The notes beneath the pieces are model-generated. The model searched no databases. It saw nothing but the letters and a program-made list of their open reading frames with translations, and was not told the DNA's origin. This document shows positions 1 through 64,000 of a stretch of 64,000 nt of DNA, piece by piece (positions within the stretch are counted from its first letter, which is position 1; each line of letters starts with the position of its first letter). This DNA is from Methanobacteriota archaeon. GTDB lineage: Archaea > Thermoplasmatota > E2 > DHVEG-1. The translations under genes were made by a program, and so were the position numbers. The stretch spans positions 224,001 through 288,000 of the forward strand of contig CAVYNH010000004.1 in the NCBI GenBank assembly GCA_963769885.1. The letters run 5' to 3'.

Positions 1-2
1 AA

Positions 3-1301
3 TTCAACCATCAATTCTTAAAAGGAATAAAATATCTTGTCCCTGAATTACAGAAAAAAGGAAAAACGCCAATCGTCCGAGAAATAAAAAACAACAATAC
101 GTATTATCATCAGACGATAATCTACATCCCCGAGAATCAGCGGATTCGGGTTTATGCTACAGATATAACGGACCGAAAACGAGCTGAGGAAACACTTCGG
201 AATAGTGAAGAGAAATATCGAGGGATTGTTGAAAATACATCGAATGTCATTATGGTAACCCAACCAGACGGTATAATATCGTATTTAAGTCCATCATGCA
301 AAGAGGTAATCGGCTATCTTCCCAAGGAACTCGTCGGTACAAACCCGGTCATCTTTCACCCAGATGATGTCCAAAAAGTCCAGCACGCGTTAACACGAGC
401 TTTGAAGGGAGAAAAAGGGTCGGGGTTCGAATACCGAATTCTGACGAAGCAAGGGAACATCAGATGGGTTTCACATTCTTGGTCTCCAATTATTATCGAC
501 AATAAAATACAATCAATAGTCAGCGTAATTGAGGATATCACTAATCGTAAGGAAACAGAAAATAATATCAAAGAATTGAATGAAAACTTGATACATCAGG
601 CTATCGATCTTGCGGCAGCGAACAAGGAACTCGAGGCATTCAGTTATTCGGTTTCTCATGATTTGCGAGCGCCGCTCCGAAGCATCGATGGATTCAGCCA
701 GGCACTAATGGAAGACTATACCGATGTCCTCGATGAGCAGGGAAAAGAATATCTCAAACGTGTACAGAAAGCCACGCAGCGCATGGGGCAGCTCATCGAT
801 GATATGCTTAAGCTGTCGCGGTTAACAAGAGCTGAGATGACGATAAACACGGTGGATTTAAGTGAAACAGCTACAGCTATTATGGAGCGGTTTGAGAAAG
901 AGGAGCCGACGAGAAAGGTTGAGTTCAGCAAACAGGACAATCTCCTGGCGACAGGAGATCCAAATCTCCTTAACATCCTCCTTGAGAATTTACTTGGAAA
1001 CGCATGGAAATTTACGAAGAAACGGAAACGGGCAGTAATTGAATTTGGCAAAATACAACAAGAACAAGAAACTGTGTTTTTCATCAGAGACAATGGCGCT
1101 GGTTTTGACATGAAATACGTCGATAAAATATTCATCCCCTTCCAGCGGCTCCATGATGATATTGATTATCCTGGTACAGGGATAGGACTTGGCATCGTGT
1201 CCCGTATCATCCATCGTCACGGAGGACGAATCTGGGCAGAAGCAGAAGAAAATAAAGGAGCAACGTTCTATTTCACATTAGGAGGAAAAATCAATGACTA
1301 A
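3..1301 (+). CDS. PAS-domain sensor histidine kinase (Cph1-like HisKA + HATPase), 5'-truncated by the window edge
   Basis: Frame is open from position 3 (FNHQFLKG...TDITDRKRAEE) into the ORF at 252. PAS/PAC; H-box LEAFSYSVSHDLRAPLR; N box NLLGNAWKF; G boxes DNGAGF and GTGIGL. Confidence 0.93.
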   Translation, partial: FNHQFLKGIKYLVPELQKKGKTPIVREIKNNNTYYHQTIIYIPENQRIRVYATDITDRKRAEETLRNSEEKYRGIVENTSNVIMVTQPDGIISYLSPSCKEVIGYLPKELVGTNPVIFHPDDVQKVQHALTRALKGEKGSGFEYRILTKQGNIRWVSHSWSPIIIDNKIQSIVSVIEDITNRKETENNIKELNENLIHQAIDLAAANKELEAFSYSVSHDLRAPLRSIDGFSQALMEDYTDVLDEQGKEYLKRVQKATQRMGQLIDDMLKLSRLTRAEMTINTVDLSETATAIMERFEKEEPTRKVEFSKQDNLLATGDPNLLNILLENLLGNAWKFTKKRKRAVIEFGKIQQEQETVFFIRDNGAGFDMKYVDKIFIPFQRLHDDIDYPGTGIGLGIVSRIIHRHGGRIWAEAEENKGATFYFTLGGKIND

Positions 1302-2892
1302 ACAACTACGTGTGTTATTGGTGGAAGATTCGCAAGATGATGCAGCATTGCTCGAAAGAGCGTTGAAAAAAGGCGGTGTTCAGCTTGCCATGAATCGGGT
1401 GGAAACCGCAGAGATGATGAAAAAAGCGTTAGAAAAACAAGACTGGGATGTAATCATCTCTGATTATGTCCTTCCCCGTTTTAGCGGGTTAGAAGCATTA
1501 AACGTGCTAAAGAAAATCGGAAAAGACTTACCTTTCATTATCGTCTCAGGGAAAATCGGTGAAGACACCGCAGTGGAGACCATGAGAGCAGGGGCCCACG
1601 ATTACATCATGAAAGGAAATCTTGCGCGTCTAATCCCTGCTATTGAACGAGAAATGGAAGAAGCGAAAATCAGACAAAAAAAGAGAGACGCTGAAGAAGA
1701 ATTGCGCAAATCCTATCATGAGTTAGCTGATGCTACCACGCAACTGGAAGCGGCGAATAAACAATTACGAGCTGAGATCGATGAAAGGAAAAAGGTGGAG
1801 AAAAATGTTCTTGAGATCAAGGAGCACCTGCAGAATGTCATTGATAGCGCAACTGATCTAATCGTATCACTGGATGCTAATAAGCGGGTAACAACATGGA
1901 ATAAAACCGCAGAAACCATGACCGGATACAGTCAGAAAGAGGTCATAAATCGAAGCATCACGAAGTTCTCACTCTTTGAAAATCCCCAAAAATTATTAGA
2001 TCTTATTAAAAACATATCCGCTGAGGATCAACCGGGGTATGAAGATTTCATTATTATTTCAAAAAATCAAGCGAAAAAAATTGTTCGATTCTCCGGTTCG
2101 ATTATTAAAAGCAAAGATGCGCCAAGCAGTGGTGTGCTTCTTATCGGACGCGATATCACTCGCGAGATGGACATTCATGGTAAGCTACTCCCTGGGAACA
2201 GCTACCTGATTCCCGAGAAGAAAGGCACTGCTACTGTTGATTTACTCGTCGACCTGGCGACCTCCGGATACTCAGGCATAATGATTACGCGAATGGACCC
2301 GGAAGTAGTGAAAAACACCATCTCAGCGGCTAAGATACAACTCTACCTCTTAGGACAAGAACAAGGGAAAGGCTATACCGCCATTCCAACATTACAGATG
2401 TTATCACAGAAAATAAAGGAACTTGGGAAGCAAAAGAATAATTCAGTGATTCTTTTGGAACGACTTGATTATCTCATCAACCGGTTCTCCTTTGAAAATG
2501 TGATGAATACACTCTATGACATCAACGATGCTGTCATGAAGAACAAAAATCTCTTATTACTCAGATTAGATCCAGCCACGATTCAACCGACTCAAATGGC
2601 CCTTATTGAAAATGAGTTTCAGCTCTTGCCTAGTCAGAAAATAGAGGGGTTAACATTAGAAGACGAAGTCTATGACATCCTCAAGTTTATCAACGAACAA
2701 AACCAGAACAATGCAGTCGTGCCAATAAAAAAGGTCATGGGCCGATTCAAACTTGCGTATTCAACCGTAGCAAAACGTTTACAGATGCTAGAGGCGAAAG
2801 GGCTTATCTTTACAAAAAAACAAGGGAAGTTACGAACCGTTACTATTTCAGACAAAGGAAAAACATTTTTACATAAACGACAGGCTGTGTAA
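1294..2892 (+). CDS. Response regulator REC-coiled coil-PAS-DUF835-winged HTH
   Basis: REC motifs (LLVEDS, IISDYVLP, DYIMK); PAS (WNKTAETMTGYS); DUF835-like (VILLERLDYLINRFSF); C-terminal MarR-like wHTH (STVAKRLQMLEAKGLI). Confidence 0.8.
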   Translation: MTKQLRVLLVEDSQDDAALLERALKKGGVQLAMNRVETAEMMKKALEKQDWDVIISDYVLPRFSGLEALNVLKKIGKDLPFIIVSGKIGEDTAVETMRAGAHDYIMKGNLARLIPAIEREMEEAKIRQKKRDAEEELRKSYHELADATTQLEAANKQLRAEIDERKKVEKNVLEIKEHLQNVIDSATDLIVSLDANKRVTTWNKTAETMTGYSQKEVINRSITKFSLFENPQKLLDLIKNISAEDQPGYEDFIIISKNQAKKIVRFSGSIIKSKDAPSSGVLLIGRDITREMDIHGKLLPGNSYLIPEKKGTATVDLLVDLATSGYSGIMITRMDPEVVKNTISAAKIQLYLLGQEQGKGYTAIPTLQMLSQKIKELGKQKNNSVILLERLDYLINRFSFENVMNTLYDINDAVMKNKNLLLLRLDPATIQPTQMALIENEFQLLPSQKIEGLTLEDEVYDILKFINEQNQNNAVVPIKKVMGRFKLAYSTVAKRLQMLEAKGLIFTKKQGKLRTVTISDKGKTFLHKRQAV

Positions 2893-2993
2893 CAGGGGCA
2901 CTATTTAATTAAAATCTCTTCATTTCTTAATTAATTTTAAATTAATCTTTAATAGTAATATTTTTTAATCAAGAACAAAAAAGGTGATTACCA

Positions 2994-3398
2994 ATGAATA
3001 CTATAGTGGATGAACTAGGAAATGATGCAGGAAAACTCTGGCAGACCTTGCATTCAAATGGAACTTTCTTTTCCCAAACAAAGCTACAAAAAAATGCGAA
3101 TCTCTCCGAGGAAGCATTCTATAGAGCTGTAGGATGGCTTGCTCGTGAGAATAAAATCTATAAAACCGGGGTAACCTATCGACTAGGTGTGACGAATCTA
3201 ACCCCGATAATTGGATCTAACGCGGGAAAAATCTGGCATTTTCTTAATACTCAAAAAGAAGCAGATGTCACCGCAATTATACAACAAACCAAAATCGACG
3301 AACAGGATGTACATTCTGCTATTGGATGGTTGGCGCGAGAAAATAAAATCGATGCACAGGTCGGGAAAAACAACCAACTAGTGTTCCGATTAAAATAG
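2994..3398 (+). CDS. Tandem DUF2582-type winged-helix protein
   Basis: Two copies of AGKxWxxL...A(V/I)GWLARENKI. Confidence 0.8.
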   Translation: MNTIVDELGNDAGKLWQTLHSNGTFFSQTKLQKNANLSEEAFYRAVGWLARENKIYKTGVTYRLGVTNLTPIIGSNAGKIWHFLNTQKEADVTAIIQQTKIDEQDVHSAIGWLARENKIDAQVGKNNQLVFRLK

Positions 3399-3518
3399 AA
3401 ACAAATACATTTGTTCTGCATCTGTTTCTTATGCATTTTTTCACTATTTATTTATATACTAACCTCAATTCTATAATGAAAGGTAACGGTTAAATACAAA
3501 GTAGAAGGGATTTGCTCC

Positions 3519-3965
3519 ATGGAAAAGAAAAAGATATTGCTCGTTGAAGACAATACAGATGATATTCTATTGGTTCGACGTGCATTTTCAAAAACGAAAC
3601 TCTCTGATAAATATGATCTAATCATCACCCAAGATGGATATGAGACAATCCGCTATCTAGAAAATGATGGCAATTCACAAAAAACCGCAACAAATCACGC
3701 TCCGATTGCGTTCCTTCTTCTTGACTTAAATCTCCCACGAATGAACGGTTTTGAGATACTAGAACGAATACGAAGCAACGAAAAATGTAAACTGATCCCA
3801 GTAATAATCTTCACCTCATCAAAAGAAGAACAGGACATCACAAAATCATATATCTCCGGTGCTAATGGATACGTGCGAAAACCTATCGATTCTGGGAAAT
3901 TTACTTCAGTGCTCCAAGATATCGTTACGTACTGGGGAGATGTCAACGAAATACCGATGAAATAA
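3519..3965 (+). CDS. Single-domain response regulator (Rcp1-like)
   Basis: LLVEDN, LLDLNLPRMNG, IFTSS, GANGYVRKP. Confidence 0.92.
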   Translation: MEKKKILLVEDNTDDILLVRRAFSKTKLSDKYDLIITQDGYETIRYLENDGNSQKTATNHAPIAFLLLDLNLPRMNGFEILERIRSNEKCKLIPVIIFTSSKEEQDITKSYISGANGYVRKPIDSGKFTSVLQDIVTYWGDVNEIPMK

Positions 3966-4276
3966 AAAAGAATTTTTGAATTCCCTCGGTCGCTGTTCCG
4001 TGTTAAAGTCCCAATTTAACTTATTCTTCACACATTTTTTATATGTTTTTAAATAATGATTTTATAATGCAAAGGAAATCCTTTCTACCATGAACTTGAT
4101 GGAGAGTTGTAGAGCGAAAAAAATATTGTTGATCTCCTTTCTCATCCCTCCCCTCCTCTCTTTTTTCTAAAACACTCTACAACACTTCCATCCAAGCCAA
4201 ATCACAATAGAAAAAACCGATAACAATGATGAGGTTATTTCAATACAAACATTGAAGAACCATGAAAGGTGAAAAA

Positions 4277-4468
4277 ATGGAGCAATATGAATGTATGAGC
4301 TGCCGGCGCACTGCATCAATAGATGAAGATGAAAAACCGCCGGTCTGCTGTGGAAAAGCTATGAATAAGAAACTACCGCTGGATATTTGTCTCCAACCTG
4401 GACATTCAGAACATGCTCGGCCCATGGAAGATGAAGACGCCTGTGATGATTTCCGCGCGGGAACCTAA
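4277..4468 (+). CDS. Small Cys-rich metal-binding protein (desulforedoxin-like CxxC-x14-CCG)
   Basis: YECMSC...PVCCGKAM; AGGTGA RBS before ATG 4277. Confidence 0.6.
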   Translation: MEQYECMSCRRTASIDEDEKPPVCCGKAMNKKLPLDICLQPGHSEHARPMEDEDACDDFRAGT

Positions 4469-4571
4469 GAAAAAATCTCTATAAAATTAACCGTTTTTTA
4501 ATTATCTTTAAACCGTTTTTAAGTTATGGCTTTATGGAGACGGTCAATTAAGATATGTGGAGGTAATACAT

Positions 4572-5084
4572 ATGCCAATAAAAAAAGAAAAAAAAGGAAA
4601 ACTTGCTATTGTTCCAAAGCAAAAAGCTGAGGTAATCGCACAGAGACCATATGAGTTATGGTCAGATATGGACCAACTATTTAATCAATTCAGAACCAAC
4701 GTTGATGAGCTGTTTTGGGGACCAAAAACAGATCTTCTGGCAATCCCTGAATACCGAACACCTCTTGTGGATATCGTTGATCATGGCGACAAATATGAAA
4801 TGCATGTAGAAATGCCGGGAATCAAAAAAGAAGATATTAGCATCGAAGTATCACCCACGATGGTTGAAATCAGTGCCGAACATGAAGAAAAAAGTGAGGA
4901 CAAGGGGAAGAACTGGCTACGGCAGGAACGAACAAGCATGGATTTCTATCGCTCGTTCCAAGTCCCTGAGAACGTGAAAACCGGAAAAGTAGAAGCGGAA
5001 CTCAAAGATGGGGTACTTACACTATTACTACCAAAAGCAGAGCCGAAACCAAAATATGAGACAACCAAAGTGAAAGTAAAATAA
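4572..5084 (+). CDS. hsp20: Small heat-shock protein Hsp20
   Basis: Alpha-crystallin domain (PLVDIVD..EMPGIKKEDI..AELKDGVLTLLLPK), C-terminal VKV motif; GGAGGT RBS before ATG 4572. Confidence 0.93.
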   Translation: MPIKKEKKGKLAIVPKQKAEVIAQRPYELWSDMDQLFNQFRTNVDELFWGPKTDLLAIPEYRTPLVDIVDHGDKYEMHVEMPGIKKEDISIEVSPTMVEISAEHEEKSEDKGKNWLRQERTSMDFYRSFQVPENVKTGKVEAELKDGVLTLLLPKAEPKPKYETTKVKVK

Positions 5085-5144
5085 TCTGCAATACTACCAA
5101 AAAAAACGTTCAACGAATAACAGGAAAAAAATGAGGCGTTTGTC

Positions 5145-5591
5145 ATGACAAAAGAAAAAATCATTGAATTATTAAATCATGGGCTAGAGCTGGAACATGC
5201 TGCTTATGTGCAGTACTTGAGCCACGCGGAGATCGTCGATGGAATAAACGCCGAGCCTATTATCGCGCGACTTAAAGAAATCGCCAGCGACGAGAAAGGA
5301 CATCAAGAAAAATTCCGAACATTAATTGGTGACCTCGGCGGGGTACCAAGCGTCGATTTTCAACCAAGACACCCGGCAACAAACATCAAACAGATCCTCG
5401 AAGTGAATTTAAAGGACGAAAAAACCGCGGTCGATACGTATCGGAAAATCCTTGAAGAGTTAAAAAAAGAGAAAGGAAAAGGGTATTACGATCATCTCCT
5501 GGAACATGAAATCAGGCACATCCTGATGGAAGAACAAGAACATATCACTGAGCTTGAACTCTTACTGGGAACTCAAGGGACGAGCTATTAG
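5145..5591 (+). CDS. Ferritin-like / bacterioferritin-family diiron protein
   Basis: LELEHAAYVQY, DEKGH, DEKTAVDTY, EEQEH diiron motifs. Confidence 0.85.
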   Translation: MTKEKIIELLNHGLELEHAAYVQYLSHAEIVDGINAEPIIARLKEIASDEKGHQEKFRTLIGDLGGVPSVDFQPRHPATNIKQILEVNLKDEKTAVDTYRKILEELKKEKGKGYYDHLLEHEIRHILMEEQEHITELELLLGTQGTSY

Positions 5592-5624
5592 CTAGAATCA
5601 AAAGAGATTAATCAGGAAAAAGGT

Positions 5625-5735
5625 ATGGGCGAAAAGGAGACGCTTATTTCTACAGCCTATAGCGGCACGTGGTTGTTTGTCTGTCTTCTAATCATCATTA
5701 GCATTGCCACGTTGATAATTAATTTTCTCTACTAG
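5625..5735 (+). CDS. Putative 36-aa single-TM peptide
   Basis: MGEKETLISTAYSGTWLFVCLLIIISIATLIINFLY*, translated by hand; below the ORF-track cutoff. Confidence 0.4.
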   Translation: MGEKETLISTAYSGTWLFVCLLIIISIATLIINFLY

Positions 5736-5760
5736 CGAAGCCGCAACTCTAAAAAATATT

Positions 5761-6300
5761 TCAAACCTTTTTTTCCTGTTTTTCTATGAACTGAGTATAA
5801 TGTTTATGAATAGTACTCGTATCGAAATCGATGAATTCTCGGAGCATATCGTCGCATTCTTTACGAGTAAAATATTCCATGGTTGGGAAGAAAAAGTGCT
5901 TGTCTTCTGTCTCAATATGCTGATGATACAGTATCATCAGCTGTCCTATTTTGTTGTGGATCTTCTGGAGGGCCGTATCATCTCCCCGGAGATATCGTTG
6001 GTTAGCAGTGTTAAGGCTACGTATTATCTGCCGCGCTCGTCTGTGATCATACACTAACTGCTTCAGAATCGCCTTGTGTTTCGTGGTAAGCTTTTTGTGC
6101 AACAGAGCCTTAAAAAGGATGTCTTCTTCTTTTCCATGATGGGGCATATCTACATAGGTCTGAAAAAAATCAATGGCAGCATTGATAAACATCGCATCGA
6201 TTTTTTTACTCACTGTACTTCTTTCCATTTCGCTTTCGAGTAATGGCAGTATTCGCTCAATCAAACGGTGCTCTCTCATTAACATTCCGATCGGCTGCAT
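5761..6300 (-). CDS. Hemerythrin/HHE cation-binding domain protein
   Basis: LMREHRLI, HHGKEEDILF, HIETEDKHFFP. Confidence 0.88.
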   Translation of the reverse strand: MQPIGMLMREHRLIERILPLLESEMERSTVSKKIDAMFINAAIDFFQTYVDMPHHGKEEDILFKALLHKKLTTKHKAILKQLVYDHRRARQIIRSLNTANQRYLRGDDTALQKIHNKIGQLMILYHQHIETEDKHFFFPTMEYFTRKECDDMLREFIDFDTSTIHKHYTQFIEKQEKKV

Positions 6301-6309
6301 ACTTATTGC

Positions 6310-6888
6310 TTACCTCTCAATCTCATTCGAAAAATCATTCATGAGCTTATTTGTTATTGCACAGGAACCCGCGTTCCAGGCTTTGTGTGTGTTTTTTTTA
6401 TTCATCTGGATGTGAAGAACGCCGTTGACGAGTCTAGTCTCAACAACGTCCGGATTCGCTTTCTTAGGAAATCGAAGGTAACGGCACAAGGTGGAATACC
6501 CTCGCTTGCGCTTCATGTACCCTTCATTCTCCTATCGGATATGTTTTTCTGTTTGGCCGCAAATACTAATGGTTTTTGACGGGACAATAACTTTAATGTT
6601 TTTATATTGACCTGCGGCATTCCTGTCATGATTTTGTGTCCTTGACCGACATTTGCGAAGTCAACCGGAAATATTTTCAAATGGTTCTCAGATGGTATCC
6701 CAAGAGATGGATTCACTATCCAATTGGTTCCATTATGGATTAATCAAGGATCCATCATAGAACATCCTGTTGATATCATCCCAGATGTCAAAGGGGCTCT
6801 CAAACAGAGGGACCAAGGCTTTTTGCGGAAAAGATTCTTGTTTTTGTTTAGTATGTATCGTAAGTTTTTTCGCTTTCTGCTTGACCAT
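6310..6888 (-). pseudogene. Degenerate hsp20 pseudogene
   Basis: Fragments in different frames: PFDIWDDINRMF; FPVDFANVG..TGMPQVN; RGYSTLCRYLRFPKKANPDVVETRLVNGVLHIQM. These follow Hsp20 order but are broken by stops and frameshifts. Confidence 0.7.
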
Positions 6889-7179
6889 ACGACAATCCCC
6901 TACAACAGCTCTGATCAATTAATAGGTAGGTTTGTGAATCTGCTGAAGAAGATCTCGTTCTTCTCGGGTGAGATATTTTTCCCGCAGAGTATCTTCAGAG
7001 TCAAAGAACATAGAGCTCTTTCCTCCTTGATAATCAAGAGACGCTAACAGGTTAAAAAATTGATTCAAAAACAGGTAGAAAATAAATAGAAAATATTTTC
7101 AATTCATGGTGGTAAAAAAAGAGGAAAAGAGGGGAAGGAGTGTATTTTCCCTCTTGAGTCCTGGTTTGGTTCGAATCAT

Positions 7180-9528
7180 CTACAGGGTGACCCTGATCGA
7201 GAGCCCTTTTATCGCTGTCGCTCCAACGCTGTCCGTGAGTTTGACGTTGAAGTAAAAGGTACCGAGTCTTGTCGGCTTCCCGGAGATTGTACCGGTTGTT
7301 GCTGCGAGGGTAAGTCCATTGGGGAGCGTGCCCACTGATATTGACCATGTGTACGGAGGCGAACCGCCAGTCGCTGCCAGGGTTTGTGAATAGGGCCGGA
7401 AGATTCGGCCATTCGGAAGCGAGGTAGTGGTAATCGTTGGTACCGGTCTGACGGTGATGGATAAAGCCTTCGTCGCTAAACCGCCAACACTATCTGTTAG
7501 TGTGACAGTGAAGCTCAATGTTCCAGCAGTGGTTGGTGTCCCGGAAATAATACCGGTTGATGCACCAAGAGACAGTCCAGCCGGTAGAGCACCAGCAGTT
7601 ATTGTCCAAGTGTACGGAGGTGTGCCACCCGTACCTGTGAGGGTCTGGCTATATGCGATGTTGACTTGTCCGTTGGGGAGTGACGTAGTGGTAATCGTTG
7701 GTATCGGTTGGATGGTTATCGAGAAGGCCTTGGTCCCCATACCACCAATGCTGTCGGTTACTTTTATGGTAAAACTGAAGGTACCGGCAGTGGTTGGTGT
7801 GCCAGAAATGATGCCAGTTGATGCACCAAGCAGCAGCCCAGCAGGCAGAGAACCAGCTGACACAGACCAGGTGTACGGAACCCAGCCGCCAGTAGCCGCT
7901 AGAGTCTGACTATATATCACACTGACTTCACCGTTAGGGAGCGAGGCGGTCGTAATCGTCGGTGCGGCCTTGATGATAATAGTAAGAGCCTTCGTCCCCG
8001 TACCACCGACACCGTCAGTCACCATGATAGTGAAACTATAGGTGCCCACAGTAGTCGGTGTCCCGGATATGACCCCAGTTGATGCACCAAGAGACAATCC
8101 CGCAGGCAACGAACCAGTTGACACAGACCAGGTGTACGGAACCCAGCCGCCAGTAGCCGCCAGAGTCTGGCTATATGCAGCACCAACATCTCCGCCCGGA
8201 AGTGTTGTGGTAGTGATTGTCGGAGCAACATTGATGATAATGGATAGCGGTTTTGTAGCAGTACCACCAACACCGTCAGTCACCATGATAGTGAAACTGA
8301 AGGTACCTGCAGTGGTCGGCGTCCCCGAGATCACACCAGTAGTCGCCCCAAGAGACAATCCCGCAGGCAAAGACCCTACTGATATCGTCCAGGTATACGG
8401 TAGAGTCCCACCAACAGCTCCTAGCGTCTGTTGATAGGTAATCCCAACATCACTGGCACCAAGGGATGTGGTGGTAATAACCGGTATTGGGTTGATGATG
8501 ATGGAGAGGGGTTGTATCGCTATGCCGCTCATACTGTCGACGAGTCTTACCGTGAAGCTGTAGGTGCCTGCGGTGGTTGGCGTCCCTGAGATGATGCCGG
8601 TTGTTGCTCCAATTGTCAATCCCGCGGGTAATGATCCTGCTGATATTGACCAGGTGAATGGTAGGGTTCCACCTGTGGCCGCTAGGGTCTGACTGTAGGG
8701 GATATTGACTTGTCCATTGGGGAGCAAAGTAGTTGTGATTGTCGGCGCTGGGCTGATGGTGACGGTGAATGGTGTTGTCGCCGTACCGGTTACGCTATCC
8801 GTAAGCAGGACAGTAAAGCTATAGGTGCCTGCGGTGGTCGGCGTCCCTGAGATGATGCCGGTTGTCGCTCCGATTGTCAACCCAGGAGGCAGGGATCCCA
8901 CTGAGATAGACCAAGCATAGGGGGTCCAGCCGCCAGTAGCAGCCAGGGTCTGACTGTACACGACATTTACTTCACCGTTTGGAAGAGACGTGGTGGTTAT
9001 TGTCGGCGCAACCTTAATAATTATTGAGAGCGCCTGTGTTGCTACGCCACCTGCACTGTCGACGAGACTTACCGTGAAGCTGTAGGTGCCTGCGGTGGTT
9101 GGCGTCCCAGAGATGACGCCGGTCGTGGTTCCAATTGTCAATCCCGCCGGTAATGATCCAGCTGATATTGACCAGGTGAATGGTACTGAACCACCGGTTT
9201 CTCCAATGGTCTGGCTATAGGCGACTCCGATGTCACCACCAGGTAACGTGATTGTCGTAATCACTGGTGCTGCGTTGATGATGATTGATAACGGTTTTAT
9301 TCCTACGCCGCCAATATTGTCAATCACTTGGACCGTGAACCCGTAGGTGCCAATCGTCGTTGGAGTGCCAGAGATAATCCCTGTCGAAGGAGCGATTGAG
9401 AGACCCGCTGGTAACGAACCGATTGATATCGACCATGTGTAGGGTAGAGTACCACCTATGGCAGTTAGTGTTTGACCGTATACGACTCCAACATCTCCAG
9501 CGGGTAGTGAGGTTGTGGTAATCACTGG
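7180..9528 (-). repeat. Nine tandem 261-bp (87-aa) putative Ig (He_PIG-like) repeats
   Basis: Unit P(V/T)ITTTSLPxGxVxxxYSQTL..GG..PYTWS..GSLPAGL..TG.ISGTPT; 261-bp period. Confidence 0.93.
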
Positions 9529-12500
9529 TGCTGTTGGGCTTACCACTGCGGTGTTCGAAAACGTCGAATTCATATATTCGTGAGGGAACCCGACTGCCGG
9601 GGCAGCGTAGACCGTGGTGTCACCAATTAAGTTGTTGGCTTGTACACGATAGTAGTGTGCATTATTTGCCAAGATGGTCGTATCGGTATATGTGTTGGTG
9701 TTTTGTCCTACCATGAAATTCACTACGCCAGTCGTAAAACCGGAGTCGTCCGCTCTTTGGATAGTGAAGTTGGTTTCACTGAGAGATTTGTCCTGCCAGT
9801 TTAATTGGGCTGACCTGTTGCTCCCATTTACTATTACGAGAGCGGTAAGATTTGTCGGTGCTTTGGGTGCAACGCCAAACGACATTGCATGCATCATGTC
9901 CATCTCTTCATGACCTAAGATGTGGCAATGCCAGACATACTCCCAGCCGTAATTCACATAATGGTTGGTGACGGTCACTGGTTCTGCGATAGGGTCAACG
10001 AATCCACCAGGCGGACCTGCCAACGTAACGCCTTCTGGCATGGTTGGGTCGATGAGTCGAACACTATTCGGGACATCAAAAGGTAATGTGGGGGCTGTCG
10101 GTCGTACGGCGACGATTGTCTGCTCCAAGGGATTTACCCTCACGGTGTCCTTCCATCCCAGTTCATTGGCATCAGGCGGGAGAATCATGTTATCCCATCC
10201 GAGGCGGTTGATAAGTTGTACATTGAATAGATGGAAGTGGATGGCGTGCGTGTCGATCCCATTGTGTGTGATCCTCCAAATTTGGGTTCCGTCATTAGCG
10301 ACAGGACCGATTAGAGATATATTGCAGTCGTTGATAATATCGACAACTGGGCTTGCATACGGGTACAAAAGGAATCCTTGTTGTTGAGGTCCTGCGTTTG
10401 ATAGTTCAAGTCCTTCCATACCACTTGCTCTTCCGTAATCATCATAGACCGCGCTCATTTCGTCATGTAATGCCTTATCTTGGAAGGGGATCGTGAGTGT
10501 GGTATTGACGATGGTTGTGAAGGTATAGGCGGTGTCACCAATTCTAACGAAGTTATCCACGGGGAAGGTGCTGTTGTAGGCTGAGTCGTGGCCTGCTTGC
10601 GGTGCAATAATTGGGTTGTTATCTGCTTCAAAGACGCCCCGTTTCGCAGCGGTCTTGGCAAATACTGTGTTTAAAGCCGTGAGATTGTATGGAACGGCTG
10701 GAGTGGTGTTGTTCACCCGGAATTGCAGGATGGTTCTGGTGTTCGGACCATACCCGGGTTGAGTTGTCGGTGCGCCGCCGGACGCGGTGTTATCCATGCA
10801 TCCCGTAAAGTAATCGTTTCTTGGGTCTGCTGCTGGCCATGCTGCTGGACCATCATTGTACAGGATGATGGTTTTTCCCGCAAACTGGGAAAAGTCGATG
10901 ATGACATCAGCCCGTTCTGCTGGTACTAGGGCAAGTGCATGATCAAGGACGTTTCCGTAGTTGAAGGTTTTTGGGTTGAGATTAAAGGTGACCGGTTGGT
11001 TCGGTATGACTGTAGGTGCTGGCAGGAATCCTCCTTCAGTACCGATTTGGATAAAATTTGGTCCTACAGTGGTTGGATCAGGAGCACCACCGTCCCTTCC
11101 ATCGGTTGGCCATGTCTCAGGGAAACCAGGGGTAGGAACAGCAGGGACCATCTTGACTTCTGTGTTGGTTCTCCCATCCCAGGTTGTGACATTGGTGTCA
11201 GCTTGATATAACTGCAAGTTCAGGGATCTGTCGTTTCCAACACTTAATATCTTGAATCGATACGCTCTCGGTTCCACATTCATGAAGGGGTATGCAACAC
11301 CATTCACAAGCGGTGTGTCGCAAAACGCTTCCATGACCATAGACGTATCCGGCACTCCAAGTGTCATTTTCGGTTCCCAGGGGGCATTAATTGGATCGTA
11401 ATACGGATTTGGAACTGGTGGGTAGAGTATATCATTAGTTGGTGGGAAGAACCATGGACCGTAATCCCACCGTCCGAAGGCATTTGATCCATCGATTGCA
11501 CCAGCATTCTGATTTGGCATATAGACATGGGGGAACCACAGATCACCGGTATGTGCTGTCCCTGGTGTCGATCCCCAACGCCATAACGGGTCTTGATACC
11601 CAATCGTACTTGCATCAACGAAAGTTTTATCTTGAATAACCAAGGGAGTTCCTATGCCTGGAAGAACCTGTAAATGACCGGGGTTCACACCGGACACATC
11701 GGTACCCGCTATCAAGTCTTGTTCCACTTGATCGGTTAACACGTAGCCCGCTGCTTCACCAGCATAGACATTAAGACGAGTGACGCCGTATGCATGATCA
11801 TGGTAAAACATCAGCCGAGCGCTCTGTTGATTGGTGTAGTAAAACGTTAGAGATCCATTACCTGGATTCGTTGACGCTCCAGGCACCGGTGGCGTTGTTT
11901 GCCCAACTGTATTTGGGATAACGGTACCGTTCACGAACCACATATCAGGAACATACTGAACGCTCACACCCTTCGGGTATTGCGTCATTTCTCCAGCAGG
12001 CGTGGTCCATTGATGGGGCGTTCCATCGCTTATCCAAGGAGTCGCACCGCCATGCAAATGTATCGTCGCGCGATTCTGGGTGTAATTTTCTTTCATCCCA
12101 GGCATCATGGGCATATCAAGCGGCCCCATTCCCGCCCCCATCACCGTGGTATCGACCGGTATGAATAAATTTCCACCCATTCCGGTTGGCAGATAGTTGG
12201 TGAATCTAATCCGCACCGGGCGGTCGCGCATTGCGACAATATTGGGTCCCATATAGTGTGGGTTATCGACTCCATAGACTTGATTGCCGTAGGGATCTCG
12301 GATTGGCGTCCCATTGATATATGTCAAGGGAACATACAACCCAGGGACTGTCGGTGTTGAAATCTGAACATATCCTTCTAACAAAGTCGGTGGAAGATCG
12401 GTGTGCATCTTTTCCGTGTATTGCACAAGCCCTATCTCATAATAATCACAACCCGGATAGGTTGAATTATCAGGAGAAGCAATAACCATATACTGCCCTA

Positions 12501-13228
12501 GGTCATTTGCACCCGACGGGCCTAGACCTGGGAGACTGTCAACAAACTTCCTGATGCCGCCAGAGAGGACTCCGCCGATTGTTGCTGTCGCAACCGCACC
12601 TGAACCGGTTGGATCAGTGATAGTAACAATCGGCGAATTGTAATTGGCACCTCCGCTATTGAGAACGATACTGGTGATCACTCCATTTGTTACTACCGCG
12701 GTAGCGTTCGCCCATGAAGTTGGATTATAATAGAGATTAGTAATATTTACTATTGGGACCGTATAACCAGTGCCCCCCTTGACCAATGTAATGCTGGTAA
12801 CAGCACCTGTTGGAAGGGGGCTGTTCGCCCAATTTGGCCACGGACCAAAGAAATGAGGTTTTGTTGACCCATTTATTGGAAGCGGTGAAGGATTCGACCC
12901 TCCATTCTTGCCTTTGAAAAATGAGCTAAACAATTCTCGGAAACGCTCTCCTGCAGCTTGCCGTATTGCGGGTAACTCACGAGCTGCTTTCAGGGTACTC
13001 CGCAGCGTTTTTCAACTCTGGTGTTAAATATGGCAAAGTCGAATCTGTGTTCGCACCATTGATATTTCCAGATGATGTTGCTGAATAGGCTACAGAATTT
13101 GAAGCTGTTGACAAGTTTCCATCGGCTCTCGCAATGGTGTTTATGAACCCTGTTGAAATCATCGAAAATATGATGATTCCGATTACCATCTGCCTTATTT
13201 TTTCTTTCTTTTCTATAACAATCCTCAT
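7180..13228 (-). CDS. Secreted multicopper oxidase + FN3 + 9 putative-Ig repeats (~2000 aa; 1-nt frameshift at 13008-13012)
   Basis: All four Cu motifs: IHLHG, FYHDH, HAIHFH, WHCHILGHEEMDMM. The signal-peptide ORF (ATG 13228) joins the main ORF if one base is removed from the T5 run. Confidence 0.88.
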
Positions 13229-13431
13229 TTTTATTTTCACCAGACCATCGAGCTTCGCTCGGCTATAGAAATATATTTTCAAAATACGTGTGAAACACCT
13301 TTAAAACAATTAAAATTTATAACAGCAAGAGAAGGATGAGTGAACGGAAATAAAACTCTTTATTTTCTAATGATGTATGAATCATCGTTCCCGAATTATG
13401 CGTCAAAGAGAAAAAAAACCGTAGTAATCCG

Positions 13432-14355
13432 TTAAGGAAAAAATATAATGAAGAGAAAATACCCTATGAGCAGAAAATAAAAGATAAAGAAAGACCCTGC
13501 AGATCGAAACACAAGGGGATTGATTCTAGAGATATCAGCCTTATATTTTATTAGACTAGAAACAGAAAAATAGAAAGGCAATAAAGAGAAAAGCGCTACC
13601 AACCAATAATTAATTTCTCCCGTACTAACATGAAAGAACCCATAGAGTACAAAACAAAGCGAGGCAAGAAATGACGAGAGAGCCCCTACGATAAGTCCAA
13701 ACGAAATCCCCTTTTGGACCACTAATGTATTCTTATGACCTTGACGATCTGCTTCTCTATCCGGAATCTCGAGGTAAAAACTTAGACTAAATCCCTGGAA
13801 TAGCAAGGGAAGCAGGAGGAAGAAATAAGGGACATTGAGCTGACCTGCAAGGGCAAAATATCCCAATCCAGGGGCAAGTAACCCTACTGCAAGCATCGTA
13901 CATATCTCACCAAAACCATGATAGAGAAGTTGAATAGGAGGTGCAGTATAATACCATCCAAGAAGATTTCCACACAAAACAAGGATAAAAAATGTCACGG
14001 GATACGAGAAGACAATCATACCAATAAAACCTACTACGATTGAGAAGCCAAGGAAAAACAAAGACACCTGTTTTACTGTTCTCATCAATTCAGGGTGCTC
14101 CACCAGAATTCGACTGCCACCAGAAAAAAAGGTTTGTGCTGCATTCCTATCGACAGCAACATCGTTATAATTATTGTTGTACACTGCAGAGAGCGTCCCT
14201 GCGAAAAGGATCACGTAGACAAATAGAAATCGGACTATGTCAAAGCGTGCGCCAACAATAACAGCGAAGAGAGCACCAAGAAGATACACTAAAAAAACAC
14301 CATGAATAATTGGTCTCCCTAACCTAACAATCCGAGTAATTTTCTGCAGATCTAT
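13432..14355 (-). CDS. UbiA/MenA-family prenyltransferase
   Basis: NNYNDVAVD...FSGGSR and EIPDREADRQGHKNTL motifs, multi-TM. The frame extends upstream of 14289 (IVRLGRP) to an ATA codon at 14355. Confidence 0.85.
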   Translation of the reverse strand: MDLQKITRIVRLGRPIIHGVFLVYLLGALFAVIVGARFDIVRFLFVYVILFAGTLSAVYNNNYNDVAVDRNAAQTFFSGGSRILVEHPELMRTVKQVSLFFLGFSIVVGFIGMIVFSYPVTFFILVLCGNLLGWYYTAPPIQLLYHGFGEICTMLAVGLLAPGLGYFALAGQLNVPYFFLLLPLLFQGFSLSFYLEIPDREADRQGHKNTLVVQKGISFGLIVGALSSFLASLCFVLYGFFHVSTGEINYWLVALFSLLPFYFSVSSLIKYKADISRINPLVFRSAGSFFIFYFLLIGYFLFIIFFP

Positions 14356-14421
14356 GAATAACCCCCCATATAACTGATTGTTTTTCTAATAGGGATAGTA
14401 GATATCGATTGGATTGGCCAG

Positions 14422-14781
14422 CTATGGAACGGTTATTGACTTCGTGTTAAAGCCGAATAGAATGCAATACGCTGATACAGTGATAACATCTCCAGGGTTC
14501 GCAGATAGGTTATATTCATATTTGTTGAGGAAAAAGCTTGGCTGTCTAGAATAGAAATGCACTTGATCTACCACGCCATTTTTTTCGACCTCAATCCGAT
14601 AGATATAATGGATGGAACGAACCGGAGTTGCATGGGACACAGTCACCTTTAAGGTATGGGTATTTGCTTGATATTGAATCCTAAGGTACCGTGGCGGGGT
14701 AGCGTCGACGTTCTGGTGTACAAGAGATAAACTCATGAACAGGACGGTAATAAAAATCCCAGCGATTTTCAGGTATTTCAT
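14422..14781 (-). CDS. Secreted small beta protein, remote superoxide-reductase-like fold
   Basis: Signal peptide; VTVSH..IHYIYRIEV..AYCILFG pattern. Confidence 0.5.
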   Translation of the reverse strand: MKYLKIAGIFITVLFMSLSLVHQNVDATPPRYLRIQYQANTHTLKVTVSHATPVRSIHYIYRIEVEKNGVVDQVHFYSRQPSFFLNKYEYNLSANPGDVITVSAYCILFGFNTKSITVP

Positions 14782-16413
14782 CTACACCCCTCCTGACTCC
14801 ACCGTGATATGCCAAATTTCACCAGTAGTCAGTATCGGACCGACGGTCCGTTGGGTCAGTACATACAACTCACCGGATTCATCTGCTCCGATACCCATAA
14901 TGCGAAGATTCAATGGTTTATCGCCACTCAGACGAAACTCCATGTGCTTCCAAACATTTGGTGCACTCTCATTCATATAGTAGAGTTTTCCTCGGGGCTG
15001 GAAATAGGTAGCACTCCAGTCGCCATAGACGTAGTTACCGACAAGCGAAGGAAACTGAGTACCTCGATAGACAACCCCACCGATGACACAGTGGCCAACG
15101 TAATGGCTGTAATCATAGACTGGTGGAGAAAGCGAACTGATATTTATTCCAAGTAACGTGGCTAATGCTGGGTCATAGAGATGATTTCCTTCCATGATCC
15201 TCCATCCGTAATTACCTCCCTTCTGAACGATATCGATTTCTTCCCAGAGGTCTTGGCCAACATCGCCGACAAACAGCCGGCCGTTCAGACTGTCAAAAGA
15301 AAAACGGAATGGGTTACGGAACCCGTACGCGTAGATTTCATCAAGTCCATCCACACCGACAAATGGATTGTCCTCTGGTACGCTATACGGAGTACCGTGG
15401 TCAACATCGATCCGTAATATTTTTCCAAGCAACGTACTGATATTCTGTCCATTGCCGATAACCCCATGCGGGTCGCCCTCACCGCCACCGTCACCGACCC
15501 CGATGTAGAGAAAACCATCCGGCCCAAAGGCAAGTTGTCCGCCACAATGGTTGAAATCAGGTTGTTTGATACTCAGAATGATTCTTTCAGAATTTGGATC
15601 CACCATATTGGAATTATTCGCAAAGACCTGATATTCAGCAATAATGTCCAGATGATCTACGCCAGATTCATTTGCTGGGGCTGTATAATACACAAAGAAG
15701 CGATGGTTAGATATGAAATCAGGATGAAAAGCCAACCCCAACAATCCGCGTTCATCATACACGGGTATGAGTTTCACAATTTTCTTTGACAAATCGAGGA
15801 AAGGCGTAGATTGGAGAACGCCGTTCTCAAGGAGGAGAATTTTGCCGGTTTGCTCAGCAATATAAAGGCGACCTGAGCCATCACCAGCGCCTGTTAAAAT
15901 AATTGGTGCCTTCAAACCGCTGGCAATAGGATCAAGGCGAACAGCCAATGACTCTTCTAATCCAGGTAGGAGGGTCACTCGAATTCCGGTGACATGTGCT
16001 CTTGCAGTGGTTGTTGTAGTGTTCGCATTTGAAGCGTTTACAGTTGCTACAACATTGATTTTTCCAAATCCTATAATGAATGGTATTTTGACAATAGAAA
16101 CGCTGCCTGGGAAAATCAGGGGGATTGTGCCTGATGCTTTTTTACCAACAACGACCAGTCCACCAGATAATGTAACACTCCAATGAACATTGGTTGCATT
16201 GATACTGCCTGTATTTATAATAAAAGCACTCATGCCGAAGAGCTCATTGATTTTATAATCAACATTAAAACCGCTACTAACAAAATCAATTCCAAGTGTA
16301 GTCATAGCTGTTGTTTTATTTTCTGACGCCAGAACCTCTGAATGTAGTACCGTGGCAACACTGGCAAAACTTACTAGCATGGTGCAAAAAAAGGTTATGA
16401 TTTTTTTCCCCAT
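14782..16413 (-). CDS. Secreted PQQ-dependent sugar (glucose/sorbosone) dehydrogenase with N-terminal Ig/CARDB-like domain
   Basis: ERGLLGLAFHPDF, NHCGGQLAFGPDGFLYIGVGDGG, YAYGFRNPFRFSFD, GGNYGW. Confidence 0.9.
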   Translation of the reverse strand: MGKKIITFFCTMLVSFASVATVLHSEVLASENKTTAMTTLGIDFVSSGFNVDYKINELFGMSAFIINTGSINATNVHWSVTLSGGLVVVGKKASGTIPLIFPGSVSIVKIPFIIGFGKINVVATVNASNANTTTTTARAHVTGIRVTLLPGLEESLAVRLDPIASGLKAPIILTGAGDGSGRLYIAEQTGKILLLENGVLQSTPFLDLSKKIVKLIPVYDERGLLGLAFHPDFISNHRFFVYYTAPANESGVDHLDIIAEYQVFANNSNMVDPNSERIILSIKQPDFNHCGGQLAFGPDGFLYIGVGDGGGEGDPHGVIGNGQNISTLLGKILRIDVDHGTPYSVPEDNPFVGVDGLDEIYAYGFRNPFRFSFDSLNGRLFVGDVGQDLWEEIDIVQKGGNYGWRIMEGNHLYDPALATLLGINISSLSPPVYDYSHYVGHCVIGGVVYRGTQFPSLVGNYVYGDWSATYFQPRGKLYYMNESAPNVWKHMEFRLSGDKPLNLRIMGIGADESGELYVLTQRTVGPILTTGEIWHITVESGGV

Positions 16414-16761
16414 AGCATAGCTCCTTATATCGTAGAATGATAAAATATGAAGCCATTTATAGTAATATCTATAAAATGATTTAAAAACATATAAAAAATG
16501 TCTACAAAACAGATGTTCAATATTTTATGTCCTTAGAAAAGGCAATCCATTTATTAGAAAAAACCGAATCGTCTTTTCGTTGAATACTATTTAATTGCTT
16601 GGAGTAGTTCTTTTACAATGTTTCGCCGATCATGTTTCGACATTTTCTGCCGGATTCCTATCGCCTTACAGTTTCTGATGCACTCGATGCCTCAAACTCA
16701 GATTGAAATTACTTCGTATGGCGCATACCTTCGCTTAAGGCAAAGAAAAAAAGAGGAATGA

Positions 16762-17535
16762 TTACCCGATGTACCGGATATCCTCGGGTTTCTCCTTGAC
16801 CATGCTCTCCATCTCGTTAAGCTGCTGCGCGATGTACTCGATCTCCCGGGCCTTCTCCTCAAGCCTCGAGTAGTCGACCTTGATGTTCACCGCCTTCGTC
16901 AGCACCTTCAATACGGCCTTCGCGCTCTTCGGGTCCACCAGATACCCGGGCGTCTCGCCCATGAAGCACGTCCCGGCGATCCCACGCAGCTTCCCCAGCC
17001 CAAGCAGGAGACCGCTGGCGCCGATGATCCCGCCGCCCGGCTCGTTCTTCTTGAACACCGCACCGTACTTCTTCGTCTCCTTGACGAACTTCACGTCCGT
17101 CGTGGCAAACAGGACCTTGGGCTCCTTGATCTCCCGGCCCAGCCCATAGCCGCCCAGCGTGAACATATGCGAGACATGCAGTCTCTGGATCACGTTGAGG
17201 ATCGACTCGGCCAGCTCGTACTGCCCTTGCGACGACAGCCCCTGATAATCCCCAGTCAACAGGACGAGGTCATGCTGCCCCTTCTGTTTGGCCCGCCAGA
17301 AATAGAACTCGTTGTTCACCAGTTTCACCGTCCCATCCGGGTTAATGAACACCTGTGGTGGAAAATCCTTGCTATACAACTCGGCGAACTTCGTCGCCTT
17401 CAGCGTCTCAATCAAATGCTCCACGGCAAGCTTCCCGACGTTCCCAATCCCCGGCAGCCCCTCAATCAGAATCGGCGCCTTCAACTTCGGAATCTTCGCC
17501 GTGTACTTAATCGTGACCAGATTCATTTTCAGCAT
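16762..17535 (-). CDS. Proteasome assembly chaperone (PAC2 family)
   Basis: IEGLPGIGNVGKL, MGETPGYLVDPKSA; conserved position after nop10. Confidence 0.92.
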   Translation of the reverse strand: MLKMNLVTIKYTAKIPKLKAPILIEGLPGIGNVGKLAVEHLIETLKATKFAELYSKDFPPQVFINPDGTVKLVNNEFYFWRAKQKGQHDLVLLTGDYQGLSSQGQYELAESILNVIQRLHVSHMFTLGGYGLGREIKEPKVLFATTDVKFVKETKKYGAVFKKNEPGGGIIGASGLLLGLGKLRGIAGTCFMGETPGYLVDPKSAKAVLKVLTKAVNIKVDYSRLEEKAREIEYIAQQLNEMESMVKEKPEDIRYIG

Positions 17536-17690
17536 GCCTCCAGTTTCTTCAGCGCCCGGCGGTATTTCCCGTAATGATCCTGCGGGGAGAACCGCGCGGG
17601 TTTATTCACTATCGTCCGCCCTTTGCACTGCGGACAGACATCCTGCAGGGTATAACAATGACATTCTCGACAGAAATGAATCGCTGCCAT
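17529..17690 (-). CDS. nop10: H/ACA RNP protein Nop10
   Basis: YTLQDVCPQC...PARFSPQDHYGKYRR. Confidence 0.93.
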   Translation of the reverse strand: MAAIHFCRECHCYTLQDVCPQCKGRTIVNKPARFSPQDHYGKYRRALKKLEAC

Positions 17691-17694
17691 AGGC

Positions 17695-18480
17695 CTACTC
17701 GACGATCTCACGCTTGAACTCGAACTCGCCCTTGCCCTTCATCTTCGCCTGGACGCGTTCCACCGCCTTTTTCATCTGGTGCTCCGCGACCTTATAATCC
17801 GGCGCCTTCACCTTAATGATGTACCGAGGCGCGCTAATGTACTTCACCTCGATCGTCACATCCTCATACTCCGTGGACTCCGCAGTGGTCAGCGCCTCCT
17901 TGATAAACGAGACGCCGTTCGGCAGCGCCGACGACACCATCAACATCCCCTTGATCTCCACGAACGGGATGCTGATACTCTCCTTGGAAATCTTCTCAAA
18001 CGACTGGAGCCACTCACCGGAAAACCCGTCCTTCACCAGCGTGTTACAGTCGTACGCGCACTCCTCAAACGCCACATACAGCGACCCGTACTTCTTGATG
18101 AGCGCGTCGCCGAACTCACGGTAACAGGCCTCCACCGGCTTGTTGAGGTTCTTGGCAACCATCTCGAAGAGCCGCGTAGACTTCTGCGTGTTCTTCCATT
18201 CCTGGATCTTCTCCCGGCGCTGATGGTCGTTGACCTTCTTCAGCGACAGGTCGATGTGGTTCTTCTGCACGTCGACATTGACGACCTTGCAGACCACTTT
18301 TTGCTTTTCACGCACAAAATTGCGAATCCGCTTCACCCACCCGGTCGCAATCTCAGAAATATGAATGAAGCCTTCCTTCCCAGCGTACTCGTCTAAAGAA
18401 ACGAAGGCACCAAAATTCTGCACCTTAGTAATCGTACCGACAATAAGCTCCCCGTCGTCAGGGTACTCCTTCTTTTGCAT
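17695..18480 (-). CDS. eif2a: Translation initiation factor aIF-2 alpha
   Basis: S1 domain YPDDGELIVGT..GFIHISEIATGWV, HIDLSLK, YISAPRY; true start MQKKEY. Confidence 0.96.
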   Translation of the reverse strand: MQKKEYPDDGELIVGTITKVQNFGAFVSLDEYAGKEGFIHISEIATGWVKRIRNFVREKQKVVCKVVNVDVQKNHIDLSLKKVNDHQRREKIQEWKNTQKSTRLFEMVAKNLNKPVEACYREFGDALIKKYGSLYVAFEECAYDCNTLVKDGFSGEWLQSFEKISKESISIPFVEIKGMLMVSSALPNGVSFIKEALTTAESTEYEDVTIEVKYISAPRYIIKVKAPDYKVAEHQMKKAVERVQAKMKGKGEFEFKREIVE

Positions 18481-18493
18481 ACGTAGGTGGACC

Positions 18494-18670
18494 TTATTCG
18501 ATCGTCTCGAGAATGGTCCCTTTGATCTTCGCCTTGCCACCCGTCGGGGTCGCAAGGGTGCTGCTGCAGATGTGACAGAGCACCGTGTTGCTCGCCTTGT
18601 CGAACATCACCTGCTCGTTCTCGCAATCGTTGCAGCGGACCTTGATGAAGCGGCTCTTCGGCTGATCCAT
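18494..18670 (-). CDS. rps27e: 30S ribosomal protein S27e
   Basis: Hand translation: MDQPKSRFIKVRCNDCENEQVMFDKAS..CHICSSTLATPTGGKA; not in the ORF track. Confidence 0.95.
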   Translation of the reverse strand: MDQPKSRFIKVRCNDCENEQVMFDKASNTVLCHICSSTLATPTGGKAKIKGTILETIE

Positions 18671-18676
18671 ACTCGA

Positions 18677-18958
18677 TTATTCTCCTTCAATCTCAAACTT
18701 CTTCGACCGGATGCTGGCCGGCTGATACGTCTTCTTACAGATCGTACACGTGTACCGCGTGGCAATCCGCCGACTAGTCTTCTCCCGGCCCTCAGGCTTG
18801 GGCCGAGGGAACCCGCCATACCCACTCGTCGCACGCCGGAACCGGCGCTGACCGCGCTTCAGCTCACTCGCCTTCCGCTTCTTCATCCTGTCGACTTCTT
18901 GGAGCGTATGCTTCTTGCAGTACGGGCAGTAATGCTTGACCTTCCCAGGCATCTTCAT
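18677..18958 (-). CDS. rpl44e: 50S ribosomal protein L44e
   Basis: YCPYCKKHT..GYGGFPRP..CTICKK. Confidence 0.96.
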   Translation of the reverse strand: MKMPGKVKHYCPYCKKHTLQEVDRMKKRKASELKRGQRRFRRATSGYGGFPRPKPEGREKTSRRIATRYTCTICKKTYQPASIRSKKFEIEGE

Positions 18959-19025
18959 GGGTATCACGAGGTGGTACTAAGTATGGAGGGTAATAAGGAG
19001 GTTGTATATAAAAATGATAGGTGGT

Positions 19026-19682
19026 CTACTCTATGGGGACGAGGATGCCTCGTCTGAGGAGCGGCTCAGCCATCTCGGCCGGCAGCGTCAGCACGTCGTC
19101 CGCGCGCAGCTCATAGACGCGCAGGTCAGTGCCCACGAACGGCGGCATCGTCTGCGCCACCCGCAGTATCGGATGCGGGTTCGCCTGCACCTTCGAAACG
19201 ACCGGGGCTGCAGGCACCGGAGGCGCGGGTGAAGCAACGGGGGCCTGCGGAGGTGTTTTCAGGCTCGAGGCGACCGGGACCGAAGAGGCCGCAGACTCTT
19301 CTGGAGAGGATTCTTCGCCGAGGACCGCCTGCCGCGCCCTCGAAATCTCCCGCAACAGACGTTCATACAACGGTTGCTCCTCCTCCGCGAGGTTCCTAAT
19401 ATCGGGGACGCCGCCGCGGGCCGCGACCAACGCTGCCGCCACGATCTTCTTCTCCCGCAACTCATAGATCCCGGCGACCAGCTTGCGCGTGTTCGCCAAC
19501 TCCTCCGCAAACAACCGGCTCTTCTGCTGCTGCCTCTCAGATGCCACGCTCGACTCCAACGCCTTGAGGTACGCCGCGACATCATGGTAGTAGCCGGTCT
19601 CTAACTTTGTAAGGACTGCCGCGTTTTGCTCCGCCTGCTGCACCTTCCGCAACGACTTGTAGCTGACCGCTGGCTCCTCCAT
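19026..19682 (-). CDS. GINS replication protein (Gins51-type)
   Basis: A domain (LTKL..YY..RExKIV..NLAEEE) plus B domain (PPFVGTDLRVY..DVLTLP); adjacent to rpl44e as in the conserved cluster. Confidence 0.85.
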   Translation of the reverse strand: MEEPAVSYKSLRKVQQAEQNAAVLTKLETGYYHDVAAYLKALESSVASERQQQKSRLFAEELANTRKLVAGIYELREKKIVAAALVAARGGVPDIRNLAEEEQPLYERLLREISRARQAVLGEESSPEESAASSVPVASSLKTPPQAPVASPAPPVPAAPVVSKVQANPHPILRVAQTMPPFVGTDLRVYELRADDVLTLPAEMAEPLLRRGILVPIE

Positions 19683-19853
19683 AGTTGATTTTCCCAATCC
19701 TCAGCCTCACCTTTAAACTTGACTATCGATTCGTATCTTCACTGAAATTCACGACAACCCGAACCATCCAACCCATGTAACTATCAGCGAGTACATAAAC
19801 CTCCCACCGACCAAAGAAAGTATTCCCCCCATTTCAAAACAAAAATCGAACAT

Positions 19854-20507
19854 CTACACGAGACCAGACGTCGTAATCGCGAACTCCGCTCGTAGCCCCA
19901 CCGGCTGCCGCCGATGCCGCACCATCACCGCCTCACGCCGCGACGCGTCCACCCGCGACAACCCCACCACCGTCTTCACCATCGACTCCGTCTGCCGACT
20001 CGTAAATGGACGAATCTGACCCGCCTGATCCGTGTACACCTGCTCCGTCACTACCACCACAAGGCGCCGCTGCCGAGCCGCCACCTGCAACGTCGTCATC
20101 TGCCGTACAAACGACCGCACCGACTCCTCCAATTCCGCCCCCTGCTTCCCCCGGTATAACCCATTTACCGTATCCACCACGATCAACCCAAGGCCCTGCA
20201 GCCGTACCGCATGCGCCACCATCTTTTCCTGCGCCGAGAACGTTCCAGGTCGATAGAAAAACACGGTTCGCAGCACGTCATTGAACACCGATTCGGAGCA
20301 AATCTGCCGCAGTCGCTCCACCGACACTCCCGCCGTGTCCACATACACGGACTTCTTCCCCGCCGCGGCGCATTCCCGGACTGCCTGCAGGCAGCAGTTC
20401 GTCTTCCCCGTCCCCGACTCGCCGTACAACTTGGTGATGATTCCCACTTCCAGTCCACCCCCAAGCAAAACGTCCAGCGACGGGCAGCGTAACGGCAGAA
20501 ATGTCAT
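19854..20507 (-). CDS. radB: DNA repair and recombination protein RadB
   Basis: LDVLLGGG, Walker A GESGTGKT, short RecA core without N-terminal domain. Confidence 0.88.
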   Translation of the reverse strand: MTFLPLRCPSLDVLLGGGLEVGIITKLYGESGTGKTNCCLQAVRECAAAGKKSVYVDTAGVSVERLRQICSESVFNDVLRTVFFYRPGTFSAQEKMVAHAVRLQGLGLIVVDTVNGLYRGKQGAELEESVRSFVRQMTTLQVAARQRRLVVVVTEQVYTDQAGQIRPFTSRQTESMVKTVVGLSRVDASRREAVMVRHRRQPVGLRAEFAITTSGLV

Positions 20508-20557
20508 CAGTTCAAGGAACGGTCCTCCCCCTGATAAAACCTTATGGCTCTGCAGGC

Positions 20558-21571
20558 TTAGGGGAGGATCTGGTCGAAGACGTACTCCGCCCAGGAACGT
20601 AGTCCCAAGGCGACTTCGAGCTCCACCGGCGTAAGCATTGGTTTTTCATAGAGCGTGCTGTCGTCGATCGCGATCCGCGGGCATGCTGTCGAGACAAAAC
20701 ACTCAAGCTCCGTGAACCCTTGCAGCGCAAGGGGGGAACAGTGCTCAAGCAGCAAGAGGATTGCGGTCTTCCCCTGTTTGAGGAGCAGGTCCCGGATGTG
20801 TGTGGCGAGTGCGAGCCGCTGCTGACCCGCCTTCAAACCGATGATGATGCCGAACCGGGTGGCGTTCTGGGCGAGGGTAATCGCCGCGTAGCGCTGGCGC
20901 AGCAGCTTGTCCTTTACGGTTTCGATCTCTTCCCGTCGCACTTCGCCGGTGTACGGGTCGGCGGCGATGACTGGTTTCTGCGTCGCCAAGGCTAACCCTA
21001 CGGGGTGGAACATGCCGCTGCCGACGAACAGGAAGCAGTCGATCTGGTCTTGGATGAGGGTTCCGGCGGAGAAGTTGCAGCCGAGGATCTGGCCGCAGGC
21101 GGCTCGTGGGCCGCATTTTCCGATGACCGGGATGAAGTCATGGTTTTTCAGCGTGTCCTCGATTTTGGTGAGTTCTTCGAGATGCTGGGCCGTGGTCACG
21201 ATTCCGATGCGTTTGCCGACCAGCTGGGGAAGGGCTTGCTGCACGACTTTGGTGGGATCCCTTATCGAGAGCGCGTTCGCGTAGACGGTAGGGATGTCGC
21301 TTTTGAGGACCGGTACTTCGGTATGTCCAACGTGAATGACGAGGTCGATGTTCAGGCGTCGTAGTTTGTCCGAGGCGAGGTCGCAGGCGCCGTAGCAGGG
21401 GTCTGCACACAGCATCACGAGCGCCCCGGTCTTCTTCTCGAGAGTGTCGACAAGAGTGCGGGCGTGGGGTCGGAGTCCTTCCGGCATCTGCACGGCGACC
21501 GACGTCGCGTGTTTCTCTTTGATGGCGGTGATGATTCGTTGAATGTCGATGCGGTAGCCGGAGAGTTCCAT
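20558..21571 (-). CDS. dph2: Diphthamide biosynthesis enzyme Dph2
   Basis: QMPEGL, CYGACD, GQILGC, TACPRIAIDD. Confidence 0.95.
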   Translation of the reverse strand: MELSGYRIDIQRIITAIKEKHATSVAVQMPEGLRPHARTLVDTLEKKTGALVMLCADPCYGACDLASDKLRRLNIDLVIHVGHTEVPVLKSDIPTVYANALSIRDPTKVVQQALPQLVGKRIGIVTTAQHLEELTKIEDTLKNHDFIPVIGKCGPRAACGQILGCNFSAGTLIQDQIDCFLFVGSGMFHPVGLALATQKPVIAADPYTGEVRREEIETVKDKLLRQRYAAITLAQNATRFGIIIGLKAGQQRLALATHIRDLLLKQGKTAILLLLEHCSPLALQGFTELECFVSTACPRIAIDDSTLYEKPMLTPVELEVALGLRSWAEYVFDQILP

Positions 21572-21575
21572 AGTC

Positions 21576-23168
21576 TTAGACAGCCTCTTGGAGCATGGTG
21601 ATGAGGTTTTGGTAGGAGTCCAGGCGATAGTCGTAGGAGTCATTGCCGGTGTTGAGGTCGAGGTGGATGCCGAGGGGCTCTTCGAAGGGTTCGAAGGTTC
21701 TTTTCTGGGCGAGGTAGATCTCCCAGCGGCCGTCGGAGACGGTTTTTTCTTTGAGGCGGTGTTCGAGGCGTTGTTTGACGAGGGCGTCGGGGGTCTCGCA
21801 GTGGACGACGACGAGGATCGCGTGGTTGCCTTCGGCGGCGGTGAGGGCGATTCTGCGGTGTTCTTGTTTTTGGAAGGTGGCGTCGAGGACGACGTGGTCG
21901 CCGCGGCTCATGAAGGCCCAGGCGAGGTCGATCATCTTGTGGTAGGTTTTGTCGACGTTTTTTGGGGTGTAGAGACCGATGTCGAGGGAATCGTGGTGTC
22001 GTTCGAAGGGATCGATGCCGGCGAGTTCTTTGCGGACGACGTCGGTGTTGAGGAGGTGGGCGCCGTAGTCGACCGATAGTTTTTCGGCGACGGTGGATTT
22101 GCCGGTGCCGGTGAGGCCGGCGACGAGGAAGAGGACGGGGTGGGTGCAGGTCTGGTCGAAGGTGAAGAGGCGGGTGTAGTAGCGGGCGAGGTCGTAGTAG
22201 CGGCGGGCGTCGCTGATGATGTGGTTTTTCTCTTTTTTTGGGAGTTTTTTATCGGCGAGGCGGAAGCCGAGGACTTTGCCGCGGACGTAGGCGCGGTAGG
22301 ATTTGTAGAAGTTGAGGACGCGGTGGATGTCGTGGTCGCCGGAGAGTTCGATGTAGCGGCGGATGAGGCGGCTGGCGAGGTAGGGGGCGTTGTGGCTGTC
22401 GAGGTCCATGGCGAGGAAGGCGATGTCGCTGGCGGCGTCGCAGTAGCGGAAGCGGGTGTTGAATTCGATGCAGTCGAAGATGCAGGGGTCGCCGTCGGTG
22501 ATGACGATGTTGCCGGTGTGGAGGTCGCCGTGGCAGTCGTGGATGCGGCCGTCGTTGATGCGTTGGGTGAAGACGGCGGCGTTGGTGGTGAAGTAGCGGT
22601 GGCAGGCTTCTTTGATGAAGTTGTAGATCTGGGTGGGGATGGTGACGTCGATCATGCTGGTGGTTTGTTCGAAGTTTTCGTCGATGTTGTGTTTGACGGC
22701 TTCCATGGTTGCGAATTGGTTTTTTTCTGGGGTGGGGTGGTCGTTGTTGTAGAAGTCGACGAGGCAGGCGACGAGGCGGTCGATGTGGTGGGGGGTGATC
22801 TTGCCGTGCTCGAGCATGGTGGTCATGATGTGGTCTTGGGGGAATTGTTTCATTTTGACGGCGTAGTCGACGACGTCTCCGTTGCCGTTGAGGCGGTAGG
22901 TGCTGTTGAGTTTGGTTATTGGGAGGACGTCGAGGTAGATGTCGGGGCAGAGGCGGCGGTTGAGTCTGAGTTCTTCGTCGCAGTAGTGTTTGCGTTTGTC
23001 GAGGGTGGAGAAGTCGAGGAAGCCGAAGTCGACGGGTTTTTTGATTTTATAGGCGTATTTTCCGGTGAGGGCGACGGTGGAGATGTGGGTGTGGATGATT
23101 TGGACGGTTTTGACGTGTGGGCCGTAGAAGGAGGGTTTGGTCATGGCGGTCTGGAGCGTCTCGGGCAT
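21576..23168 (-). CDS. Aminoglycoside-phosphotransferase-like kinase fused to P-loop (AAA_33) kinase
   Basis: THIS..AYKIKKPVDFGFLDFS, CHGDLH, FDCIEFN, GLTGTGKST. Confidence 0.9.
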   Translation of the reverse strand: MPETLQTAMTKPSFYGPHVKTVQIIHTHISTVALTGKYAYKIKKPVDFGFLDFSTLDKRKHYCDEELRLNRRLCPDIYLDVLPITKLNSTYRLNGNGDVVDYAVKMKQFPQDHIMTTMLEHGKITPHHIDRLVACLVDFYNNDHPTPEKNQFATMEAVKHNIDENFEQTTSMIDVTIPTQIYNFIKEACHRYFTTNAAVFTQRINDGRIHDCHGDLHTGNIVITDGDPCIFDCIEFNTRFRYCDAASDIAFLAMDLDSHNAPYLASRLIRRYIELSGDHDIHRVLNFYKSYRAYVRGKVLGFRLADKKLPKKEKNHIISDARRYYDLARYYTRLFTFDQTCTHPVLFLVAGLTGTGKSTVAEKLSVDYGAHLLNTDVVRKELAGIDPFERHHDSLDIGLYTPKNVDKTYHKMIDLAWAFMSRGDHVVLDATFQKQEHRRIALTAAEGNHAILVVVHCETPDALVKQRLEHRLKEKTVSDGRWEIYLAQKRTFEPFEEPLGIHLDLNTGNDSYDYRLDSYQNLITMLQEAV

Positions 23169-23230
23169 AATGGGGTATCAATGAACCGGTTGTGTTTTTA
23201 AAAGGTTCGTTTAGTTGAGTGCGGTGTTAT

Positions 23231-24493
23231 TTATGTATGGAAGAGGAGGAGGACGATGATGAGGTTGGAGGCGAGGGCAGCGATGCTGGCGGGGATGTAC
23301 ATCTTGTACATACGGGTGACGTCCGTATGAAGGTAGTCGCTGCTGAGGACGTTGCAGAGGTGGATGGGGCTGATGAGGTAGCCGATGAGGACGGCGATGA
23401 AGACGAGGCAGGTACAGCCGAGGACGGTGACGCCGCTGATGGCGATGAGGGGGGCAATGAGGGGGTAGGAGAGGGCGACGCTGGCGAAGTCGCTGCCGAT
23501 GAGCAGCGCGATGATGAGGGGGATGAGGATGATGACGGCGAGGGCGGGGATGGTGAGGGTCTGCATCCCTTGGGAGATGAAGGTGTCGACTTGGGAGAGC
23601 TCAATCATCTGGCGGAAGATCATGATGGCGAAGATCGCGGCGGCGAGGTTCCAGCTCAGGGATTTGCGGAGGATCTGCCATGAGGTTTTTTTGTCGGTGT
23701 TGGTGAGGATGAAGAGGAGGATGATGCCGACGGTGACGCCGATGATGAAGCTTTCGGTCTCATTGAATCCTACGAAGATCAGGGCGTAGAAGGGGAGTGG
23801 GATGATGGGTGGGAACAGGAATTTCAGCCCGGTGTAGTCTTTGTTTTGGGTCGTTGGTCGGGGTGGTTTTTGTCGCATGAAGCGGCGCATGTAGAGGTGG
23901 CCGATGAGGAGGTAGGCGATGAAGAAGGGGATGTCGGCGAGGATGAGGTTCTGGATGGGGATGTCGGAGAACTGGGTGCTGACGATGAGGATCATGGTCT
24001 GGCTGAGGGGAAAGATGGGGAACCAGAGGTGGCGGAACCAGACGTTGAGGACGTTTTTGTTGTCTTGGGTGAGGCCGTATTTGGTGCCTTCGTGGTCGAT
24101 GAGGGGGGCGGAGAAGAGGGCGCCGCCGGGGATGGGCATGAGGCCGTAGACGGCGGGGATGACGGCGATGGTGCCGCCTTTGGTGAAGATGGTGCGGAGG
24201 CTGTCGATGAGTCTGGTGATGGCCTTGGTTTCCTGCATGCATTTGGCGAGCATGAGGATGAGGGTCATGAGGATGGCGAGTTCGATGGTGTCAGTAACAA
24301 TCTGGTGAGTTGAGACGTTATAGATGACTGCGGTTAGAAATCCTTCGAGAATCTGTACCGGTGTCGCGACTTGCAGGGAGAAGATGGCGACGATGAGGGC
24401 GCCGATGATGAGTGCGAGGGCGAAGCTGACTTTCTTTCTGATGAGAACGAGGATGAGGATGAAGGCGATGAGGACCCCGATGAGGTTCAACAT
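23231..24493 (-). CDS. DUF401-family membrane protein
   Basis: GLMPIPGGALFSAP, WFRH, SPIHLC; multi-TM. Confidence 0.85.
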   Translation of the reverse strand: MLNLIGVLIAFILILVLIRKKVSFALALIIGALIVAIFSLQVATPVQILEGFLTAVIYNVSTHQIVTDTIELAILMTLILMLAKCMQETKAITRLIDSLRTIFTKGGTIAVIPAVYGLMPIPGGALFSAPLIDHEGTKYGLTQDNKNVLNVWFRHLWFPIFPLSQTMILIVSTQFSDIPIQNLILADIPFFIAYLLIGHLYMRRFMRQKPPRPTTQNKDYTGLKFLFPPIIPLPFYALIFVGFNETESFIIGVTVGIILLFILTNTDKKTSWQILRKSLSWNLAAAIFAIMIFRQMIELSQVDTFISQGMQTLTIPALAVIILIPLIIALLIGSDFASVALSYPLIAPLIAISGVTVLGCTCLVFIAVLIGYLISPIHLCNVLSSDYLHTDVTRMYKMYIPASIAALASNLIIVLLLFHT

Positions 24494-24508
24494 ATGGTTA
24501 GTCCAAGG

Positions 24509-25810
24509 CTATCGGGCCGGGGTTTTTGTAGTTAACTCGACGGCTTGGCGGGAGGCTGCATCTATGGTCTTGTCGGCGTCAAGGGTGAGGAATTCGTGCT
24601 CCAGCATGAGTGGTGTTCCGTTCACAATGGTGGTGCTGACGTCGCTGCCGCGGACCGCGTACGTGAGGTGTGAGACGGGGTCGTGGACGGGGGTGAGGTG
24701 TAGTTTGTGCAGGTCGATGAGGATGAGGTCGGCGAGGCTGCCTTCCGTGAGGCTGCCGAGATGATTCTGTTGGAGGCTGGCGGCGCCGTTGACGGTGGCC
24801 ATGTCGAGGAGGGTCTGGGCGGGCATGACGGTGGGGTCCCAGCGGTGTTGTTTCTGGCCGAGGGCGGCGAATTTCATGGTGTCGAACATGTCGAGGATGT
24901 TGTTGCTGGCGGCACCGTCGGTGCCGAGGCCGACGCGAAGTCCTGCGGCGAGCATCTCCGGGATGGGAGCGTAGGCGCCGGTGCCGATCTTGTAGTTGCT
25001 GACGGGACAGTGGGCGACCGCGACGCCGGCGTCTTTCATAGTGGCGATCTCGGTTTTAGTGATCCAGCCACAGTGGGCGAGTACCATGCGTGGGGTAAGG
25101 AGGCCGAGGCTGTGGAATTGTTCGATGGGGCGTCTGTTGTATTTGTTCTCAACGTCGTAGACCTCGTCACGAGTCTCGGAGCAGTGGCTGTGGAGGAGCA
25201 CGTTGTTCTTGGTCGCAAGGTCGAGGCAGCGGGCGAGCGTCTCCGGGCTGCAGGTGTAGGCGCCGTGGGGGGCGACGACGGGATGGACCAGGGGGTCGTG
25301 CTGCCAGGTTTTAATGAATCGTTCGCAGGCGGGGAGGAGCTCGTTGGCTTTGTATTCAGCGGTGTCGAAGTCGAGGATGCCGAAACCGAGGAACCCGCGC
25401 ATCCCGGCTTTTTTGGTCACGGCGGCGACGTGTTCTTCGAAGAAGTACATGTCCAGAAAGGTGGTGGTCCCGGAAGCGATCATTTCGAGCAGGCCGAGGG
25501 TGGCGCCGGTCTCGATCGATTTGGGGGTGAGGCGGGCTTCGACGGGCCAGATGCAGTGTTGCAGCCAATCATTCAGGAGGCGGTCGTCGCCGTAGCCGCG
25601 TAGCAGCGTCATCGGCAGGTGGGTGTGGAGGTTGACGAGGCCGGGGAGGACGAGGGTGTCTTTGCCGTCGATTTTGTAGTCTGCCTCGACGGTGATCGGC
25701 CGTTCAGAAATCTGAGTGATGGTCTCTTGCTCTACAAGAAGGTCGCCGTGGAGCCGCCGCCGTTTCTCGTCTTGGGTGAGGATGGTGGCGTGTTTAATGA
25801 GTAGGCTCAT
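24509..25810 (-). CDS. MTA/SAH (5'-deoxyadenosine) deaminase-type amidohydrolase
   Basis: NLHTH, APHGAYTCS, HCSET, GLGTDGAASNN. Confidence 0.9.
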   Translation of the reverse strand: MSLLIKHATILTQDEKRRRLHGDLLVEQETITQISERPITVEADYKIDGKDTLVLPGLVNLHTHLPMTLLRGYGDDRLLNDWLQHCIWPVEARLTPKSIETGATLGLLEMIASGTTTFLDMYFFEEHVAAVTKKAGMRGFLGFGILDFDTAEYKANELLPACERFIKTWQHDPLVHPVVAPHGAYTCSPETLARCLDLATKNNVLLHSHCSETRDEVYDVENKYNRRPIEQFHSLGLLTPRMVLAHCGWITKTEIATMKDAGVAVAHCPVSNYKIGTGAYAPIPEMLAAGLRVGLGTDGAASNNILDMFDTMKFAALGQKQHRWDPTVMPAQTLLDMATVNGAASLQQNHLGSLTEGSLADLILIDLHKLHLTPVHDPVSHLTYAVRGSDVSTTIVNGTPLMLEHEFLTLDADKTIDAASRQAVELTTKTPAR

Positions 25811-26246
25811 CGGTGGGCTCGTCGTCGAAGAGGGGCGTGGCTTTCGCCCAGCTGTCCTCGAAGTAGCGGTTGAGTTTCTGTATCATGTCTTTTTCCACGG
25901 TCCAGATCCCCAGCTCGTTCTCCTGGATGGGTCCGGAGAGGATGAGGGCGCGGTTGTCGCCGAGGATGAAGTTGCCTTTGATGCCGCTGTGGTGCTTGAC
26001 GGCCATGCCGGTGAACATGGCCTTGTTGGGGTAGTCGTTGACGACGATCTTGGCGTTCTTGGGGAGGTCGATGCTGCCCATGGTCTCGGCGATGATGCGG
26101 GGGTTTTTGATTTCCTCGAGCGTCCATTTGTGGGTGGGCAGCGTCGCGGGGGCGGCGCGGTTGAAGCGCCGTAGCCCGAGTTCGATGGCGAAGCCGACCA
26201 CGACGACGCCGACGATTAGTCCGAGGATAAACGATACGACATCCAT
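25794..26246 (-). CDS. Hypothetical protein with N-terminal TM helix and PLD/TrmB-like C-terminal fold
   Basis: N-terminal TM; C-terminal ..YFEDSWAKA; overlaps the next gene. Confidence 0.6.
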   Translation of the reverse strand: MDVVSFILGLIVGVVVVGFAIELGLRRFNRAAPATLPTHKWTLEEIKNPRIIAETMGSIDLPKNAKIVVNDYPNKAMFTGMAVKHHSGIKGNFILGDNRALILSGPIQENELGIWTVEKDMIQKLNRYFEDSWAKATPLFDDEPTDEPTH

Positions 26247-26405
26247 CTCTCTCTAGTCTCCTTATGAAGAGTATTCGGGAGGCTGGATAAATAGATTGCC
26301 TTATTGCACTGGAACAAGGGGGTTTCCTTTGCTTGTTTTTTCCTGGTTTTTGAGGGGACGAAATTTTATTATACAACCCCGTCTTTATTGTGGGAAGGAT
26401 TTCCC

Positions 26406-26870
26406 ATGCATCGAGTGTTTTCACTCATGTGTATACTCGTTCTCGTAGCGGGCATCGCATCAACGGCAACTTCTGGGACCATCCGCACCCCAGCGCACTA
26501 CAGAGTCTTCGCTGGCGGGGACATCTTTTACGTGGACCCGTTCAACTGGACCTGGCATGGAAACCTTCACGAGTACAGGACGAACTACACGTCTCAGACC
26601 TATGGATTCTACTACAAGACGTGCATTTACATCATCAACCAAGGCGGGATGTCACTCGGCTGGTACTTCCTCTTCCTTCAAGAGAAAAAGACAAGAACCA
26701 TCTTCAATAAAAACCAGCTCCCCTATCAATTCATCATCTACAATTTCACAGGATCGATTAGTCTGTCGTATTATTACCACCCTCACGGCAGCATGGGCTG
26801 CGGTTTCAGGCTCATCGGCAACGCCGAATCCTACGCCCCCTACAATCCTTTCCCGCCTCTGAATAAGTAA
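26406..26870 (+). CDS. Hypothetical secreted protein
   Basis: Signal peptide MHRVFSLMCILVLVAGIASTA; aromatic-rich beta sequence. Confidence 0.6.
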   Translation: MHRVFSLMCILVLVAGIASTATSGTIRTPAHYRVFAGGDIFYVDPFNWTWHGNLHEYRTNYTSQTYGFYYKTCIYIINQGGMSLGWYFLFLQEKKTRTIFNKNQLPYQFIIYNFTGSISLSYYYHPHGSMGCGFRLIGNAESYAPYNPFPPLNK

Positions 26871-26938
26871 TCGTCACAAGGTAATCTTTATGTGCCATTG
26901 ATGAATTCAGGTCAAATCTTGTTCCTGGGGATTCTCCT

Positions 26939-27856
26939 ATGGATACCATCCTTCAGACACGCATCGCGGACCTCAAGAAGAAGCACCACATCCTGCTCCT
27001 GGCGCACAACTACCAGCCGCCAGAGATCCAGGACGCGGCCGACTTCATCGGCGACAGCCTCGACCTCGCCATCAAAGCCACCAAGACCACAGCCGACGTC
27101 ATCGTCTTCTGCGGCGTCTCGTTCATGGCCGAGGCCGCCAAGATCCTCAACCCGGACAAGACCGTGATCCTGCCCGACCCCACCGCCACCTGCCCCATGG
27201 CCAACATGGCCACCCCCACCGACCTGCGCCTCCTCATGAAGAAACACCCGAAGGCCGCCGTCGTCGCCTACATCAACACCAACGCCGACGTCAAGGCCCT
27301 CGCCACCATCTGCTGCACCAGCGCCAACGGCGTCACCGTCGTCAACAGCCTCAAAGAAAAGGAGATCATCTTCGTCCCGGACAAGAACCTCGGCGCCTAC
27401 ATCCAACAGCAGGTCCCAGACAAGAAACTCATCCTCTGGCCCGGGTACTGCCACACCCACCAGGACATCCTCCCCGACGACATCCGCACGCTGAAGGCCG
27501 CACATCCGAAGGCCGAGGTCCTCGCCCACCCCGAATGCCGCCCCGAGGTCATCGCCCTCGCCAACCACGTCTGCTCCACCAACGGCATGGTCACCCGCGC
27601 CAAAGCCTCGACCACGACCGAGTTCATCATCGGCACCGAACAAGGCCTCTGCTACCGTCTCGAAAAAGAAATACCGAACAAAAAATTCTACCCGATTCCT
27701 AAGGCTTTCTGCCCCAACATGAAGAAAATCACCATAGAAAAACTCATAAAGAGCATGGAGACTTTAGAGCCAGAGGTCCACCTTTCACCGCAGATTATGC
27801 AACAAGCTAAACAACCACTCCAACACATGATGGACCTGGGGATGAGCAGACCATGA
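26939..27856 (+). CDS. nadA: Quinolinate synthase
   Basis: LAHNYQ, FCGVSFMAE, CPMA, HPEC, CPNMK. Confidence 0.97.
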   Translation: MDTILQTRIADLKKKHHILLLAHNYQPPEIQDAADFIGDSLDLAIKATKTTADVIVFCGVSFMAEAAKILNPDKTVILPDPTATCPMANMATPTDLRLLMKKHPKAAVVAYINTNADVKALATICCTSANGVTVVNSLKEKEIIFVPDKNLGAYIQQQVPDKKLILWPGYCHTHQDILPDDIRTLKAAHPKAEVLAHPECRPEVIALANHVCSTNGMVTRAKASTTTEFIIGTEQGLCYRLEKEIPNKKFYPIPKAFCPNMKKITIEKLIKSMETLEPEVHLSPQIMQQAKQPLQHMMDLGMSRP

Positions 27857-29022
27857 GAGAAGTCTTCCTCGACTACGCCTCGACCACACCCATCGACCCT
27901 GACGTGATCAAAGCCGTCACCACCGCCTTCACCGCCGACATCGGCAACCCCTCCTCCATCCACCACTTCGGCCGCAAAGCCCGCGAAGACGTCGAAGCCA
28001 ACCGCGACGCCGTCGCCCGGCTCCTCGGCGCCAAACACGACGAGATCATCTTCACCGCCGGCGGCACCGAAGCCGACAACCTCGCCATCAAAGGCGTCGC
28101 TTACGCCCACCCCGAAAAAACCAAGACCAAAGGCCCCCACATCATCACCAGCGCCATCGAACACCCCGCCGTCCTCGAACCCTGCCGCAGCCTCGAAGCC
28201 GACGGCTACCAAGTCAAGTACCTCCCTGTCGATAAATACGGCCTCATCGACCCCACCGATGTCGAACACAGCATCACCAAAAACACCTTCCTCATCACCA
28301 TCATGACCGCCAACAACGAGATCGGCACCATCCAACCCATCCAAGAAATCGGCAAGATCGCCCATGAGCACAACATCCTCTTCCACACCGACGCCGTCCA
28401 AGCCGTCGGTAAACTCCCCATCGACGTCAAAAAACACCACATCGACCTCCTCAGCCTCTCCGCCCACAAATTCTACGGCCCCAAAGGCATCGGCGCCCTC
28501 TACGCCCGCAACGGCGTCCAAATCAAGCCCCTCATCCACGGCGGCGGCCACGAAAAAGGACTACGAAGCAGCACCCTCAACGTCCCCGGCATCGTTGGCC
28601 TCGGCAAAGCAGCCCAGCTCGCCAGCCAACGCCTCATCACCGACGTCGACAAAATGACACAGCTGCGCGAACACCTCATCAACCGCACCCTCGCCATTGA
28701 AGAAAGCTACCTCAACGGCCACCCCACCAAACGCCTCTGCAACAACGCCCACTTCCGATTCACCGGCATCGAAGGCGAAAGCCTACTCCTCGGCCTCGAC
28801 GACAAAGGCATCGCCGCCAGCACCGGCTCCGCCTGCTCCAGCCAAAAACAGCAGGCCAGCCACGTCCTCCTCGCCATCGGCCTCACCCCCATCGAAGCCC
28901 ACGGCAGCCTGCGGTTCAGCCTCGGCCGCACAACCACAAAAGATGATCTCGATTACGTCGCCGACCAACTCCCCGCGATCGTCGGCCGCCTCCGCCAGAT
29001 GTCCCCGATGTGGAACCGCTAA
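27853..29022 (+). CDS. iscS: Cysteine desulfurase
   Basis: LDYASTTP, GNPSS, HTDAVQA, SAHKFYGPKG, STGSACSS. Confidence 0.96.
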   Translation: MREVFLDYASTTPIDPDVIKAVTTAFTADIGNPSSIHHFGRKAREDVEANRDAVARLLGAKHDEIIFTAGGTEADNLAIKGVAYAHPEKTKTKGPHIITSAIEHPAVLEPCRSLEADGYQVKYLPVDKYGLIDPTDVEHSITKNTFLITIMTANNEIGTIQPIQEIGKIAHEHNILFHTDAVQAVGKLPIDVKKHHIDLLSLSAHKFYGPKGIGALYARNGVQIKPLIHGGGHEKGLRSSTLNVPGIVGLGKAAQLASQRLITDVDKMTQLREHLINRTLAIEESYLNGHPTKRLCNNAHFRFTGIEGESLLLGLDDKGIAASTGSACSSQKQQASHVLLAIGLTPIEAHGSLRFSLGRTTTKDDLDYVADQLPAIVGRLRQMSPMWNR

Positions 29023-29035
29023 AACCAAGGATGTT

Positions 29036-29764
29036 ATGAAGAACGCCGTCTGCCTCCTCTCCGGAGGACTCGACTCCGCGGTCACCGCCTACGTGGCCCA
29101 CCACGACGGCTACGCGGTGCACGCCCTCTCCTTCTCCTACGGCCAGCGTCACAACCGAGAGATCGCCAGCGCCCGGGCCATCGCCACAGCAGTCGGCGCC
29201 ATCCGCCATAAGATCCTCCCGCTGCCGCTCGACCAAATCGGCGGCTCCTCCCTGACCGCCAGCGAGCCGATCGCGGACCACGACTACCGTGACATCGGCG
29301 CCGAGATCCCCCGGACCTATGTGCCCGCCCGCAACACGATCTTCCTTTCCTTCGGCCTTGCGTATGGGGAAGTCGTCGGCGCAGACGCCATCTACATCGG
29401 CGTCAACGCCGTGGACTACTCCGGGTACCCCGACTGCCGCCCCGAGTACATCGAGGCGTTCCAGCGGCTCGCGAACGTCGCGACCAAGCAAGCGGTCGAG
29501 GGCCATCCCATCAGGCTGCAAACGCCGCTCATCAGCCTCTCCAAGGCCGACATCGTCCGGCTCGGCACGCGACTTCATGTTCCTTTTGAGCACACGTGGT
29601 CCTGTTACCGTGGGGGCGCGAAAGCGTGCGGGCGGTGTGACTCCTGTCTTTTACGCTTGCGCGGCTTCCAGGACGCGGGTATCCTCGACCCTCTCACGTA
29701 CGAAACCTACCCAGCTTGGTACACGCTGAAGAAAACAGGGAAGAAACCGGAAAAGAAAAGATAA
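29036..29764 (+). CDS. queC: 7-cyano-7-deazaguanine synthase
   Basis: LLSGGLDS, YVPARN, YPDCRPE, TWSCY..CGRCDSC. Confidence 0.96.
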   Translation: MKNAVCLLSGGLDSAVTAYVAHHDGYAVHALSFSYGQRHNREIASARAIATAVGAIRHKILPLPLDQIGGSSLTASEPIADHDYRDIGAEIPRTYVPARNTIFLSFGLAYGEVVGADAIYIGVNAVDYSGYPDCRPEYIEAFQRLANVATKQAVEGHPIRLQTPLISLSKADIVRLGTRLHVPFEHTWSCYRGGAKACGRCDSCLLRLRGFQDAGILDPLTYETYPAWYTLKKTGKKPEKKR

Positions 29765-29770
29765 GAGGAT

Positions 29771-30595
29771 TTATTTTTTCGACTCGTTGGTGTCCTTCTT
29801 TCGATGGACGTAGTCCCGGACATCCAGGATGATCGGAATCGAAATCAGCAGCGCCAGCACGATGCCCAGGCAGATCAAGCTGTCCTCATGCACATTGGCC
29901 ACTGTGTTCTTCCCATGCAGGACATCCTCGAAGAAGAGGTTGATCGTCCCGACCCAGGGGATCTCCCCGCGGGCCTTCCCGGTGATCCACTGCGGCAGCA
30001 CCGGCTGCGGACAGATCTCGGAGACCTGATCAATGATCCTGTTGTGATCCCCTTTTGTGAGGAACCCGGAGTGCGTCCAATCTGGCTTGGCATCATGGAG
30101 ATTAAGAGCATCGATGGTGATTGACGTCGCATTATAGATCCCGTAGTCCCTGATCGTGTAATAGGTCTGTCCGTTCTGAAAGGTGACGTTGACCCAGCAC
30201 ATCGCCCGATGGATGATCTGGCTGACGTCGGAGTGTCCCATCGGTTTATAGATCACCACGTCACCGTAGTTCCCGTACGTTTGCAGGCCGTTCTGCGCCT
30301 GCGCCCCGCTGATCGGGCCCCCATGTGGGACCACATCCTTTACCGAGGTGACCTTGACGACCAGGACCATGTCCCCGGCGTCAATCGTGCCGAGACGGCC
30401 GAACGGCGCATTGTCATGCTCCATGCTGCCGGACTCGATCGCCACCATCGGCGCCGCGAGCCACTGCCCCGTGTACGCCCACAGCAGCATCAGGATGATG
30501 AACACGGCCAGGAGCGCGACCAATACGTCGCGGACGAGGGCTACCGTGGAATTCTCTGTATGCCAGAAACGCCGAAAAGCTGTAGGTACGTTCAT
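29771..30595 (-). CDS. Archaeal signal peptidase I (S26)
   Basis: ESGSMEH, IIHRA, TKGDHN. Confidence 0.9.
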   Translation of the reverse strand: MNVPTAFRRFWHTENSTVALVRDVLVALLAVFIILMLLWAYTGQWLAAPMVAIESGSMEHDNAPFGRLGTIDAGDMVLVVKVTSVKDVVPHGGPISGAQAQNGLQTYGNYGDVVIYKPMGHSDVSQIIHRAMCWVNVTFQNGQTYYTIRDYGIYNATSITIDALNLHDAKPDWTHSGFLTKGDHNRIIDQVSEICPQPVLPQWITGKARGEIPWVGTINLFFEDVLHGKNTVANVHEDSLICLGIVLALLISIPIILDVRDYVHRKKDTNESKK

Positions 30596-30708
30596 GGGAC
30601 ACCAGGGTTAACCGCTAGGCGAAGACAGAAGGGAACTCGAGTCGACCGTGAACCCCTCCACTTGTCTGTATCCCCTGCACATACAAGGGTCATTTAAACT
30701 TTACCGTC

Positions 30709-31248
30709 TCACCGGCCCCGCACCGCCGACTCAGCCACGCGGGACTTCCGTTGCGCGGCCACCCGCGTCTTCGTCCCACAGACCGGACAGACCGAAACCT
30801 TGTCCGCGAACCGCCGTCCGCAGCCCGGGCAGCAGACCACCCACGTGATCCGCCTGGTGATCCCCTCCTGCGACAGGCCTAGGTACTTCACCTGCAGGCT
30901 CCGTGCGAGGTTCTGAATCGAATAATCATCGGTGAGGACAATCGCCTCCTGCACCGGGTCCATGTTGATATCAAGGGCGACCGCCAAGACCTCCAGGTCC
31001 GTCGGCGACAGCCGCGCGATGTCTCCGGATCGGGTCGCGGCCTTACGAACCCGCGCCACGGAGGCCGCCGACGGCTTGTAGATGCCCAACCCCTTCTCCT
31101 GCAGGAGCTGAAACGACCGGTAATCCCTCCCGCCGGGACGCAGCTCCGCCGCGACCCCAGGCGCCGTAATCATCGGCCCACTGCTGATGTTGATCGGCTT
31201 CCCCGAAAGGAGCGCCGAGGTATCAAGGATGTACGTCGGCTGTTTCAT
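30709..31248 (-). CDS. nob1: Nob1-family endoribonuclease
   Basis: PIN motifs ILDTSA, LSPTD, TDDYSIQN plus Zn ribbon. Confidence 0.92.
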   Translation of the reverse strand: MKQPTYILDTSALLSGKPINISSGPMITAPGVAAELRPGGRDYRSFQLLQEKGLGIYKPSAASVARVRKAATRSGDIARLSPTDLEVLAVALDINMDPVQEAIVLTDDYSIQNLARSLQVKYLGLSQEGITRRITWVVCCPGCGRRFADKVSVCPVCGTKTRVAAQRKSRVAESAVRGR

Positions 31249-32522
31249 GACCCTAATCGTCCACGGATCCGCACCGCAAGCTCGGTGACGGGACAGGTGC
31301 TCTGCGAGCCGTCCGTCATGTTCCGCAGCGTCACCACACGGTCCTCGAGCTCCTTGGGCCCGATGATGACCGCGTACCGGGCATGCTGCGCCGAGGCATA
31401 CTTCAACGACTTGCCGATCCCACGGCGCACTAGGTCAAGATCTACGGTGAGTCCCTGGCCCCGCAGCTGCGACGCGACCGACAGCGCGGTCCCCAGCGCA
31501 GCCTCTGAGACTGGCACGATAAAAACATCCAGCGACGGTTCCGGGAACGAGAACCCCTCCGTCTCCAACGCCAGCAGCACCCGGTCGAACCCGATCGCGA
31601 AACCGGCCTGGGGCACCGGGCTGCCCCCAAACAACGCAACCAGCTCGTAGTCCCCGCCGCCACACAACTGCTTCTCCGCACCCAACACGGGCGCCTCAAG
31701 CTCAAACACCAGGCCCTTGTAGTAATCCAACCCGCGGACGATCCCCATCTTCACCCGCGCATCCGGAATCCCGAACGACTCCTTCAACAGACTGAGGATG
31801 CCCTGCAGTCGGCCTAGCTCTGCGACCGCCGCCGGACTCTTCGAGACGTACGCCCGGATCTTCTCCGCCTCCGGCGTCTGAAGCATCTCAAGGAACACCT
31901 CGGCCTCCTGCTGACTGACGTCGTTGGCCCGCAGCGCCGAGAACAAATCCTCAAACTGCGACTTATCGATAAACGGCAACAAGTCCTTCTTCACCGCATC
32001 CGACACCCGCAGCCGCTCAAACATCGCCTGGATCACGGTTAGGTTCCCGATATTCAATACAATATCCTGCACACCGACCTTCTTCAAAATCGTGAACGCC
32101 AGCGCGATCAACTCCGCATGCGCCTCAGGCGTATCCGTCCCCAGCAGCTCACAGCCCGCCTGCCAGAACTCCCGATACCGCCCCTTCTGCGGACGGTCAT
32201 ACCGGAAACAATTCCCAAAATAGAACAGCTTCAACGGCTTCGGCGCCATCTGCAGCCGCTCGATGTAACAGCGGATCACCGGCGCCGTCAACTCCGGACG
32301 CAACGCCAGCTCACGGCCGCCCTTATCCACAAAATTATACAACTCATCAATGATCGACGCCCCGGACTTCGCCGTAAACACCTCCAGCGTCTCAAACGCC
32401 GGCGTCTGAATCTCCCCATACCCAAACCCCCGGAACGTCTCCTCTACCTGCCGTTGCACAAACCGGCGTTTCAACATCTCCTCGGGGACAAAATCCCGGG
32501 TACCTCGGGGAATCTGGTACAC
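31245..32522 (-). CDS. hisS: Histidine--tRNA ligase
   Basis: PRGTRDF, LRPELT, RPQKGRYREF, VRGLDYY. Confidence 0.97.
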   Translation of the reverse strand: MYQIPRGTRDFVPEEMLKRRFVQRQVEETFRGFGYGEIQTPAFETLEVFTAKSGASIIDELYNFVDKGGRELALRPELTAPVIRCYIERLQMAPKPLKLFYFGNCFRYDRPQKGRYREFWQAGCELLGTDTPEAHAELIALAFTILKKVGVQDIVLNIGNLTVIQAMFERLRVSDAVKKDLLPFIDKSQFEDLFSALRANDVSQQEAEVFLEMLQTPEAEKIRAYVSKSPAAVAELGRLQGILSLLKESFGIPDARVKMGIVRGLDYYKGLVFELEAPVLGAEKQLCGGGDYELVALFGGSPVPQAGFAIGFDRVLLALETEGFSFPEPSLDVFIVPVSEAALGTALSVASQLRGQGLTVDLDLVRRGIGKSLKYASAQHARYAVIIGPKELEDRVVTLRNMTDGSQSTCPVTELAVRIRGRLGS

Positions 32523-32668
32523 ACTCCGCAGGTACCCCCGGGCTCATATAAAGAGGTTTCTCTCGGAACCACACAGGAGCCGCACCAGGCCCAGACGGCG
32601 ACCACCACGGCTCATAACTATTATAAACCATGACATAATAAAAGAACCATAGGAGGCACCCGACCCCC

Positions 32669-34384
32669 ATGAAGACCACCACACTCTTCGCCATCGGAAT
32701 CACTATCCTCTTCCTCACCCTCTCTGGCGCCGCCAGCGCCCAGACGCCGCTCACCACCCTCAACCCACCCCCAGCCCCCATCCGCCAGCCCGCCGAATTC
32801 GACCCCATGACCGGCGTCCTCATCGCCTACCCCTTCGGCATCTCCTACCCCGTCATCAAAGAAATGGCGGAAAACGAAACCGTCTGCACCATCGTCAGCA
32901 GCCTCGCCACCGAAACCACCGTCCTCAACCTCTACACCGCGAACGGCGTCAACACCGCCCACTGCACCTTCCTCATCGCCCCCACCGACTCTTACTGGAC
33001 CCGCGACTACGGCCCCTGGTTCATCTTCACCGGCGACAACCAACAAGGCATCATCGACTTCACCTACAACCGCCCCAGGCCCAACGACGACCAAATCCCC
33101 ACCAAATACGGCCTCAACCAAAGCATCCCCGTCTACAATATGCCGCTCACCACCACCGGCGGCAACTACATGACCGACGGCCAAGGCAACGCCATCTCCA
33201 CCACCCTCGTCTGGGAAGAAAACACGGGCCTCACCCACGACCAGATCAACCAGACCATGCACGACTACTGCGGCATCAACCGCTACATGGTCGTCCCGGA
33301 CGTCAACAGCGAATACATCGAACACGTCGACTGCTGGGGCAAATACCTCTCCCCGGACACTATCCTCATCCGCTCCGTCCCCCCCACCCACTCTCAATAC
33401 AACAAGATCGAGGCCGCAGTCGCCTACTTTAAAAACCAGACCAGCTGCTACGGCACTCCTTACCACGTTGCCCGCGTCTACACCCCCAACGATGAGCCCT
33501 ACACCAACTCGCTGATTCTGGACAATAAGGTCTACGTCCCCGTCATGGGCGACGCCTATGACGCTGCCGCCCTTCAATCCTACCGGGACGCGATGCCCGG
33601 CTACGAGGTCTTGGGGTTCACCGGGTTATCCGCACATCCCTGGGAGTCCACGGATGCGCTCCACTGCCGCGCCATGGGCATCACCGACCGTTACATGCTC
33701 TACATCCAGCACGTCCCACTACAGAACCAGACCGCGAGCGCGTCTGGGTTCCCGGTCACGGCAACCATCCATGCCTACAGCGGCCAGAGCCTCCTCCCAG
33801 GCTCCCCTAGCGTCGTCTACAAGGTCAACAACGGGTCCTGGAACACGGTCACAATGACCTCGACCGGCGGGGATGGCTACACCGCGACAATTCCTTCCCA
33901 GTCGGGAGGCAGCAAGATCTCGTATTATATCCATGCCGAGGACGGCTCAGGGCGGTCTGAGAACCACCCGTACATCGGTGCGGCTGGCGCCCATAGCTTC
34001 ATGGTCATCGGCGAGCCGAACCATCCCCCAGCGACGCCGGATCGGCCACAAGGAGCTAGCTCTGGCAAGCCGAAACAGCCCTATACTTATACAGCGATGA
34101 CCACGGACCCGGACAACGACACCTTGCTGTATAAATGGGACTGGGGCGACGGGACGACAAGTGACTGGCTCGGCCCCTCTGCATCAGGAGCGGTTGTGAA
34201 CGCCACGCATACCTGGGCGAAGAAGGGGACGTACTCGGTCAAGGTCATGGCCAAGGACAGCAACGGTCTGGAGAGCGACTGGTCCGAGCCTCTGGCGGTG
34301 ACGATGCCGTATTCGTGGCTTGACATGCTCCACGACCGGTTCCCGATTGTGTATTGGCTGCTTATCCACCTCTGTCGATGGTAG
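32669..34384 (+). CDS. Secreted agmatine/peptidylarginine deiminase-family protein with PKD domain
   Basis: Signal peptide; PAEF, WTRDYGP, GGNYMTDG, HVDCWGK, DALHCR; C-terminal WDWGDG PKD. Confidence 0.9.
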   Translation: MKTTTLFAIGITILFLTLSGAASAQTPLTTLNPPPAPIRQPAEFDPMTGVLIAYPFGISYPVIKEMAENETVCTIVSSLATETTVLNLYTANGVNTAHCTFLIAPTDSYWTRDYGPWFIFTGDNQQGIIDFTYNRPRPNDDQIPTKYGLNQSIPVYNMPLTTTGGNYMTDGQGNAISTTLVWEENTGLTHDQINQTMHDYCGINRYMVVPDVNSEYIEHVDCWGKYLSPDTILIRSVPPTHSQYNKIEAAVAYFKNQTSCYGTPYHVARVYTPNDEPYTNSLILDNKVYVPVMGDAYDAAALQSYRDAMPGYEVLGFTGLSAHPWESTDALHCRAMGITDRYMLYIQHVPLQNQTASASGFPVTATIHAYSGQSLLPGSPSVVYKVNNGSWNTVTMTSTGGDGYTATIPSQSGGSKISYYIHAEDGSGRSENHPYIGAAGAHSFMVIGEPNHPPATPDRPQGASSGKPKQPYTYTAMTTDPDNDTLLYKWDWGDGTTSDWLGPSASGAVVNATHTWAKKGTYSVKVMAKDSNGLESDWSEPLAVTMPYSWLDMLHDRFPIVYWLLIHLCRW

Positions 34385-34471
34385 GCTGACCTTCTTTCTT
34401 TTTATTTTTTCAAGGAGAAACTTCTTGTAGGGGTAGCCGTTATCCTGTTGTCGTCCACAGGTGAATCTCAT

Positions 34472-35105
34472 ATGGAACTCTCCTCAACAGTGTACAGGTT
34501 TGCGACCGCGCGTCTGAACTTCTTCAAATGGCGGTTTGAGCTTGGGTTTGTACAAAAAAGTCTTGCTCGCTGTGGTTTTCGCGGGCATCACCGGTTTGAG
34601 TGCCCAGTTGCGGTTCTATTTACCAGGTTCGCCGGTTCCCTTGACTGCGCAGACCTGCGCGGTGTTAATCACTGCGGTGGTCCTGGGGAAATGGTGGGGC
34701 GGGATCAGTCAGAGCCTGTATCTGGTGATCGGCCTTGCCGGCGTCCCGTGGTTCGCGGGGTTCAACGGTGGGCTTTCGTACGTCTTCGGGGCGACCGGTG
34801 GGTATCTCATCGGGTTCGTGCTCGCGGCGTTCCTGTTAGGCTACCTGGTGGATTCACGGGTTGAAAACAGACGGTTTTCCTCGATGTTCGGTCTGATGCT
34901 GGTGATGAACTTCGTGGTCATCTACGGCTGCGGGCTGGTGTATCTGTACTTGTGGAGCCTGGCCCATGGGATGGCCGTTGACTTCGTCGGCTTGTTGATG
35001 ATGGGCGCGGTGCCGTTCGTGGTTGGCGACCTGGTGAAGATCGGGCTTGCCTCTGGGTTCTCCTCGAGTATCGCTCCGAAGGAGTCGTTCGGCGCCGAGG
35101 CATAA
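34472..35105 (+). CDS. bioY: Biotin ECF S-component BioY (1-nt frameshift in A6 at 34554-34559)
   Basis: PVPLTAQT, GATGGYLIGF, PFVVGDLVK. The N-terminus MELSS..FFKWRFEL behind an AGGTGA RBS is one base out of frame. Confidence 0.88.
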
Positions 35106-35115
35106 GTCGTCTTTT

Positions 35116-35313
35116 TTATCGCTTTTTTTCGTTTTCTTTGACTTTGTAGAGGGTGATAGAGCCGTCTGAAAGGACGACCCATCGGAGTTTGTTGCCGTTC
35201 TTGAGTCTGAGGAGCTCGACGACTTCCGCGGGGACGGTGACGCGGCGGCGTGATCCGCGGATGGTGATTGCGGTGTCCTTGATGCATTTGACGGCGTTGA
35301 GGTCTACTTTCAT
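35116..35313 (-). CDS. AbrB/MazE-type DNA-binding protein
   Basis: GSRRRVTVPAEVVELLRLKNGNKLRW. Confidence 0.8.
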   Translation of the reverse strand: MKVDLNAVKCIKDTAITIRGSRRRVTVPAEVVELLRLKNGNKLRWVVLSDGSITLYKVKENEKKR

Positions 35314-35334
35314 GGTTTCCCTCCTTTTCTTTGG

Positions 35335-36099
35335 TTAGCTAATCTCACCGCTGAGGTAGGCTTTCATCTCAGGGCTGGTGGGGTTGGTGAAGACGGCGTC
35401 GGCGGGGCCTTGTTCGACGACCATGCCGAAGTAGAGGAAGATGACGTAGTCGGCGACGCGTTTGGCCTGCCGTAGGGTGTGGGTGACGAGGATGACGGTG
35501 AATTCTTTTTTGAGTTTGAGGAGGAGTTTTTCGATTTGTTTGGCCGAGATTGGGTCGAGGGCGGAGGTGGGTTCGTCGCAGAGGATGACTTCGGGTTTGA
35601 CGGCGATGGCCCGGGCGAGGCAGAGGCGTTGTTGTTGGCCGACGGAGAGGCGGCTGGCGGGGTCGTGGAGGCGGTCTTTGACTTCGTTCCAGAGGCCGAC
35701 CTCTTGGAGGCAATGGTGGACGCCTTCTTCGATTTTGTGGGGGTTTTTGCCGTGGTGGATGCGCAGCCCGTAGGCGACATTCTCGAAGATGGACATGGGG
35801 AGGGGGTAGGGTTTTTGGCTGATGAGGCCCATTTTTTTTCTGATGTCGGGGACGTTGAGGCCGGAGGTCATGATGTCGATGCCGTCGACGACGATTTCGC
35901 CCTCGATTTTGACGTCGTCTTGGATGTCGAGGAGGCGGTTGAAGGATTTGAGCAGCGTGGTTTTACCGCAGCCGCTGGGGCCGATGATGGCGGTGAGTTG
36001 TTTGGCGGGGATCTCGATATTGATGTTTTTGAGGACGGGGGTGGTGTGGATGGTGACGCTGAGGGAGCGGGTTTCGATTTGGGTGGTTGATTTTGTCAT
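35335..36099 (-). CDS. pstB: Phosphate ABC transporter ATPase
   Basis: GPSGCGKT, LSVGQQQRL, DEPTSALDP. Confidence 0.95.
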   Translation of the reverse strand: MTKSTTQIETRSLSVTIHTTPVLKNINIEIPAKQLTAIIGPSGCGKTTLLKSFNRLLDIQDDVKIEGEIVVDGIDIMTSGLNVPDIRKKMGLISQKPYPLPMSIFENVAYGLRIHHGKNPHKIEEGVHHCLQEVGLWNEVKDRLHDPASRLSVGQQQRLCLARAIAVKPEVILCDEPTSALDPISAKQIEKLLLKLKKEFTVILVTHTLRQAKRVADYVIFLYFGMVVEQGPADAVFTNPTSPEMKAYLSGEIS

Positions 36100-36115
36100 G
36101 GGGTCTCCTTGTTGT

Positions 36116-36967
36116 TTATTTGATGATGTATTTGGATGATTTTTTTGTGAGGTAGCGGGTGAGGATGCTGATGGCGAGGACGATGAGGAGGAGGACGAAG
36201 GCGACGGCGTAGGCTTTGTTTTGGACGGCTTTGTCTGGCATGCCGGCGAGGTTGAGGATGATGGTGGGGAGGGCGGCGGTCTGGTCGAAGAGGGAGGTGG
36301 GGAGGTAGTTGGAGTCGCCGACGGTGAGGAGGATGGAGGCGGCGTCGCCGATGCCGCGGCCGAAGCCGAGGAGGATGCCGGCGACGATGCCGGGCATGGC
36401 CTGGCGGCGGACGACGCGGATGGCGGTTTCGAAGCGGGTGCTGCCGAGGCTGTAGGCGCTTTCTTTGAGGCCGTGGGGGACGACTTTGATGGATTCGTCG
36501 ATGCTGCGGGTGATGATGGGGATTTCGAGGAGGGTGAGGGCGATGATGCCGAAGAGGACGGAGCCGTGGTTGATGCCGATGGCGAAGCTGATGGTGATGG
36601 CGAAGACGCCGTAGATGATGGAGGGGATGCCCCACATGAGGTCGAGGATGATGCGGATGGCGCTGGAGGCGGTGGTGCCGAGGAAGTCTTTTTGGAGGTA
36701 TATGGCGATGAAGATGCTGAAGAGGAAGGCGAGGATGGTGGCGGGGACGACGAGGAGGAGGCTGCCGGTGATGGCGTTGAGGAAGCCGCCGCCTGGCCCG
36801 AGGTAGAAGGTGCCGGCGGTGGTTTCGGTGAGCATTTGGAGGGAGAGGCTGGCGGCGCCGTTGAAGATAATGACGCCGACGATGAGGACGAGGCTGCCGA
36901 TGACGATGAAGACGGAGGCGATCATGAGGGCGAGGAAGATTTTTTCTTCGAGGGTGCGTCGGTTCAG
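36116..36967 (-). CDS. pstA: Phosphate ABC permease PstA
   Basis: GIPSIIYG, ESAYSLG, GRGIGD. Start is CTG 36967 (overlapping the pstC stop) or GTG 36976. Confidence 0.92.
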   Translation of the reverse strand: MNRRTLEEKIFLALMIASVFIVIGSLVLIVGVIIFNGAASLSLQMLTETTAGTFYLGPGGGFLNAITGSLLLVVPATILAFLFSIFIAIYLQKDFLGTTASSAIRIILDLMWGIPSIIYGVFAITISFAIGINHGSVLFGIIALTLLEIPIITRSIDESIKVVPHGLKESAYSLGSTRFETAIRVVRRQAMPGIVAGILLGFGRGIGDAASILLTVGDSNYLPTSLFDQTAALPTIILNLAGMPDKAVQNKAYAVAFVLLLIVLAISILTRYLTKKSSKYIIK

Positions 36968-38022
36968 TATGCCCACCTCTTGCTGGTGTGCCGGAGGACG
37001 AGGAAGGCGAGGAGGTTGAAGATGAGGACGACGAGGAAGAGGATGAGGGCGACGAAGATGAGGGCGGAGGCGAGGAGGGGGATGGAGCTGACTTCGGTGT
37101 AGTTGTTGGCGATGAGGCTGGCGAGGGTCTGGCCTGGGCCGAAGAGGCTGCTGGGGATGAGTTCTTGGTTGCCGATGACCATGCTGACGGCGATGGTTTC
37201 GCCGAAGGCTCTGCCGAAGCCGAGGAAGATGGCGGAGAGGATCCCGGGTCCGGAGGCGCGGAAGAGGACTTTTTTGACGGTCTCCCATTTGGTGGCGCCC
37301 AGTGAGAGGCTGGCTTCTTTGAGGGCGATGGGGATCGAGCTGATGGATTCGATGCAGAGGCTGATGATGATGGGGAAGACCATGATGGATAGGATCAGGG
37401 AGGCAGCAAAGAGGCCGAAGCCGCTGCTGGTGTGGACGCCGAAGGCGGGGGCGATGGTGTCGCGGACGACGGGGACGAAGACGAGGAGGGCGCATAGGCC
37501 GAAGACGACGGAGGGGACGCCGGCGAGGACGTCGATGAAGGGGCGGATGGTGTTGCGGAAGCGGCTGGGGGCGTATTCGGCGATGTAGATGGCGGTGAGG
37601 AGGGAGACGGGGACGGCGATGAGCATGGAGATGGCGGTGACGATGAGGGTGTCGATGATGACGGCGAAGAGGCCGAACTGGCCGGAGAAGGGTTTCCAGG
37701 TGGAGGAGAAGAGGATGTCGGTGATGGAGCGGCCTTCGAGGACGGTGAAGGAGCCGTTGATGAGGATGGCGATGAGGAAGATGAAGATGGCGAGGGCGGC
37801 GAGGGTGATGGTCATCATGAGGCGGGTGCCCAGGATGTCGAAGAGCCGGCGGCTGATCCTGATGAAGTCGAAGAAGATGATGACAAGGGAGACGGCGAGA
37901 AGGGCGAGGAAGATGATGAGATTATTGAGAAGGAAAAGGGAGAGGAGGGCGAGGATAAAGATCAACAAGGCAGAGAAGAAGGATCTCTTCTTGACGACGC
38001 TGGCTGCCTTGTTGAAGCGCAT
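36964..38022 (-). CDS. pstC: Phosphate ABC permease PstC
   Basis: LAGVPSVVFG, EASLSLGATKWE, GRAFGET. Confidence 0.94.
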   Translation of the reverse strand: MRFNKAASVVKKRSFFSALLIFILALLSLFLLNNLIIFLALLAVSLVIIFFDFIRISRRLFDILGTRLMMTITLAALAIFIFLIAILINGSFTVLEGRSITDILFSSTWKPFSGQFGLFAVIIDTLIVTAISMLIAVPVSLLTAIYIAEYAPSRFRNTIRPFIDVLAGVPSVVFGLCALLVFVPVVRDTIAPAFGVHTSSGFGLFAASLILSIMVFPIIISLCIESISSIPIALKEASLSLGATKWETVKKVLFRASGPGILSAIFLGFGRAFGETIAVSMVIGNQELIPSSLFGPGQTLASLIANNYTEVSSIPLLASALIFVALILFLVVLIFNLLAFLVLRHTSKRWAY

Positions 38023-38041
38023 GAGCGAGGTTGTGGTGTTG

Positions 38042-39046
38042 TTATGTTCCGAGTTTGCTGAGCTGGTCGGCGATGATGGCGTCGGGGACTGGGGCGTAGC
38101 CGTTGGTGATGGTGAGTTGTTGGCCTTCGGTTAGGATCCAGCGGACGAAGTCGCGGGTTGCGCCTGTGAAGTTGTTGAGGGTGACGAGATAGACGAGTCT
38201 GGCGGGTGGGGCGTGGAGGTTGCCGTTGATCTCGGCGTTGACGATGTCGGTGCGGGTGGTGTAGATGGTTTCGTTGGCGTCGAGTTTGCCGTTGCCGTTG
38301 AAGTCGATGGGGACGACGACGAGGCCGGTCTTGGGGCGTAGGGTGGAGTTGGAGTAGATGTAGTTGACGTTGCTGTAGCCGATGCCCAATTGGTCGCTGA
38401 TGATGGAGGCTGACATGCTGTCGTCTCCTTTGACCTTGGTGACGGTTTCGACGGTGGGGAAATCGTCTTGGGTGTAGTTGCCCAGGAACTTCGCCCAGGT
38501 TTCTGCGGCGCCGCAGACGTCGGAACGGGAATAGACCTTGATGACGTCGGTGACGGTTGTGTCGTTGACGAGCGTGCCCCAGGTGGTGATGTTGCGGGTG
38601 ATGAAGACGTCGCGGAACTGTTGCTGGGTGAGGCCGGTGGTGGTGATCTTGTCTTTGACGGGGTTCGCGTCGTTGATGGTTGGGAGGACTGCGTCTTTGA
38701 CTACGGCAACGAAGACGATGCCTTTGTCTGCTTCAGCGGTGGTGACGTCTCGGGAGACCATGCCGAGGTTGACGGTGCCTGCGAGGGCGTCGGACATGCC
38801 TTTTCCGGCGCCGCCGGATGAGACGTCGATGCGGATGTTGGTGTGGTTCTTTTGGTAGGTTTGGGCCCAGACGACCATCATCGGGTATAGGCTGTAGGCG
38901 CCTGAGACCTTGATGGTGTTGGTGGTTTGTTGGCTGGTGCAGCCGCTGAAGCCGACGACGACGAGGGTGGTGGCGAGGAGAAGCGTTGTGACGGCGAGCA
39001 GGGTTTTGCGCTCAGGCCTGTGGGTTCCTTTCCTTTCTTTCATCAT
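38042..39046 (-). CDS. pstS: Phosphate-binding lipoprotein PstS
   Basis: Lipobox FSGC; SGAYSLYP, GGAGKG, GMVSR. Confidence 0.9.
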   Translation of the reverse strand: MMKERKGTHRPERKTLLAVTTLLLATTLVVVGFSGCTSQQTTNTIKVSGAYSLYPMMVVWAQTYQKNHTNIRIDVSSGGAGKGMSDALAGTVNLGMVSRDVTTAEADKGIVFVAVVKDAVLPTINDANPVKDKITTTGLTQQQFRDVFITRNITTWGTLVNDTTVTDVIKVYSRSDVCGAAETWAKFLGNYTQDDFPTVETVTKVKGDDSMSASIISDQLGIGYSNVNYIYSNSTLRPKTGLVVVPIDFNGNGKLDANETIYTTRTDIVNAEINGNLHAPPARLVYLVTLNNFTGATRDFVRWILTEGQQLTITNGYAPVPDAIIADQLSKLGT

Positions 39047-39117
39047 GAATCTGTCTCCTTTTTTGGTACTGGTAAGCGTGACATTGCCTACCCCATGGCC
39101 GTACCATAGGCGCCCGG

Positions 39118-39177
39118 GTATTTAAAAGTATTGGTAAATATTGGCAAAATGCCAAAATTGGAAATTTATTGGAAAAC
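39118..39177 (-). promoter_or_regulatory. pstS TATA box with upstream TTGGNAAA repeats
   Basis: TTTTAAATA on the minus strand at ~39119-39127; TTGG(T/C/A)AA units at 39131, 39141, 39158, 39169. Confidence 0.45.
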
Positions 39178-39294
39178 AGCCATGAAAATCAGCGTATTCG
39201 AGCCCAATCCTGTGACAACGGGGTTTTCGCGGAAAAAAAGCAAAAAACAGAAAAACAGCGAAAGGGGGAAAAAGAAAGGGAAAAAAGGCGCCGG

Positions 39295-39702
39295 CTATTT
39301 GAGCCAGACGCGTATCTGCGGGCGGTTCTGTTTCTCCTCGACCTTGGTCGCGATCTTCTCTTCGCGGGCCAGCCAGCCGAGCGCGCTGAACGCCTCGCTG
39401 ACGTCGATGCGGGCCATCCGGGCAAGCGTTTGAACATCAATCTCGCCCTTCTGGGACAGGACCCCCCAGATCTTGCCGGCGTCCGTGCCGATCTTCGTGG
39501 TCAGGTTCGTGTCCCCGAGCTTGTACACGGTGCCGTTCTTACAGATCTTGTTCTCGCGGGCCAGCCAGCCGATCGCAGCCTGCAGCTCGCGCTCATCCAG
39601 GAGCGTCATCGTCAGGAGCTTCGTCTCTGACAGCGGTCCCTTGCAGTTCAGTGTTTCCCATACCTTTCCAGCATGCTCTCCAAATTGAGTCACAGGTGTC
39701 AT
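39295..39702 (-). CDS. Tandem DUF2582-type winged-helix protein (paralog of 2994-3398)
   Basis: AGKVW..AIGWLARENKI..AGKIW..ALGWLAREEKI. Confidence 0.82.
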   Translation of the reverse strand: MTPVTQFGEHAGKVWETLNCKGPLSETKLLTMTLLDERELQAAIGWLARENKICKNGTVYKLGDTNLTTKIGTDAGKIWGVLSQKGEIDVQTLARMARIDVSEAFSALGWLAREEKIATKVEEKQNRPQIRVWLK

Positions 39703-39893
39703 ACTCTCGAATCCCACCTTCACTTATCGCTAGAAGGTATAGCCTACAAGGTTATTAGTGTTATGATTCTGCGAAGCACCGCGGAAAAAAAATTGAATAG
39801 ACAACGCTGACGCACCCCTATTATTATAGTACTGTGCGGCGCAATCGCCCGTAGGACTCGGATAAGACTCACTTCGCGTTCGGGTCGCTAGCT

Positions 39894-40018
39894 GAAGCAC
39901 GTGAAGGAAGACCGCCGAGTGAGGAGGCAGGAATAACAAGAGAGGGAGATACTAAATGGTTACTGTGACACACAAGGCAGTGCAATACCAGAAGGCGACA
40001 AAGGTTCGAACTGCATAA
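39894..40018 (+). pseudogene. 3' remnant of an IS6-family transposase
   Basis: EAREGRPPSEEAGITREGDTKWL / ..KAVQYQKA aligns with EALNGKTPSEEAGITIEGEDKWL..KSIQYQKA of the intact transposase. Confidence 0.8.
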
Positions 40019-40047
40019 GAATCACATGATTATGCACCGTCATCTAA

Positions 40048-40290
40048 TCAAACAAAAAAATAAAAACTACTCACAATCACCAAAAGTAATCCAAATCCAA
40101 GCCAAATCCCAGCAAGTACCCAAAATCCAACTGGATTCTCTTCTCTATTCAGCGATAATACTTGACTTGAGTACCGAGGAACGAAACGAAGTTCACCCTT
40201 TCTAATGTAATAAATACCGAACGATATTAATCCTATCCCCAAAACAAAGAATATCAGAATTTTTTCTACGCCTACACCTGCTGACATCAC
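40048..40290 (-). CDS. Small two-TM membrane protein (probable cargo of the older element)
   Basis: Two hydrophobic helices around REENPVGFW. Confidence 0.6.
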   Translation of the reverse strand: MMSAGVGVEKILIFFVLGIGLISFGIYYIRKGELRFVPRYSSQVLSLNREENPVGFWVLAGIWLGFGLLLVIVSSFYFFV

Positions 40291-40384
40291 AGGATCAATG
40301 AAAGAATCCGCTGGTTGGTAATAACATTTTTCGAGGTTTGAGTTATCCTCTATTGCTCAAGGAGACCTGTTAGTGACCACAGGA

Positions 40385-40427
40385 CATTCCCCACAGATAA
40401 GTCCCCACATCATTTTTCCACAGAATC
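40385..40427. repeat. Degenerate right TIR of an older related element
   Basis: 28/43 ungapped identity to 47608-47650; ends ..CACAGAATC directly before CACCCCAA. Confidence 0.7.
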
Positions 40428-40435
40428 CACCCCAA

Positions 40436-40476
40436 GGTTCTGTGTAAAACCGTAGTGGGAATTTTGTAGTGGGAAA
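40436..40476 (+). repeat. Left TIR with two GTAGTGGGAA boxes
   Basis: GGTTCTGTGTAAAACCGTAGTGGGAATTTTGTAGTGGGAAA. Confidence 0.93.
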
Positions 40477-40546
40477 ATAGGGTTGGTGTTTCTACAGATA
40501 TGTTTTTAAAGAAAAAATCAATATTAAAACATCTTTAAGAGATGAA

Positions 40547-40867
40547 ATGATGGGTTTCTTCAAGAAGAAAGCAGAGGAGAAAACATCTCATATCAAGAAA
40601 ATTGAAACTGATGATAAAGAATTTGAAGATGTCACATTAGAAAAAAATATTGATGCAGATATCGGATATACGAAACGTGATCTTTACATTGTTCCTGGTG
40701 TTGATGAAGTTGATATCCCAAGGTCAAAGGTAAGGCAGGAGTTTTTAACCAGACCTACGAATTATAGATGTACTAAGTGTAAGAGTATCCTCTATAATAC
40801 GAAACTTGATGGTAGACATTATTATTGCCCAATCTGTAATGTGCAATGGGATAAGGACGATTTATAA
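40547..40867 (+). CDS. Hypothetical protein with C-terminal Zn ribbon
   Basis: CTKC...CPIC. Confidence 0.7.
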   Translation: MMGFFKKKAEEKTSHIKKIETDDKEFEDVTLEKNIDADIGYTKRDLYIVPGVDEVDIPRSKVRQEFLTRPTNYRCTKCKSILYNTKLDGRHYYCPICNVQWDKDDL

Positions 40868-40980
40868 TGCCAATTGATTTGCATAAAACCTTAGTTAAAA
40901 CTGTTTTACTGTTTTTCTGATACATTGGATTTGTGTATTTTAGGTTTGCAAACTATTTAAAAACTTAAAGTGTTTATTCT

Positions 40981-41062
40981 TATGCCACCCCTATCAATCT
41001 CACTCATGTGTTTCGCCAACTATGAGTCTTTTTGATGGGGGTGGTATATATAACCAATTTTT
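40981..41062 (+). ncRNA. Candidate hairpin antisense sRNA against the transposase mRNA
   Basis: TATA TTTAAAAA at 40956-40963; 17-bp outer stem with G-U pairs only on the + strand; 41000-41019 complementary to 42815-42834; downstream T-run. Confidence 0.65.
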
Positions 41063-41127
41063 CTAAAAACAATATATAAAAGAAAAAGAAAAACTATATT
41101 AGATTAGATTAAATTTCTTATTCTAAA

Positions 41128-41889
41128 ATGCCGATTGCTCTAAGTGTATTTGGATTAGACGAAATAGAAGAGAAAATATTTTTAAATGAAACAAAAAAAA
41201 CCTTCTCTTTATCTGATTTCCAATCAAACCTAGATTCAATTGCGGAGATCAAAGATATCCAGCCAGCTACCACAACTTTCACTCGAACATCCTATAATCC
41301 TCAAACAAAACGAGCAAAGTATTATGTCGAGCATTGGACCGATACAAATAAAGAAATCATTCGTGCTTTCCTGAAAGACCCGGACGAATCAATTCTCTAT
41401 GCTGACCAACTTTTAAAACCATTAGCAACTCATAAATTTGAATATGGATTTCAAACCTTAGTTAAACTTAATATCATGATTGATTTCGTGGACAAAGAGA
41501 TTTTTGTTTTTATGAATAAAAGAATCGCTAAACAGATAATAAATCGTTTGGAGGCAGTAGGAGGTTTAAAATCTCTCCCTATTTTCTTGAACTTAAAAAA
41601 CATAAGTTAAAGTGCAGTTGTTCAAGATGTTAATATTGTGTGGGAAGATGAACTGGATGTTAATGTTAAAAAAATCGGATGGATAGGGGTTCAAGTTCAT
41701 AAAGATAAGAGAGTAGATTTAAGCAAAGCAACTGCAATAAAAGTCGAAATAATAAGCAATCAAAAAATCATCCCTGATGTTTTTATTTCTGATGATGCTA
41801 GATTAAGTTCATTGTCCCCTAATGTGGGCACAAGTGAAATGGTCCAGATTTATAAGATATTAAAGGAGAAGACCAAACAATTAAGTTAG
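41128..41889 (+). pseudogene. Unknown ~253-codon gene split by one in-frame TAA at 41608-41610
   Basis: ORFs 41128-41610 and 41638-41889 are in the same frame with open codons between them. Confidence 0.65.
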
Positions 41890-42537
41890 TAGTTTTTTAA
41901 CAATTTCTTGAACCATTGATAATCCTTTAAAGTTAATGCTAACTGTGTTTTCCATTATTATTTTTATTTTAGTTTTAGATTCTTGGTCCTCCATATTGAT
42001 TATGTAATTCTCAATGACAAAGCCCTTTGGTTTTTTTATGCGAATTAATTTCCATTGAAAAGGAAGTTCTAGATCGAGTTTGCAATTCAACAAAGAACGA
42101 AAAATCTTTTTATTGATAAGACCTTCAAAATCAATTATTATCTCACTTATTTTTTTTGACAAATCTCTTAGTCCGGATTCCATTCTTTCAATTTCTACAT
42201 AGACCTCTTTGATAGATACTTTAAAAACAATAACAGAATAATGGCTATTGGAAAAATCAAGTTTTATTTCATTGTCAATTTTTTTTGTTCCTTCACCAAA
42301 CATTGAATGTACTTCATTTTTTATAATATTAAAATCAGTCTCTGTTTCAAAAGTAAAAATCAACCTAGCATTCGCTCCTTTATTTGTAACGATAGCCCAT
42401 TTTTTTCTTAGTCTATTTAAAAGATCATATTTGTCTTCTATAAGTAAACCTATTATCGAACCCACACAAGTAGTAATGATTAGAATAAAGCCGACATATG
42501 TATTAACAAACTCTACTATTGAATTAAAGTCAGTCAG
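41881..42537 (-). CDS. Hypothetical N-terminally membrane-anchored protein
   Basis: Frame is open upstream of GTG 42465, through a TM segment, to CTG 42537, which overlaps the upstream TGA and follows AGGTGA. Confidence 0.65.
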   Translation of the reverse strand: MTDFNSIVEFVNTYVGFILIITTCVGSIIGLLIEDKYDLLNRLRKKWAIVTNKGANARLIFTFETETDFNIIKNEVHSMFGEGTKKIDNEIKLDFSNSHYSVIVFKVSIKEVYVEIERMESGLRDLSKKISEIIIDFEGLINKKIFRSLLNCKLDLELPFQWKLIRIKKPKGFVIENYIINMEDQESKTKIKIIMENTVSINFKGLSMVQEIVKKLLT

Positions 42538-42734
42538 CCTTTTTCACCTTCGTTATTTTCCTTGTTTTGTGCTTTTTCAAGGAGTTCGACTTTTTGTAAT
42601 TCGATAAGTCGTAGTCGTAATGTCTCGTGAACAAATTCGCTTGAATCTCTATAAAGAAACCTTTTGTTATTTACAATTTCATTGATTTTTTTATGAATTT
42701 CAATATCTAAGTTTAGGGTCTTATATTTCGCCAT
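42534..42734 (-). CDS. Ribbon-helix-helix (CopG-like) regulator
   Basis: YKTLNLDIEIHKKINEIV...YRDSSEFVHETLR; divergent from the transposase. Confidence 0.75.
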   Translation of the reverse strand: MAKYKTLNLDIEIHKKINEIVNNKRFLYRDSSEFVHETLRLRLIELQKVELLEKAQNKENNEGEKG

Positions 42735-42826
42735 AACACATATATGGCTTATATATATGTTATACTATTTAAGTATATTTAGATACCTTTAAATAGAGAT
42801 TGTAATATGTAATATTGGCGAAATAC

Positions 42827-43999
42827 ATGAGTGAACGAATAGACATTAAAGAAATGGTGAATGCTCGAAGAGCACGAGGCATGATTCTCCTTGAAAACGG
42901 ATTTGAACCAAAGGAAATTAACTCGAAGACATGGATTGTCCCAAGCCAAACAGGGAACGGCACATATACGGTTCATTATGCGGATGATGAACGGACCATT
43001 TGGAGATGCACCTGCAAAGACTTTGAAATTCGAGGGCTCCCATGTAAACATATCAATGCCGTGAAAATCTGGAAAAATCTCCATGATAGATTCGAGCAAC
43101 TAAACCTTAAAGTGAAACAAAGCATCAGCCTTGGAAACACTGAGACTCAAGGATGCAAATTCTGCCATTCATCAGACATCACAAGATACGGCGTGAAAAA
43201 CGGGAAGCAAGTCTATTTCTGTAAATCATGCAATCGAAGATTCGTGAACAATATTGATTTTGAAAACATGAAGTACAACCCTAAGATAATCGCCTTGACG
43301 CTTGATCTCTATTTCAAAGGGATAAGCCTTCGGAAAATCAGCCACCACCTCAAGCAGTTCTATAATCTGAATATCAGCCACAAGTCCGTGTACAATTGGA
43401 TAGAGAAGTACGTAGGAATCATGAATGAGTATGTGAACAGTATTCAACCTGATATTGGGGGCGTGTGGCATACTGATGAGATGATGGTGAAGGTGGATGG
43501 TTCCTGGGAGTATCTCTGGAATGTAATTGATGAAAGCACTCGATTCCAGCTTGCATCTATCGTTTCAAAGGAACGTCACGTTAGGGATGCACGCATGGTG
43601 TTCCAGAAGGCGAAGAAGAATGCTGGAGGAAGGAAACCAAAGTACTTAGTCACGGATGGACTATTAGCATATCGTGAGGCCGTCAATAAGGAGTTTAATA
43701 CGAATCACGGCAATATTGAGCATCTTTGGAATGTAGGGATACAACATCACCCGAACAACAACCATGTAGAACGGTTACATGGCACTATCCGCCAACGGGA
43801 AAAAGTCATACGAGGAATGAAGATAGAAGAGACTCCGATTATCGAGGGACATAGGTTATACTATAATTTCATCAAGCCCCATGAGGCGTTGAACGGAAAG
43901 ACACCATCAGAAGAAGCAGGGATAACCATCGAAGGGGAAGATAAATGGCTTACTCTCATGAAGAAATCAATTCAATATCAGAAGGCGAATAAACAATAA
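42827..43999 (+). CDS. IS6-family DDE transposase with N-terminal SWIM finger and Zn ribbon
   Basis: SWIM CTCKDF..CKH; CKFC..CKSC; HTH; DDE triad WHTDE, VTDG, NNHVERLH. Confidence 0.92.
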   Translation: MSERIDIKEMVNARRARGMILLENGFEPKEINSKTWIVPSQTGNGTYTVHYADDERTIWRCTCKDFEIRGLPCKHINAVKIWKNLHDRFEQLNLKVKQSISLGNTETQGCKFCHSSDITRYGVKNGKQVYFCKSCNRRFVNNIDFENMKYNPKIIALTLDLYFKGISLRKISHHLKQFYNLNISHKSVYNWIEKYVGIMNEYVNSIQPDIGGVWHTDEMMVKVDGSWEYLWNVIDESTRFQLASIVSKERHVRDARMVFQKAKKNAGGRKPKYLVTDGLLAYREAVNKEFNTNHGNIEHLWNVGIQHHPNNNHVERLHGTIRQREKVIRGMKIEETPIIEGHRLYYNFIKPHEALNGKTPSEEAGITIEGEDKWLTLMKKSIQYQKANKQ

Positions 44000-44059
44000 C
44001 CCCTTCTTTTTTTCTTTTGCCAAAATTAAAGAAGAATCGAACAATATCGAATATCAGTT

Positions 44060-46885
44060 ATGGAAGATGACCTTGTTAAACAAAAAGTACAATCACTCAT
44101 AGATGATTTCAGAAGTAATTATAACGAATACAAGAAAGAATCCGAAGCTAGTATAGAAACAAAACTAATTGAACCACTCTTCAAATGTTTAGGTTGGACT
44201 GAAAAAGATTTTAGCAAACGAGAACGAACACAACGAGAAGGCAAACTAGGTTTTGCGGATTACACGTTCTACATAAAAGATAAGAAAGTATTTTTCCTCG
44301 AAGTAAAAAAGATTGGAGTGCCGTTAGACAAAGAGGCAGATGCACAAGTCGTATCTTATGCTCTATCAAAATCTGTTTCCATCGCAATCTCGACGAATTT
44401 CGAACAGCTCAAAGTGTTTTGTGTCGAAGAAGAGAATTTAGATAAAAGAATGATTTCAATCTTCAAAACACCAGAAGATTACCTTGACAAATTCTATGAT
44501 TTGATTTTACTTTCTAAGTCTAGTTTTGAACAAGATCTCTTAATGAAAAAAGCTGAAGACCTTAATCTATTAAAAAAACGGATAACCATAGATAAACCAC
44601 TTCTTGACAACCTAATTCTTATCCGTAAGTTCATTGCTGATGATATAGAGAAAAAATATTCAGGGAAATATCAACCCAATGAAAAAGAAGAGATCATACA
44701 AAGAATTATCGACAGACTGATTTTCATCAGGAAATGCGAGGACACAGGAATTAACCCAGAGAACCTGACCCTAAAAGATGTCCTCACAGTAACTGATGAA
44801 AAAGCATACAAAAAATTAAAAGAGATATTCGAAGAATACAATACTCGATACAATAGTGGATTATTCGCCATCGATAAAGACAATGAATGCGATAGGATAC
44901 AGATAACTGGAGATATAATTAAAAAACTCATTGGATATCTCTACATTTCCAGAAACGGAGGATACCACTATAATTTCGAATGGATACCTGCCGATATTCT
45001 TGGACAAGTCTATGAACAATACCTTGGAAAGATACTAGAACAAACAAAATCAGGTAAAGCCAAACTAACAAATGGACAGGTACATCGAAAGGAACAAGGC
45101 ATTTATTATACGCCTACCTTTGTCGTTGATTATATCGTAAAAACTACAGTTGGAGAAGTGTTGAAGAATAAAAAAGTAAAAGTAAAGGAATTAAAAATAT
45201 TGGACCCTGCTTGTGGCTCGGGTTCTTTCTTAATCAAAGCTTTTGATTATATCTACCGAAATCAATCAACCGGGGATTCTCAACAATATAGAATTGACGG
45301 TCAAGGGCAGTATTCTGTTAAAACAGAGATACTGAAAAATAATCTGTACGGAGTGGATTTAGATAATAAAGCAATAGAAATAACCAAGTTAAATTTACTC
45401 TTAAAAGCAGCGGAGAAAGGAAGACGTTTACCTGTAGAGATTGACATCAACATAAGACAAGGAAATTCATTAATCGACGACGAATCAATTGCAGGATTGA
45501 ATGCTTTTAAGTGGACCGACAAAACAAAAAATAAGGACAACAGGAAATTTGACGTAGTTATTGGAAATCCGCCTTATATCAAGGTAGAACAAATTAAAAA
45601 AGAAGAAAAAGAATGGATTTATCAAAATTTTGAAAACGCTACTGGAAGAACTGATTTATACGTACTTTTTTTAGAGAAAGCATTAGAGCTAACAAAGGAC
45701 GACGGCCTAATCTCTTTCATTATTCCAAGTATATGGATGAAAGCGAAATATGGAGAAAAACTAAGAGAGAATTTGGTAAGAAACTATCAGATAAAATCAA
45801 TCATCGACTTCGGCGATCTTAAGGTCTTTGAAAGTGTCACCACTTATCCATGTATCATTTTGATTAAAAAGAAGAAACCAACTGGAAACGACACCATCAT
45901 CTATTATAAAGTTCCTAGTTTGAATGAATCAATAATTAACAATCTTGAAAATGCTATAAAAAAGGACTCTTGGATGATTAGGCAAAAAGAATTTGATTGG
46001 AACTTTGCAAATCCACAGGTAAAAAAAATATTCGATAAATTAAACAAATCATCAAAAATCAGGCTAAGTGACCTAAGAGACCAAATTTATGAAGGTTTGA
46101 TTACCGGAGATAACAAGGCTTTTTTTGTTGATAGAGAGACAGTAGAAACAAAAAATCTCGAAAGGGAATTGTTAAAACCTGTTCCAAAAGGAAAAAACAT
46201 CAGACGTTTTTCAATTCGGTGGGAAAAAGAATATGTCATATATCCTTACAAACAGAATATGCTTAAGACTGAACCTGTTAATATCAAAGAATATCCAAAC
46301 GTAAATTCTTACCTTGCTGAATTTGAAAAAAAGCTCACAGCTAGAACCTCAATTAAAGGGACTAACAAAAAATGGTTTGAACATGTTCGTCCTAGAGAAA
46401 AATGGTGGTTTGAAAAACAAAAAATCTTAACTCCAAACCTATCATCAAGTAACAACTTTGCTATTGACGAAGGACGTTCAAATGAATATTTTTATGTTGA
46501 CCATGATGCATATGCGATTACGCTAAAAACAAATAGCAGAGAAGATTTATTGTTTATTTGTGGGCTTCTTAATTCATCTCTTATAGAGTTTTACATTAAG
46601 CAGATAAGTCCTATGTTCTCAGGTGGATATTACAAATATCATACTCAATATCTTGATCCAATCCCGATAATTAAACCATCTAAAAAAGAAGAAATCAGAT
46701 TCGTGAAATTAGTCGAGAGGATTATTCTTCTGAATAAAACATTAACAAAGATTGGCGATAAAAAGACTGCCGAAAGTGCAAAACTCGAAGAAGAAATTAA
46801 GAAAGTTGATAATCAAATCGATGAACTTGTTTTTGACCTCTACCATTTGACCAAAGACGAAAAGGAGATTATTAAAAAATCTTAA
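44060..46885 (+). CDS. Type IIG restriction-modification enzyme (Eco57I/TaqI-like fused REase-MTase-TRD)
   Basis: PD-(D/E)xK ADY..LEVK; GIYYTP; ILDPACGSGSFL; GNPPY; TaqI_C-like C-terminus. Confidence 0.92.
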   Translation: MEDDLVKQKVQSLIDDFRSNYNEYKKESEASIETKLIEPLFKCLGWTEKDFSKRERTQREGKLGFADYTFYIKDKKVFFLEVKKIGVPLDKEADAQVVSYALSKSVSIAISTNFEQLKVFCVEEENLDKRMISIFKTPEDYLDKFYDLILLSKSSFEQDLLMKKAEDLNLLKKRITIDKPLLDNLILIRKFIADDIEKKYSGKYQPNEKEEIIQRIIDRLIFIRKCEDTGINPENLTLKDVLTVTDEKAYKKLKEIFEEYNTRYNSGLFAIDKDNECDRIQITGDIIKKLIGYLYISRNGGYHYNFEWIPADILGQVYEQYLGKILEQTKSGKAKLTNGQVHRKEQGIYYTPTFVVDYIVKTTVGEVLKNKKVKVKELKILDPACGSGSFLIKAFDYIYRNQSTGDSQQYRIDGQGQYSVKTEILKNNLYGVDLDNKAIEITKLNLLLKAAEKGRRLPVEIDINIRQGNSLIDDESIAGLNAFKWTDKTKNKDNRKFDVVIGNPPYIKVEQIKKEEKEWIYQNFENATGRTDLYVLFLEKALELTKDDGLISFIIPSIWMKAKYGEKLRENLVRNYQIKSIIDFGDLKVFESVTTYPCIILIKKKKPTGNDTIIYYKVPSLNESIINNLENAIKKDSWMIRQKEFDWNFANPQVKKIFDKLNKSSKIRLSDLRDQIYEGLITGDNKAFFVDRETVETKNLERELLKPVPKGKNIRRFSIRWEKEYVIYPYKQNMLKTEPVNIKEYPNVNSYLAEFEKKLTARTSIKGTNKKWFEHVRPREKWWFEKQKILTPNLSSSNNFAIDEGRSNEYFYVDHDAYAITLKTNSREDLLFICGLLNSSLIEFYIKQISPMFSGGYYKYHTQYLDPIPIIKPSKKEEIRFVKLVERIILLNKTLTKIGDKKTAESAKLEEEIKKVDNQIDELVFDLYHLTKDEKEIIKKS

Positions 46886-47430
46886 AGACTAAATATTTTA
46901 ATCTCTTTTATTTTTTCATTGACATTTTCAGGAGAGCAACATGGTAAATATTTTTCTGCATTCTTACAAAAAATCGAATCAGTAGAAACTAAGAGGTCAC
47001 AACCTACTTCTAATGCTGTTGCGAGATGAATCGAATCAGAAGCAGAAAGATTAGACTCTTTGCAAATCTTTATTGCCTTTTCGATGGCTACTTCATCTAA
47101 CCAATAAAATTGTACAAATTTATATGGAGTGAAAAACCTGTTTTTGATTTTTGTATAAATTAATTCTAGGGTCTTATCTGATAAATCTTTATCATCCCTT
47201 TTTCTTAAAATTTTTTTAAATGTCCATCCTTCTTTGATTTTTTCATAGATAAATTCATTATCCTTCTGCACACTTAAAGCTTCCATTAATGCAAATTGAG
47301 ATGTAATACAGTCCCATCCATTATTTTTTATTTCCTCTATCAGGTCAATGGAAGGAGTATGTATGCCTTGGACAATGTCAACAATGATGTTTGTATCTAT
47401 GTAAATCTTGGGTTTTATGAATACTTCCAT
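46882..47430 (-). CDS. PIN-domain (VapC-like) ribonuclease
   Basis: IYIDTNII, TSQFALME, DSIHLATA, STD. Confidence 0.88.
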   Translation of the reverse strand: MEVFIKPKIYIDTNIIVDIVQGIHTPSIDLIEEIKNNGWDCITSQFALMEALSVQKDNEFIYEKIKEGWTFKKILRKRDDKDLSDKTLELIYTKIKNRFFTPYKFVQFYWLDEVAIEKAIKICKESNLSASDSIHLATALEVGCDLLVSTDSIFCKNAEKYLPCCSPENVNEKIKEIKIFSL

Positions 47431-47432
47431 AA

Positions 47433-47591
47433 TTAAAATCTTGGCCTTCTTTTTTTGACATGTCTTGATGGTTTCCTTCTTCTACTGAAAAAAACTTTAT
47501 TGGAACTTATAGATTGACCATCCATAGTCTCCTCTGCCTTGCCTTCTGAATAATTAATCTCTGATTTATCATTTTCCTTTTTGTCGGCCAT
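47433..47591 (-). CDS. 52-aa charged peptide upstream of the PIN gene (candidate antitoxin)
   Basis: MADKKENDKSEINYSEGKAEETMDGQSISSNKVFFSRRRKPSRHVKKRRPRF*; stop is 2 nt before the PIN ATG. Confidence 0.5.
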   Translation of the reverse strand: MADKKENDKSEINYSEGKAEETMDGQSISSNKVFFSRRRKPSRHVKKRRPRF

Positions 47592-47609
47592 ACCTGTTAC
47601 CACTCTTGA

Positions 47610-47650
47610 TTTCCCACTACTAAATTCCCACTACTCCCTTACACAGAACC
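47610..47650 (-). repeat. Right TIR with two GTAGTGGGAA boxes
   Basis: Reverse complement GGTTCTGTGTAAGGGAGTAGTGGGAATTTAGTAGTGGGAAA. Confidence 0.93.
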
Positions 47651-47654
47651 CACC

Positions 47655-47671
47655 CCAACAAGGTTTATATA
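47655..47671 (+). promoter_or_regulatory. Probable BRE/TATA of the r-protein operon
   Basis: CCAACAAGG-TTTATATA; the only TATA-like sequence before rpl3. Confidence 0.65.
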
Positions 47672-47867
47672 CCAAATCCGGTATGCCAAGTAATCCTGGT
47701 CCTAACCAGACACGCATCCGGGCAATACCCACCACGGGCACCCCCGGCAAACAACGACCCACCAATCACTTCTTGGGCCGCGGCGGACATGTCACGGTTA
47801 GCGACACACACCACAGCAGGAAACCGAAGGAAACTTCAGTCTTCCAACTCACGGCAGAGGATACATT

Positions 47868-48860
47868 ATGCCAAACATCCACCATCCAAAAAGAGGCTCC
47901 CATGGATACTGGCCCCGCAAACGCGCCGCCAGCCAAACCCCCCACATCCAACGCTGGATCCAGGGCGGCGACAAACCCAAACTCCAAGCCTTCTTCGGAT
48001 ACAAAGCCGGCATGACCCACGCCTTCGTCGTCGACTACCGACCCACCAGCACCACCAGCGGCCGCGAAGTCAAAGTCCCCGTCACCGTCGTCGAAACCCC
48101 CCCTATGAGAATCGCCGCCATCCGCGCCTACCAACGCGACGCCTACGGCCTCCACGTCACCTACGAAACCTGGGCAGACAACCTCGAACCAGAACTCAAC
48201 CGACGCATCCCCATGCCTAAGAAAAAAACCCAGGCTCCAAAAGAGATCCCCACCGACGCCGAAGAAATCCGCGTCATCACCTACACCCAACCCAAACTCG
48301 TCACCGGCGTCCCCAAAAAAGCCCCCGAGATCACCGAAGTCAAAATCGGCGGCGGCACCATCCAAGACCAGATCACCTACGCTAAAAGCATCCTCGGCAA
48401 AGAACTCAAAATCAGCGACGTCGTCAGCGAAGGCGACATGCTCGACACCATCGCCGTCACCAAAGGCAAAGGATTCCAAGGCACCATCAAGCGCCACAAC
48501 GTCAAACTCCTCTTCCACAAAAACAGCAAACACCGACGCCTCATCGGCACCGCAGGCTCCTGGCACCCCAGCTACGTCCAAGCCACCGTCCCCCAGGCGG
48601 GACAAATGGGCTACGCCCAACGCACCGAATACAACAAGCGCGTCCTGAAGATCGGCGACAACGGCACCGAGATCACCCCCGCCGGCGGCTTCCCCAAATA
48701 CGGCGTCGTCCGCAACTCCTACATCCTCCTCCACGGCAGCATCCCCGGGCCCACCAAACGCCTCATCGGACTCCGAGACGCCATCCGCTACCAGCGCGGC
48801 GTCAAAGTCCAAAAACCAGAGGTCACCTTCATCTCAGTCAGCAGCAAACAAGGAGTGTAA
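47868..48860 (+). CDS. rpl3p: 50S ribosomal protein L3
   Basis: PKRGS..WPRKRA, GYKAGMTH, TKGKGFQG. Confidence 0.97.
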   Translation: MPNIHHPKRGSHGYWPRKRAASQTPHIQRWIQGGDKPKLQAFFGYKAGMTHAFVVDYRPTSTTSGREVKVPVTVVETPPMRIAAIRAYQRDAYGLHVTYETWADNLEPELNRRIPMPKKKTQAPKEIPTDAEEIRVITYTQPKLVTGVPKKAPEITEVKIGGGTIQDQITYAKSILGKELKISDVVSEGDMLDTIAVTKGKGFQGTIKRHNVKLLFHKNSKHRRLIGTAGSWHPSYVQATVPQAGQMGYAQRTEYNKRVLKIGDNGTEITPAGGFPKYGVVRNSYILLHGSIPGPTKRLIGLRDAIRYQRGVKVQKPEVTFISVSSKQGV

Positions 48861-48863
48861 TCC

Positions 48864-49625
48864 ATGACGAAGATCAACGTCTACGGCATCGACGGCACGG
48901 TGAAAGAACAGATCACCCTCCCCAAGGTCTTCACCACCACCTACCGCCCAGACATCATCAAGAAATCCTTCGAAGTCACCCATTCCAACCAGCGACAGCC
49001 CTACGGCACCGACAAACTCGCCGGCCTCCGGCACGCCGTCGCCTCGGTCGGCAAAGGACGAGGCATGAGCCGCGTCCCCCGCCTCAGCCAGGGAAAAAAC
49101 GCCGCCCTCGCCCCTAGCGTCGTCGGCGGCAGACGCGCCCACCCACCCAAAGCGGAACGCAACTGGAAAGAAAAGATGAACAAAAAAGAACAACAGCTCG
49201 CCCGCAACAGCGCCCTCGCCGCAACCGCGGACAAGACCATCGTCACCGCACGCGGACACGCCTTCAAGGACGACATCACCCTTCCCATCGTCGTCGACGA
49301 CACCTTTGAAACACTCGCCAAGGTAAAAGACGTCATCGCCGCATTTGACAAGATCGGCATCTACAGCGACGTCCTCCGCGCCGAGAACGGCAAACACATC
49401 CGCGCCGGCAAGGGCAAGATGCGCGACCGCAAATACCGCATCCCGAAATCAATCCTCATCATCTCCACGAACGAAATCCTCGCTCGCAGCTCCAAGAACC
49501 TCACTGGCGTCGACGTCACGAAGCCCGCGCAGCTGAACATCGAGCTCCTCGCCCCCGGCGGCACCGCCGGCAGACTCACCCTCATCACCAAAGCCGCGCT
49601 CGCCAAACTCGGAGGTGCCAAGTAA
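48864..49625 (+). CDS. rpl4p: 50S ribosomal protein L4
   Basis: GRGMSRVPR, GGRRAHPP, LAPGG..GRLT. Confidence 0.97.
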   Translation: MTKINVYGIDGTVKEQITLPKVFTTTYRPDIIKKSFEVTHSNQRQPYGTDKLAGLRHAVASVGKGRGMSRVPRLSQGKNAALAPSVVGGRRAHPPKAERNWKEKMNKKEQQLARNSALAATADKTIVTARGHAFKDDITLPIVVDDTFETLAKVKDVIAAFDKIGIYSDVLRAENGKHIRAGKGKMRDRKYRIPKSILIISTNEILARSSKNLTGVDVTKPAQLNIELLAPGGTAGRLTLITKAALAKLGGAK

Positions 49626-49626
49626 C

Positions 49627-49884
49627 ATGGACCCCTACGCCATCGTCCTCTACCCCCACGTCACTGAGAAAACCATGATGCAGATGGAACAGAAGAACGC
49701 TCTCGAGTTCATCGTCCGACGCACCGCGGCAAAGGCGCAGATCAAGGCCGCCGTCGAAAAAATGTTCGACGTCAAAGTCAAGAGCGTCAACACCCGCATC
49801 ACCAAAATCGGCAAACACGCCACCGTCATCTTCATGCCAGAGTTCAAGGCAGAGGACATCGGCATGCGCATAGGAGTCTTCTAA
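49627..49884 (+). CDS. rpl23p: 50S ribosomal protein L23
   Basis: PHVTEK, NALEFIV, VNTRIT. Confidence 0.96.
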   Translation: MDPYAIVLYPHVTEKTMMQMEQKNALEFIVRRTAAKAQIKAAVEKMFDVKVKSVNTRITKIGKHATVIFMPEFKAEDIGMRIGVF

Positions 49885-49896
49885 AGAGGTGAACCC

Positions 49897-50604
49897 ATGG
49901 GAAAGAACCTGATCCAACAACGCCGAGGCCGCCACCGAGGCCGTTTCAACGTCCAATCCCACAAATTCCGCGGAGACATCAAGTACGGTAGCGACAAAGA
50001 AATGCACGGCACTGTGACCGAGATCATCCACGACCCGGGTCGCAGCGCTCCTATCGCCAGACTCCGACTCCCTGACAACAAGACGCTACAGATACTCGCC
50101 ACCGAGGGCATCTCGGTCGGACAAACGATTACGTTCACCAAGAGCCGGGCGGACGTCGAACCCGGCAACATCATGCCCATCGGGGTCGTCCCCGAGGGGT
50201 ACCCTATTTATGATATTGAGATCACCCCCGGCGACGGCGGCAAGCTCGTCCGCGCCGGCGGCAGCAGCGCGTCCATCATCTCCCATGACCCACGCCGCAC
50301 GATCGTCCGGCTGCCCTCCGGACAATTCAAGACCTTAGATTCCATGTGTCGGGCGACCATCGGGGTACCCGCCGGCGGCGGACGTCCCGAGAAGCCGTTC
50401 ATGAAAGCAGGCAAAAAATACTGGGCGCGCCGGCCCAAGGGTAGACAATACCCCATCGTCCGTGGCATCGCCATGAACCCTGTGGACCACCCCCATGGTG
50501 GTGGAAGCCACCAGCACGTCGGCAAACCCAGCTCAGTCTCCCGTGGCGCGCCCCCGGGCCGAAAAGTCGGGAACATAGCGCCTCGCCGGACCGGACGGAG
50601 GTAG
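49897..50604 (+). CDS. rpl2p: 50S ribosomal protein L2
   Basis: HDPGRSAP, AMNPVDHPHGGG. Confidence 0.97.
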   Translation: MGKNLIQQRRGRHRGRFNVQSHKFRGDIKYGSDKEMHGTVTEIIHDPGRSAPIARLRLPDNKTLQILATEGISVGQTITFTKSRADVEPGNIMPIGVVPEGYPIYDIEITPGDGGKLVRAGGSSASIISHDPRRTIVRLPSGQFKTLDSMCRATIGVPAGGGRPEKPFMKAGKKYWARRPKGRQYPIVRGIAMNPVDHPHGGGSHQHVGKPSSVSRGAPPGRKVGNIAPRRTGRR

Positions 50605-50611
50605 ATGACTC

Positions 50612-51043
50612 ATGGTTGACATGAAACGCCGCAAGGATCGCAAGAAGATCGAAGTCCGGAAAAAGGAATTCCGCTACTACGGGCTGTCTTTGGAGGAGCT
50701 GCAGAAGCTCACTTTGGAGGAGCTGATGCCGCTGCTGCCGTCGCGAATCCGCCGGACATTCAAACGCGGATTGACCTACGAGCAGAACAAACTGCTCGAG
50801 GACATCAAGAACACCCCGCATGATGTGGTCGTCAAAACCCACAGCCGGGACATGCCGATCCTGCCGTCGTTCATCGGCCGCAACATCCAGGTACACAACG
50901 GCAAGGAGTTCGAGCGGATCAACATCCAACCGCAGATGGTCGGCCATTACCTCGGCGAGTTCGCCCTCACCCGCAAGAAGGTGAAGCACACCGGACCAGG
51001 TGTGGGTGCGACGAGAGGATCCAAGTTCATGCCATTGAAGTGA
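50612..51043 (+). CDS. rps19p: 30S ribosomal protein S19
   Basis: KTHSRDM, MVGHYLGEF, GATRGSKFMPLK. Confidence 0.97.
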   Translation: MVDMKRRKDRKKIEVRKKEFRYYGLSLEELQKLTLEELMPLLPSRIRRTFKRGLTYEQNKLLEDIKNTPHDVVVKTHSRDMPILPSFIGRNIQVHNGKEFERINIQPQMVGHYLGEFALTRKKVKHTGPGVGATRGSKFMPLK

Positions 51044-51049
51044 TGAGCC

Positions 51050-51496
51050 ATGCGCAGATATCAACAGGAGTTAAATCCGGAGAAGAGCGCCAAGGCGTTC
51101 GGCTTTGAGCTGCACTGCTCCCCCAAGGATTCCATGAACCTGGCGTACGCGCTGCGTGGGCTGACGCTGGAAGAGGGCAAGAAGTACCTCGAGAACGTCA
51201 TCGCCCTGAAGCAGCCCGTGCCTGCGGTGTACCACAAGCGCAAGATCCACCATCAGAAGGGCGCCGGCCCGGCGAACTTCCCGGAGAAGGCGGCTCGGTA
51301 CATGCTGAAGATCCTGGAGAACGCGGAGAACAACGCGGAGTACAAGGGGTTCACTCCGGAGACCATGCGCATCACTCACATCTCGGCCTACCAAGGCCGG
51401 GTCATCAAGGCGATCATGCCGCGTGCCCATGGCCGCGGGACGGACAGCAACGAGACAACGACTGATGTTGAAATCATCCTCGAAGAGGTAGAATAA
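51050..51496 (+). CDS. rpl22p: 50S ribosomal protein L22
   Basis: FPEKAA, NAENNAEYKG, PRAHGR. Confidence 0.96.
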   Translation: MRRYQQELNPEKSAKAFGFELHCSPKDSMNLAYALRGLTLEEGKKYLENVIALKQPVPAVYHKRKIHHQKGAGPANFPEKAARYMLKILENAENNAEYKGFTPETMRITHISAYQGRVIKAIMPRAHGRGTDSNETTTDVEIILEEVE

Positions 51497-52468
51497 ATGG
51501 CCAATGAACGCAAGTTTATCAGAGAGAACGCCAAGCGATCCCTCATCAAGCGGTTCCTCATCAAAGAAATCGAAGGTGCCGGCTTCGGCGGGATGAGCAT
51601 CCAGCGGACCCCGATCGGGACCCGCGTGAACATCCTCGTCGAACGTCCCGGCATGGTCATCGGCAAGAGCGGCGCGAAGATCCGGGAGCTGACCGAATCG
51701 ATCCGCGTCAAGTTCAACGTCGATAACCCTCAGATCGAGATCCAGGAGGCGGGGTCGAGCGCATCTCTCAACGCCCAGATCATGGCGGAGAAACTTGCGG
51801 AGGCATTGGAACGCGGCTGGCATTTCCGCCGCGCAGGCCACTCAACCGTCCGGCGCATCATGCAGTCCGGCGCGAAAGGCTGCCAGGTCATCATCTCCGG
51901 CAAGCTCACCGGCGAGCGGCACCGCACCGAGAAGTTCACCGAAGGCCACGTGAAGTACTGCGGTGAGACCGCCAAACAAATCATGGACATCGGCTTCGCA
52001 GTCGCCAAGCTCAAGCCCGGCGTGCTGGGCGTCAAGGTCCGCATCATGCGGCCCGACGCGCGCCTGCCGGACGACATCAAGATCACCATCCCCACGGCGC
52101 CTCCAGCGGCGCCCGCTGCAGCCGCGACTCCGGCGGCACCCGAGGCTCCCGCTCCAGCAGAAACACCAGTCGAGCCTGCCCCCGAGGTCGCTGCCGAACT
52201 CCGACAGCAGGCGGAGGAGAAACCCCCCGTTGAGGCCGAGATGGACGCCGAGAAGAAGACCCCGATCTCGGAGATTACCAAGATCCCCGGCATCGGCCCC
52301 TCCATCGTCAAACGGCTGGAGGCCGCGAAGATCTCCTCGCTGGAGGAACTCATGAGCATGGACCTCGACGACCTGCTCGCGATCGAGGGCATCGGCCAGA
52401 GGACGGCCGAGAATCTCGTCAAACACCTTAAAAAACTCATCGAGGAAGGTGACGTGAATGGTCCTTAA
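51497..52468 (+). CDS. rps3p: 30S ribosomal protein S3 with Ala/Pro linker and C-terminal HhH domain
   Basis: RPGMVIG, FRRAG, ISGKLTGER; tail KIPGIG..AIEGIG. Confidence 0.96.
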   Translation: MANERKFIRENAKRSLIKRFLIKEIEGAGFGGMSIQRTPIGTRVNILVERPGMVIGKSGAKIRELTESIRVKFNVDNPQIEIQEAGSSASLNAQIMAEKLAEALERGWHFRRAGHSTVRRIMQSGAKGCQVIISGKLTGERHRTEKFTEGHVKYCGETAKQIMDIGFAVAKLKPGVLGVKVRIMRPDARLPDDIKITIPTAPPAAPAAAATPAAPEAPAPAETPVEPAPEVAAELRQQAEEKPPVEAEMDAEKKTPISEITKIPGIGPSIVKRLEAAKISSLEELMSMDLDDLLAIEGIGQRTAENLVKHLKKLIEEGDVNGP

Positions 52469-52667
52469 GGCTAAAGAAATCCGCGGCATGTCTGCCGACG
52501 ACCGGCAGAAGAAGCTGCGGGAACTCCGAGAAGACCTGATGCATGAACGCGGGATGTCCGCCATGGGAGGGTCCACCCCGTCCCCCGGTAAGATCCGGCA
52601 GCTCCGGATGACAATCGCACGTATCCTGACGGTCATGCGGGAGGAAGGAGAACTCAAAAATGAGTGA
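52458..52667 (+). CDS. rpl29p: 50S ribosomal protein L29
   Basis: LKAKEIR..PGKIRQLRMTIARILT. Confidence 0.95.
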   Translation: MVLKAKEIRGMSADDRQKKLRELREDLMHERGMSAMGGSTPSPGKIRQLRMTIARILTVMREEGELKNE

Positions 52668-52959
52668 TATCTGCCCGAAATGCGGTCTCCCCAAGGAGAT
52701 CTGTGTCTGCGAAGAAATCGCCCGTGAACAGCAGAACATCACGATTGCTGTTGACAAGCGGCGATATGGAAAGACGATGACCGTCGTGGACGGCCTCAAC
52801 CCCCACGACCTGGACATGAGCGCGCTGGTCAGTAACCTGAAGTCCATCTGCGCCTGCGGCGGGACCATCAAGGATGGTAAAATCGAGCTGCAGGGCGACC
52901 ACCGGGCCAAGGTGCGGCAGGCGCTCGAGAAGCTCGGCTTCATCGTCGAAGTCCAGTAA
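52660..52959 (+). CDS. Translation initiation factor aIF-1 (SUI1)
   Basis: CPKCGLP, RRYGK, CACGGT, IELQGDH. Confidence 0.95.
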   Translation: MSDICPKCGLPKEICVCEEIAREQQNITIAVDKRRYGKTMTVVDGLNPHDLDMSALVSNLKSICACGGTIKDGKIELQGDHRAKVRQALEKLGFIVEVQ

Positions 52960-53007
52960 ACATCCAGACCACCAAACTTCCTGCGTGAAGAACCGCCTCG
53001 AGGGATC

Positions 53008-53271
53008 ATGGATCACGACCCCGTCCTATGCGACGAATGGATCGGACGCGCCGTCACCATCGTCGCCTGCACCGACCCGACCTGGGTCGGACGCACCGGG
53101 GTCATCGTCGATGAGACAAAGAACACCTTCCTCATCGACATCGGCGGTGGCCGACGGCGCATCGCCAAACACACCGCGACCTTCCAACTCATGGTCGACA
53201 ACCGAACAATCAACATCAACGGAGCCCTCCTGCGGCATAGGCCGGAGGAGAGAATCAAACGACTAAGGTGA
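53008..53271 (+). CDS. rnp1: RNase P protein component 1 (Rpp29)
   Basis: GVIVDETKNT, RPEERIK. Confidence 0.92.
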   Translation: MDHDPVLCDEWIGRAVTIVACTDPTWVGRTGVIVDETKNTFLIDIGGGRRRIAKHTATFQLMVDNRTININGALLRHRPEERIKRLR

Positions 53272-53612
53272 ACGTCTTGGCAGAAGGAAAACAGCCACGA
53301 GACATAGGCTTAAACGTCAAAGCACCCAGCGAGAGCTGTGCCGACCGGGACTGCCCGTTCCATGGGGTCCTGCCGGTGCGCGGTCAGGTCCTGACCGGGG
53401 TGGTGGTCTCCACGAAACGGCACGGGACCATCGCCGTGCAGCGAGAATTCCAACATTTCATAAAGAAGTACGAACGGTATGAGAAACGGACGTCCATGTA
53501 CCACGCCCACTGCCCCCCCTGCATGAAGATCGGTATCGGGGATCAGGTGCGGATTGCGGAGTGCCGGCCACTCAGTAAGACCGTCTCGTTTGTAGCGGTG
53601 GAAAAACTATAA
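53268..53612 (+). CDS. rps17p: 30S ribosomal protein S17
   Basis: DCPFHG, KYERYEKR, ECRPLSKT. Confidence 0.96.
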   Translation: MNVLAEGKQPRDIGLNVKAPSESCADRDCPFHGVLPVRGQVLTGVVVSTKRHGTIAVQREFQHFIKKYERYEKRTSMYHAHCPPCMKIGIGDQVRIAECRPLSKTVSFVAVEKL

Positions 53613-53628
53613 ATCAAGGTGAACGGAC

Positions 53629-54027
53629 ATGAAAGGAATCGCGGGAAGAGTCATGCGGGGGCTGCCTGTGGGCGCCCGGATGAATTGCATCGACAACACT
53701 GGTGCGAAGGTCGTGCAGATTATCATGACGCTGAAGACCAAGGGTGTGCACCGGCGTACGCCGTCGGCGGGCGTCGGCGATATGGTCATCGTGAGCGTCA
53801 AGAAGGGCGCGACCGACATGAAACGTCAGATTCTCAAGGCCGTGATTGTCCGGCAGCGTCGGCCGTACCGTCGACCGGATGGGCTGATGGTCCAGTTCGA
53901 GGATAATGCCGCGGTGCTCATGACGGATACTGGTGAGACGAAGGGGACCATGATCAAGGGTCCTGTTGCGGTAGAAGCCGCGGAACGCTGGCCAAAGATT
54001 GCCGCATTGGCGGCGACCATCCTGTAA
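53629..54027 (+). CDS. rpl14p: 50S ribosomal protein L14
   Basis: DNTGAK, FEDNAAV, KGPVA. Confidence 0.97.
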
Positions 54028-54044
54028 GTTCGAGTTGAAGTCCT

Positions 54045-54728
54045 ATGACGACGATTAAAGCACGCAAACAACGATTGCAGCTGTATAATGCGCCGATCCA
54101 CCGGAAGCGGAAGTGGATCTCCTCGCATTTGACGGAGAACCTGCTGTTGAAGTACGACCGGCGTAGCGTCCCGGTCATCAAGGGTGACACCGTGAAGGTC
54201 ATGCGCGGCAGCTACAAGGGCCATGAAGATAAGGTGGCACAGGTCAACGTCCGTGACATGACGGTCAACGTCGAAGGCGTCATCGTCTCCAAGGCGAAGG
54301 GCGACAAGGTGGCGAAACCACTACCCGCCAGTAACCTGATGATTACCAAGCTGAATCTGACAGATAAATGGCGACGCCGGAAGCTGGAGTCCAAGCTGTC
54401 TGAGGCCGCGAAGAAGGAAGTCGAAAAAGAGGCCGAGGAGCAGATTAAGGCCCGCGAAGAAGAGCTCAAGGCCGCGGAACGTGCGAAGGAAGAAGCGGAG
54501 CGTGCCGCCAAGGCCGTCGAAGAGGCGGAAGAAGCCCCCACTGAGACTCCTGTTGAAGAGCCGGCCCCAGAGGCGGCTGAGGAAGAGGCCGCGCCGACCG
54601 CCGGGCCGGGAACACCCGCTGAGCCGACGCCGGCTGCTGAGAAGCCTGCCAAGGAGGAAGGCGAGGCGAAGAAGGTACCCGCGAAGAAGCCGACTCCCAA
54701 GCCGAAGAAAGAGGAGGGTGAAGCATGA
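54045..54728 (+). CDS. rpl24p: 50S ribosomal protein L24 with long E/A/P/K tail
   Basis: KQR..YNAP, KGDTVKVMRG, SNLMITKL. Confidence 0.95.
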   Translation: MTTIKARKQRLQLYNAPIHRKRKWISSHLTENLLLKYDRRSVPVIKGDTVKVMRGSYKGHEDKVAQVNVRDMTVNVEGVIVSKAKGDKVAKPLPASNLMITKLNLTDKWRRRKLESKLSEAAKKEVEKEAEEQIKAREEELKAAERAKEEAERAAKAVEEAEEAPTETPVEEPAPEAAEEEAAPTAGPGTPAEPTPAAEKPAKEEGEAKKVPAKKPTPKPKKEEGEA

Positions 54729-55441
54729 GCAAGCACCTGAAACGCTTAGCAGCACCTCGTGTGCTGAAGATTCCCCGAAAGGAGAAGCCGTGGATGATCC
54801 GGCCGTCCCCCGGGCCGCATCCCTTAGAGTATTCCATTCCCTTCGGCATCATCGTCCGAGACTACCTGCACCTCTGCGACTCATACAAGGAGGCGCGACG
54901 AATCATCTCCAACGGAGACGTCCTCGTTGATGGGCGGCCGCGCAAGGAGCACCAGTACCCCTGCGGGCTGATGGATGTCGTCTCGATTCCCAAGATGCAG
55001 CGCAATTTCCGGATCCTCTATGACCGCAAGGGCCGACTCGTCCTGGCGCCGATCGATGAGATCGACGCGGGCTGGAAGCTGTGCCGGATCACCAACAAGA
55101 CGACGGTGCATGGCCGGCGGACCCAGTTGAACTTCCATGACGGCCACAACATGCTCGTCGACAAGGACGAGTTCAAGACCGGCGATGTCCTGAAGATCAT
55201 GTTCAAAGACAACGCCATCGGTGAGGTCTACAAGTTCGACAAGGGGACCGTGTCCCTGATCACCGGCGGCAGCCACGTGGGCGAAATCGCCAACATCGAG
55301 GACATCCAGATCGTGCCGTCATCAAAGCCGAACCTCGCGAAGATGAAGGGCGAGGTGGAGTTCTCCACCATCGTCGACTACGTATTCCCTATTGGCAAGA
55401 CCAAACCCGGCATCACACTGCCTGAGGTGACCATCGCATGA
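54725..55441 (+). CDS. rps4e: 30S ribosomal protein S4e
   Basis: HLKRLAAP, PGPH, GLMDVVSI. Confidence 0.97.
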   Translation: MSKHLKRLAAPRVLKIPRKEKPWMIRPSPGPHPLEYSIPFGIIVRDYLHLCDSYKEARRIISNGDVLVDGRPRKEHQYPCGLMDVVSIPKMQRNFRILYDRKGRLVLAPIDEIDAGWKLCRITNKTTVHGRRTQLNFHDGHNMLVDKDEFKTGDVLKIMFKDNAIGEVYKFDKGTVSLITGGSHVGEIANIEDIQIVPSSKPNLAKMKGEVEFSTIVDYVFPIGKTKPGITLPEVTIA

Positions 55442-55992
55442 GCCCAGAGCATCACAAGAAAAAGAAGAAATCCATCGTGCCGCAGAACCCGATCCGCGAG
55501 CCGCGCATCGCCAAGATCACGGTGAACATCGGGGTCGGCGAGGCCGGCGAGAAGCTCAAGAAAGCGGAGTCCGTGCTGCAGGGCGTCACCGGGCAGAAGC
55601 CGGTGCAGACACTGTCGAAGTCTACGATCAAGGACTGGGGCATCCGCAAGCTGATGCCGCTCGGCTGCAAGGTCACCTTGCGCAACAAGACCGCGGAGAA
55701 ATTCCTCATCGCGGCCTTCAAGATCCGGGAGAACCGGCTCGCCGCGTACTCCATCGACGACCAGGGGAACTTCTCCTTCGGCATCCCCGACCACACCCTC
55801 TTCGAAGGCCAGAAGTACGACCCTAACGTCGGCATCTTTGGCATGGACATCTGCGTCAGCATGAAACGCGCCGGGTACCGCATTAAAGACCGCCGCGTCA
55901 ACCGACGCAAGATCCCCTCCCGCAACGCGATCCCCGTCGAGGACACCGCTAAGTTCCTCGTTGACAAGTTCAAAGTCGAGGTGGTCGAATGA
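55438..55992 (+). CDS. rpl5p: 50S ribosomal protein L5
   Basis: [23 protein letters not shown]. Confidence 0.97.
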
Positions 55993-56144
55993 GGATCAAA
56001 GAACGAAAGAAGGTCTACGGTCGCAAGGTCGGCTGCGAGCAATGTGGCAGGAAACGCGGACTCATCCGCCGCTTCGGCCTGCACCTCTGCCGACAGTGCT
56101 TCCGGGACCGAGCCGAAGAAATCGGATTCAAAAAATACGACTAA
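55989..56144 (+). CDS. rps14p: 30S ribosomal protein S14 (Zn type)
   Basis: Hand translation: [31 protein letters not shown]. Confidence 0.95.
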
Positions 56145-56162
56145 GAGGGAGACGAAGAAACC

Positions 56163-56552
56163 ATGTTAAACAACCCACTGGCCGACGCCCTCTCTACCAT
56201 CAAGAACGCAGAGCTGCGAGGCATGGAGAACTGCATGATTCAGCCCTCCTCCAAGCTCATCGGCGGTATCCTCACCCTGCTCAAAGAGAAAGGCTTCGTC
56301 GGCAACTTCGAATTCATCGACGACGGCAAATCCGGCCTATTCAAAGTCGACCTTATCGGCAACATCAACAACTGCGGGGTCATCAAACCCCGATACCCCA
56401 TCAAACTGCGCGAAATGGAGAAATGGGAGGCCCGCTACCTGCCCGCCCGCGACTTCGGCGTCCTCATCCTTACCACCACCGAGGGCGTCATTAGCCACGA
56501 CGAGGCACGCAAGAAAGGCATCGGCGGCAAACTCCTCGCCTACGTGTATTAA
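56163..56552 (+). CDS. rps8p: 30S ribosomal protein S8
   Basis: INNCGVIKPR, YLPA, GGKLLAYVY. Confidence 0.97.
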   Translation: MLNNPLADALSTIKNAELRGMENCMIQPSSKLIGGILTLLKEKGFVGNFEFIDDGKSGLFKVDLIGNINNCGVIKPRYPIKLREMEKWEARYLPARDFGVLILTTTEGVISHDEARKKGIGGKLLAYVY

Positions 56553-56567
56553 GGGAGGTCATCCAGA

Positions 56568-57107
56568 ATGGCAGACACACCTATCACCAAAGAAGAAGTC
56601 AAGGTCCCCTCCGGCGTTACGGTCACCAAGACCGGCACCATCCTGGAGGTTAAAGGCCCCAAGGGCACGCTCTCTAAAGACTTCCCCAACCCCCTCATGC
56701 AGGTCACCATCACCAGCGATTTTATCGAGATCGTCTGCACCAGCGTCGCCCATAAGGCCGAAAAAGCACTCATAGGCACCTACAAGGCCCACCTCCGCAA
56801 CATGATCAAAGGCGTCACCACCGGCTACCAGTACACCATGAAGACCGTCTACAGCCACTTCCCCATCAAGACCAGCGTCGAAGGCGACCAGTTCGTCATC
56901 CAAAACTTCCTCGGCGAACGCTTCCCCCGCAAAGCCCAGATCCTCCCCGGCGTCAAAGTCGACGTCAAAGGAGACGCCATCACCATCTCCGGAATAGACA
57001 AAGAGACAGTCGGACAGACCACGGCCAACATCGAACGCGCCACCCGCGTCCGCAACCGCGACATTCGCGTCTTCCAAGACGGCGTCTACACCGTCACACG
57101 GAGCTAA
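56568..57107 (+). CDS. rpl6p: 50S ribosomal protein L6
   Basis: GPKG, YSHFP, NFLGE, RVFQDGVY. Confidence 0.97.
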   Translation: MADTPITKEEVKVPSGVTVTKTGTILEVKGPKGTLSKDFPNPLMQVTITSDFIEIVCTSVAHKAEKALIGTYKAHLRNMIKGVTTGYQYTMKTVYSHFPIKTSVEGDQFVIQNFLGERFPRKAQILPGVKVDVKGDAITISGIDKETVGQTTANIERATRVRNRDIRVFQDGVYTVTRS

Positions 57108-57111
57108 AACC

Positions 57112-57831
57112 ATGGCAACCAAAGCAAACGTCCTCAAAGAATTCCAAACCCTCAAGGGCATCGGCAAAACCAAGGCCGAAAACCTCTACAACCACGGCTA
57201 CACCAGCATGGAGAAGCTCCGAAAGGCCTCCAAGGCAGACCTCGCCAAAGTCAAAGGCATGACAACCAAAACCGCCGGCGAGCTCCACGCCATACTCCAC
57301 GAGAAGAAACCGGCGAAAAAGCCCGCGAAGAAACCAGAAGAAAAACCCGAAGAAGGAGCACCCAAGAAAAAACCAACCCCAGAGACCGCCGGCACCAAAA
57401 TTGTCGAACCCGGCGAGAAAACCTACACCCCAAAAATAAAACCCATGCTCACCCCCAACGAACAACGCCAACTCACCATCCGCCGACAGATCAAAGACCG
57501 CACCCCCTACTTCCTCCGAGCCGAAGGCTTCCGCTACAAACGCATCCCGAAAAACTGGCGCCGACCAACCGGATACACCGGCAAACTCCGCATCAACCTC
57601 GGCTACCGACCCAGCAAAGTCCGCGTCGGCTTCAGCGGCCCACGCGACGTTCGTGGCCGCCACTCCTCCGGCTTCCAAGAGGTCCCCGTCAACACCGTCA
57701 AAGACCTTGACGCCATCGACCCCAAGACCCAGGCTGCACGCATCGGCAGCACCGTCGGCACCAAAAAACGCCTGCTAATCGCCAAACGCGCCGACGAACT
57801 CAAAATCAGACTCCTCAACTTCAAGAGGTAA
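57112..57831 (+). CDS. rpl32e: 50S ribosomal protein L32e with N-terminal HhH domain
   Basis: LKGIG..VKGM N-terminal domain; FLR..WRRPTG, RGRHSSG core. Confidence 0.95.
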   Translation: MATKANVLKEFQTLKGIGKTKAENLYNHGYTSMEKLRKASKADLAKVKGMTTKTAGELHAILHEKKPAKKPAKKPEEKPEEGAPKKKPTPETAGTKIVEPGEKTYTPKIKPMLTPNEQRQLTIRRQIKDRTPYFLRAEGFRYKRIPKNWRRPTGYTGKLRINLGYRPSKVRVGFSGPRDVRGRHSSGFQEVPVNTVKDLDAIDPKTQAARIGSTVGTKKRLLIAKRADELKIRLLNFKR

Positions 57832-57837
57832 GGCACC

Positions 57838-58302
57838 ATGACCGACCTACGAAACCAACGCCGCATGGCCGCAGACCTACTCAAATGCGGCGAGAACCGC
57901 GTCTGGATGGACCCCGACCGCCTCGAAGAAATCGCCAAGGCCGTCACCCGCGGCGACGTCGCCATCCTCATCAACGGCGGCGCCATCACCAGCAAACAGA
58001 CCCACGGCATCTCCAACGCCCGCAAAAAATACAACCAGGCGCAACGCCGCAAAGGACGACGCACCGGCCAGGGCAGCCGCAAAGGCTCCAAACACGCCCG
58101 GCTCCCCCGCAAGGACCAATGGATCCGCACCATCCGACCCATCCGTGCCTACCTCAGACAACTCCGCGACGACAAGATTCTCGACGCCCACCGCTACCGC
58201 GACTACTATAAGAAAGCCAAGGGCGGCACCTTCCGCAACAAACAACACCTCAAAACACACCTCCAATCTGACGGCATTCAACTCAAGGAGGAAAAACAAT
58301 GA
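57838..58302 (+). CDS. rpl19e: 50S ribosomal protein L19e
   Basis: QRRMAA..RVWMDP, GSRKG, KAKGG. Confidence 0.97.
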   Translation: MTDLRNQRRMAADLLKCGENRVWMDPDRLEEIAKAVTRGDVAILINGGAITSKQTHGISNARKKYNQAQRRKGRRTGQGSRKGSKHARLPRKDQWIRTIRPIRAYLRQLRDDKILDAHRYRDYYKKAKGGTFRNKQHLKTHLQSDGIQLKEEKQ

Positions 58303-58808
58303 AACCAGGGCCACGCTATCACGTCAAACCGCGCCGGCACCGCCAGCGCAAGACCGACTACCACCGCAGACTCCGCCTCCTCCGCTCCAAGAAGACCCGA
58401 ATCGTCGTCCGATGGTCCCTGCAGAACATCCGCGTCCAGTTCATTGACTTCACCGAGCAAGGCGACGCCGTGGTCGCTTCGGCCATCAGCAGCGAGCTGA
58501 AAGGCACCTACCAGTGGAAATACTCCGCTGATTCTACCCCTGCCGCGTACCTCACCGGCCTGCTCGCCGGCGTACGTGCCAAGAAGAATGGCGTTGAGGA
58601 AGGAATTCTTGACATCGGGCTTTATCATCCGACTAAGGGGAGTCGCGTCTTCGCCGCCCTCAAAGGCGTCCTGGACGCCGGCGTCGTCTGCCCCCATGAC
58701 GAGGAGATGCTGCCGGGCAAAGACCGGCTGGTCGGCGCGCACCTCACCAAGGACATGAAGCCGCTCATTGATGACATTCATAAGAAAATCACAGGAGGCA
58801 ATATCTAA
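58299..58808 (+). CDS. rpl18p: 50S ribosomal protein L18
   Basis: KTDY..RLRLL, AAYLTG, LDIGL. Confidence 0.96.
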
Positions 58809-59626
58809 TGCCAGGACCTCAACGTGGCGGCCCCCGGGGCCGCGGCGGAGGCGGGGATCGTGGGAGACCACGCCGCCGACGTCAGTTCGACGATGAAGAG
58901 AAGACACCCTTGATGTGGCAGCCAAAGACTCGGCTCGGCCGCATGGTCAAGATCGGTGAAATCACCACCATGAGTGATGCGCTCAAGACCGGGCTGCCGC
59001 TCCGCGAGCCTGAGGTCGTGGACATCCTTCTGCCCGATGTCGTTGACGAGGTCATCGACGTGAAAATGGTGCAGCGGATGACTGACTCCGGCAGGCGTGT
59101 GAAGTTCGTGATTACGGTCGCCGTCGGGAACAGCAATGGCTTCGTGGGCCTCGGTCAGGCGAAGGGTAAGGAAGTCGGTATGAGCATCAAGCGGGCGATC
59201 GAGAATGCGAAGCTGAACATCATCGAGATCCGCCGTGGCTGCGGGTCCTGGGAGTGCCGCTGTGGCACCCCGCATACCATCCCGTTCCAGGTGACCGGGA
59301 AGAGCGGATCCGTGGAGGTCACGTTCAAGCCGGCGCCGCGCGGCATCGGGCTTGCTACCGGTGATGTGGCGAAAAAGATCCTTAAGCTGGCCGGCGTTGC
59401 GGACTGTTGGGGGTTTACGGAGGGCAAGACCAAGACGGTGGTCAATTACGCCAAGGCCGTGTATGATGCGCTGATGAAGAACGCGGAGACACGTATCACG
59501 TCGTCTGAGATTACCAAGTTGGGCATCCTGCAGGGCAGTATCACTGCGGCGCCTCCTGCGCCGATGGCGGCTCCGGCTGACGCGTCGGGGCCTGGTCCTG
59601 CGCCTGTTGCGCAACCGGAGGGCTAA
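58808..59626 (+). CDS. rps5p: 30S ribosomal protein S5
   Basis: [32 protein letters not shown]. Confidence 0.97.
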
Positions 59627-59629
59627 GTC

Positions 59630-60091
59630 ATGTTCGCCGTTGTTCGAGTGCGGGGGACGGTCAACGTTAACCCCGATGTGAAGCGCACGCTGCAGCTGTT
59701 GCGGCTCTCGCGGACCAATCACTGCGTCTTGGTCGAGGAGAACCCGGTATCGAAGGGTATGTTGCAGATTGTGAAGGATTACGTGACCTGGGGGGAGATT
59801 GATAAGGAGACCCTTGTGGCGTTAATCAAGAAGCGCGGGATGTTGATGGGTGATGCGCCGGTCACGGATGATTCCCTAAAGACGTCAACGCCGTTTTCGA
59901 CCGTGGAGAAGCTGGCGGAGGCGCTGCTTGCCAAGAAGTTCGTGTATCGTGATATCCCTGAGGTCAAGCCACTGTTCCGGTTGAATCCTCCGAAGCAGGG
60001 GTATCGGACGGTGAAGCGGTCGTTCCAGAACAAGGGCTCGCTTGGGTACCGTAAGGACGCGATCAACAAGTTAATCCAACGCATGTTATAA
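59630..60091 (+). CDS. rpl30p: 50S ribosomal protein L30
   Basis: AVVRVRG, YVTWGE, FRLNPP, LIQRML. Confidence 0.96.
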   Translation: MFAVVRVRGTVNVNPDVKRTLQLLRLSRTNHCVLVEENPVSKGMLQIVKDYVTWGEIDKETLVALIKKRGMLMGDAPVTDDSLKTSTPFSTVEKLAEALLAKKFVYRDIPEVKPLFRLNPPKQGYRTVKRSFQNKGSLGYRKDAINKLIQRML

Positions 60092-60099
60092 TTTCTTTT

Positions 60100-60130
60100 T
60101 CGGCGTGCGCCGATTTTTTTTCTTTTTTTC
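60100..60130 (+). terminator. Hairpin plus oligo-T terminator of the r-protein operon
   Basis: TCGGC-GTGC-GCCGA followed by long T-runs. Confidence 0.6.
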
Positions 60131-60190
60131 CACAACATTCTTATAGTGAGTCTATTTATCGGGTTTTGAGAGAAAGAGGGTGTATTGGTT

Positions 60191-60406
60191 ATGGAGGAAG
60201 TGCTCTACAATATAGAGATCCACAAGAATGAGGGAAGTTATTTAGGGAAGATTTATTCGGATATTGATGGGGTCAAGGAGTTTGAGAACAACCGGATTGA
60301 CCGGCTGTTGCGGGATATTATTGTGGATATGCAGTTGGCATTGGATGATGAGTTTACGACGCGGGCGACGCTGGAGCCGCCGGAGTTCATTGACGAGTTG
60401 AAGTAG
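60191..60406 (+). CDS. Small acidic hypothetical protein
   Basis: 71-aa ORF with TATA-like and GAGGG elements upstream. Confidence 0.6.
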   Translation: MEEVLYNIEIHKNEGSYLGKIYSDIDGVKEFENNRIDRLLRDIIVDMQLALDDEFTTRATLEPPEFIDELK

Positions 60407-60536
60407 CTGGCTCTGCAGGTGGGAGTTCCCGGGGGTTTTTCTCCTGGTTGCCCCTCCTGGGGTCTAAGGGGAACCTTTTTAAAGCTTACTGTTATTTACG
60501 GACTTCATCTTATCCGTCTTCATCGGAGGAAGAGAA

Positions 60537-60716
60537 TTGAATTACACCCGTTTCGAGAAAGCTCGTATCATCGGTGCCCGGGCCCTGCAGTTGTCGATGG
60601 GGGCGCCGTGTTTGCTGGCGAACCTTCCTAAGGAAATCATCGATCCTGTGGACATTGCGATGCTTGAGTTCGACGAGGGCGCGATTCCCATCACCGTGAA
60701 ACGTAGAGAGAGCTAA
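60537..60716 (+). CDS. rpoK: RNA polymerase subunit K (Rpo6)
   Basis: Hand translation from TTG: [30 protein letters not shown]. Confidence 0.95.
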
Positions 60717-60732
60717 GAGAGACCGAAGGCCT

Positions 60733-61365
60733 ATGGCGGAAGAGAAACCCGTGGAGCAGCAGGATTCTGAGAACCCGATGCTGGTCAGCGAAGAGATTTA
60801 CATGACGTCCGGCGTTCATATTGGGACGCGACAGAAGACCGCGGACATCCGGGATTTCATTTACAAGGTCCGGAATGACGGCCTGTATATCATCGATGTG
60901 AAGAAGACGAACGAGCGGATCCGCAACGCGGCGAAGCTGCTGGCGCGCTACAACCCGTCCAAGGTGCTGGTGGTGTCGGTGCGGCAGTACGGGCAGAAGC
61001 CGGTGCAGAAGCTCGGCGAGTACACGAAGATCCAGGTGCTGGCTGGTCGGTTCCAGCCGGGGACGTTGACGAACCCGAACGCGAAGACGTTCCTGGAGCC
61101 GGAGATCATTATGTTGACTGACCCGCTGGCTGATGTGCAGGCGTTGCATGAGGCGAAGAACATCGGGATCCCGGTGGTGGCCTTGTGCGATACGAATAAT
61201 GAGACGAAGTACATCGATTACATCATCCCGACGAACAACAAGGGGCGTCGGGCGCTGGCGCTGATCTACTGGCTGCTGACGCGGGCGATCCTGCGGGAGC
61301 AGGGGAAGATCGCCTCGGATGAGGAGTTCACGGCGTCGGTCGAGGACTTCGAAGCCGAGATCTAA
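60733..61365 (+). CDS. rps2p: 30S ribosomal protein S2
   Basis: GVHIGT, GRFQPGTLTN, IPTNNKG. Confidence 0.97.
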   Translation: MAEEKPVEQQDSENPMLVSEEIYMTSGVHIGTRQKTADIRDFIYKVRNDGLYIIDVKKTNERIRNAAKLLARYNPSKVLVVSVRQYGQKPVQKLGEYTKIQVLAGRFQPGTLTNPNAKTFLEPEIIMLTDPLADVQALHEAKNIGIPVVALCDTNNETKYIDYIIPTNNKGRRALALIYWLLTRAILREQGKIASDEEFTASVEDFEAEI

Positions 61366-61406
61366 TGGCCCCCCATTGTGTTTCTTTGGTGTGGCGGTAG
61401 TCTCCC

Positions 61407-62579
61407 ATGGAAGTGCAGGTAAGCGACCGGATTGTTCTGATTGGGACCGCCCATATTTCTGCGGAGAGCGTGGCGGAGGTCCGCGCGGCGATCGAGAAGT
61501 ACAAGCCGGATATTGTCGCGGTTGAGCTGTGTCAACGGCGCTGTGACGTGCTGACGAAGAAGATCCAGTGGGAGGAGACGCCGGTCACGTCGCTGATCCG
61601 GTCGAACAATGCGTATTATATGCTGGCGCAGACGTTTCTGTCGTCGATCCAGCGCAAGCTTGGCGAGGAGTACGGCGTGCAGCCGGGCTCTGAGATGGTC
61701 GCGGCGATGGAGGAGGCGAAGCAGCGGAACCTGCCGGTCGCCTTGGTTGACCGGGACATCACGGTGACGTTGAAGCGCGCGTGGCGCACGATGGGGTTTT
61801 TGGAGAAGGTGAAGGTCGGCTGGGAGTTCATCAAGGCCATGGTCGGCTTTGAGGACGAGGAGTTGGAAGAGCTGGACCTCAAGGAGCTGATGAAGCAGGA
61901 TGTGATCAGCTCGATGATGGAGGAGTTCAGCAAGATCGCGCCGAGCGCCTCCAACGTGTTGATCCATGAACGCGACCAGTACATCGCTACGAAGATAAAG
62001 GAAGAGAGCAAGAGAGGCCGCGTCCTTGCAGTCGTTGGCGCCGGGCATCTGACCGGGATTCAGGCGGAGCTGCAAAAGACGGAGGAGCCGTCGCTGCCGG
62101 AGCTTGAGAAGATCCCGAAGAAACGGGTGACCCTCAGCCGGGTCGTCGCAGTGCTGGTGCCGTTGTTGTTCATCGGGATCATAGCGTATCTGCTTCTGAC
62201 GCGTGGGGAGAGTGCATGGAATTCGATTGCGAACATGTTCTTGTGGTGGTTCCTGATTCATGGCGGGATCTCCGCGCTGGGGGCAGCGATCGCGCGGGGC
62301 CATCCGTTGGCGATTGGGACCGCATTCCTGGCGGCGCCGTTTACGTCGCTGGAGCCGTTCTTCGCGCCCGGGTGGTTCGCGGGGTTGGTGGAGGCGAAGT
62401 TCCGCAAACCGGTCATCAGGGACTTCCAGAACCTGGGGAAGATTACAAGTACGCGGGAGTTCCTTAACAACAAGGTGATTCGCCTGCTGATGGTCGTGGC
62501 CTTGGCGAACTTGGGGAGCATCATCGCGACGATCGTGTATTTCCCGCTGTTACCGTGGCTGTTGAAGATCGGGTTTTGA
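61407..62579 (+). CDS. TraB/GumN-family protein
   Basis: LIGTAHIS, VAVELC, GSEM, ERD, VVGAGH plus TM tail. Confidence 0.92.
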   Translation: MEVQVSDRIVLIGTAHISAESVAEVRAAIEKYKPDIVAVELCQRRCDVLTKKIQWEETPVTSLIRSNNAYYMLAQTFLSSIQRKLGEEYGVQPGSEMVAAMEEAKQRNLPVALVDRDITVTLKRAWRTMGFLEKVKVGWEFIKAMVGFEDEELEELDLKELMKQDVISSMMEEFSKIAPSASNVLIHERDQYIATKIKEESKRGRVLAVVGAGHLTGIQAELQKTEEPSLPELEKIPKKRVTLSRVVAVLVPLLFIGIIAYLLLTRGESAWNSIANMFLWWFLIHGGISALGAAIARGHPLAIGTAFLAAPFTSLEPFFAPGWFAGLVEAKFRKPVIRDFQNLGKITSTREFLNNKVIRLLMVVALANLGSIIATIVYFPLLPWLLKIGF

Positions 62580-62682
62580 AGGCAAATTTCTGTTCATTCA
62601 CTTGATCCAGAGGACTTTCCGTCGGGTTTAAAGGATGAGCGTCGATACTTCTTCTTGAGCCGCTGTGAGGGGTTGAAGCCGC

Positions 62683-63417
62683 GTGGAGAAGCGTGAGCCG
62701 AAGATCTATAGCTCGTTTCAGGATTTACCGCCGCGGGAGTACATGTACATCCCGGAGGGGCAGCTGGAGGTCGGGCGTCCCGGGTCGTTCGGCCGTATCG
62801 AGCTGATGCACATCGGCATCGCTTTGGTCGTGTTAACAGTGGCGTTCGCGTTGTCGTTCTCAGCGAACCAGCTGCCGATCCTTGGGTTGAACGTGGCTGG
62901 GTTTCTGGCTGCGCTGCCATTGTCGCTGCTGGGGATGGTGACAGGGTTCATGTTGCACGAGCTCGCGCATAAGTTCATGGCGCAGAGGTTAGGGCTATGG
63001 GCCGAGTTCCGTATCTTTCCCCTTGGTTTGGTATTGTCATTGGTCGTAGTTTTATTCACGGGGTTCGTGTTCGCGGCACCGGGTGCGGTGATGTTCCGTG
63101 GGAATGCGCGGGTTGAGGAGACCGGCAGGATCGCATCTGCGGGACCCTTGACGAACATTGTGATTGCGGCGGTGATGTTCGCGCTGGTCCCTTTGGTTGG
63201 TTCCGTGTCGGTGTTCGGGGTGAATCTCGACGAGGTGTTGATCTTCATCTGTTTCATTAATGGTCTGCTGGCGGTGTTCAATCTGCTGCCGTTTGGGCCG
63301 CTTGATGGGCGGAAGGTGTTTGCGTGGAATGGGCTGGTGTGGGCGGGGTTGATGGTGGCCGCGGTGGTGTTGGTGATGGCGCGGTTTGAGGCTGGTGTGC
63401 TGTTCCCGGGTTTATAA
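62683..63417 (+). CDS. Site-2 (M50) membrane metalloprotease
   Basis: HELAH, AGPLTN, FNLLPFGPLDG. Confidence 0.92.
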   Translation: MEKREPKIYSSFQDLPPREYMYIPEGQLEVGRPGSFGRIELMHIGIALVVLTVAFALSFSANQLPILGLNVAGFLAALPLSLLGMVTGFMLHELAHKFMAQRLGLWAEFRIFPLGLVLSLVVVLFTGFVFAAPGAVMFRGNARVEETGRIASAGPLTNIVIAAVMFALVPLVGSVSVFGVNLDEVLIFICFINGLLAVFNLLPFGPLDGRKVFAWNGLVWAGLMVAAVVLVMARFEAGVLFPGL

Positions 63418-63465
63418 GGCATGTGGGGAAACTCTTATATCCTGGGGCGGGGAATGGTGGGGGAA

Positions 63466-64000
63466 ATGAAGACGATTGGGGTGTTTACTCGGGATTTTTC
63501 GCTGTATCATGATGTGATTGCGGTGTTGAAGCGGCGGATGCTGGGGTATGTGTCGTTATCGTCGCTTGAGGATATTCCGCGGCGGGTGGGCGTGATTCTG
63601 ACGTCGGAGGAGGAGCTGGCGTCGATTCCGTTGTTGAAGGCGGTGGCGGCGGATGCGTATGAGTCCGTGGATTGTGCGGTGGATTTGGCGTTGCAGAAGC
63701 TGACGGGGAAGGAGTTGTATTCGCGGTTGGTGGTGGGGATTGATCCGGGGGAGCGGCCGGGGTTGGCGGTGATGGGGGATGATGTGCTGCTGCAGAAGAC
63801 GAGTGTGGATGACCCGGGGGATGTGGTGTCTGAGGTGCGGCGGATTCAGCGGGTGTATCCGGCGAAGGAGATGGGGATCCGGATTGGGCATGGGTCCGTG
63901 ATTTTGCGCAATCGGATTATTAATTCGTTGATTCCGTTGGAGGTTCCGATTGAGATTGTGGATGAGTCACGGACCACACTTCCTGAGTTGCAGCGGGTCG
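63466..64000 (+). CDS. RNase H-fold (YqgF/RuvC-like) conserved archaeal protein, 3'-truncated
   Basis: Hand translation: MKTIGVFTRDFSLYHD..VVGIDPGERPGLAV..RIGHG..VDESRTT; runs off the window. Confidence 0.75.
   Translation, partial: MKTIGVFTRDFSLYHDVIAVLKRRMLGYVSLSSLEDIPRRVGVILTSEEELASIPLLKAVAADAYESVDCAVDLALQKLTGKELYSRLVVGIDPGERPGLAVMGDDVLLQKTSVDDPGDVVSEVRRIQRVYPAKEMGIRIGHGSVILRNRIINSLIPLEVPIEIVDESRTTLPELQRV

Follow-up and report, generated by a model that had tools for sequence, protein, structure and literature searches.

Genomic setting of the insertion region

We analysed a window of 64,000 nucleotides, contig C4:224001-288000, from the genome of an uncultured member of the Thermoplasmatota (G000). 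All sequences analysed here are metagenome-assembled genomes. The G000 genome comprises 2.09 Mb with a GC content of about 55%, and the host genes flanking the region of interest are at about 60% GC. An AT-rich island (approximately 31-42% GC) is present at 39.9-47.6 kb of the window, between a gene for a winged-helix protein and the gene for ribosomal protein L3. Most of this island is a single intact transposable element, and the remains of a second element are found on its left. The features of the region are listed below, with positions given in window coordinates and the supporting evidence in brackets.

39295..39723, minus strand: host gene for a DUF2582 winged-helix protein, which borders the insertion region on its left (Pfam PF10771, E 6e-34)
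39724..39838: host intergenic DNA (aligns with the element-free intergenic region of G001; no left-end-like score)
39839..39896: stretch of uncertain origin, containing the deletion junction between host and relic (similarity to G001 host DNA weak)
39897..40018, plus strand: relic 3' remnant of an IS6-family transposase gene, from about codon 350 to the stop (tblastn, six-frame translation, blastn, alignment)
40048..40290, minus strand: relic passenger, a small ORF of 80 aa with two hydrophobic segments (ORF list; no Pfam match)
40375..40427, plus strand: decayed right inverted repeat of the relic (three CCACAG-type boxes and the tip CCACAGAATC; weight matrix)
40428..40435: left copy of the 8-bp duplication at the target, CACCCCAA; the relic has the same octamer as its right-flank target (sequence)
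40436..47650, plus strand: intact sister element of 7215 bp (inverted repeat; Pfam; NCBIfam)
42827-43999: transposase of the intact element, 390 aa
44060-46885: type IIG restriction-modification gene of the intact element (Pfam)
46882-47430, minus strand: PIN gene of the intact element (Pfam)
47651..47658: right copy of the target duplication CACCCCAA (sequence)
47659..47671, plus strand: core promoter of the rpl3 operon, consisting of the 5 nt CAAGG at the BRE position and the TATA box TTTATATA at 47664-47671
47868..48860, plus strand: ribosomal protein L3 gene (rpl3), which leads the downstream operon (Pfam PF00297, E 1e-84)

The empty state of this site is seen in a sister species of the same genus and with the same gene order (G001). 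The DUF2582 gene is syntenic in the two genomes with 76% DNA identity, and in G001 it is separated from the TATA box by 272 nt. The G001 DUF2582-rpl3 intergenic region contains no end-like sequence or terminal inverted repeat and no trace of a transposase, and the rpl3 TATA box is present there without any element. The window can be aligned with G001 up to about position 39838. G000 lacks approximately 35 nt of host DNA that G001 has ahead of the equivalent target.

Three further observations concern the surroundings of the island. No Rfam family is found across 39000-48200 at E values up to 0.1. The leader of approximately 190 nt that separates the TATA box of rpl3 from its start codon (47672-47867; loci L022-L032) retains the sequence blocks CCTGGTCC/ACCAGACA, CGGGCAAT and TGTCACGGTT across 12 genomes of the family, and may be a structured ribosomal-protein leader, although it has no Rfam match. 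Additional AT-rich DNA, with 37-43% GC as against about 60% for the host, is present at positions 1-7000 and 13000-16500 of the window, on either side of an ORF of 1917 aa (7180-12933, minus strand). These stretches may also be foreign DNA.

The intact element

The terminal inverted repeats (TIRs) of the intact element are 52 nt in length and 81% complementary. Each begins with GGTTCTGTGTAA and contains two GTAGTGGGAA boxes. The same tip is found in 67 ends of relatives, and the repeats start with GG, as in IS6/IS26. At least six ORFs are present in addition to the transposase.

The transposase passes the curated IS6 model NF033587 over residues 149-354, scoring 134.2 bits against a cut-off of 125, and matches PF13610 with 74.9 bits against 27 (E 9e-21). 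The Mutator model PF00872 gives a match below its threshold (E 9.5e-4), and IS6 is the best family. The catalytic core is preceded by approximately 210 extra N-terminal residues that contain a SWIM finger and an IS1-type zinc module. A 20-nt inverted repeat with 95% complementarity connects a GC-rich hairpin region (41000-41019) with the first codons of the transposase gene (42815-42834).

A decayed relic of a different subfamily

A sequence-only reading of the window had proposed that the DNA to the left of the intact element is the relic of an older sister, made up of a frameshifted 3' transposase remnant, a small membrane gene and a decayed right TIR. Each of these components was confirmed. 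A tblastn search of the whole genome with the transposase of the intact element gives a match at 39780-40003 (E 1e-4). The DNA of the remnant, at about 39897-40002, is 70-86% identical to the 3' ends of transposase genes at five other loci (blastn, E 4e-7); against other genes of the family its DNA identity is about 70%. The remnant represents the last 40 or so codons of the transposase, with a stop codon at 40016-40018, and its frame is shifted by the deletion of one nucleotide between 39959 and 39960. The translation, ...PSEEAGITREGDTKWL and, past the deletion, ...KAVQYQKATK, matches the C-terminus of the intact transposase, ...PSEEAGITIEGEDKWLTLMKKSIQYQKANKQ.

The small membrane gene corresponds to the 80-aa ORF with its two hydrophobic segments, which is missing from the intact element. 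Because homologues exist, namely an 80-aa protein of 75% identity from a JGI metagenome (P0003) and weaker matches in eight related genomes, the ORF is probably a real small gene carried as a passenger. In the eight relatives, neither an element end nor a remnant of a transposase is found close to any of the homologues, which are therefore uninformative on the parent of the relic.

The right TIR of the relic, originally placed at 40385-40427, is identical to the right end of the intact element at 28 of 43 ungapped positions and reaches inward to about 40375. We scored it with a position weight matrix made from 61 distinct family ends at other loci, excluding the ends in the window itself. The 46-mer ending at 40427 scores 25.2 bits and ranks 12th among 4.17 million positions, counting both strands of the genome. 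All 11 positions that rank above it are true element ends, and the unrelated background does not exceed about 5 bits. The comparison of this repeat with the background of a TIR profile had been named beforehand as a test, and the score is far above that background.

The end of the relic has three boxes of the CCCCACAG type and a tip decayed to GATTCTGTGG, the equivalent of the family tip. It matches ends in other genomes (L091 and L092) at 35 of 46 positions, compared with 28 of 43 for its neighbour. Since the box type differs, closer ends are found elsewhere and the transposase remnant has diverged, we assign the relic end to a different subfamily from the intact element and do not regard it as a copy or a duplicated piece of it.

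A scan of 39700-40000 with the weight matrix for the left end of the relic gave nothing above background (best -26 bits). Two candidate traces, GATTCTG at 39765 and the CACCCCTA region at 39813-39820, had been put forward as uncertain in the sequence-only reading; both are host DNA that aligns with the element-free G001, and this part of the proposal does not stand. The likeness of 39846-39867 to the inner left end of a MITE-like unit (L119) was also rejected, as 145 of 500 shuffled sequences reach it. The relic is a right-end fragment, and its junction with host DNA falls somewhere in 39839-39896.

The two elements meet at the octamer. The tip of the relic TIR ends at 40427, CACCCCAA occupies 40428-40435, and the left end of the intact element begins at 40436. 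The relic repeat is therefore flush with the very octamer that was used by the intact element, as had been claimed. The order of the two insertions is read solely from their state of decay, because no pre-insertion allele (the relic without the intact element) was found: an exact 18-mer spanning the junction of relic end and octamer has only 19 unrelated chance matches in the metagenome collection.

Insertion at a fixed distance from the TATA box

On the promoter side of the intact element, the octamer CACCCCAA ends 5 nt before the TATA box TTTATATA, which is kept at the same place upstream of rpl3 in 12 related genomes. We examined the flanks of related elements, located by a search pattern that contains only the inner box and the tip and is thus blind to the flank. 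The pattern has 67 matches in 33 of the 118 genomes of the order, and none when reversed as a control. TTTAWATA is found exactly at +14, a distance equal to the 8-bp duplication plus 5 nt, in 15 of 51 distinct, non-stacked flanks; against a background of 9.6e-4 this corresponds to P = 3e-33, a value that overstates independence, since the genomes are related and two promoters recur (thermosome 11 times, rpl3 4 times), though the duplications and end subtypes differ. The same motif is found at +12 in two flanks and at every other offset in at most one. It is the strongest information in the flanks, with positions +10 and +11 being A-rich.

Near-TATA boxes are present at +14 in several further flanks. 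Most elements appear to obey the +14 rule when these are counted, because an element has two ends and only one of them can face the promoter. The exceptions are a minority of ends that have no TATA box at +14 (for example L002, L007 and L018) or have the box at +12 or +15.

The 8-bp duplications differ at every site, with CTGAACAG, CCTATTGG, AAATACCA, CTCCGTAG and CTTAAGCG found elsewhere, and they are intact wherever both copies are visible. They therefore represent recent, separate events and not one inherited insertion. The site of insertion is set by distance from the promoter TATA box, not by the sequence CACCCCAA. The right end points towards the TATA box in 10 of the 11 cases for which the orientation of the transposase is known (p = 0.012); the counter-case is a complete element (L016/L110) that has its left end towards the TATA box. 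At all sites, both the BRE and the TATA box have been preserved.

The sequence-only reading had further proposed two independent insertions at one point in the same orientation, and site-specific targeting as their cause. The different subfamilies of the two elements and their shared octamer support the former, and the latter draws support from the 15 flanks at +14 and from an rpl3 promoter that is occupied in at least four genomes. Random positions of homologous elements had been named beforehand as the contrary outcome. The positions are not random: in many genomes, 8 bp plus 5 nt separate the element from a TATA box downstream.

Recurrence of stacks at a few promoters

G000 has only 313 TTTAWATA sites, and three of these are occupied: the promoters of the rpl3 operon, of the thermosome gene (identified by NF041083) and of 16S rRNA (Rfam). 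All three loci hold stacks, for a total of six insertion events. An element precedes the thermosome gene, identified in the same way, in eleven genomes. Independent occupation of the rpl3 promoter is seen in at least four genomes (G000, G006, G066 and G103), and in G001 this promoter is empty. A preference for any TATA box would give a much broader distribution than this clustering at a few very active promoters, which suggests that promoter occupancy, or DNA that is bent and underwound at a busy promoter, is part of the landmark, although survival bias could mimic the pattern.

The stack on contig C6 (L122, 779104-783583) lies 427 nt upstream of the 16S rRNA gene. Its first member measures 4.15 kb and has a right end, decayed, at 783255. 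Next come CCTTTTGG, which is one mismatch away from the outer duplication CCTATTGG, a 320-bp unit with a good right end, a copy of CCTATTGG and finally the TATA box. To the left of the element there is ordinary GC-rich host DNA, which marks a virgin site with the same spacing. A second, similar TATA box approximately 150 nt further downstream suggests tandem rRNA promoters.

The two elements on contig C1 have CTGAACAG between them. Positions 1-9682 of this contig are the reverse complement of 9767-19446 with 98.9% identity, and the axis of symmetry lies inside a stacked element, beside a tandem repeat of approximately 190 nt (7782-9112). The symmetry is a genuine inverted duplication or else a fold-back artefact of the assembly, and the mirrored elements were counted once. 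On contig C4 but outside the window, left-end-like sequences of 20 and 37 bits are present at 113082 and 113567, 485 bp apart and in the same orientation, and possibly mark a further pile of family members.

Stacks with an exact 8-bp spacer, in which a right end, 8 bp and a left end follow one another, are also found at L005, L006, L008, L065 and L084, and at L006 three units share AAATACCA. A TATA box at the proper distance accompanies every stack observed. On C4, at L006 and at L008, decay has visibly gone further in the upstream member. In G066 (L100), a remnant-bearing unit adjoins the rpl3 TATA box, and the rule that the unit nearest the promoter is the youngest is therefore not universal.

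Units that retain only a right end

The relic at 39897-40427 is one of at least 11 right-end-only units, found in ten genomes, that start within transposase codons 338-369 (the others include L063, L052/L100, L095, L019, L119, L065, L070, L060 and L082). A right-end-only relic of approximately 500 bp at the thermosome promoter of G001 is nearly identical to the one described here. Some of these units are preceded by host DNA and others by a left end, the latter giving MITE-like forms of approximately 0.67 kb (L119, L019 and L095b). In three units (L052/L100, L095a and L060) the truncated transposase remnant is directly abutted by the right end of another element.

The simplest reading of this regularity is that the last 130 nt or so of the transposase gene are part of a right-end module needed in cis, and that short non-autonomous forms which keep this module are common. 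If the module does make short derivatives common, the relic too may have arrived as a short non-autonomous form, which needed to lose only its left end.

A model for repeated insertion at one site

We propose that the locus records an older IS6-type insertion, now a relic, and the later and independent insertion of a sister element into the same 8 bp, brought about by promoter-distance targeting that is a property of the family. We put the probability of this reading at roughly 0.8. The DNA at 39897-40427 is the right-hand 530 bp or so of an older, non-identical IS6-type cargo transposon. On integration, the right end of that element would have come to lie against CACCCCAA, with 5 nt between the octamer and the rpl3 operon TATA box. 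The element would later have lost its left part, or possibly was already short and non-autonomous on arrival. The 7.2-kb sister would then have entered the same 8 bp in the same orientation, doubling the octamer and displacing the relic upstream. The same eight bases would have been used twice because the family picks a fixed position relative to the TATA box and not random targets.

At the level of mechanism, the transposase would capture its target at the upstream edge of the BRE and make an 8-bp staggered cut at -13 to -6 from TTTAWATA. The right end would face the promoter and the core promoter would stay intact, making the site a safe harbour. The next arrival would repeat the cut, double the same 8 bp and push the resident upstream to decay, with head-to-tail stacks as the product. 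By analogy with IS6, movement presumably follows the copy-in route by way of a replicative cointegrate.

That the relic is no separate insertion, and instead arose from the intact element by duplication or rearrangement or resembles the family by chance, we consider next to impossible. It does lie directly beside the intact element and has a single end left. Chance is hard to reconcile with a profile rank in which only true ends stand higher, and a duplicated piece would not be expected to have another type of box, closest matches in other genomes, a diverged and frameshifted transposase remnant and a passenger ORF that the intact element lacks. Nor do we give much credence to random insertion in which selection alone leaves harmless survivors upstream of core promoters, an explanation that is very improbable here. 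Promoter-proximal intergenic DNA is a plausible safe harbour and both of these core promoter motifs, BRE and TATA box, survive at all sites, but selection cannot give single-nucleotide precision of the kind seen in the 15 flanks at exactly +14, and it accounts neither for repeated use of an identical 8 bp nor for the orientation bias. A different cause of stacking would be attraction of the newcomer to the right end of the relic, with the promoter incidental, as IS30 and IS911 target inverted repeats and IS26 forms arrays in which a new unit lies beside a resident family member in the same orientation. The transposase core here is IS6-type, stacks are very frequent (the three G000 loci and the five others given above), and insertion of IS26-type elements beside a resident copy is established in a review of the family (PMC7986276). 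The targeted conservative route described in that same review, however, needs identical ends and transposases, produces no duplication and adds no copy of the IS (PMC7986276), whereas the duplication here is perfect and the partners belong to different subfamilies whose ends agree at 28 of 43 positions. The first arrival at a virgin promoter, as for the C6 element, keeps the same spacing, stacks occur only at the proper TATA distance, and targeting of ends alone would leave the +14 rule unexplained. Because the IS26 route gives no duplication and requires identical ends, and because virgin sites keep the spacing, IS26-style targeting of the resident copy is unlikely.

Within promoter-distance targeting, the nature of the landmark is a question of its own. 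The transposase could read the BRE/TATA DNA directly, for example through its SWIM or zinc-ribbon domains, with no part played by host transcription factors. This is a serious possibility, though one we lean against: TTTAWATA at a fixed spacing is the strongest information in the flanks, the +10 and +11 positions are A-rich, and the long N-terminal extension with its SWIM finger and zinc module offers candidate DNA-reading domains. Set against it are the 313 TTTAWATA sites in a genome where all six insertions are at three heavily used promoters, each doubly occupied, and the behaviour of an unrelated IS5-like element in G010 (L152:245-300), which encodes a DDE_Tnp_1/DUF772 transposase and an Mrr-type nuclease and terminates 15 nt before the TATA box of rpl3; both of these patterns could also be produced by survival bias. 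The terminus of the IS5-like element (AGTAGTTCCGAAAG.../CAGTACTTCCGAATGCAAAAATCTACCAAGG) is also found just outside IS6-type ends at six or more other loci (in the flanks of L002, L010, L074, L095, L097, L108, L117 and L119), so that stacking at these promoters involves a second transposase family. Its docking near the rpl3 TATA box is a hint of a host-made landmark common to different transposases. The landmark may accordingly be the TBP/TFB-bound, bent promoter of very active genes and not bare DNA, for which the odds are at best about even. More tentatively still, the archaeal pre-initiation complex, with its TBP-bent TATA box and TFB on the BRE, could be a docking landmark for at least two unrelated transposase families (IS6-type and IS5-type), and the strongest promoters could be ordered archives of invasion; targeting of this kind would have its counterpart in that of Ty3 by TFIIIB.

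Comparison with known elements

The family is placed with IS6 by its catalytic core, end tips and 8-bp duplication. As in IS6/IS26, the DDE core scores over the curated threshold and the ends begin with GGTTCTGT; we take these tips to resemble those of IS26 and IS257. In the relic, the transposase gene is reduced to its last 40 or so codons, which are homologous to the same transposase genes. Classical IS6/IS26 elements are 0.8-0.9 kb in length (789-880 bp) with transposases of 213-254 aa and repeats of 15-20 bp, and the review gives one known case of a passenger and, in the text searched, no target preference beyond insertion beside another copy (PMC7986276). In contrast, the elements described here are 4.5-7.2 kb in length, with cargo on both sides of a 390-aa transposase that has a SWIM finger and a zinc module, ends of 41-52 nt with two to three internal boxes, and a placement fixed relative to the TATA box. 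Neither element at our locus is a compact, transposase-only IS of approximately 0.8 kb, the intact sister being 7215 bp long and the relic having a passenger ORF. The classical description of IS6 fails in four ways: size, passengers, long boxed ends and fixed TATA placement.

The closest parallels in behaviour are bacterial. In the TnGBS, ISLre2 and ISKra4 group, insertion takes place a fixed short distance before the upstream element of sigma-A promoters; the right repeat adjoins the promoter, which remains intact (PMC3942029). Like the family described here, these are DDE elements with fixed-distance promoter insertion and the right end towards the promoter, but they have Mutator-like transposases (p-MULT 3/4), whereas ours are IS6-type and use an archaeal BRE/TATA landmark. 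ISH6 prefers an AT-rich motif (PMC3942029). A literature search for archaeal TATA- or BRE-directed transposons found none, the nearest reports being PMC3942029 and PMC7986276.

The family also has a likeness, in its precise promoter position and its accumulation, to certain eukaryotic retrotransposons, although here the mobile unit is a DNA transposon and any tether would be a prediction from the pattern of sites. Yeast Ty3, and also Ty1 and Dictyostelium TRE5-A, target Pol III initiation complexes, and the position of Ty3 is set by a TBP-containing complex. Ty3-type elements and their relics gather at the same highly transcribed genes, which serve as a safe harbour, and tethering of the integrase has been shown by experiment. 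Tn7 uses a dedicated target-selector protein that reads the coding end of a gene, displays target immunity, and is found with tandem elements and relics at attTn7. The reuse of one safe-harbour position, with tandem elements and relics, is shared by Tn7-like elements and the family described here, but no additional target-selector protein is evident in our case.

Implications

If the reading proposed here is true, archaeal DNA transposons locate a safe harbour by their distance from the core promoter. Comparable behaviour has been described for a small number of bacterial elements and for retrotransposons of yeast; our literature search brought up no archaeal report. The transcription initiation machinery of archaea is similar to the eukaryotic one. 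An enzyme able to deliver cargo of several kilobases to a predictable site while sparing the promoter would be a possible tool for archaeal genetics. The stacks would constitute a natural record, open to dating, of successive invasions at a single nucleotide. The same placement rule would also explain why AT-rich defence islands lie directly upstream of rRNA, ribosomal-protein and chaperonin genes in these genomes.

Follow-up and report, generated by a model that had tools for sequence, protein, structure and literature searches.

Single-transposase cargo elements of Thermoplasmatota and their placement beside TATA boxes

Insertion sequences of the IS6 type are textbook minimal elements, which carry cargo only as two-copy composites. 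Family members measure 789-880 bp, or up to 1456 bp in long clades, and ISDsp3 is the only one with one passenger gene (PMC7986276, PMC6807381). Their terminal inverted repeats start with GG and have G at position 7; no archaeal 'IS6' element has ever been studied experimentally, and the family membership of these elements has been doubted by Harmer and Hall (PMC6807381). Integrators tethered to promoters or particular sites include yeast Ty3 (through TFIIIB), Ty1 and Tf1, as well as bacterial Tn7 at attTn7.

Here, we analyzed a 64-kb stretch of a Thermoplasmatota contig (the window), in which a first-pass annotation made from sequence alone had proposed a complete 7.2-kb IS6-family element with one central transposase (SWIM, zinc ribbon, HTH and DDE), cargo on both sides, 41-bp terminal inverted repeats identical at 36 positions and a perfect 8-bp target-site duplication. 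This was set against IS6 elements of ~0.8 kb that normally move cargo as two-copy composites. All of these claims held, the assignment to IS6 on profile scores and the baseline in the literature (PMC7986276, PMC6807381).

The element shares with IS6/IS26 elements, including the zinc-finger clostridial clade (ISCpe7), a homologous HTH+DDE transposase, the 8-bp duplication, the lack of a resolvase and ends that start GG..CTGT with G at position 7. Unlike them, it belongs to a family of 2-8 kb rather than 0.8-1.5 kb with several passengers inside one end pair, and it has a 390-aa transposase with SWIM finger and zinc ribbon, ends with three phased subterminal sites, a predicted antisense RNA of its own and position-specific insertion beside TATA boxes, a rule that IS6 members do not have. 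The definition of a compact IS (0.79-0.88 kb, long clades to 1.46 kb, transposase as the sole gene) is not met. IS6 pseudo-compound transposons and IS26 translocatable units resemble it in IS6-type carriage of cargo and in arrays that arise by repeated integration at one place. However, these systems depend on a pair of IS copies in direct orientation or on an IS26 that is already resident, and no duplication results from their targeted integration, whereas the present element has one transposase, keeps both ends and re-duplicates the 8-bp word at each stacking.

A 7.2-kb element that moved as one piece

The element occupies positions 40436-47650 of the window (7215 bp; Table 1), its left end starting and its right end finishing at these positions, and with the perfect duplication (40428-40435 equals 47651-47658) the unit spans 40428-47658. 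The first 41 nt of both ends are identical at 36/41 (87.8%), and the inverted repeat reaches 52 nt at 81% identity. The 64-kb window contains exactly four copies of a 10-nt box, two in each end with 14-bp spacing (40452/40466; 47611/47625). The earlier claim of two boxes per end, 14 bp apart, held for the box and the spacing but not for the number of phased sites, which is three at a 14-bp period in each end; the iterated sites held as repeats, and their binding by the transposase is only inferred. The GC content of the element is ~33% overall (0.28-0.43 inside) versus ~0.59 outside.

Table 1. Features of the element and its insertion site (window coordinates)
Feature	Position	Strand	Evidence
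Relic of an older sister element, same site	39772..40427	+	tblastn, ends profile, synteny break
Left target-site duplication copy	40428..40435	.	8-bp repeat
Left terminal inverted repeat (12-nt terminus; sites 40452-61, 40466-75, 40480-88)	40436..40488	+	repeat search, ends profile
Cargo ORF, 106 aa, C-terminal CxxC...CxxC zinc ribbon, no family assigned	40547..40867	+	
Candidate anti-transposase small RNA gene (TATA-like box 40954-62; outer stem 40983-95 / 41034-46; loop box 41000-41019)	40954..41046	+	hairpin, complementarity, covariation
Cargo gene broken by one in-frame TAA (41608-41610)	41128..41889	+	
Cargo ORF, 194 aa, convergent to TAA-split gene	41881..42465	-	
Small ORF, 66 aa, divergent from transposase, no significant family	42534..42734	-	
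TATA-like box of transposase gene	42788-42795		
Transposase, 390 aa (394 from upstream TTG): SWIM zinc finger, C4 zinc ribbon, HTH, DDE core	42827..43999	+	profile matches
Single-chain type IIG restriction-modification enzyme, 941 aa	44060..46885	+	Eco57I, N6_Mtase, TaqI_C, HSDR_N_2
PIN-domain protein, 182 aa, likely toxin	46882..47430	-	PF01850, 43.1 bits
Small ORF, 52-56 aa, just upstream of PIN gene, possible antitoxin, no family match	47433..47603	-	
Right terminal inverted repeat, three phased sites	47597..47650	-	repeat search, ends profile
Right target-site duplication copy	47651..47658	.	8-bp repeat
Intact host core promoter (5-bp BRE-like spacer, then TATA box 47664-47671)	47659..47671	+	

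Nine ORFs accompany the transposase, with cargo on both of its sides, and no second transposase is present in the element (single ORF 42815/42827-43999). Separate inverted repeats flanking the transposase alone, which would have spoken against a unit transposon, were found neither by pattern searches nor by a profile of 96 family ends at maximum sensitivity; apart from the two termini, this profile detected nothing but a relic end that lies outside the element (40375-40425). Among the ORFs of the element, no resolvase or integrase family and no replication or capsid family was matched, and Pfam, NCBIfam and PADLOC scans of all ORFs revealed neither a TnsA/B/C core nor a target selector (TnsD/TniQ, CRISPR). 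The features of a unit transposon (passengers together with a single transposase, one end pair, one duplication and an empty site in a relative) are all met, and that of a two-copy pseudo-compound transposon (cargo between two directly repeated IS copies) is not. The proposal of a non-composite unit transposon is supported by the absence of internal ends and by 20 sister elements of the same architecture. The element moved as one 7.2-kb piece, making the 8-bp duplication, and there is little doubt that it is an intact, autonomous unit transposon with one transposase.

The transposase scored 134.2 bits with the IS6 model NF033587 (cut-off 125), the whole 202-position model being covered by residues 149-354, and it matched PF13610 (E 9e-21) and DDE_Tnp_IS240 (residues 218-351). 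Its SWIM finger (30.5 bits) comprises residues 51-84, and an IS1/IS1595-type zinc ribbon comprises residues 114-145. It is very likely that an IS6-type HTH+DDE core sits behind these added modules. The nearest annotated relatives are ISCpe7-type IS6 transposases, with 32% identity over residues 143-374 (tblastn). An AlphaFold2 model based on a 25-sequence alignment had a mean pLDDT of 50, with the catalytic half below 45 and N-terminal domains too poor to judge. A SWIM-bearing IS6 element was not described in the literature searched.

The element is one member of a large and seemingly undescribed family in Thermoplasmatota, whose elements measure 2-8 kb and have a single transposase. We identified 20 more complete elements of 2026-8114 bp, each with a perfect 8-bp duplication and one transposase; a comparison of cargo across homologues, suggested by the first-pass annotation, showed unrelated cargo in each, mostly restriction-modification, toxin-antitoxin and other defence genes. 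Even the other copies in the same genome have only the transposase (72-75% nucleotide identity) and the ends in common. The 12-nt terminus is conserved across 96 unique family ends, the 14-nt periodicity of ends is 0.655 versus ~0.25, and left and right ends resemble each other more when they come from one element (0.72) than when they come from different elements (0.60). The family is patchily distributed (6 of 31 related genomes), and stacked ends were also seen in SWIM-less relatives (50-57% identity), for which only a few clean flanks were present. More distant relatives, with 38-41% identity, occur in Bathyarchaeia, Methanomicrobia and Archaeoglobi. In this family, an enzyme of the IS6 kind powers unit transposons of kilobase size, by which restriction-modification and other defence genes are carried from one archaeon to another.

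An empty site was found in a relative of the same genus (G001), in which the flanking synteny blocks are 200 bp apart versus 7888 bp here, and a single copy of the target region is present without the element. A relative lacking the element but without a clean single-octamer junction would also have spoken against a unit transposon, and this condition was not fulfilled. The flanks are 88% identical between the two genomes, and the insertion is younger than their split. The element had been called recently inserted, which is true only in this relative sense; one cargo gene is already interrupted by a nonsense codon. Synteny with G001 is lost at 39771, where a relic begins that is also missing from that genome. 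It consists of a C-terminal transposase fragment (39861-39971; residues 346-382, tblastn E 4.4e-4), a small membrane ORF and a right end (40375-40427; ends profile E 1.7e-4) that is decayed and terminates exactly at the duplicated octamer. Downstream of the element, the host promoter drives a ribosomal-protein operon, L3 (47868-48860) being followed by L4, L2, S19, L22 and S3.

Insertion at a fixed offset from the TATA box

In members of the family, exactly 13 bp separate one end of the element from an outward-firing TATA box that lies downstream of it. Such a box was present at this offset in 18 of 74 unique ends; each of 43 further offsets gave 0 or 1, and no end had a TATA box in reverse orientation at offset 13. 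The distance equals the 8-bp duplication plus 5 bp, the box fires away from the element, and both BRE and TATA remain intact after insertion. In the target consensus, TATA is invariant, AA is found at -4/-3 in 17/18 and G at -6 in 13/18. Genes downstream of insertions encode the thermosome (at least nine loci), ribosomal proteins and 16S rRNA; the thermosome-promoter cases are often not independent events, because many of them are orthologous sites in related MAGs. Approximately one quarter of the complete elements have no recognisable TATA at the offset (such as L017 and L047).

We observed 15 ends that adjoin another end across exactly 8 bp. Successive insertions re-use one octamer and form head-to-tail stacks, and in the window the relic precedes the intact copy.

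Several simpler rules were rejected. The element is oriented one way relative to the promoter in seven cases and the other way in three, which rules out a strict orientation rule. The three insertion sites in this genome have no mutual similarity beyond the promoter core and could not be copies of one larger repeat. The small-RNA stem of the window element (see below) contains six bases of the duplicated octamer; RNA-guided targeting of the IS110/IS1111 bridge or seeker RNA type was nevertheless ruled out, because words common to the small-RNA region and the target were no longer than in shuffles across nine elements.

No TATA- or promoter-targeting archaeal IS was described in the literature searched, within which the fixed position beside the TATA box of the strongest promoters would represent the first promoter-anchored target choice of an archaeal transposon, parallel to that of yeast retrotransposons with Pol III factors. 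It accounts for the defence genes piled up before housekeeping operons in these genomes, makes a connection between basal transcription factors and DNA integration open to experiment, and provides a natural recipe for harmless insertion at a defined position. Like Ty3, Ty1, Tf1 and Tn7, the element uses a 'safe harbour': it enters at a constant distance from a transcription signal that is conserved and essential, and this signal is spared while the site is hit again. On the other hand, the Ty elements use another class of enzyme, and Tn7 differs in its target selector, the element having no TnsD-like gene.

Possible mechanisms of target choice

In the mechanism proposed here, the HTH of the transposase would bind the phased sites of the ends, and the enzyme would cut at the GG termini. 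By analogy with the family to which it belongs, transposition may follow the IS6-style copy-in (cointegrate) route; since the element has no resolvase, the cointegrate would then be resolved by host recombination. The evidence for this route is only indirect and consists of the lack of a resolvase or integrase family among the ORFs and of copies whose flanks are exchanged without duplication (L011/L068). In target choice, the extra domains at the N-terminus of the transposase may read the complex of TBP and TFB assembled on the promoter, and not DNA sequence alone. Such tethering is inferred without experimental or expression data, and in our judgement it is as likely to be wrong as right. A bolder version, to which we would give clearly less than an even chance, is that the core promoter, bent by TBP/TFB, serves as a docking site for the SWIM finger and the zinc ribbon, so that an archaeal DNA transposon is tethered, and that the docked transposase makes its staggered cut of 8 bp between -13 and -6 relative to TATA. 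If true, the most heavily occupied promoters (rRNA, ribosomal-protein and thermosome) would provide a Ty3-like 'safe harbour', and element stacks would be exchange points at which defence cargo is shuffled between elements.

It remains possible that the transposase reads a BRE/TATA-like word directly without any host factor, the bias to strong promoters reflecting only the best match to the consensus. The sharp target consensus is in favor of this explanation, and the two extra zinc modules could read DNA. However, there are 73 AA-N2-TATA words outside elements in the own genome, yet five insertions were found on three promoters, two of which were hit twice; such words are far more frequent in most host genomes (30-45% GC), and the sequence 3' of TATA is not alike between the targeted promoter classes. 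A less likely alternative is IS26-like stacking driven by residents, in which a bound resident end draws the next insertion and the promoter pattern only reflects the first, possibly selected, insertion. The ends that adjoin across exactly 8 bp are consistent with it, and IS26 integrates ~100-fold better beside a resident copy (PMC7986276). Nevertheless, insertions without a resident neighbour (the C6 element of the own genome, L044 and L078) show the same 13-bp offset, and targeted integration of IS26 produces no duplication and a shared IS copy, whereas here both ends are kept and the octamer is re-duplicated.

The least probable explanation is that the 7.2-kb unit represents a small plasmid or virus that became integrated, or a composite that has decayed, with the transposase merely inside. 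The ~1.9 kb of cargo without recognisable function, a weak, sub-threshold match of the 106-aa ORF to the primase large subunit and the foreign GC content could be cited for it. On the contrary, family-typical ends and the perfect 8-bp duplication bound the element, it has no second transposase, internal end, integrase, replication or capsid family, and the sister elements have the same layout with different cargo.

A candidate anti-transposase RNA and the cargo genes

Each element carries a hairpin with a loop complementary to the leader and start codon of its own transposase. In the window element this is the loop box 41000-41019, and in the outer stem 8 of 13 pairs are compensatory. Among 33 leader/loop pairs, cognate combinations are paired at 96.7% of positions and non-cognate ones at 71.5%, most deviations being G.U. 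The RNA gene lies 0.3-4.5 kb from the transposase gene and shares its strand; it has a TATA-like box of its own, and cargo often stands between the two. No Rfam match reached the gathering score. Like IS10 RNA-OUT and other anti-transposase antisense RNAs, it would be a stem-loop with a loop that base-pairs to the transposase mRNA at its 5' end and start codon; unlike RNA-OUT, it does not overlap in cis but is encoded at a distance. The RNA is predicted, in the absence of expression data, to repress transposase translation; such a role would illustrate clearly how an archaeal mobile element can restrain itself through RNA.

With regard to cargo, the type IIG enzyme was also recognized by PADLOC (REase_MTase_IIG, E 8.5e-125, residues 7-937). 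PADLOC and PHROGs scans gave nothing usable for five unknown cargo ORFs and the PIN partner. The start of the 66-aa ORF and the transposase share a 10-nt leader word. The two-gene module of the TAA-split gene and the 194-aa ORF is also present in family member L021, in which the intact homologue of the split gene encodes a 257-aa protein (5578-6351, minus strand).

Structure of the element and its movement as one unit

The ends of the element are identical at 36 of their first 41 positions, and the inverted repeat reaches 52 nt at 81%. Only four exact matches to a 10-nt box were found in the 64-kb window, two per end and 14 bp apart. On re-examination of the sequence, the 36/41 ends, the two boxes per end with their 14-bp spacing and the perfect 8-bp target duplication claimed by the first-pass annotation all held. 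Across all ends of the family, self-identity was 0.655 at a 14-nt shift versus approximately 0.25 at other shifts, and positions 17-54 accommodate three such phased sites. The end-site sequences fall into subtypes, with a left/right identity of 0.72 within an element versus 0.60 between elements, which fits cognate recognition between transposase and site. GC content was 0.28-0.35 across most of the element, 0.41-0.43 in the transposase gene and ~0.59 on either side.

Features of the element, its relatives and its host genome (plain numbers are window positions; C-numbers are contigs of the same assembly, GCA_963769885.1)
Feature	Location	Details
Element	40436-47650	7215 bp
Target duplication	40428-40435 and 47651-47658	perfect, 8 bp, flanking the element
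Relic (decayed older sister)	39772-40427	left of the element
Transposase	42827-43999	sole one in element; 390 aa (394 aa from upstream TTG)
NCBIfam IS6 model	residues 149-354	whole model; 134.2 bits, cut-off 125
DDE_Tnp_IS240	residues 218-351	E 9e-21
SWIM finger	residues 51-84	30.5 bits, cut-off 19.6
IS1/IS1595-type zinc ribbon	residues 114-145	score over cut-off
Type IIG restriction-modification enzyme	right of transposase	941 aa, single-chain
PIN-domain gene	right of transposase	convergent with restriction-modification gene; 52-56-aa partner upstream
Zinc-ribbon ORF	left of transposase	106 aa
Split cargo gene	left of transposase	one in-frame TAA at 41608-41610
194-aa ORF	left of transposase	convergent with split gene
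66-aa ORF	left of transposase	divergent from transposase
Small-RNA box	41000-41019	inverted copy of 42815-42834 (transposase leader and start codon)
Shared 10-nt start word	42724-42733 (minus) and 42816-42825 (plus)	66-aa ORF and transposase
Promoter hit, window		large ribosomal-protein operon; L3 at 47868
Promoter hit, C6 element		16S rRNA gene 410 bp downstream
Promoter hit, C1		thermosome gene
Further copy	C6	4480-bp element
Further copy	C1	5.4-kb element, twice in near-palindromic contig start
Further copy	C1	end of a further variant
TBP/TFB paralogue loci	C6:157845-158918, C7:86691-88292, C6:331888-332436, C7:68255-68803, C5:29053-29601

In an alignment of 25 transposase sequences, C65, C67, C77 and H79 of the SWIM finger, the ribbon cysteines and D221, D281 and E319 were invariant; the last three are inferred from their spacing to be the DDE triad. 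The first-pass annotation had proposed a single transposase with SWIM, zinc ribbon, HTH and DDE parts, of which the single gene, SWIM finger and ribbon held by domain scores, the DDE assignment resting on spacing. The closest annotated proteins in plasmid records were ISCpe7-type IS6 transposases, with 32% identity over residues 143-374 only.

A profile of 96 family ends, run at maximum sensitivity over the whole window, revealed no internal ends beside the transposase: it matched at three places only, the two termini and, immediately beyond the element, one relic end. Separate repeats flanking the transposase alone, which would have refuted a unit transposon, were thus not found. In G001, a same-genus relative, the flanking synteny blocks (76% identity to window 38498-39771 and 88% to window 47660-50397) are 200 bp apart versus 7888 bp here, and a single copy of the target region lies right before the TATA box, without element or relic. 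This empty site supports insertion as a unit. A search did not find the transposase in G001 (91% complete), and of 31 related genomes searched, 6 had it. In species-representative genomes and metagenome contigs, 113 family loci were identified, and automatic end-pairing recovered 20 pairs, 2026-8114 bp long, in which the 8-bp duplication is perfect and exactly one transposase is present. The earlier description of a non-composite unit transposon therefore held, as did that of cargo on both sides, since ORFs lie left and right of the transposase.

The 941-aa protein matched the PADLOC REase_MTase_IIG model over residues 7-937 (E 8.5e-125) and the Pfam families Eco57I, N6_Mtase, TaqI_C and HSDR_N_2. 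The split gene has an unbroken homologue of 257 aa in another family member (L021), and its TAA reflects either a nonsense change or an error in sequencing; together with the 194-aa ORF it forms a two-gene module also present in that family member. Domain-family scans detected no recombinase, replication or virion families among the element ORFs.

The element groups with IS6-type elements by the homology of its transposase, the sequence of its ends and the size of its duplication, and to this extent the earlier IS6 assignment held, but its length, its genes, the architecture of its transposase and its behaviour towards targets do not fit the family as defined. IS6 members are 789-880 bp long, the long clades reaching 1456 bp; only one, ISDsp3, is known to have a passenger gene, and cargo otherwise moves as a two-copy pseudo-compound transposon or an IS26 translocatable unit (PMC7986276, PMC6807381), in agreement with the baseline (~0.8 kb, two-copy composites for cargo) assumed previously. 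Archaeal 'IS6' elements are only distant relatives without an experimental record (PMC6807381). In the literature searched, we found neither SWIM-bearing IS6 transposases nor any archaeal IS with promoter-anchored insertion described. All evidence is comparative sequence data from MAGs, and both the transposition chemistry and the manner of target recognition are inferred.

Insertion next to promoters

The target pattern, which was not among the earlier claims, came out of flank comparison. Each of the three own-genome elements has, beyond its end, the 8-bp duplication, then 5 bp and then an archaeal TATA box facing away from the element, and no further similarity was found among the three flanks. 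When the unique, non-abutting ends of all loci were pooled (74 ends), 18 had the exact TATA word at offset 13, versus 0-1 at each of 43 other offsets, and none had it there in reverse orientation. Another five ends have a TATA with one mismatch at offset 13. The 5-bp spacer was NAANN in 17 of the 18 cases. Insertion thus leaves both the BRE-like stretch and the TATA box intact. Where the flank suffices, the downstream gene encodes a thermosome subunit in at least nine loci, many possibly of shared ancestry, and a ribosomal protein in three.

Fifteen ends meet the end of another element across exactly 8 bp, and L021 has three copies of one octamer, set around two stacked elements. The relic also ends flush against the duplicated octamer; therefore, an older sister occupied the same position before the present copy. 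Outside elements, the own genome contains 313 TATA words, 73 of them with the AA spacer, yet five insertions lie on three promoters. It thus seems that sequence is insufficient for target choice, and an occupied promoter is our favoured reading of what is recognised, although this is inferred from sequence alone and nothing here tests it.

Two GGAACT words 3 bp apart form a conserved direct repeat ~5 bp upstream of the thermosome-promoter octamer in five loci (L019, L044, L049, L060 and L068). They may represent a heat-shock operator; insertion would shift the repeat kilobases from the core promoter.

Related elements and their hosts

The own-genome copies have only the transposase (72-75% nucleotide identity) and ends in common; their cargo is unlike and all are 32-35% GC. 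The start of C1 (C1:1-19450) forms an almost perfect palindrome whose centre is near 9725 and whose arms share 98-99% identity, differing in small indels and stop codons (locus L124 covers 9700-22000). By its appearance it is likely a fold-back assembly artefact, its two 5.4-kb copies then probably being one.

In 18 elements with 77 cargo ORFs, the commonest families were DNA methyltransferase/restriction enzymes of type IIG and other types, with a type IIG homologue common to seven elements, then the nucleases ThaI, Type ISP, GmrSD and Mrr, as well as Shedu, PIN, RelA/SpoT and UPF0175, and a few transporters. Host contigs are mostly 30-45% GC, and the elements are conspicuous in the window's host because it is the most GC-rich.

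That this host is an archaeon is indicated by archaeal 16S rRNA, TBP, TFB and thermosome genes in the same assembly (2.09 Mb, seven contigs). The nearest transposase relatives are from Thermoplasmatota/Thermoplasmatales MAGs. The genome has three TBP and four TFB paralogues, including two TBP genes side by side and one TBP adjoining an N-terminally short TFB (237 aa) without zinc ribbon. Very strong strand composition skew flanks the element (window 34500-39000 and 47500-50000), with GC skew of +0.2 to +0.5 on the left and about -0.3 on the right and AT skew opposite. It follows gene orientation (phosphate ABC genes on the minus strand, ribosomal-protein operon on the plus strand), the coding strands being rich in A+C.

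Several other arrangements were observed. L011 (5843-11736) and L068, of the same structure, contain a complete element without target duplication whose flanks are both of the type upstream of a thermosome promoter, which is the expected outcome of recombination (inversion) between two copies in inverse orientation, each at its own promoter. At three places (C6:783202-783255 in the 4.5-kb element, L026:11593 and L012:10329), an additional sequence resembling a right end, and oriented like the true one, was noted 60-330 bp inward of it; these may be remnants of elements that were once nested or fused. Outside the window, the ends profile gave two further weak matches on one strand, spaced by 485 bp (C4:113082-113134 and C4:113567-113613; E 7e-3 and 3e-5). 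L019 (CAZQSR010000113.1), a 7070-bp contig that is nearly all one family element with thermosome-promoter flanks, was placed in an Ignavibacteriaceae MAG bin, probably by a binning error.

A candidate small RNA complementary to the transposase start

A box complementary to the transposase leader and start codon was present in 10 of the 11 elements checked first, tracking the leader of its own element; it was not found in the own-genome C6 element. The box sits in a hairpin loop; a conserved TATA-like box precedes the hairpin, whose 13-bp outer stem has compensatory changes at eight pairs and almost no broken pairs. For 33 unique leader/box pairs, among which the variable core takes 26 different forms, pairing occurs at 96.7% of positions in cognate versus 71.5% in non-cognate combinations, and 44 of the 63 non-Watson-Crick positions are G.U. 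No Rfam family matched at the gathering score.

We read the hairpin as a putative trans-acting anti-transposase RNA, an interpretation inferred from sequence alone. Alternatively, the box could act by fold-back inhibition of read-through transcripts. Between the box and the transposase downstream of it are 293-4544 nt, so that cargo often separates the two. A resemblance of the small RNA to the target site was rejected, as no relation appeared in a test across elements.

The 66-aa ORF and the transposase share one 10-nt word at their starts. Since this word is also complementary to the small-RNA loop, the small RNA could act on both mRNAs.

Follow-up and report, generated by a model that had tools for sequence, protein, structure and literature searches.

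A candidate separately encoded antisense RNA directed at the transposase start of an archaeal IS6-family transposon

The DNA analyzed here, referred to as the window, is a 64,000-nucleotide stretch from a member of the Thermoplasmatota. It contains a 7,215-bp IS6-family transposon at 40436–47650, and a long hairpin sits inside this element (Table 1). The transposase matched the Pfam families DDE_Tnp_IS240 (8.9e-21) and SWIM (2.4e-7) and scored 134.2 bits against the NCBIfam IS6 equivalog NF033587, above the cut-off of 125. As cargo, the element carries a zinc-ribbon ORF, four small ORFs, a type IIG restriction-modification gene and minus-strand ORFs. Three further transposase copies were identified in the same genome, with 72–75% DNA identity. 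In the copy on contig C1, a 480-aa ORF reads as a putative DNA methyltransferase, and this ORF and the type IIG gene of the window element were counted as defence cargo.

Table 1. Features of the transposon and of its predicted sRNA gene in the window.
Feature	Position	Strand	Description or basis
Target-site duplication, left copy	40428..40435	.	8 bp, CACCCCAA; same octamer at 47651-47658
Left terminal inverted repeat	40436..40478	+	GGTTCTGTGTAA tip and two GTAGTGGGAA boxes; related elements are flanked alike
Predicted sRNA promoter	40931..40963	+	Box-like upstream part (TTGTGTATTTTAGG), BRE-like GCAAAC, TATA TTTAAAAA at 40956-40963
Outer stem of hairpin	40981-40997 / 41032-41048	+	17 bp, two G·U
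Predicted sRNA, ~65 nt, single long imperfect hairpin	40984..41048	+	Fold; stem covariation; 5' end from TATA spacing
Antisense segment (5' strand of inner stem and apical loop; loop UCGCC is the conserved seed)	41000..41019	+	19/20 complementary to 42815-42834; target covariation in relatives
Inner stem	41002-41007 / 41022-41027	+	ACTCAT/ATGAGT
Internal U-tract, between inner stem and 3' arm	41029..41033	+	Kept as T4-7 in class A hairpins
Transposase promoter TATA	42788..42795	+	TTTAAATA; puts mRNA 5' end at ~42816-42817
Predicted target	42815..42834	+	Predicted mRNA 5' end TTGGCGA, spacer AATAC, AUG 42827-42829, codon 2 and two bases of codon 3
Transposase, 390 aa	42827..43999	+	SWIM zinc finger, Zn ribbon, IS6-type DDE domain
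Right terminal inverted repeat	47611..47650	-	~40 bp, GGTTCTGTGTAA tip
Target-site duplication, right copy	47651..47658	.	8 bp, CACCCCAA

Membership in the IS6 family was indicated by the IS6-type DDE transposase, by repeats that start with GG and carry a cTGT motif at their tips, and by the 8-bp target duplication, all of which are shared with known IS6/IS26 elements (PMC7986276). The compact, passenger-free form expected of the family was not observed. Known members are 0.7–0.9 kb long with 15–20 bp repeats and essentially no passengers, a single passenger case being listed (PMC7986276), whereas the related elements identified here share the same repeats, are 2.8–7.2 kb long, have ~40-bp repeats with two internal boxes and carry cargo in three slots. 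They also differ in the SWIM and Zn-ribbon N-terminus of the transposase and in the presence of an sRNA gene. Perfect 8-bp target duplications flanked eight of ten elements, and their sequences were unrelated to one another and unlike the RNA.

The position of the sRNA gene relative to the element ends was also investigated. Four relatives, namely the C6 copy in this genome and elements of G058, G067 and G019, have the sRNA promoter starting at 33 bp from the tip of the left repeat, with box 2 of this repeat as its upstream part. This arrangement indicates that the sRNA gene ancestrally occupied the far left end and read into the element. In the window, it is separated from the left end by 495 bp that contain an ORF, and the promoter retains the box-like sequence. 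Three other roles for these sequences were considered and rejected. The hairpin is not the left end of the window element, as it lies 495 bp inside. The 20-mer at the transposase start is not a terminal inverted repeat of a compact insertion sequence beginning at 42815, since a conserved TATA lies upstream of it and the true ends with the 8-bp duplication are at 40436 and 47650. Guidance of the 5' arm of the sRNA (CCACCCC) to the target site CACCCCAA was rejected because the duplications of other elements are unrelated and the arm and duplication of the C1 copy do not match.

Folding of 40975–41075 on the + strand gave one long hairpin of −36.9 kcal/mol (z −7.55), and none of 200 shuffled sequences folded as well. 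The − strand of the same segment folded more weakly (−27.4 kcal/mol, z −3.7), because the two non-Watson-Crick pairs of the hairpin are G·U on the + strand only. An initial annotation of this DNA had claimed both the 17-bp pairing of the outer arms and its strand polarity, and the folds of the two strands bear these out. The TATA that it placed at 40956–40963 was likewise found there, as TTTAAAAA, 28 nt ahead of G40984, the first well-conserved base of the stem. Among 30 related hairpins with a located TATA, the distance from TATA to stem start was mostly 25–31 nt, with extremes of 18 and 35. In the usual archaeal geometry, the TATA is centred near −26/−27, and by this spacing the 5' end of the sRNA would fall at the foot of the stem, at G40984. 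The promoter region matched that of the C1 copy at 34 of 35 positions, C1 having one additional T, compared to only 74% identity in the rest of the sequence. The genes that flank promoter and hairpin differ between the two copies despite the near-identical promoter.

The inner stem described in the initial annotation and its loop, which contains UUCGCC, are present, as is the T5 run at 41058–41062 that follows them, but this run showed no conservation in relatives and was rejected as a terminator. A T4–7 run just ahead of the 3' arm was conserved in hairpins of class A (defined below). This internal U-tract may serve as a leaky or partial terminator or as a site for an archaeal Sm-like protein. 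It could also end transcription ahead of the 3' arm, an outcome at odds with the covariation seen in the outer stem. The hairpin was also considered as the leader of the ORF at 41128–41610, and this was rejected because the genes 3' of the hairpin are different in every element. An Rfam cmscan of 38000–46000 with E up to 1 returned no family for the hairpin, just a chance snoRNA match elsewhere. A search of public sequencing runs with 40436–44059 found no RNA run among the holders listed.

The segment at 41000–41019 is the reverse complement of 42815–42834 at 19 of 20 positions, and the single mismatch is a G·U pair. Repeat comparison thus reproduced the match first noted in the initial annotation, together with its span over the predicted mRNA start and AUG. 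Within the 64 kb, the transposase 5' end was the sole 20-nt target of the antisense segment. The sRNA gene and its target lie on the same strand, 1.8 kb apart. A duplex energy of −35.3 kcal/mol was calculated, compared to −19.0 ± 3.5 kcal/mol with shuffled targets. Part of the antisense segment is hidden within the inner stem, and the dimer gains only ~5 kcal/mol over both RNAs folded apart. Every transposase gene was preceded by the same arrangement, namely a TATA (TTTATATA-like), ~28–29 nt, TGGCGA (or TGGTGA), 5–8 variable bases and the ATG. The spacing from transposase TATA to GGCGA equals that from sRNA TATA to stem, and it places the beginning of the target at the predicted mRNA 5' end. 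We infer that the transposase mRNA starts at GGCGA with a leader of ~10 nt, which is predicted to fold weakly (−1.5 kcal/mol).

Two further features were observed near the target. The sRNA loop can form 12 contiguous pairs, two of them G·U, with the start of a divergent 66-aa ORF in the window (42715–42734, − strand, AUGGCGAAAUAUA), and the sRNA might also touch the mRNA of this ORF. Other elements have different cargo ahead of the transposase, so this pairing is not general. In many relatives (L020, L023, L068, L069, L071, L072 and others), a 10-bp palindrome with the sequence GTGGTACCAC, or its variants GTGGCGCCAC and GTGGCACCAC, lies just ahead of the transposase BRE/TATA; it is degenerate in the window at 42778–42787. 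It is probably an operator for some regulator.

A total of 53 related elements in Thermoplasmatota genomes and metagenomes, which give 49 distinct pairs, had this promoter and hairpin on the strand of the transposase, 0.25–4 kb ahead of it. A covariance model was built from promoter and hairpin and used on genomes of the family and on metagenomic loci. Hairpins were detected in 17 of the 108 genomes of the family, their hosts being uncultured Thermoplasmatota or Thermoplasmatales, and transposase copies occurred in 40 of 118 genomes of the order. Two more hairpin copies were identified in the genome of the window, ~2 kb upstream of two C1 transposase copies. Matches were nearly always on a transposase-bearing contig, upstream of the transposase and on its strand, and the promoter was kept in every one. 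Among 80 metagenomic loci, the model found 34 more hairpins, and four others, missed by the model, came from scanning directly for sequences complementary to the mRNA 5' end. The hairpin was present in 29 of the 31 metagenomic loci that had at least 3 kb of upstream sequence. In the two exceptions, L141 and L149, no complementary hairpin was found within up to 5 kb upstream. These two loci, along with L147, L150, L151 and L153, carry a transposase subclade of ~70% identity with a different 5' region, in which AGGTTG replaces TGGCGA.

Two structural classes with the same promoter were distinguished. Class A, to which the window belongs, is a single long hairpin with the loop UCGCC; class B is a longer three-way structure with the loop UUCACC. 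A complete 7-kb element with a class B sRNA was seen on a contig in an Ignavibacteriaceae bin (L093), and the bacterial assignment of this contig is probably a binning error. At L068, a promoterless class A hairpin (1–84, − strand) abuts an oppositely oriented transposase (78–311, + strand) truncated at about residue 312; the junction, ~12–16 nt ahead of the stem, marks a break by rearrangement or deletion close to the predicted start of the sRNA. The sRNA promoter was also seen with no recognisable anti-transposase hairpin, in L078 (85–215, − strand), L082 (3869–3982), L083 (402–461) and L074 (3238–3328). These copies may be degenerate, or the promoter may drive something else.

The constant position of the hairpin upstream of the transposase, on the same strand, would also suit pairing within a single molecule. 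The anti-start sequence would then act only within long read-through transcripts that come from the left end or from outside the element, and in L068, L071 and L143 it is separated from its target by only ~250 bp. Fold-back protection of this kind has been described for read-through transcripts of IS10 and IS50. It could co-exist with action in trans, but as the account of these elements we regard it as unlikely. The hairpin has a dedicated, strongly conserved promoter 28 nt ahead of it, most elements have 1–4 kb of variable cargo between hairpin and target, often on the opposite strand (window 41881–42734; C1 13976–15804), and the transposase has its own conserved TATA, which places the mRNA start at the target.

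The structure of the hairpin was examined in an alignment of 19 class A sequences with 12 outer-stem pairs. The outer stem was 91% paired, compared to ~44% when the partner strand was slid by one to three columns, and 11 of the 12 pairs showed changes on both sides. The 10 core pairs contained 28 G·U and only five non-pairs, and the many G·U pairs of the stem occur on the + strand only. Together, the compensatory changes and G·U pairs indicate that the outer stem is an RNA structure on the + strand. Its sequence was also conserved (GCCAYCCC / GGGRTGGY). The inner stem is rebuilt in each lineage from the anti-AUG and spacer strand and a downstream mimic, and a GC-rich seed remains in a loop of 5–9 nt across lineages.

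The loop and its target covaried among the related elements. The initial annotation had asked whether the hairpin loop of each related element changes together with the transposase 5' end of that element, and the 53 pairs described above gave a strongly positive answer. Between the conserved TGGCGA and the AUG lie 5–8 hypervariable nucleotides, and these change together with the loop. In the 34 metagenomic pairs, a set independent of the first 13 pairs, the mean cognate duplex score was 15.4, compared to 8.4 ± 0.4 for permuted partners, and none of 10,000 permutations reached the cognate value. The first 13 pairs had contiguous cognate duplexes of 13–20 nt, and their non-cognate combinations scored ~7–10 unless a spacer class was shared. 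Complementarity extended over 13–20 nt in 17 of 19 genome-locus pairs and over 9–20 nt in the metagenomic pairs. As the match recurs and covaries in relatives, the 19/20 complementarity in the window is far beyond chance.

The register of the pairing was fixed. Specifically, the spacer AAUAC faces the loop sequence GUGUU in the window, AAUAU faces AUGUU in C1, CACAU faces AUGUG in G089, AAAACAA faces UUGUUUU in G044, and CCUAC faces GUAGG in one element of G019 (G019a). In class B elements, GGUGAACAACG lies opposite CGUUGUUCACC, and pairing often ends 1–3 nt short of the AUG. Seed variants (TGGAGA, TGGTGR; GGAGA, GGUGGC, GGUGUC) were likewise matched by their loops. One lineage departed from this pattern. 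In L095 (3534–3659) and L096 (628–755), a CCUAC-type sRNA loop stands beside a transposase with the spacer CCGAA, and the anti-AUG part is lost. The match has decayed so that only 8 nt and ~5 nt can pair, which may represent escape from control or a mismatched recombinant.

The kinds of mismatch tolerated in these duplexes were informative as to what is under selection. Over a 16-nt register, the 49 distinct pairs comprised 704 Watson-Crick and 45 G·U pairs, along with 6 A·C and 29 transversion-type positions. Most of the transversion-type positions were at the 3' edge of the class B duplexes, where these end; because related lineages are not independent, these raw counts overstate the significance. 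In the first 13 pairs, from seed to AUG, there were 172 Watson-Crick, 12 G·U, no A·C and three transversions, and the G·U pairs were estimated to represent ~8–9 independent events. Both genes lie on the same DNA strand, so neutral decay of G-C pairs should yield G·U and A·C equally. As judged from these counts, the surplus of G·U points to selection for RNA pairing in one polarity, that of a + strand hairpin transcript with the sense mRNA.

In the window alone, the 20-mer is an inverted repeat with the transposase start, as it would be if it acted at the DNA level only, through an operator or cruciform, or were the decayed inverted copy of a transposase 5' end or terminal repeat. With the relatives included, such a reading is hardly credible. 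The hypervariable spacer is still matched in 49 distinct pairs, the true terminal repeats and target duplication are located elsewhere, and DNA symmetry would not yield 45 G·U against 6 A·C or stem G·U pairs on the + strand only. The decayed inverted copy and the purely DNA-level operator, both of which had been entertained in the initial annotation, were refuted by this evidence.

Tolerance of G·U would equally fit an RNA:DNA hybrid, in which rG·dT pairs form. We also considered the hairpin as an RNA cofactor or guide acting on DNA, which would bind the transposase or, as an R-loop, the promoter or 5'-end DNA, and steer transposition or transcription in the manner of an IS110 bridge RNA. The conserved sequence of the outer stem could mark a protein-binding site, and the sRNA gene lies at the left end of the element, where it overlaps a repeat box. 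Even so, we consider such a role very improbable, because the complementarity is always to the internal site at the predicted mRNA start and AUG and never to the element ends, and the perfect duplications of eight elements bear no resemblance to one another or to the RNA. IS110-type bridge RNAs have loops complementary to the element ends and to target DNA; the loop observed here is complementary to the start of the transposase mRNA.

Based on these observations, we consider it likely that the hairpin is a separately encoded antisense sRNA of ~65 nt, transcribed from its own archaeal promoter within an IS6-family transposon, that silences translation of the transposase. Structure, promoter conservation, linkage, covariation and the G·U bias form the basis of this explanation, and transcription, the RNA ends and the sign of regulation are inferred. 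The covariation and the conserved promoter thus support the trans-acting silencer envisaged in the initial annotation. In the proposed mechanism, the apical loop (UCGCC) would first contact the extreme 5' end (GGCGA) of the transposase mRNA. Pairing would then spread along the 5' strand of the inner stem, over the 10-nt leader, the AUG and the second codon, to form 13–20 bp. The start codon of this nearly leaderless mRNA would be hidden and translation initiation blocked, and the paired mRNA would probably be exposed to decay. Transposases tend to act in cis, and the sRNA would be diffusible. Repression should consequently grow with copy number, as in the multicopy inhibition of IS10. The sRNA most likely keeps the element from jumping too often. 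In the ancestral arrangement, the sRNA promoter and box 2 of the left repeat overlap, so that transposase binding could also feed back on sRNA synthesis.

Covariation demonstrates pairing and leaves its sign undefined, and a positive antisense RNA for a transposase is on record in Asr9 of ISPpu9, which activates by opening a structured 5' UTR (PMC8450116). Pairing could, in the same way, stabilize the transposase mRNA or aid the ribosome. This is very unlikely for the elements described here, as a leader of ~10 nt with its weak fold of −1.5 kcal/mol offers no inhibitory structure to open, and the class A duplex covers the AUG itself.

The predicted sRNA is most likely a trans-encoded functional counterpart of RNA-OUT of IS10/Tn10, the closest likeness among known systems. 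RNA-OUT is a 69-nt stem-loop RNA, complementary to the translation initiation region, that blocks ribosome binding and causes multicopy inhibition (PMC5006887). The predicted sRNA is likewise a transposon-encoded single stem-loop of ~65–70 nt complementary to the transposase initiation region, here including the 5' end and start codon, and copy-number-dependent repression would be expected by analogy. Pairing by RNA-OUT is initiated at its loop, which meets the very 5' terminus of the IS10 transposase mRNA. The two differ in their genetic arrangement. RNA-OUT comes from the strand opposite to its target, which it overlaps, and its perfect complementarity over 35 nt is given by construction, whereas the gene described here is on the same strand, 0.25–4 kb away, and matches over 13–20 bp, so that loop and target must co-evolve. 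The host also differs, being an archaeon with no Hfq, TATA/BRE promoters and a near-leaderless mRNA. Neither the Rfam model of RNA-OUT nor sequence homology to it gave a match in 38000–46000 at E up to 1.

Other antisense RNAs of insertion sequences resemble the predicted sRNA in part. Cis-antisense transcripts over transposase starts are reported from archaea, among them IS6 elements of Pyrococcus furiosus, and have been proposed as silencers (PMC6640164). These RNAs share the archaeal setting and IS6-family transposase; they are overlapping transcripts mapped by dRNA-seq, with no separate gene, conserved hairpin or covariation evidence. Asr9 and Ssr9 of ISPpu9 and art200 of IS200 are sRNAs encoded by insertion sequences; they base-pair with each other or with the 5' UTR of the transposase (PMC8450116, PMC4513863). 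Of these, Asr9 and art200 belong to the cis-antisense type, Ssr9 targets an sRNA rather than an mRNA, and all three are bacterial, Hfq-linked and from other IS families. Antisense or small RNAs are not mentioned in the main review of the IS6 family (PMC7986276), and our literature search found no description of such an RNA for this family. Sequence comparison supports antisense control of a transposase in a form that is trans-encoded, co-evolving, archaeal and of the IS6 family.

Antisense control of transposases is a textbook subject for IS10, where both RNAs come from the same DNA and their match is automatic. In the elements described here, regulator and target are separate genes, and their match must therefore be held by selection. 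The 49 distinct pairs, the many spacer types and the G·U-biased mismatches provide a comparative argument for an archaeal sRNA–mRNA interaction as strong as can be attained before experiment. If confirmed, this would be the first regulatory RNA for the IS6 family, which is of considerable practical importance through IS26, and would be among the very few archaeal sRNAs with a defined target and a mechanism on a near-leaderless mRNA. It would also provide a ready-made set of orthogonal RNA switches. The elements themselves constitute a group of IS6-family transposons, not described before, that carry cargo and mobilize defence genes in Thermoplasmatota of sediments.

Over a dozen types of spacer occur in nature, each with its matching loop, and copies that reside in one genome differed in spacer (the window, C1 and C6 copies in this genome; two copies each in G019 and G020). 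These co-resident differences lead us to suggest, tentatively, that loop and mRNA leader form a diversifying RNA specificity code, legible directly from these natural spacers and loops, by which each lineage would count as well as restrain only its own copies and new spacers would found orthogonal "incompatibility groups". If this were true, several transposon lineages could share one genome.

The ends of the elements showed an additional arrangement. Ends of two elements were found back-to-back, exactly 8 bp apart, in six places in four genomes (window 40385–40435; L008 6232/6241 and 13210/13219; L090 5586/5595; L074 2506/2515; L018 385/394). In the window and C1, the 8 bp between the back-to-back ends are the target duplication of the intact element, which suggests targeted insertion at the edge of an element already present, in many cases a relic. 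L008 (contig C1 of G000) also contained two near-identical 5.4-kb sister transposons, 835–6232 and 13219–18612, inverted and ~7 kb apart, with the transposase frameshifted in one copy and broken in the other. This inverted pair may be the product of intramolecular replicative transposition.
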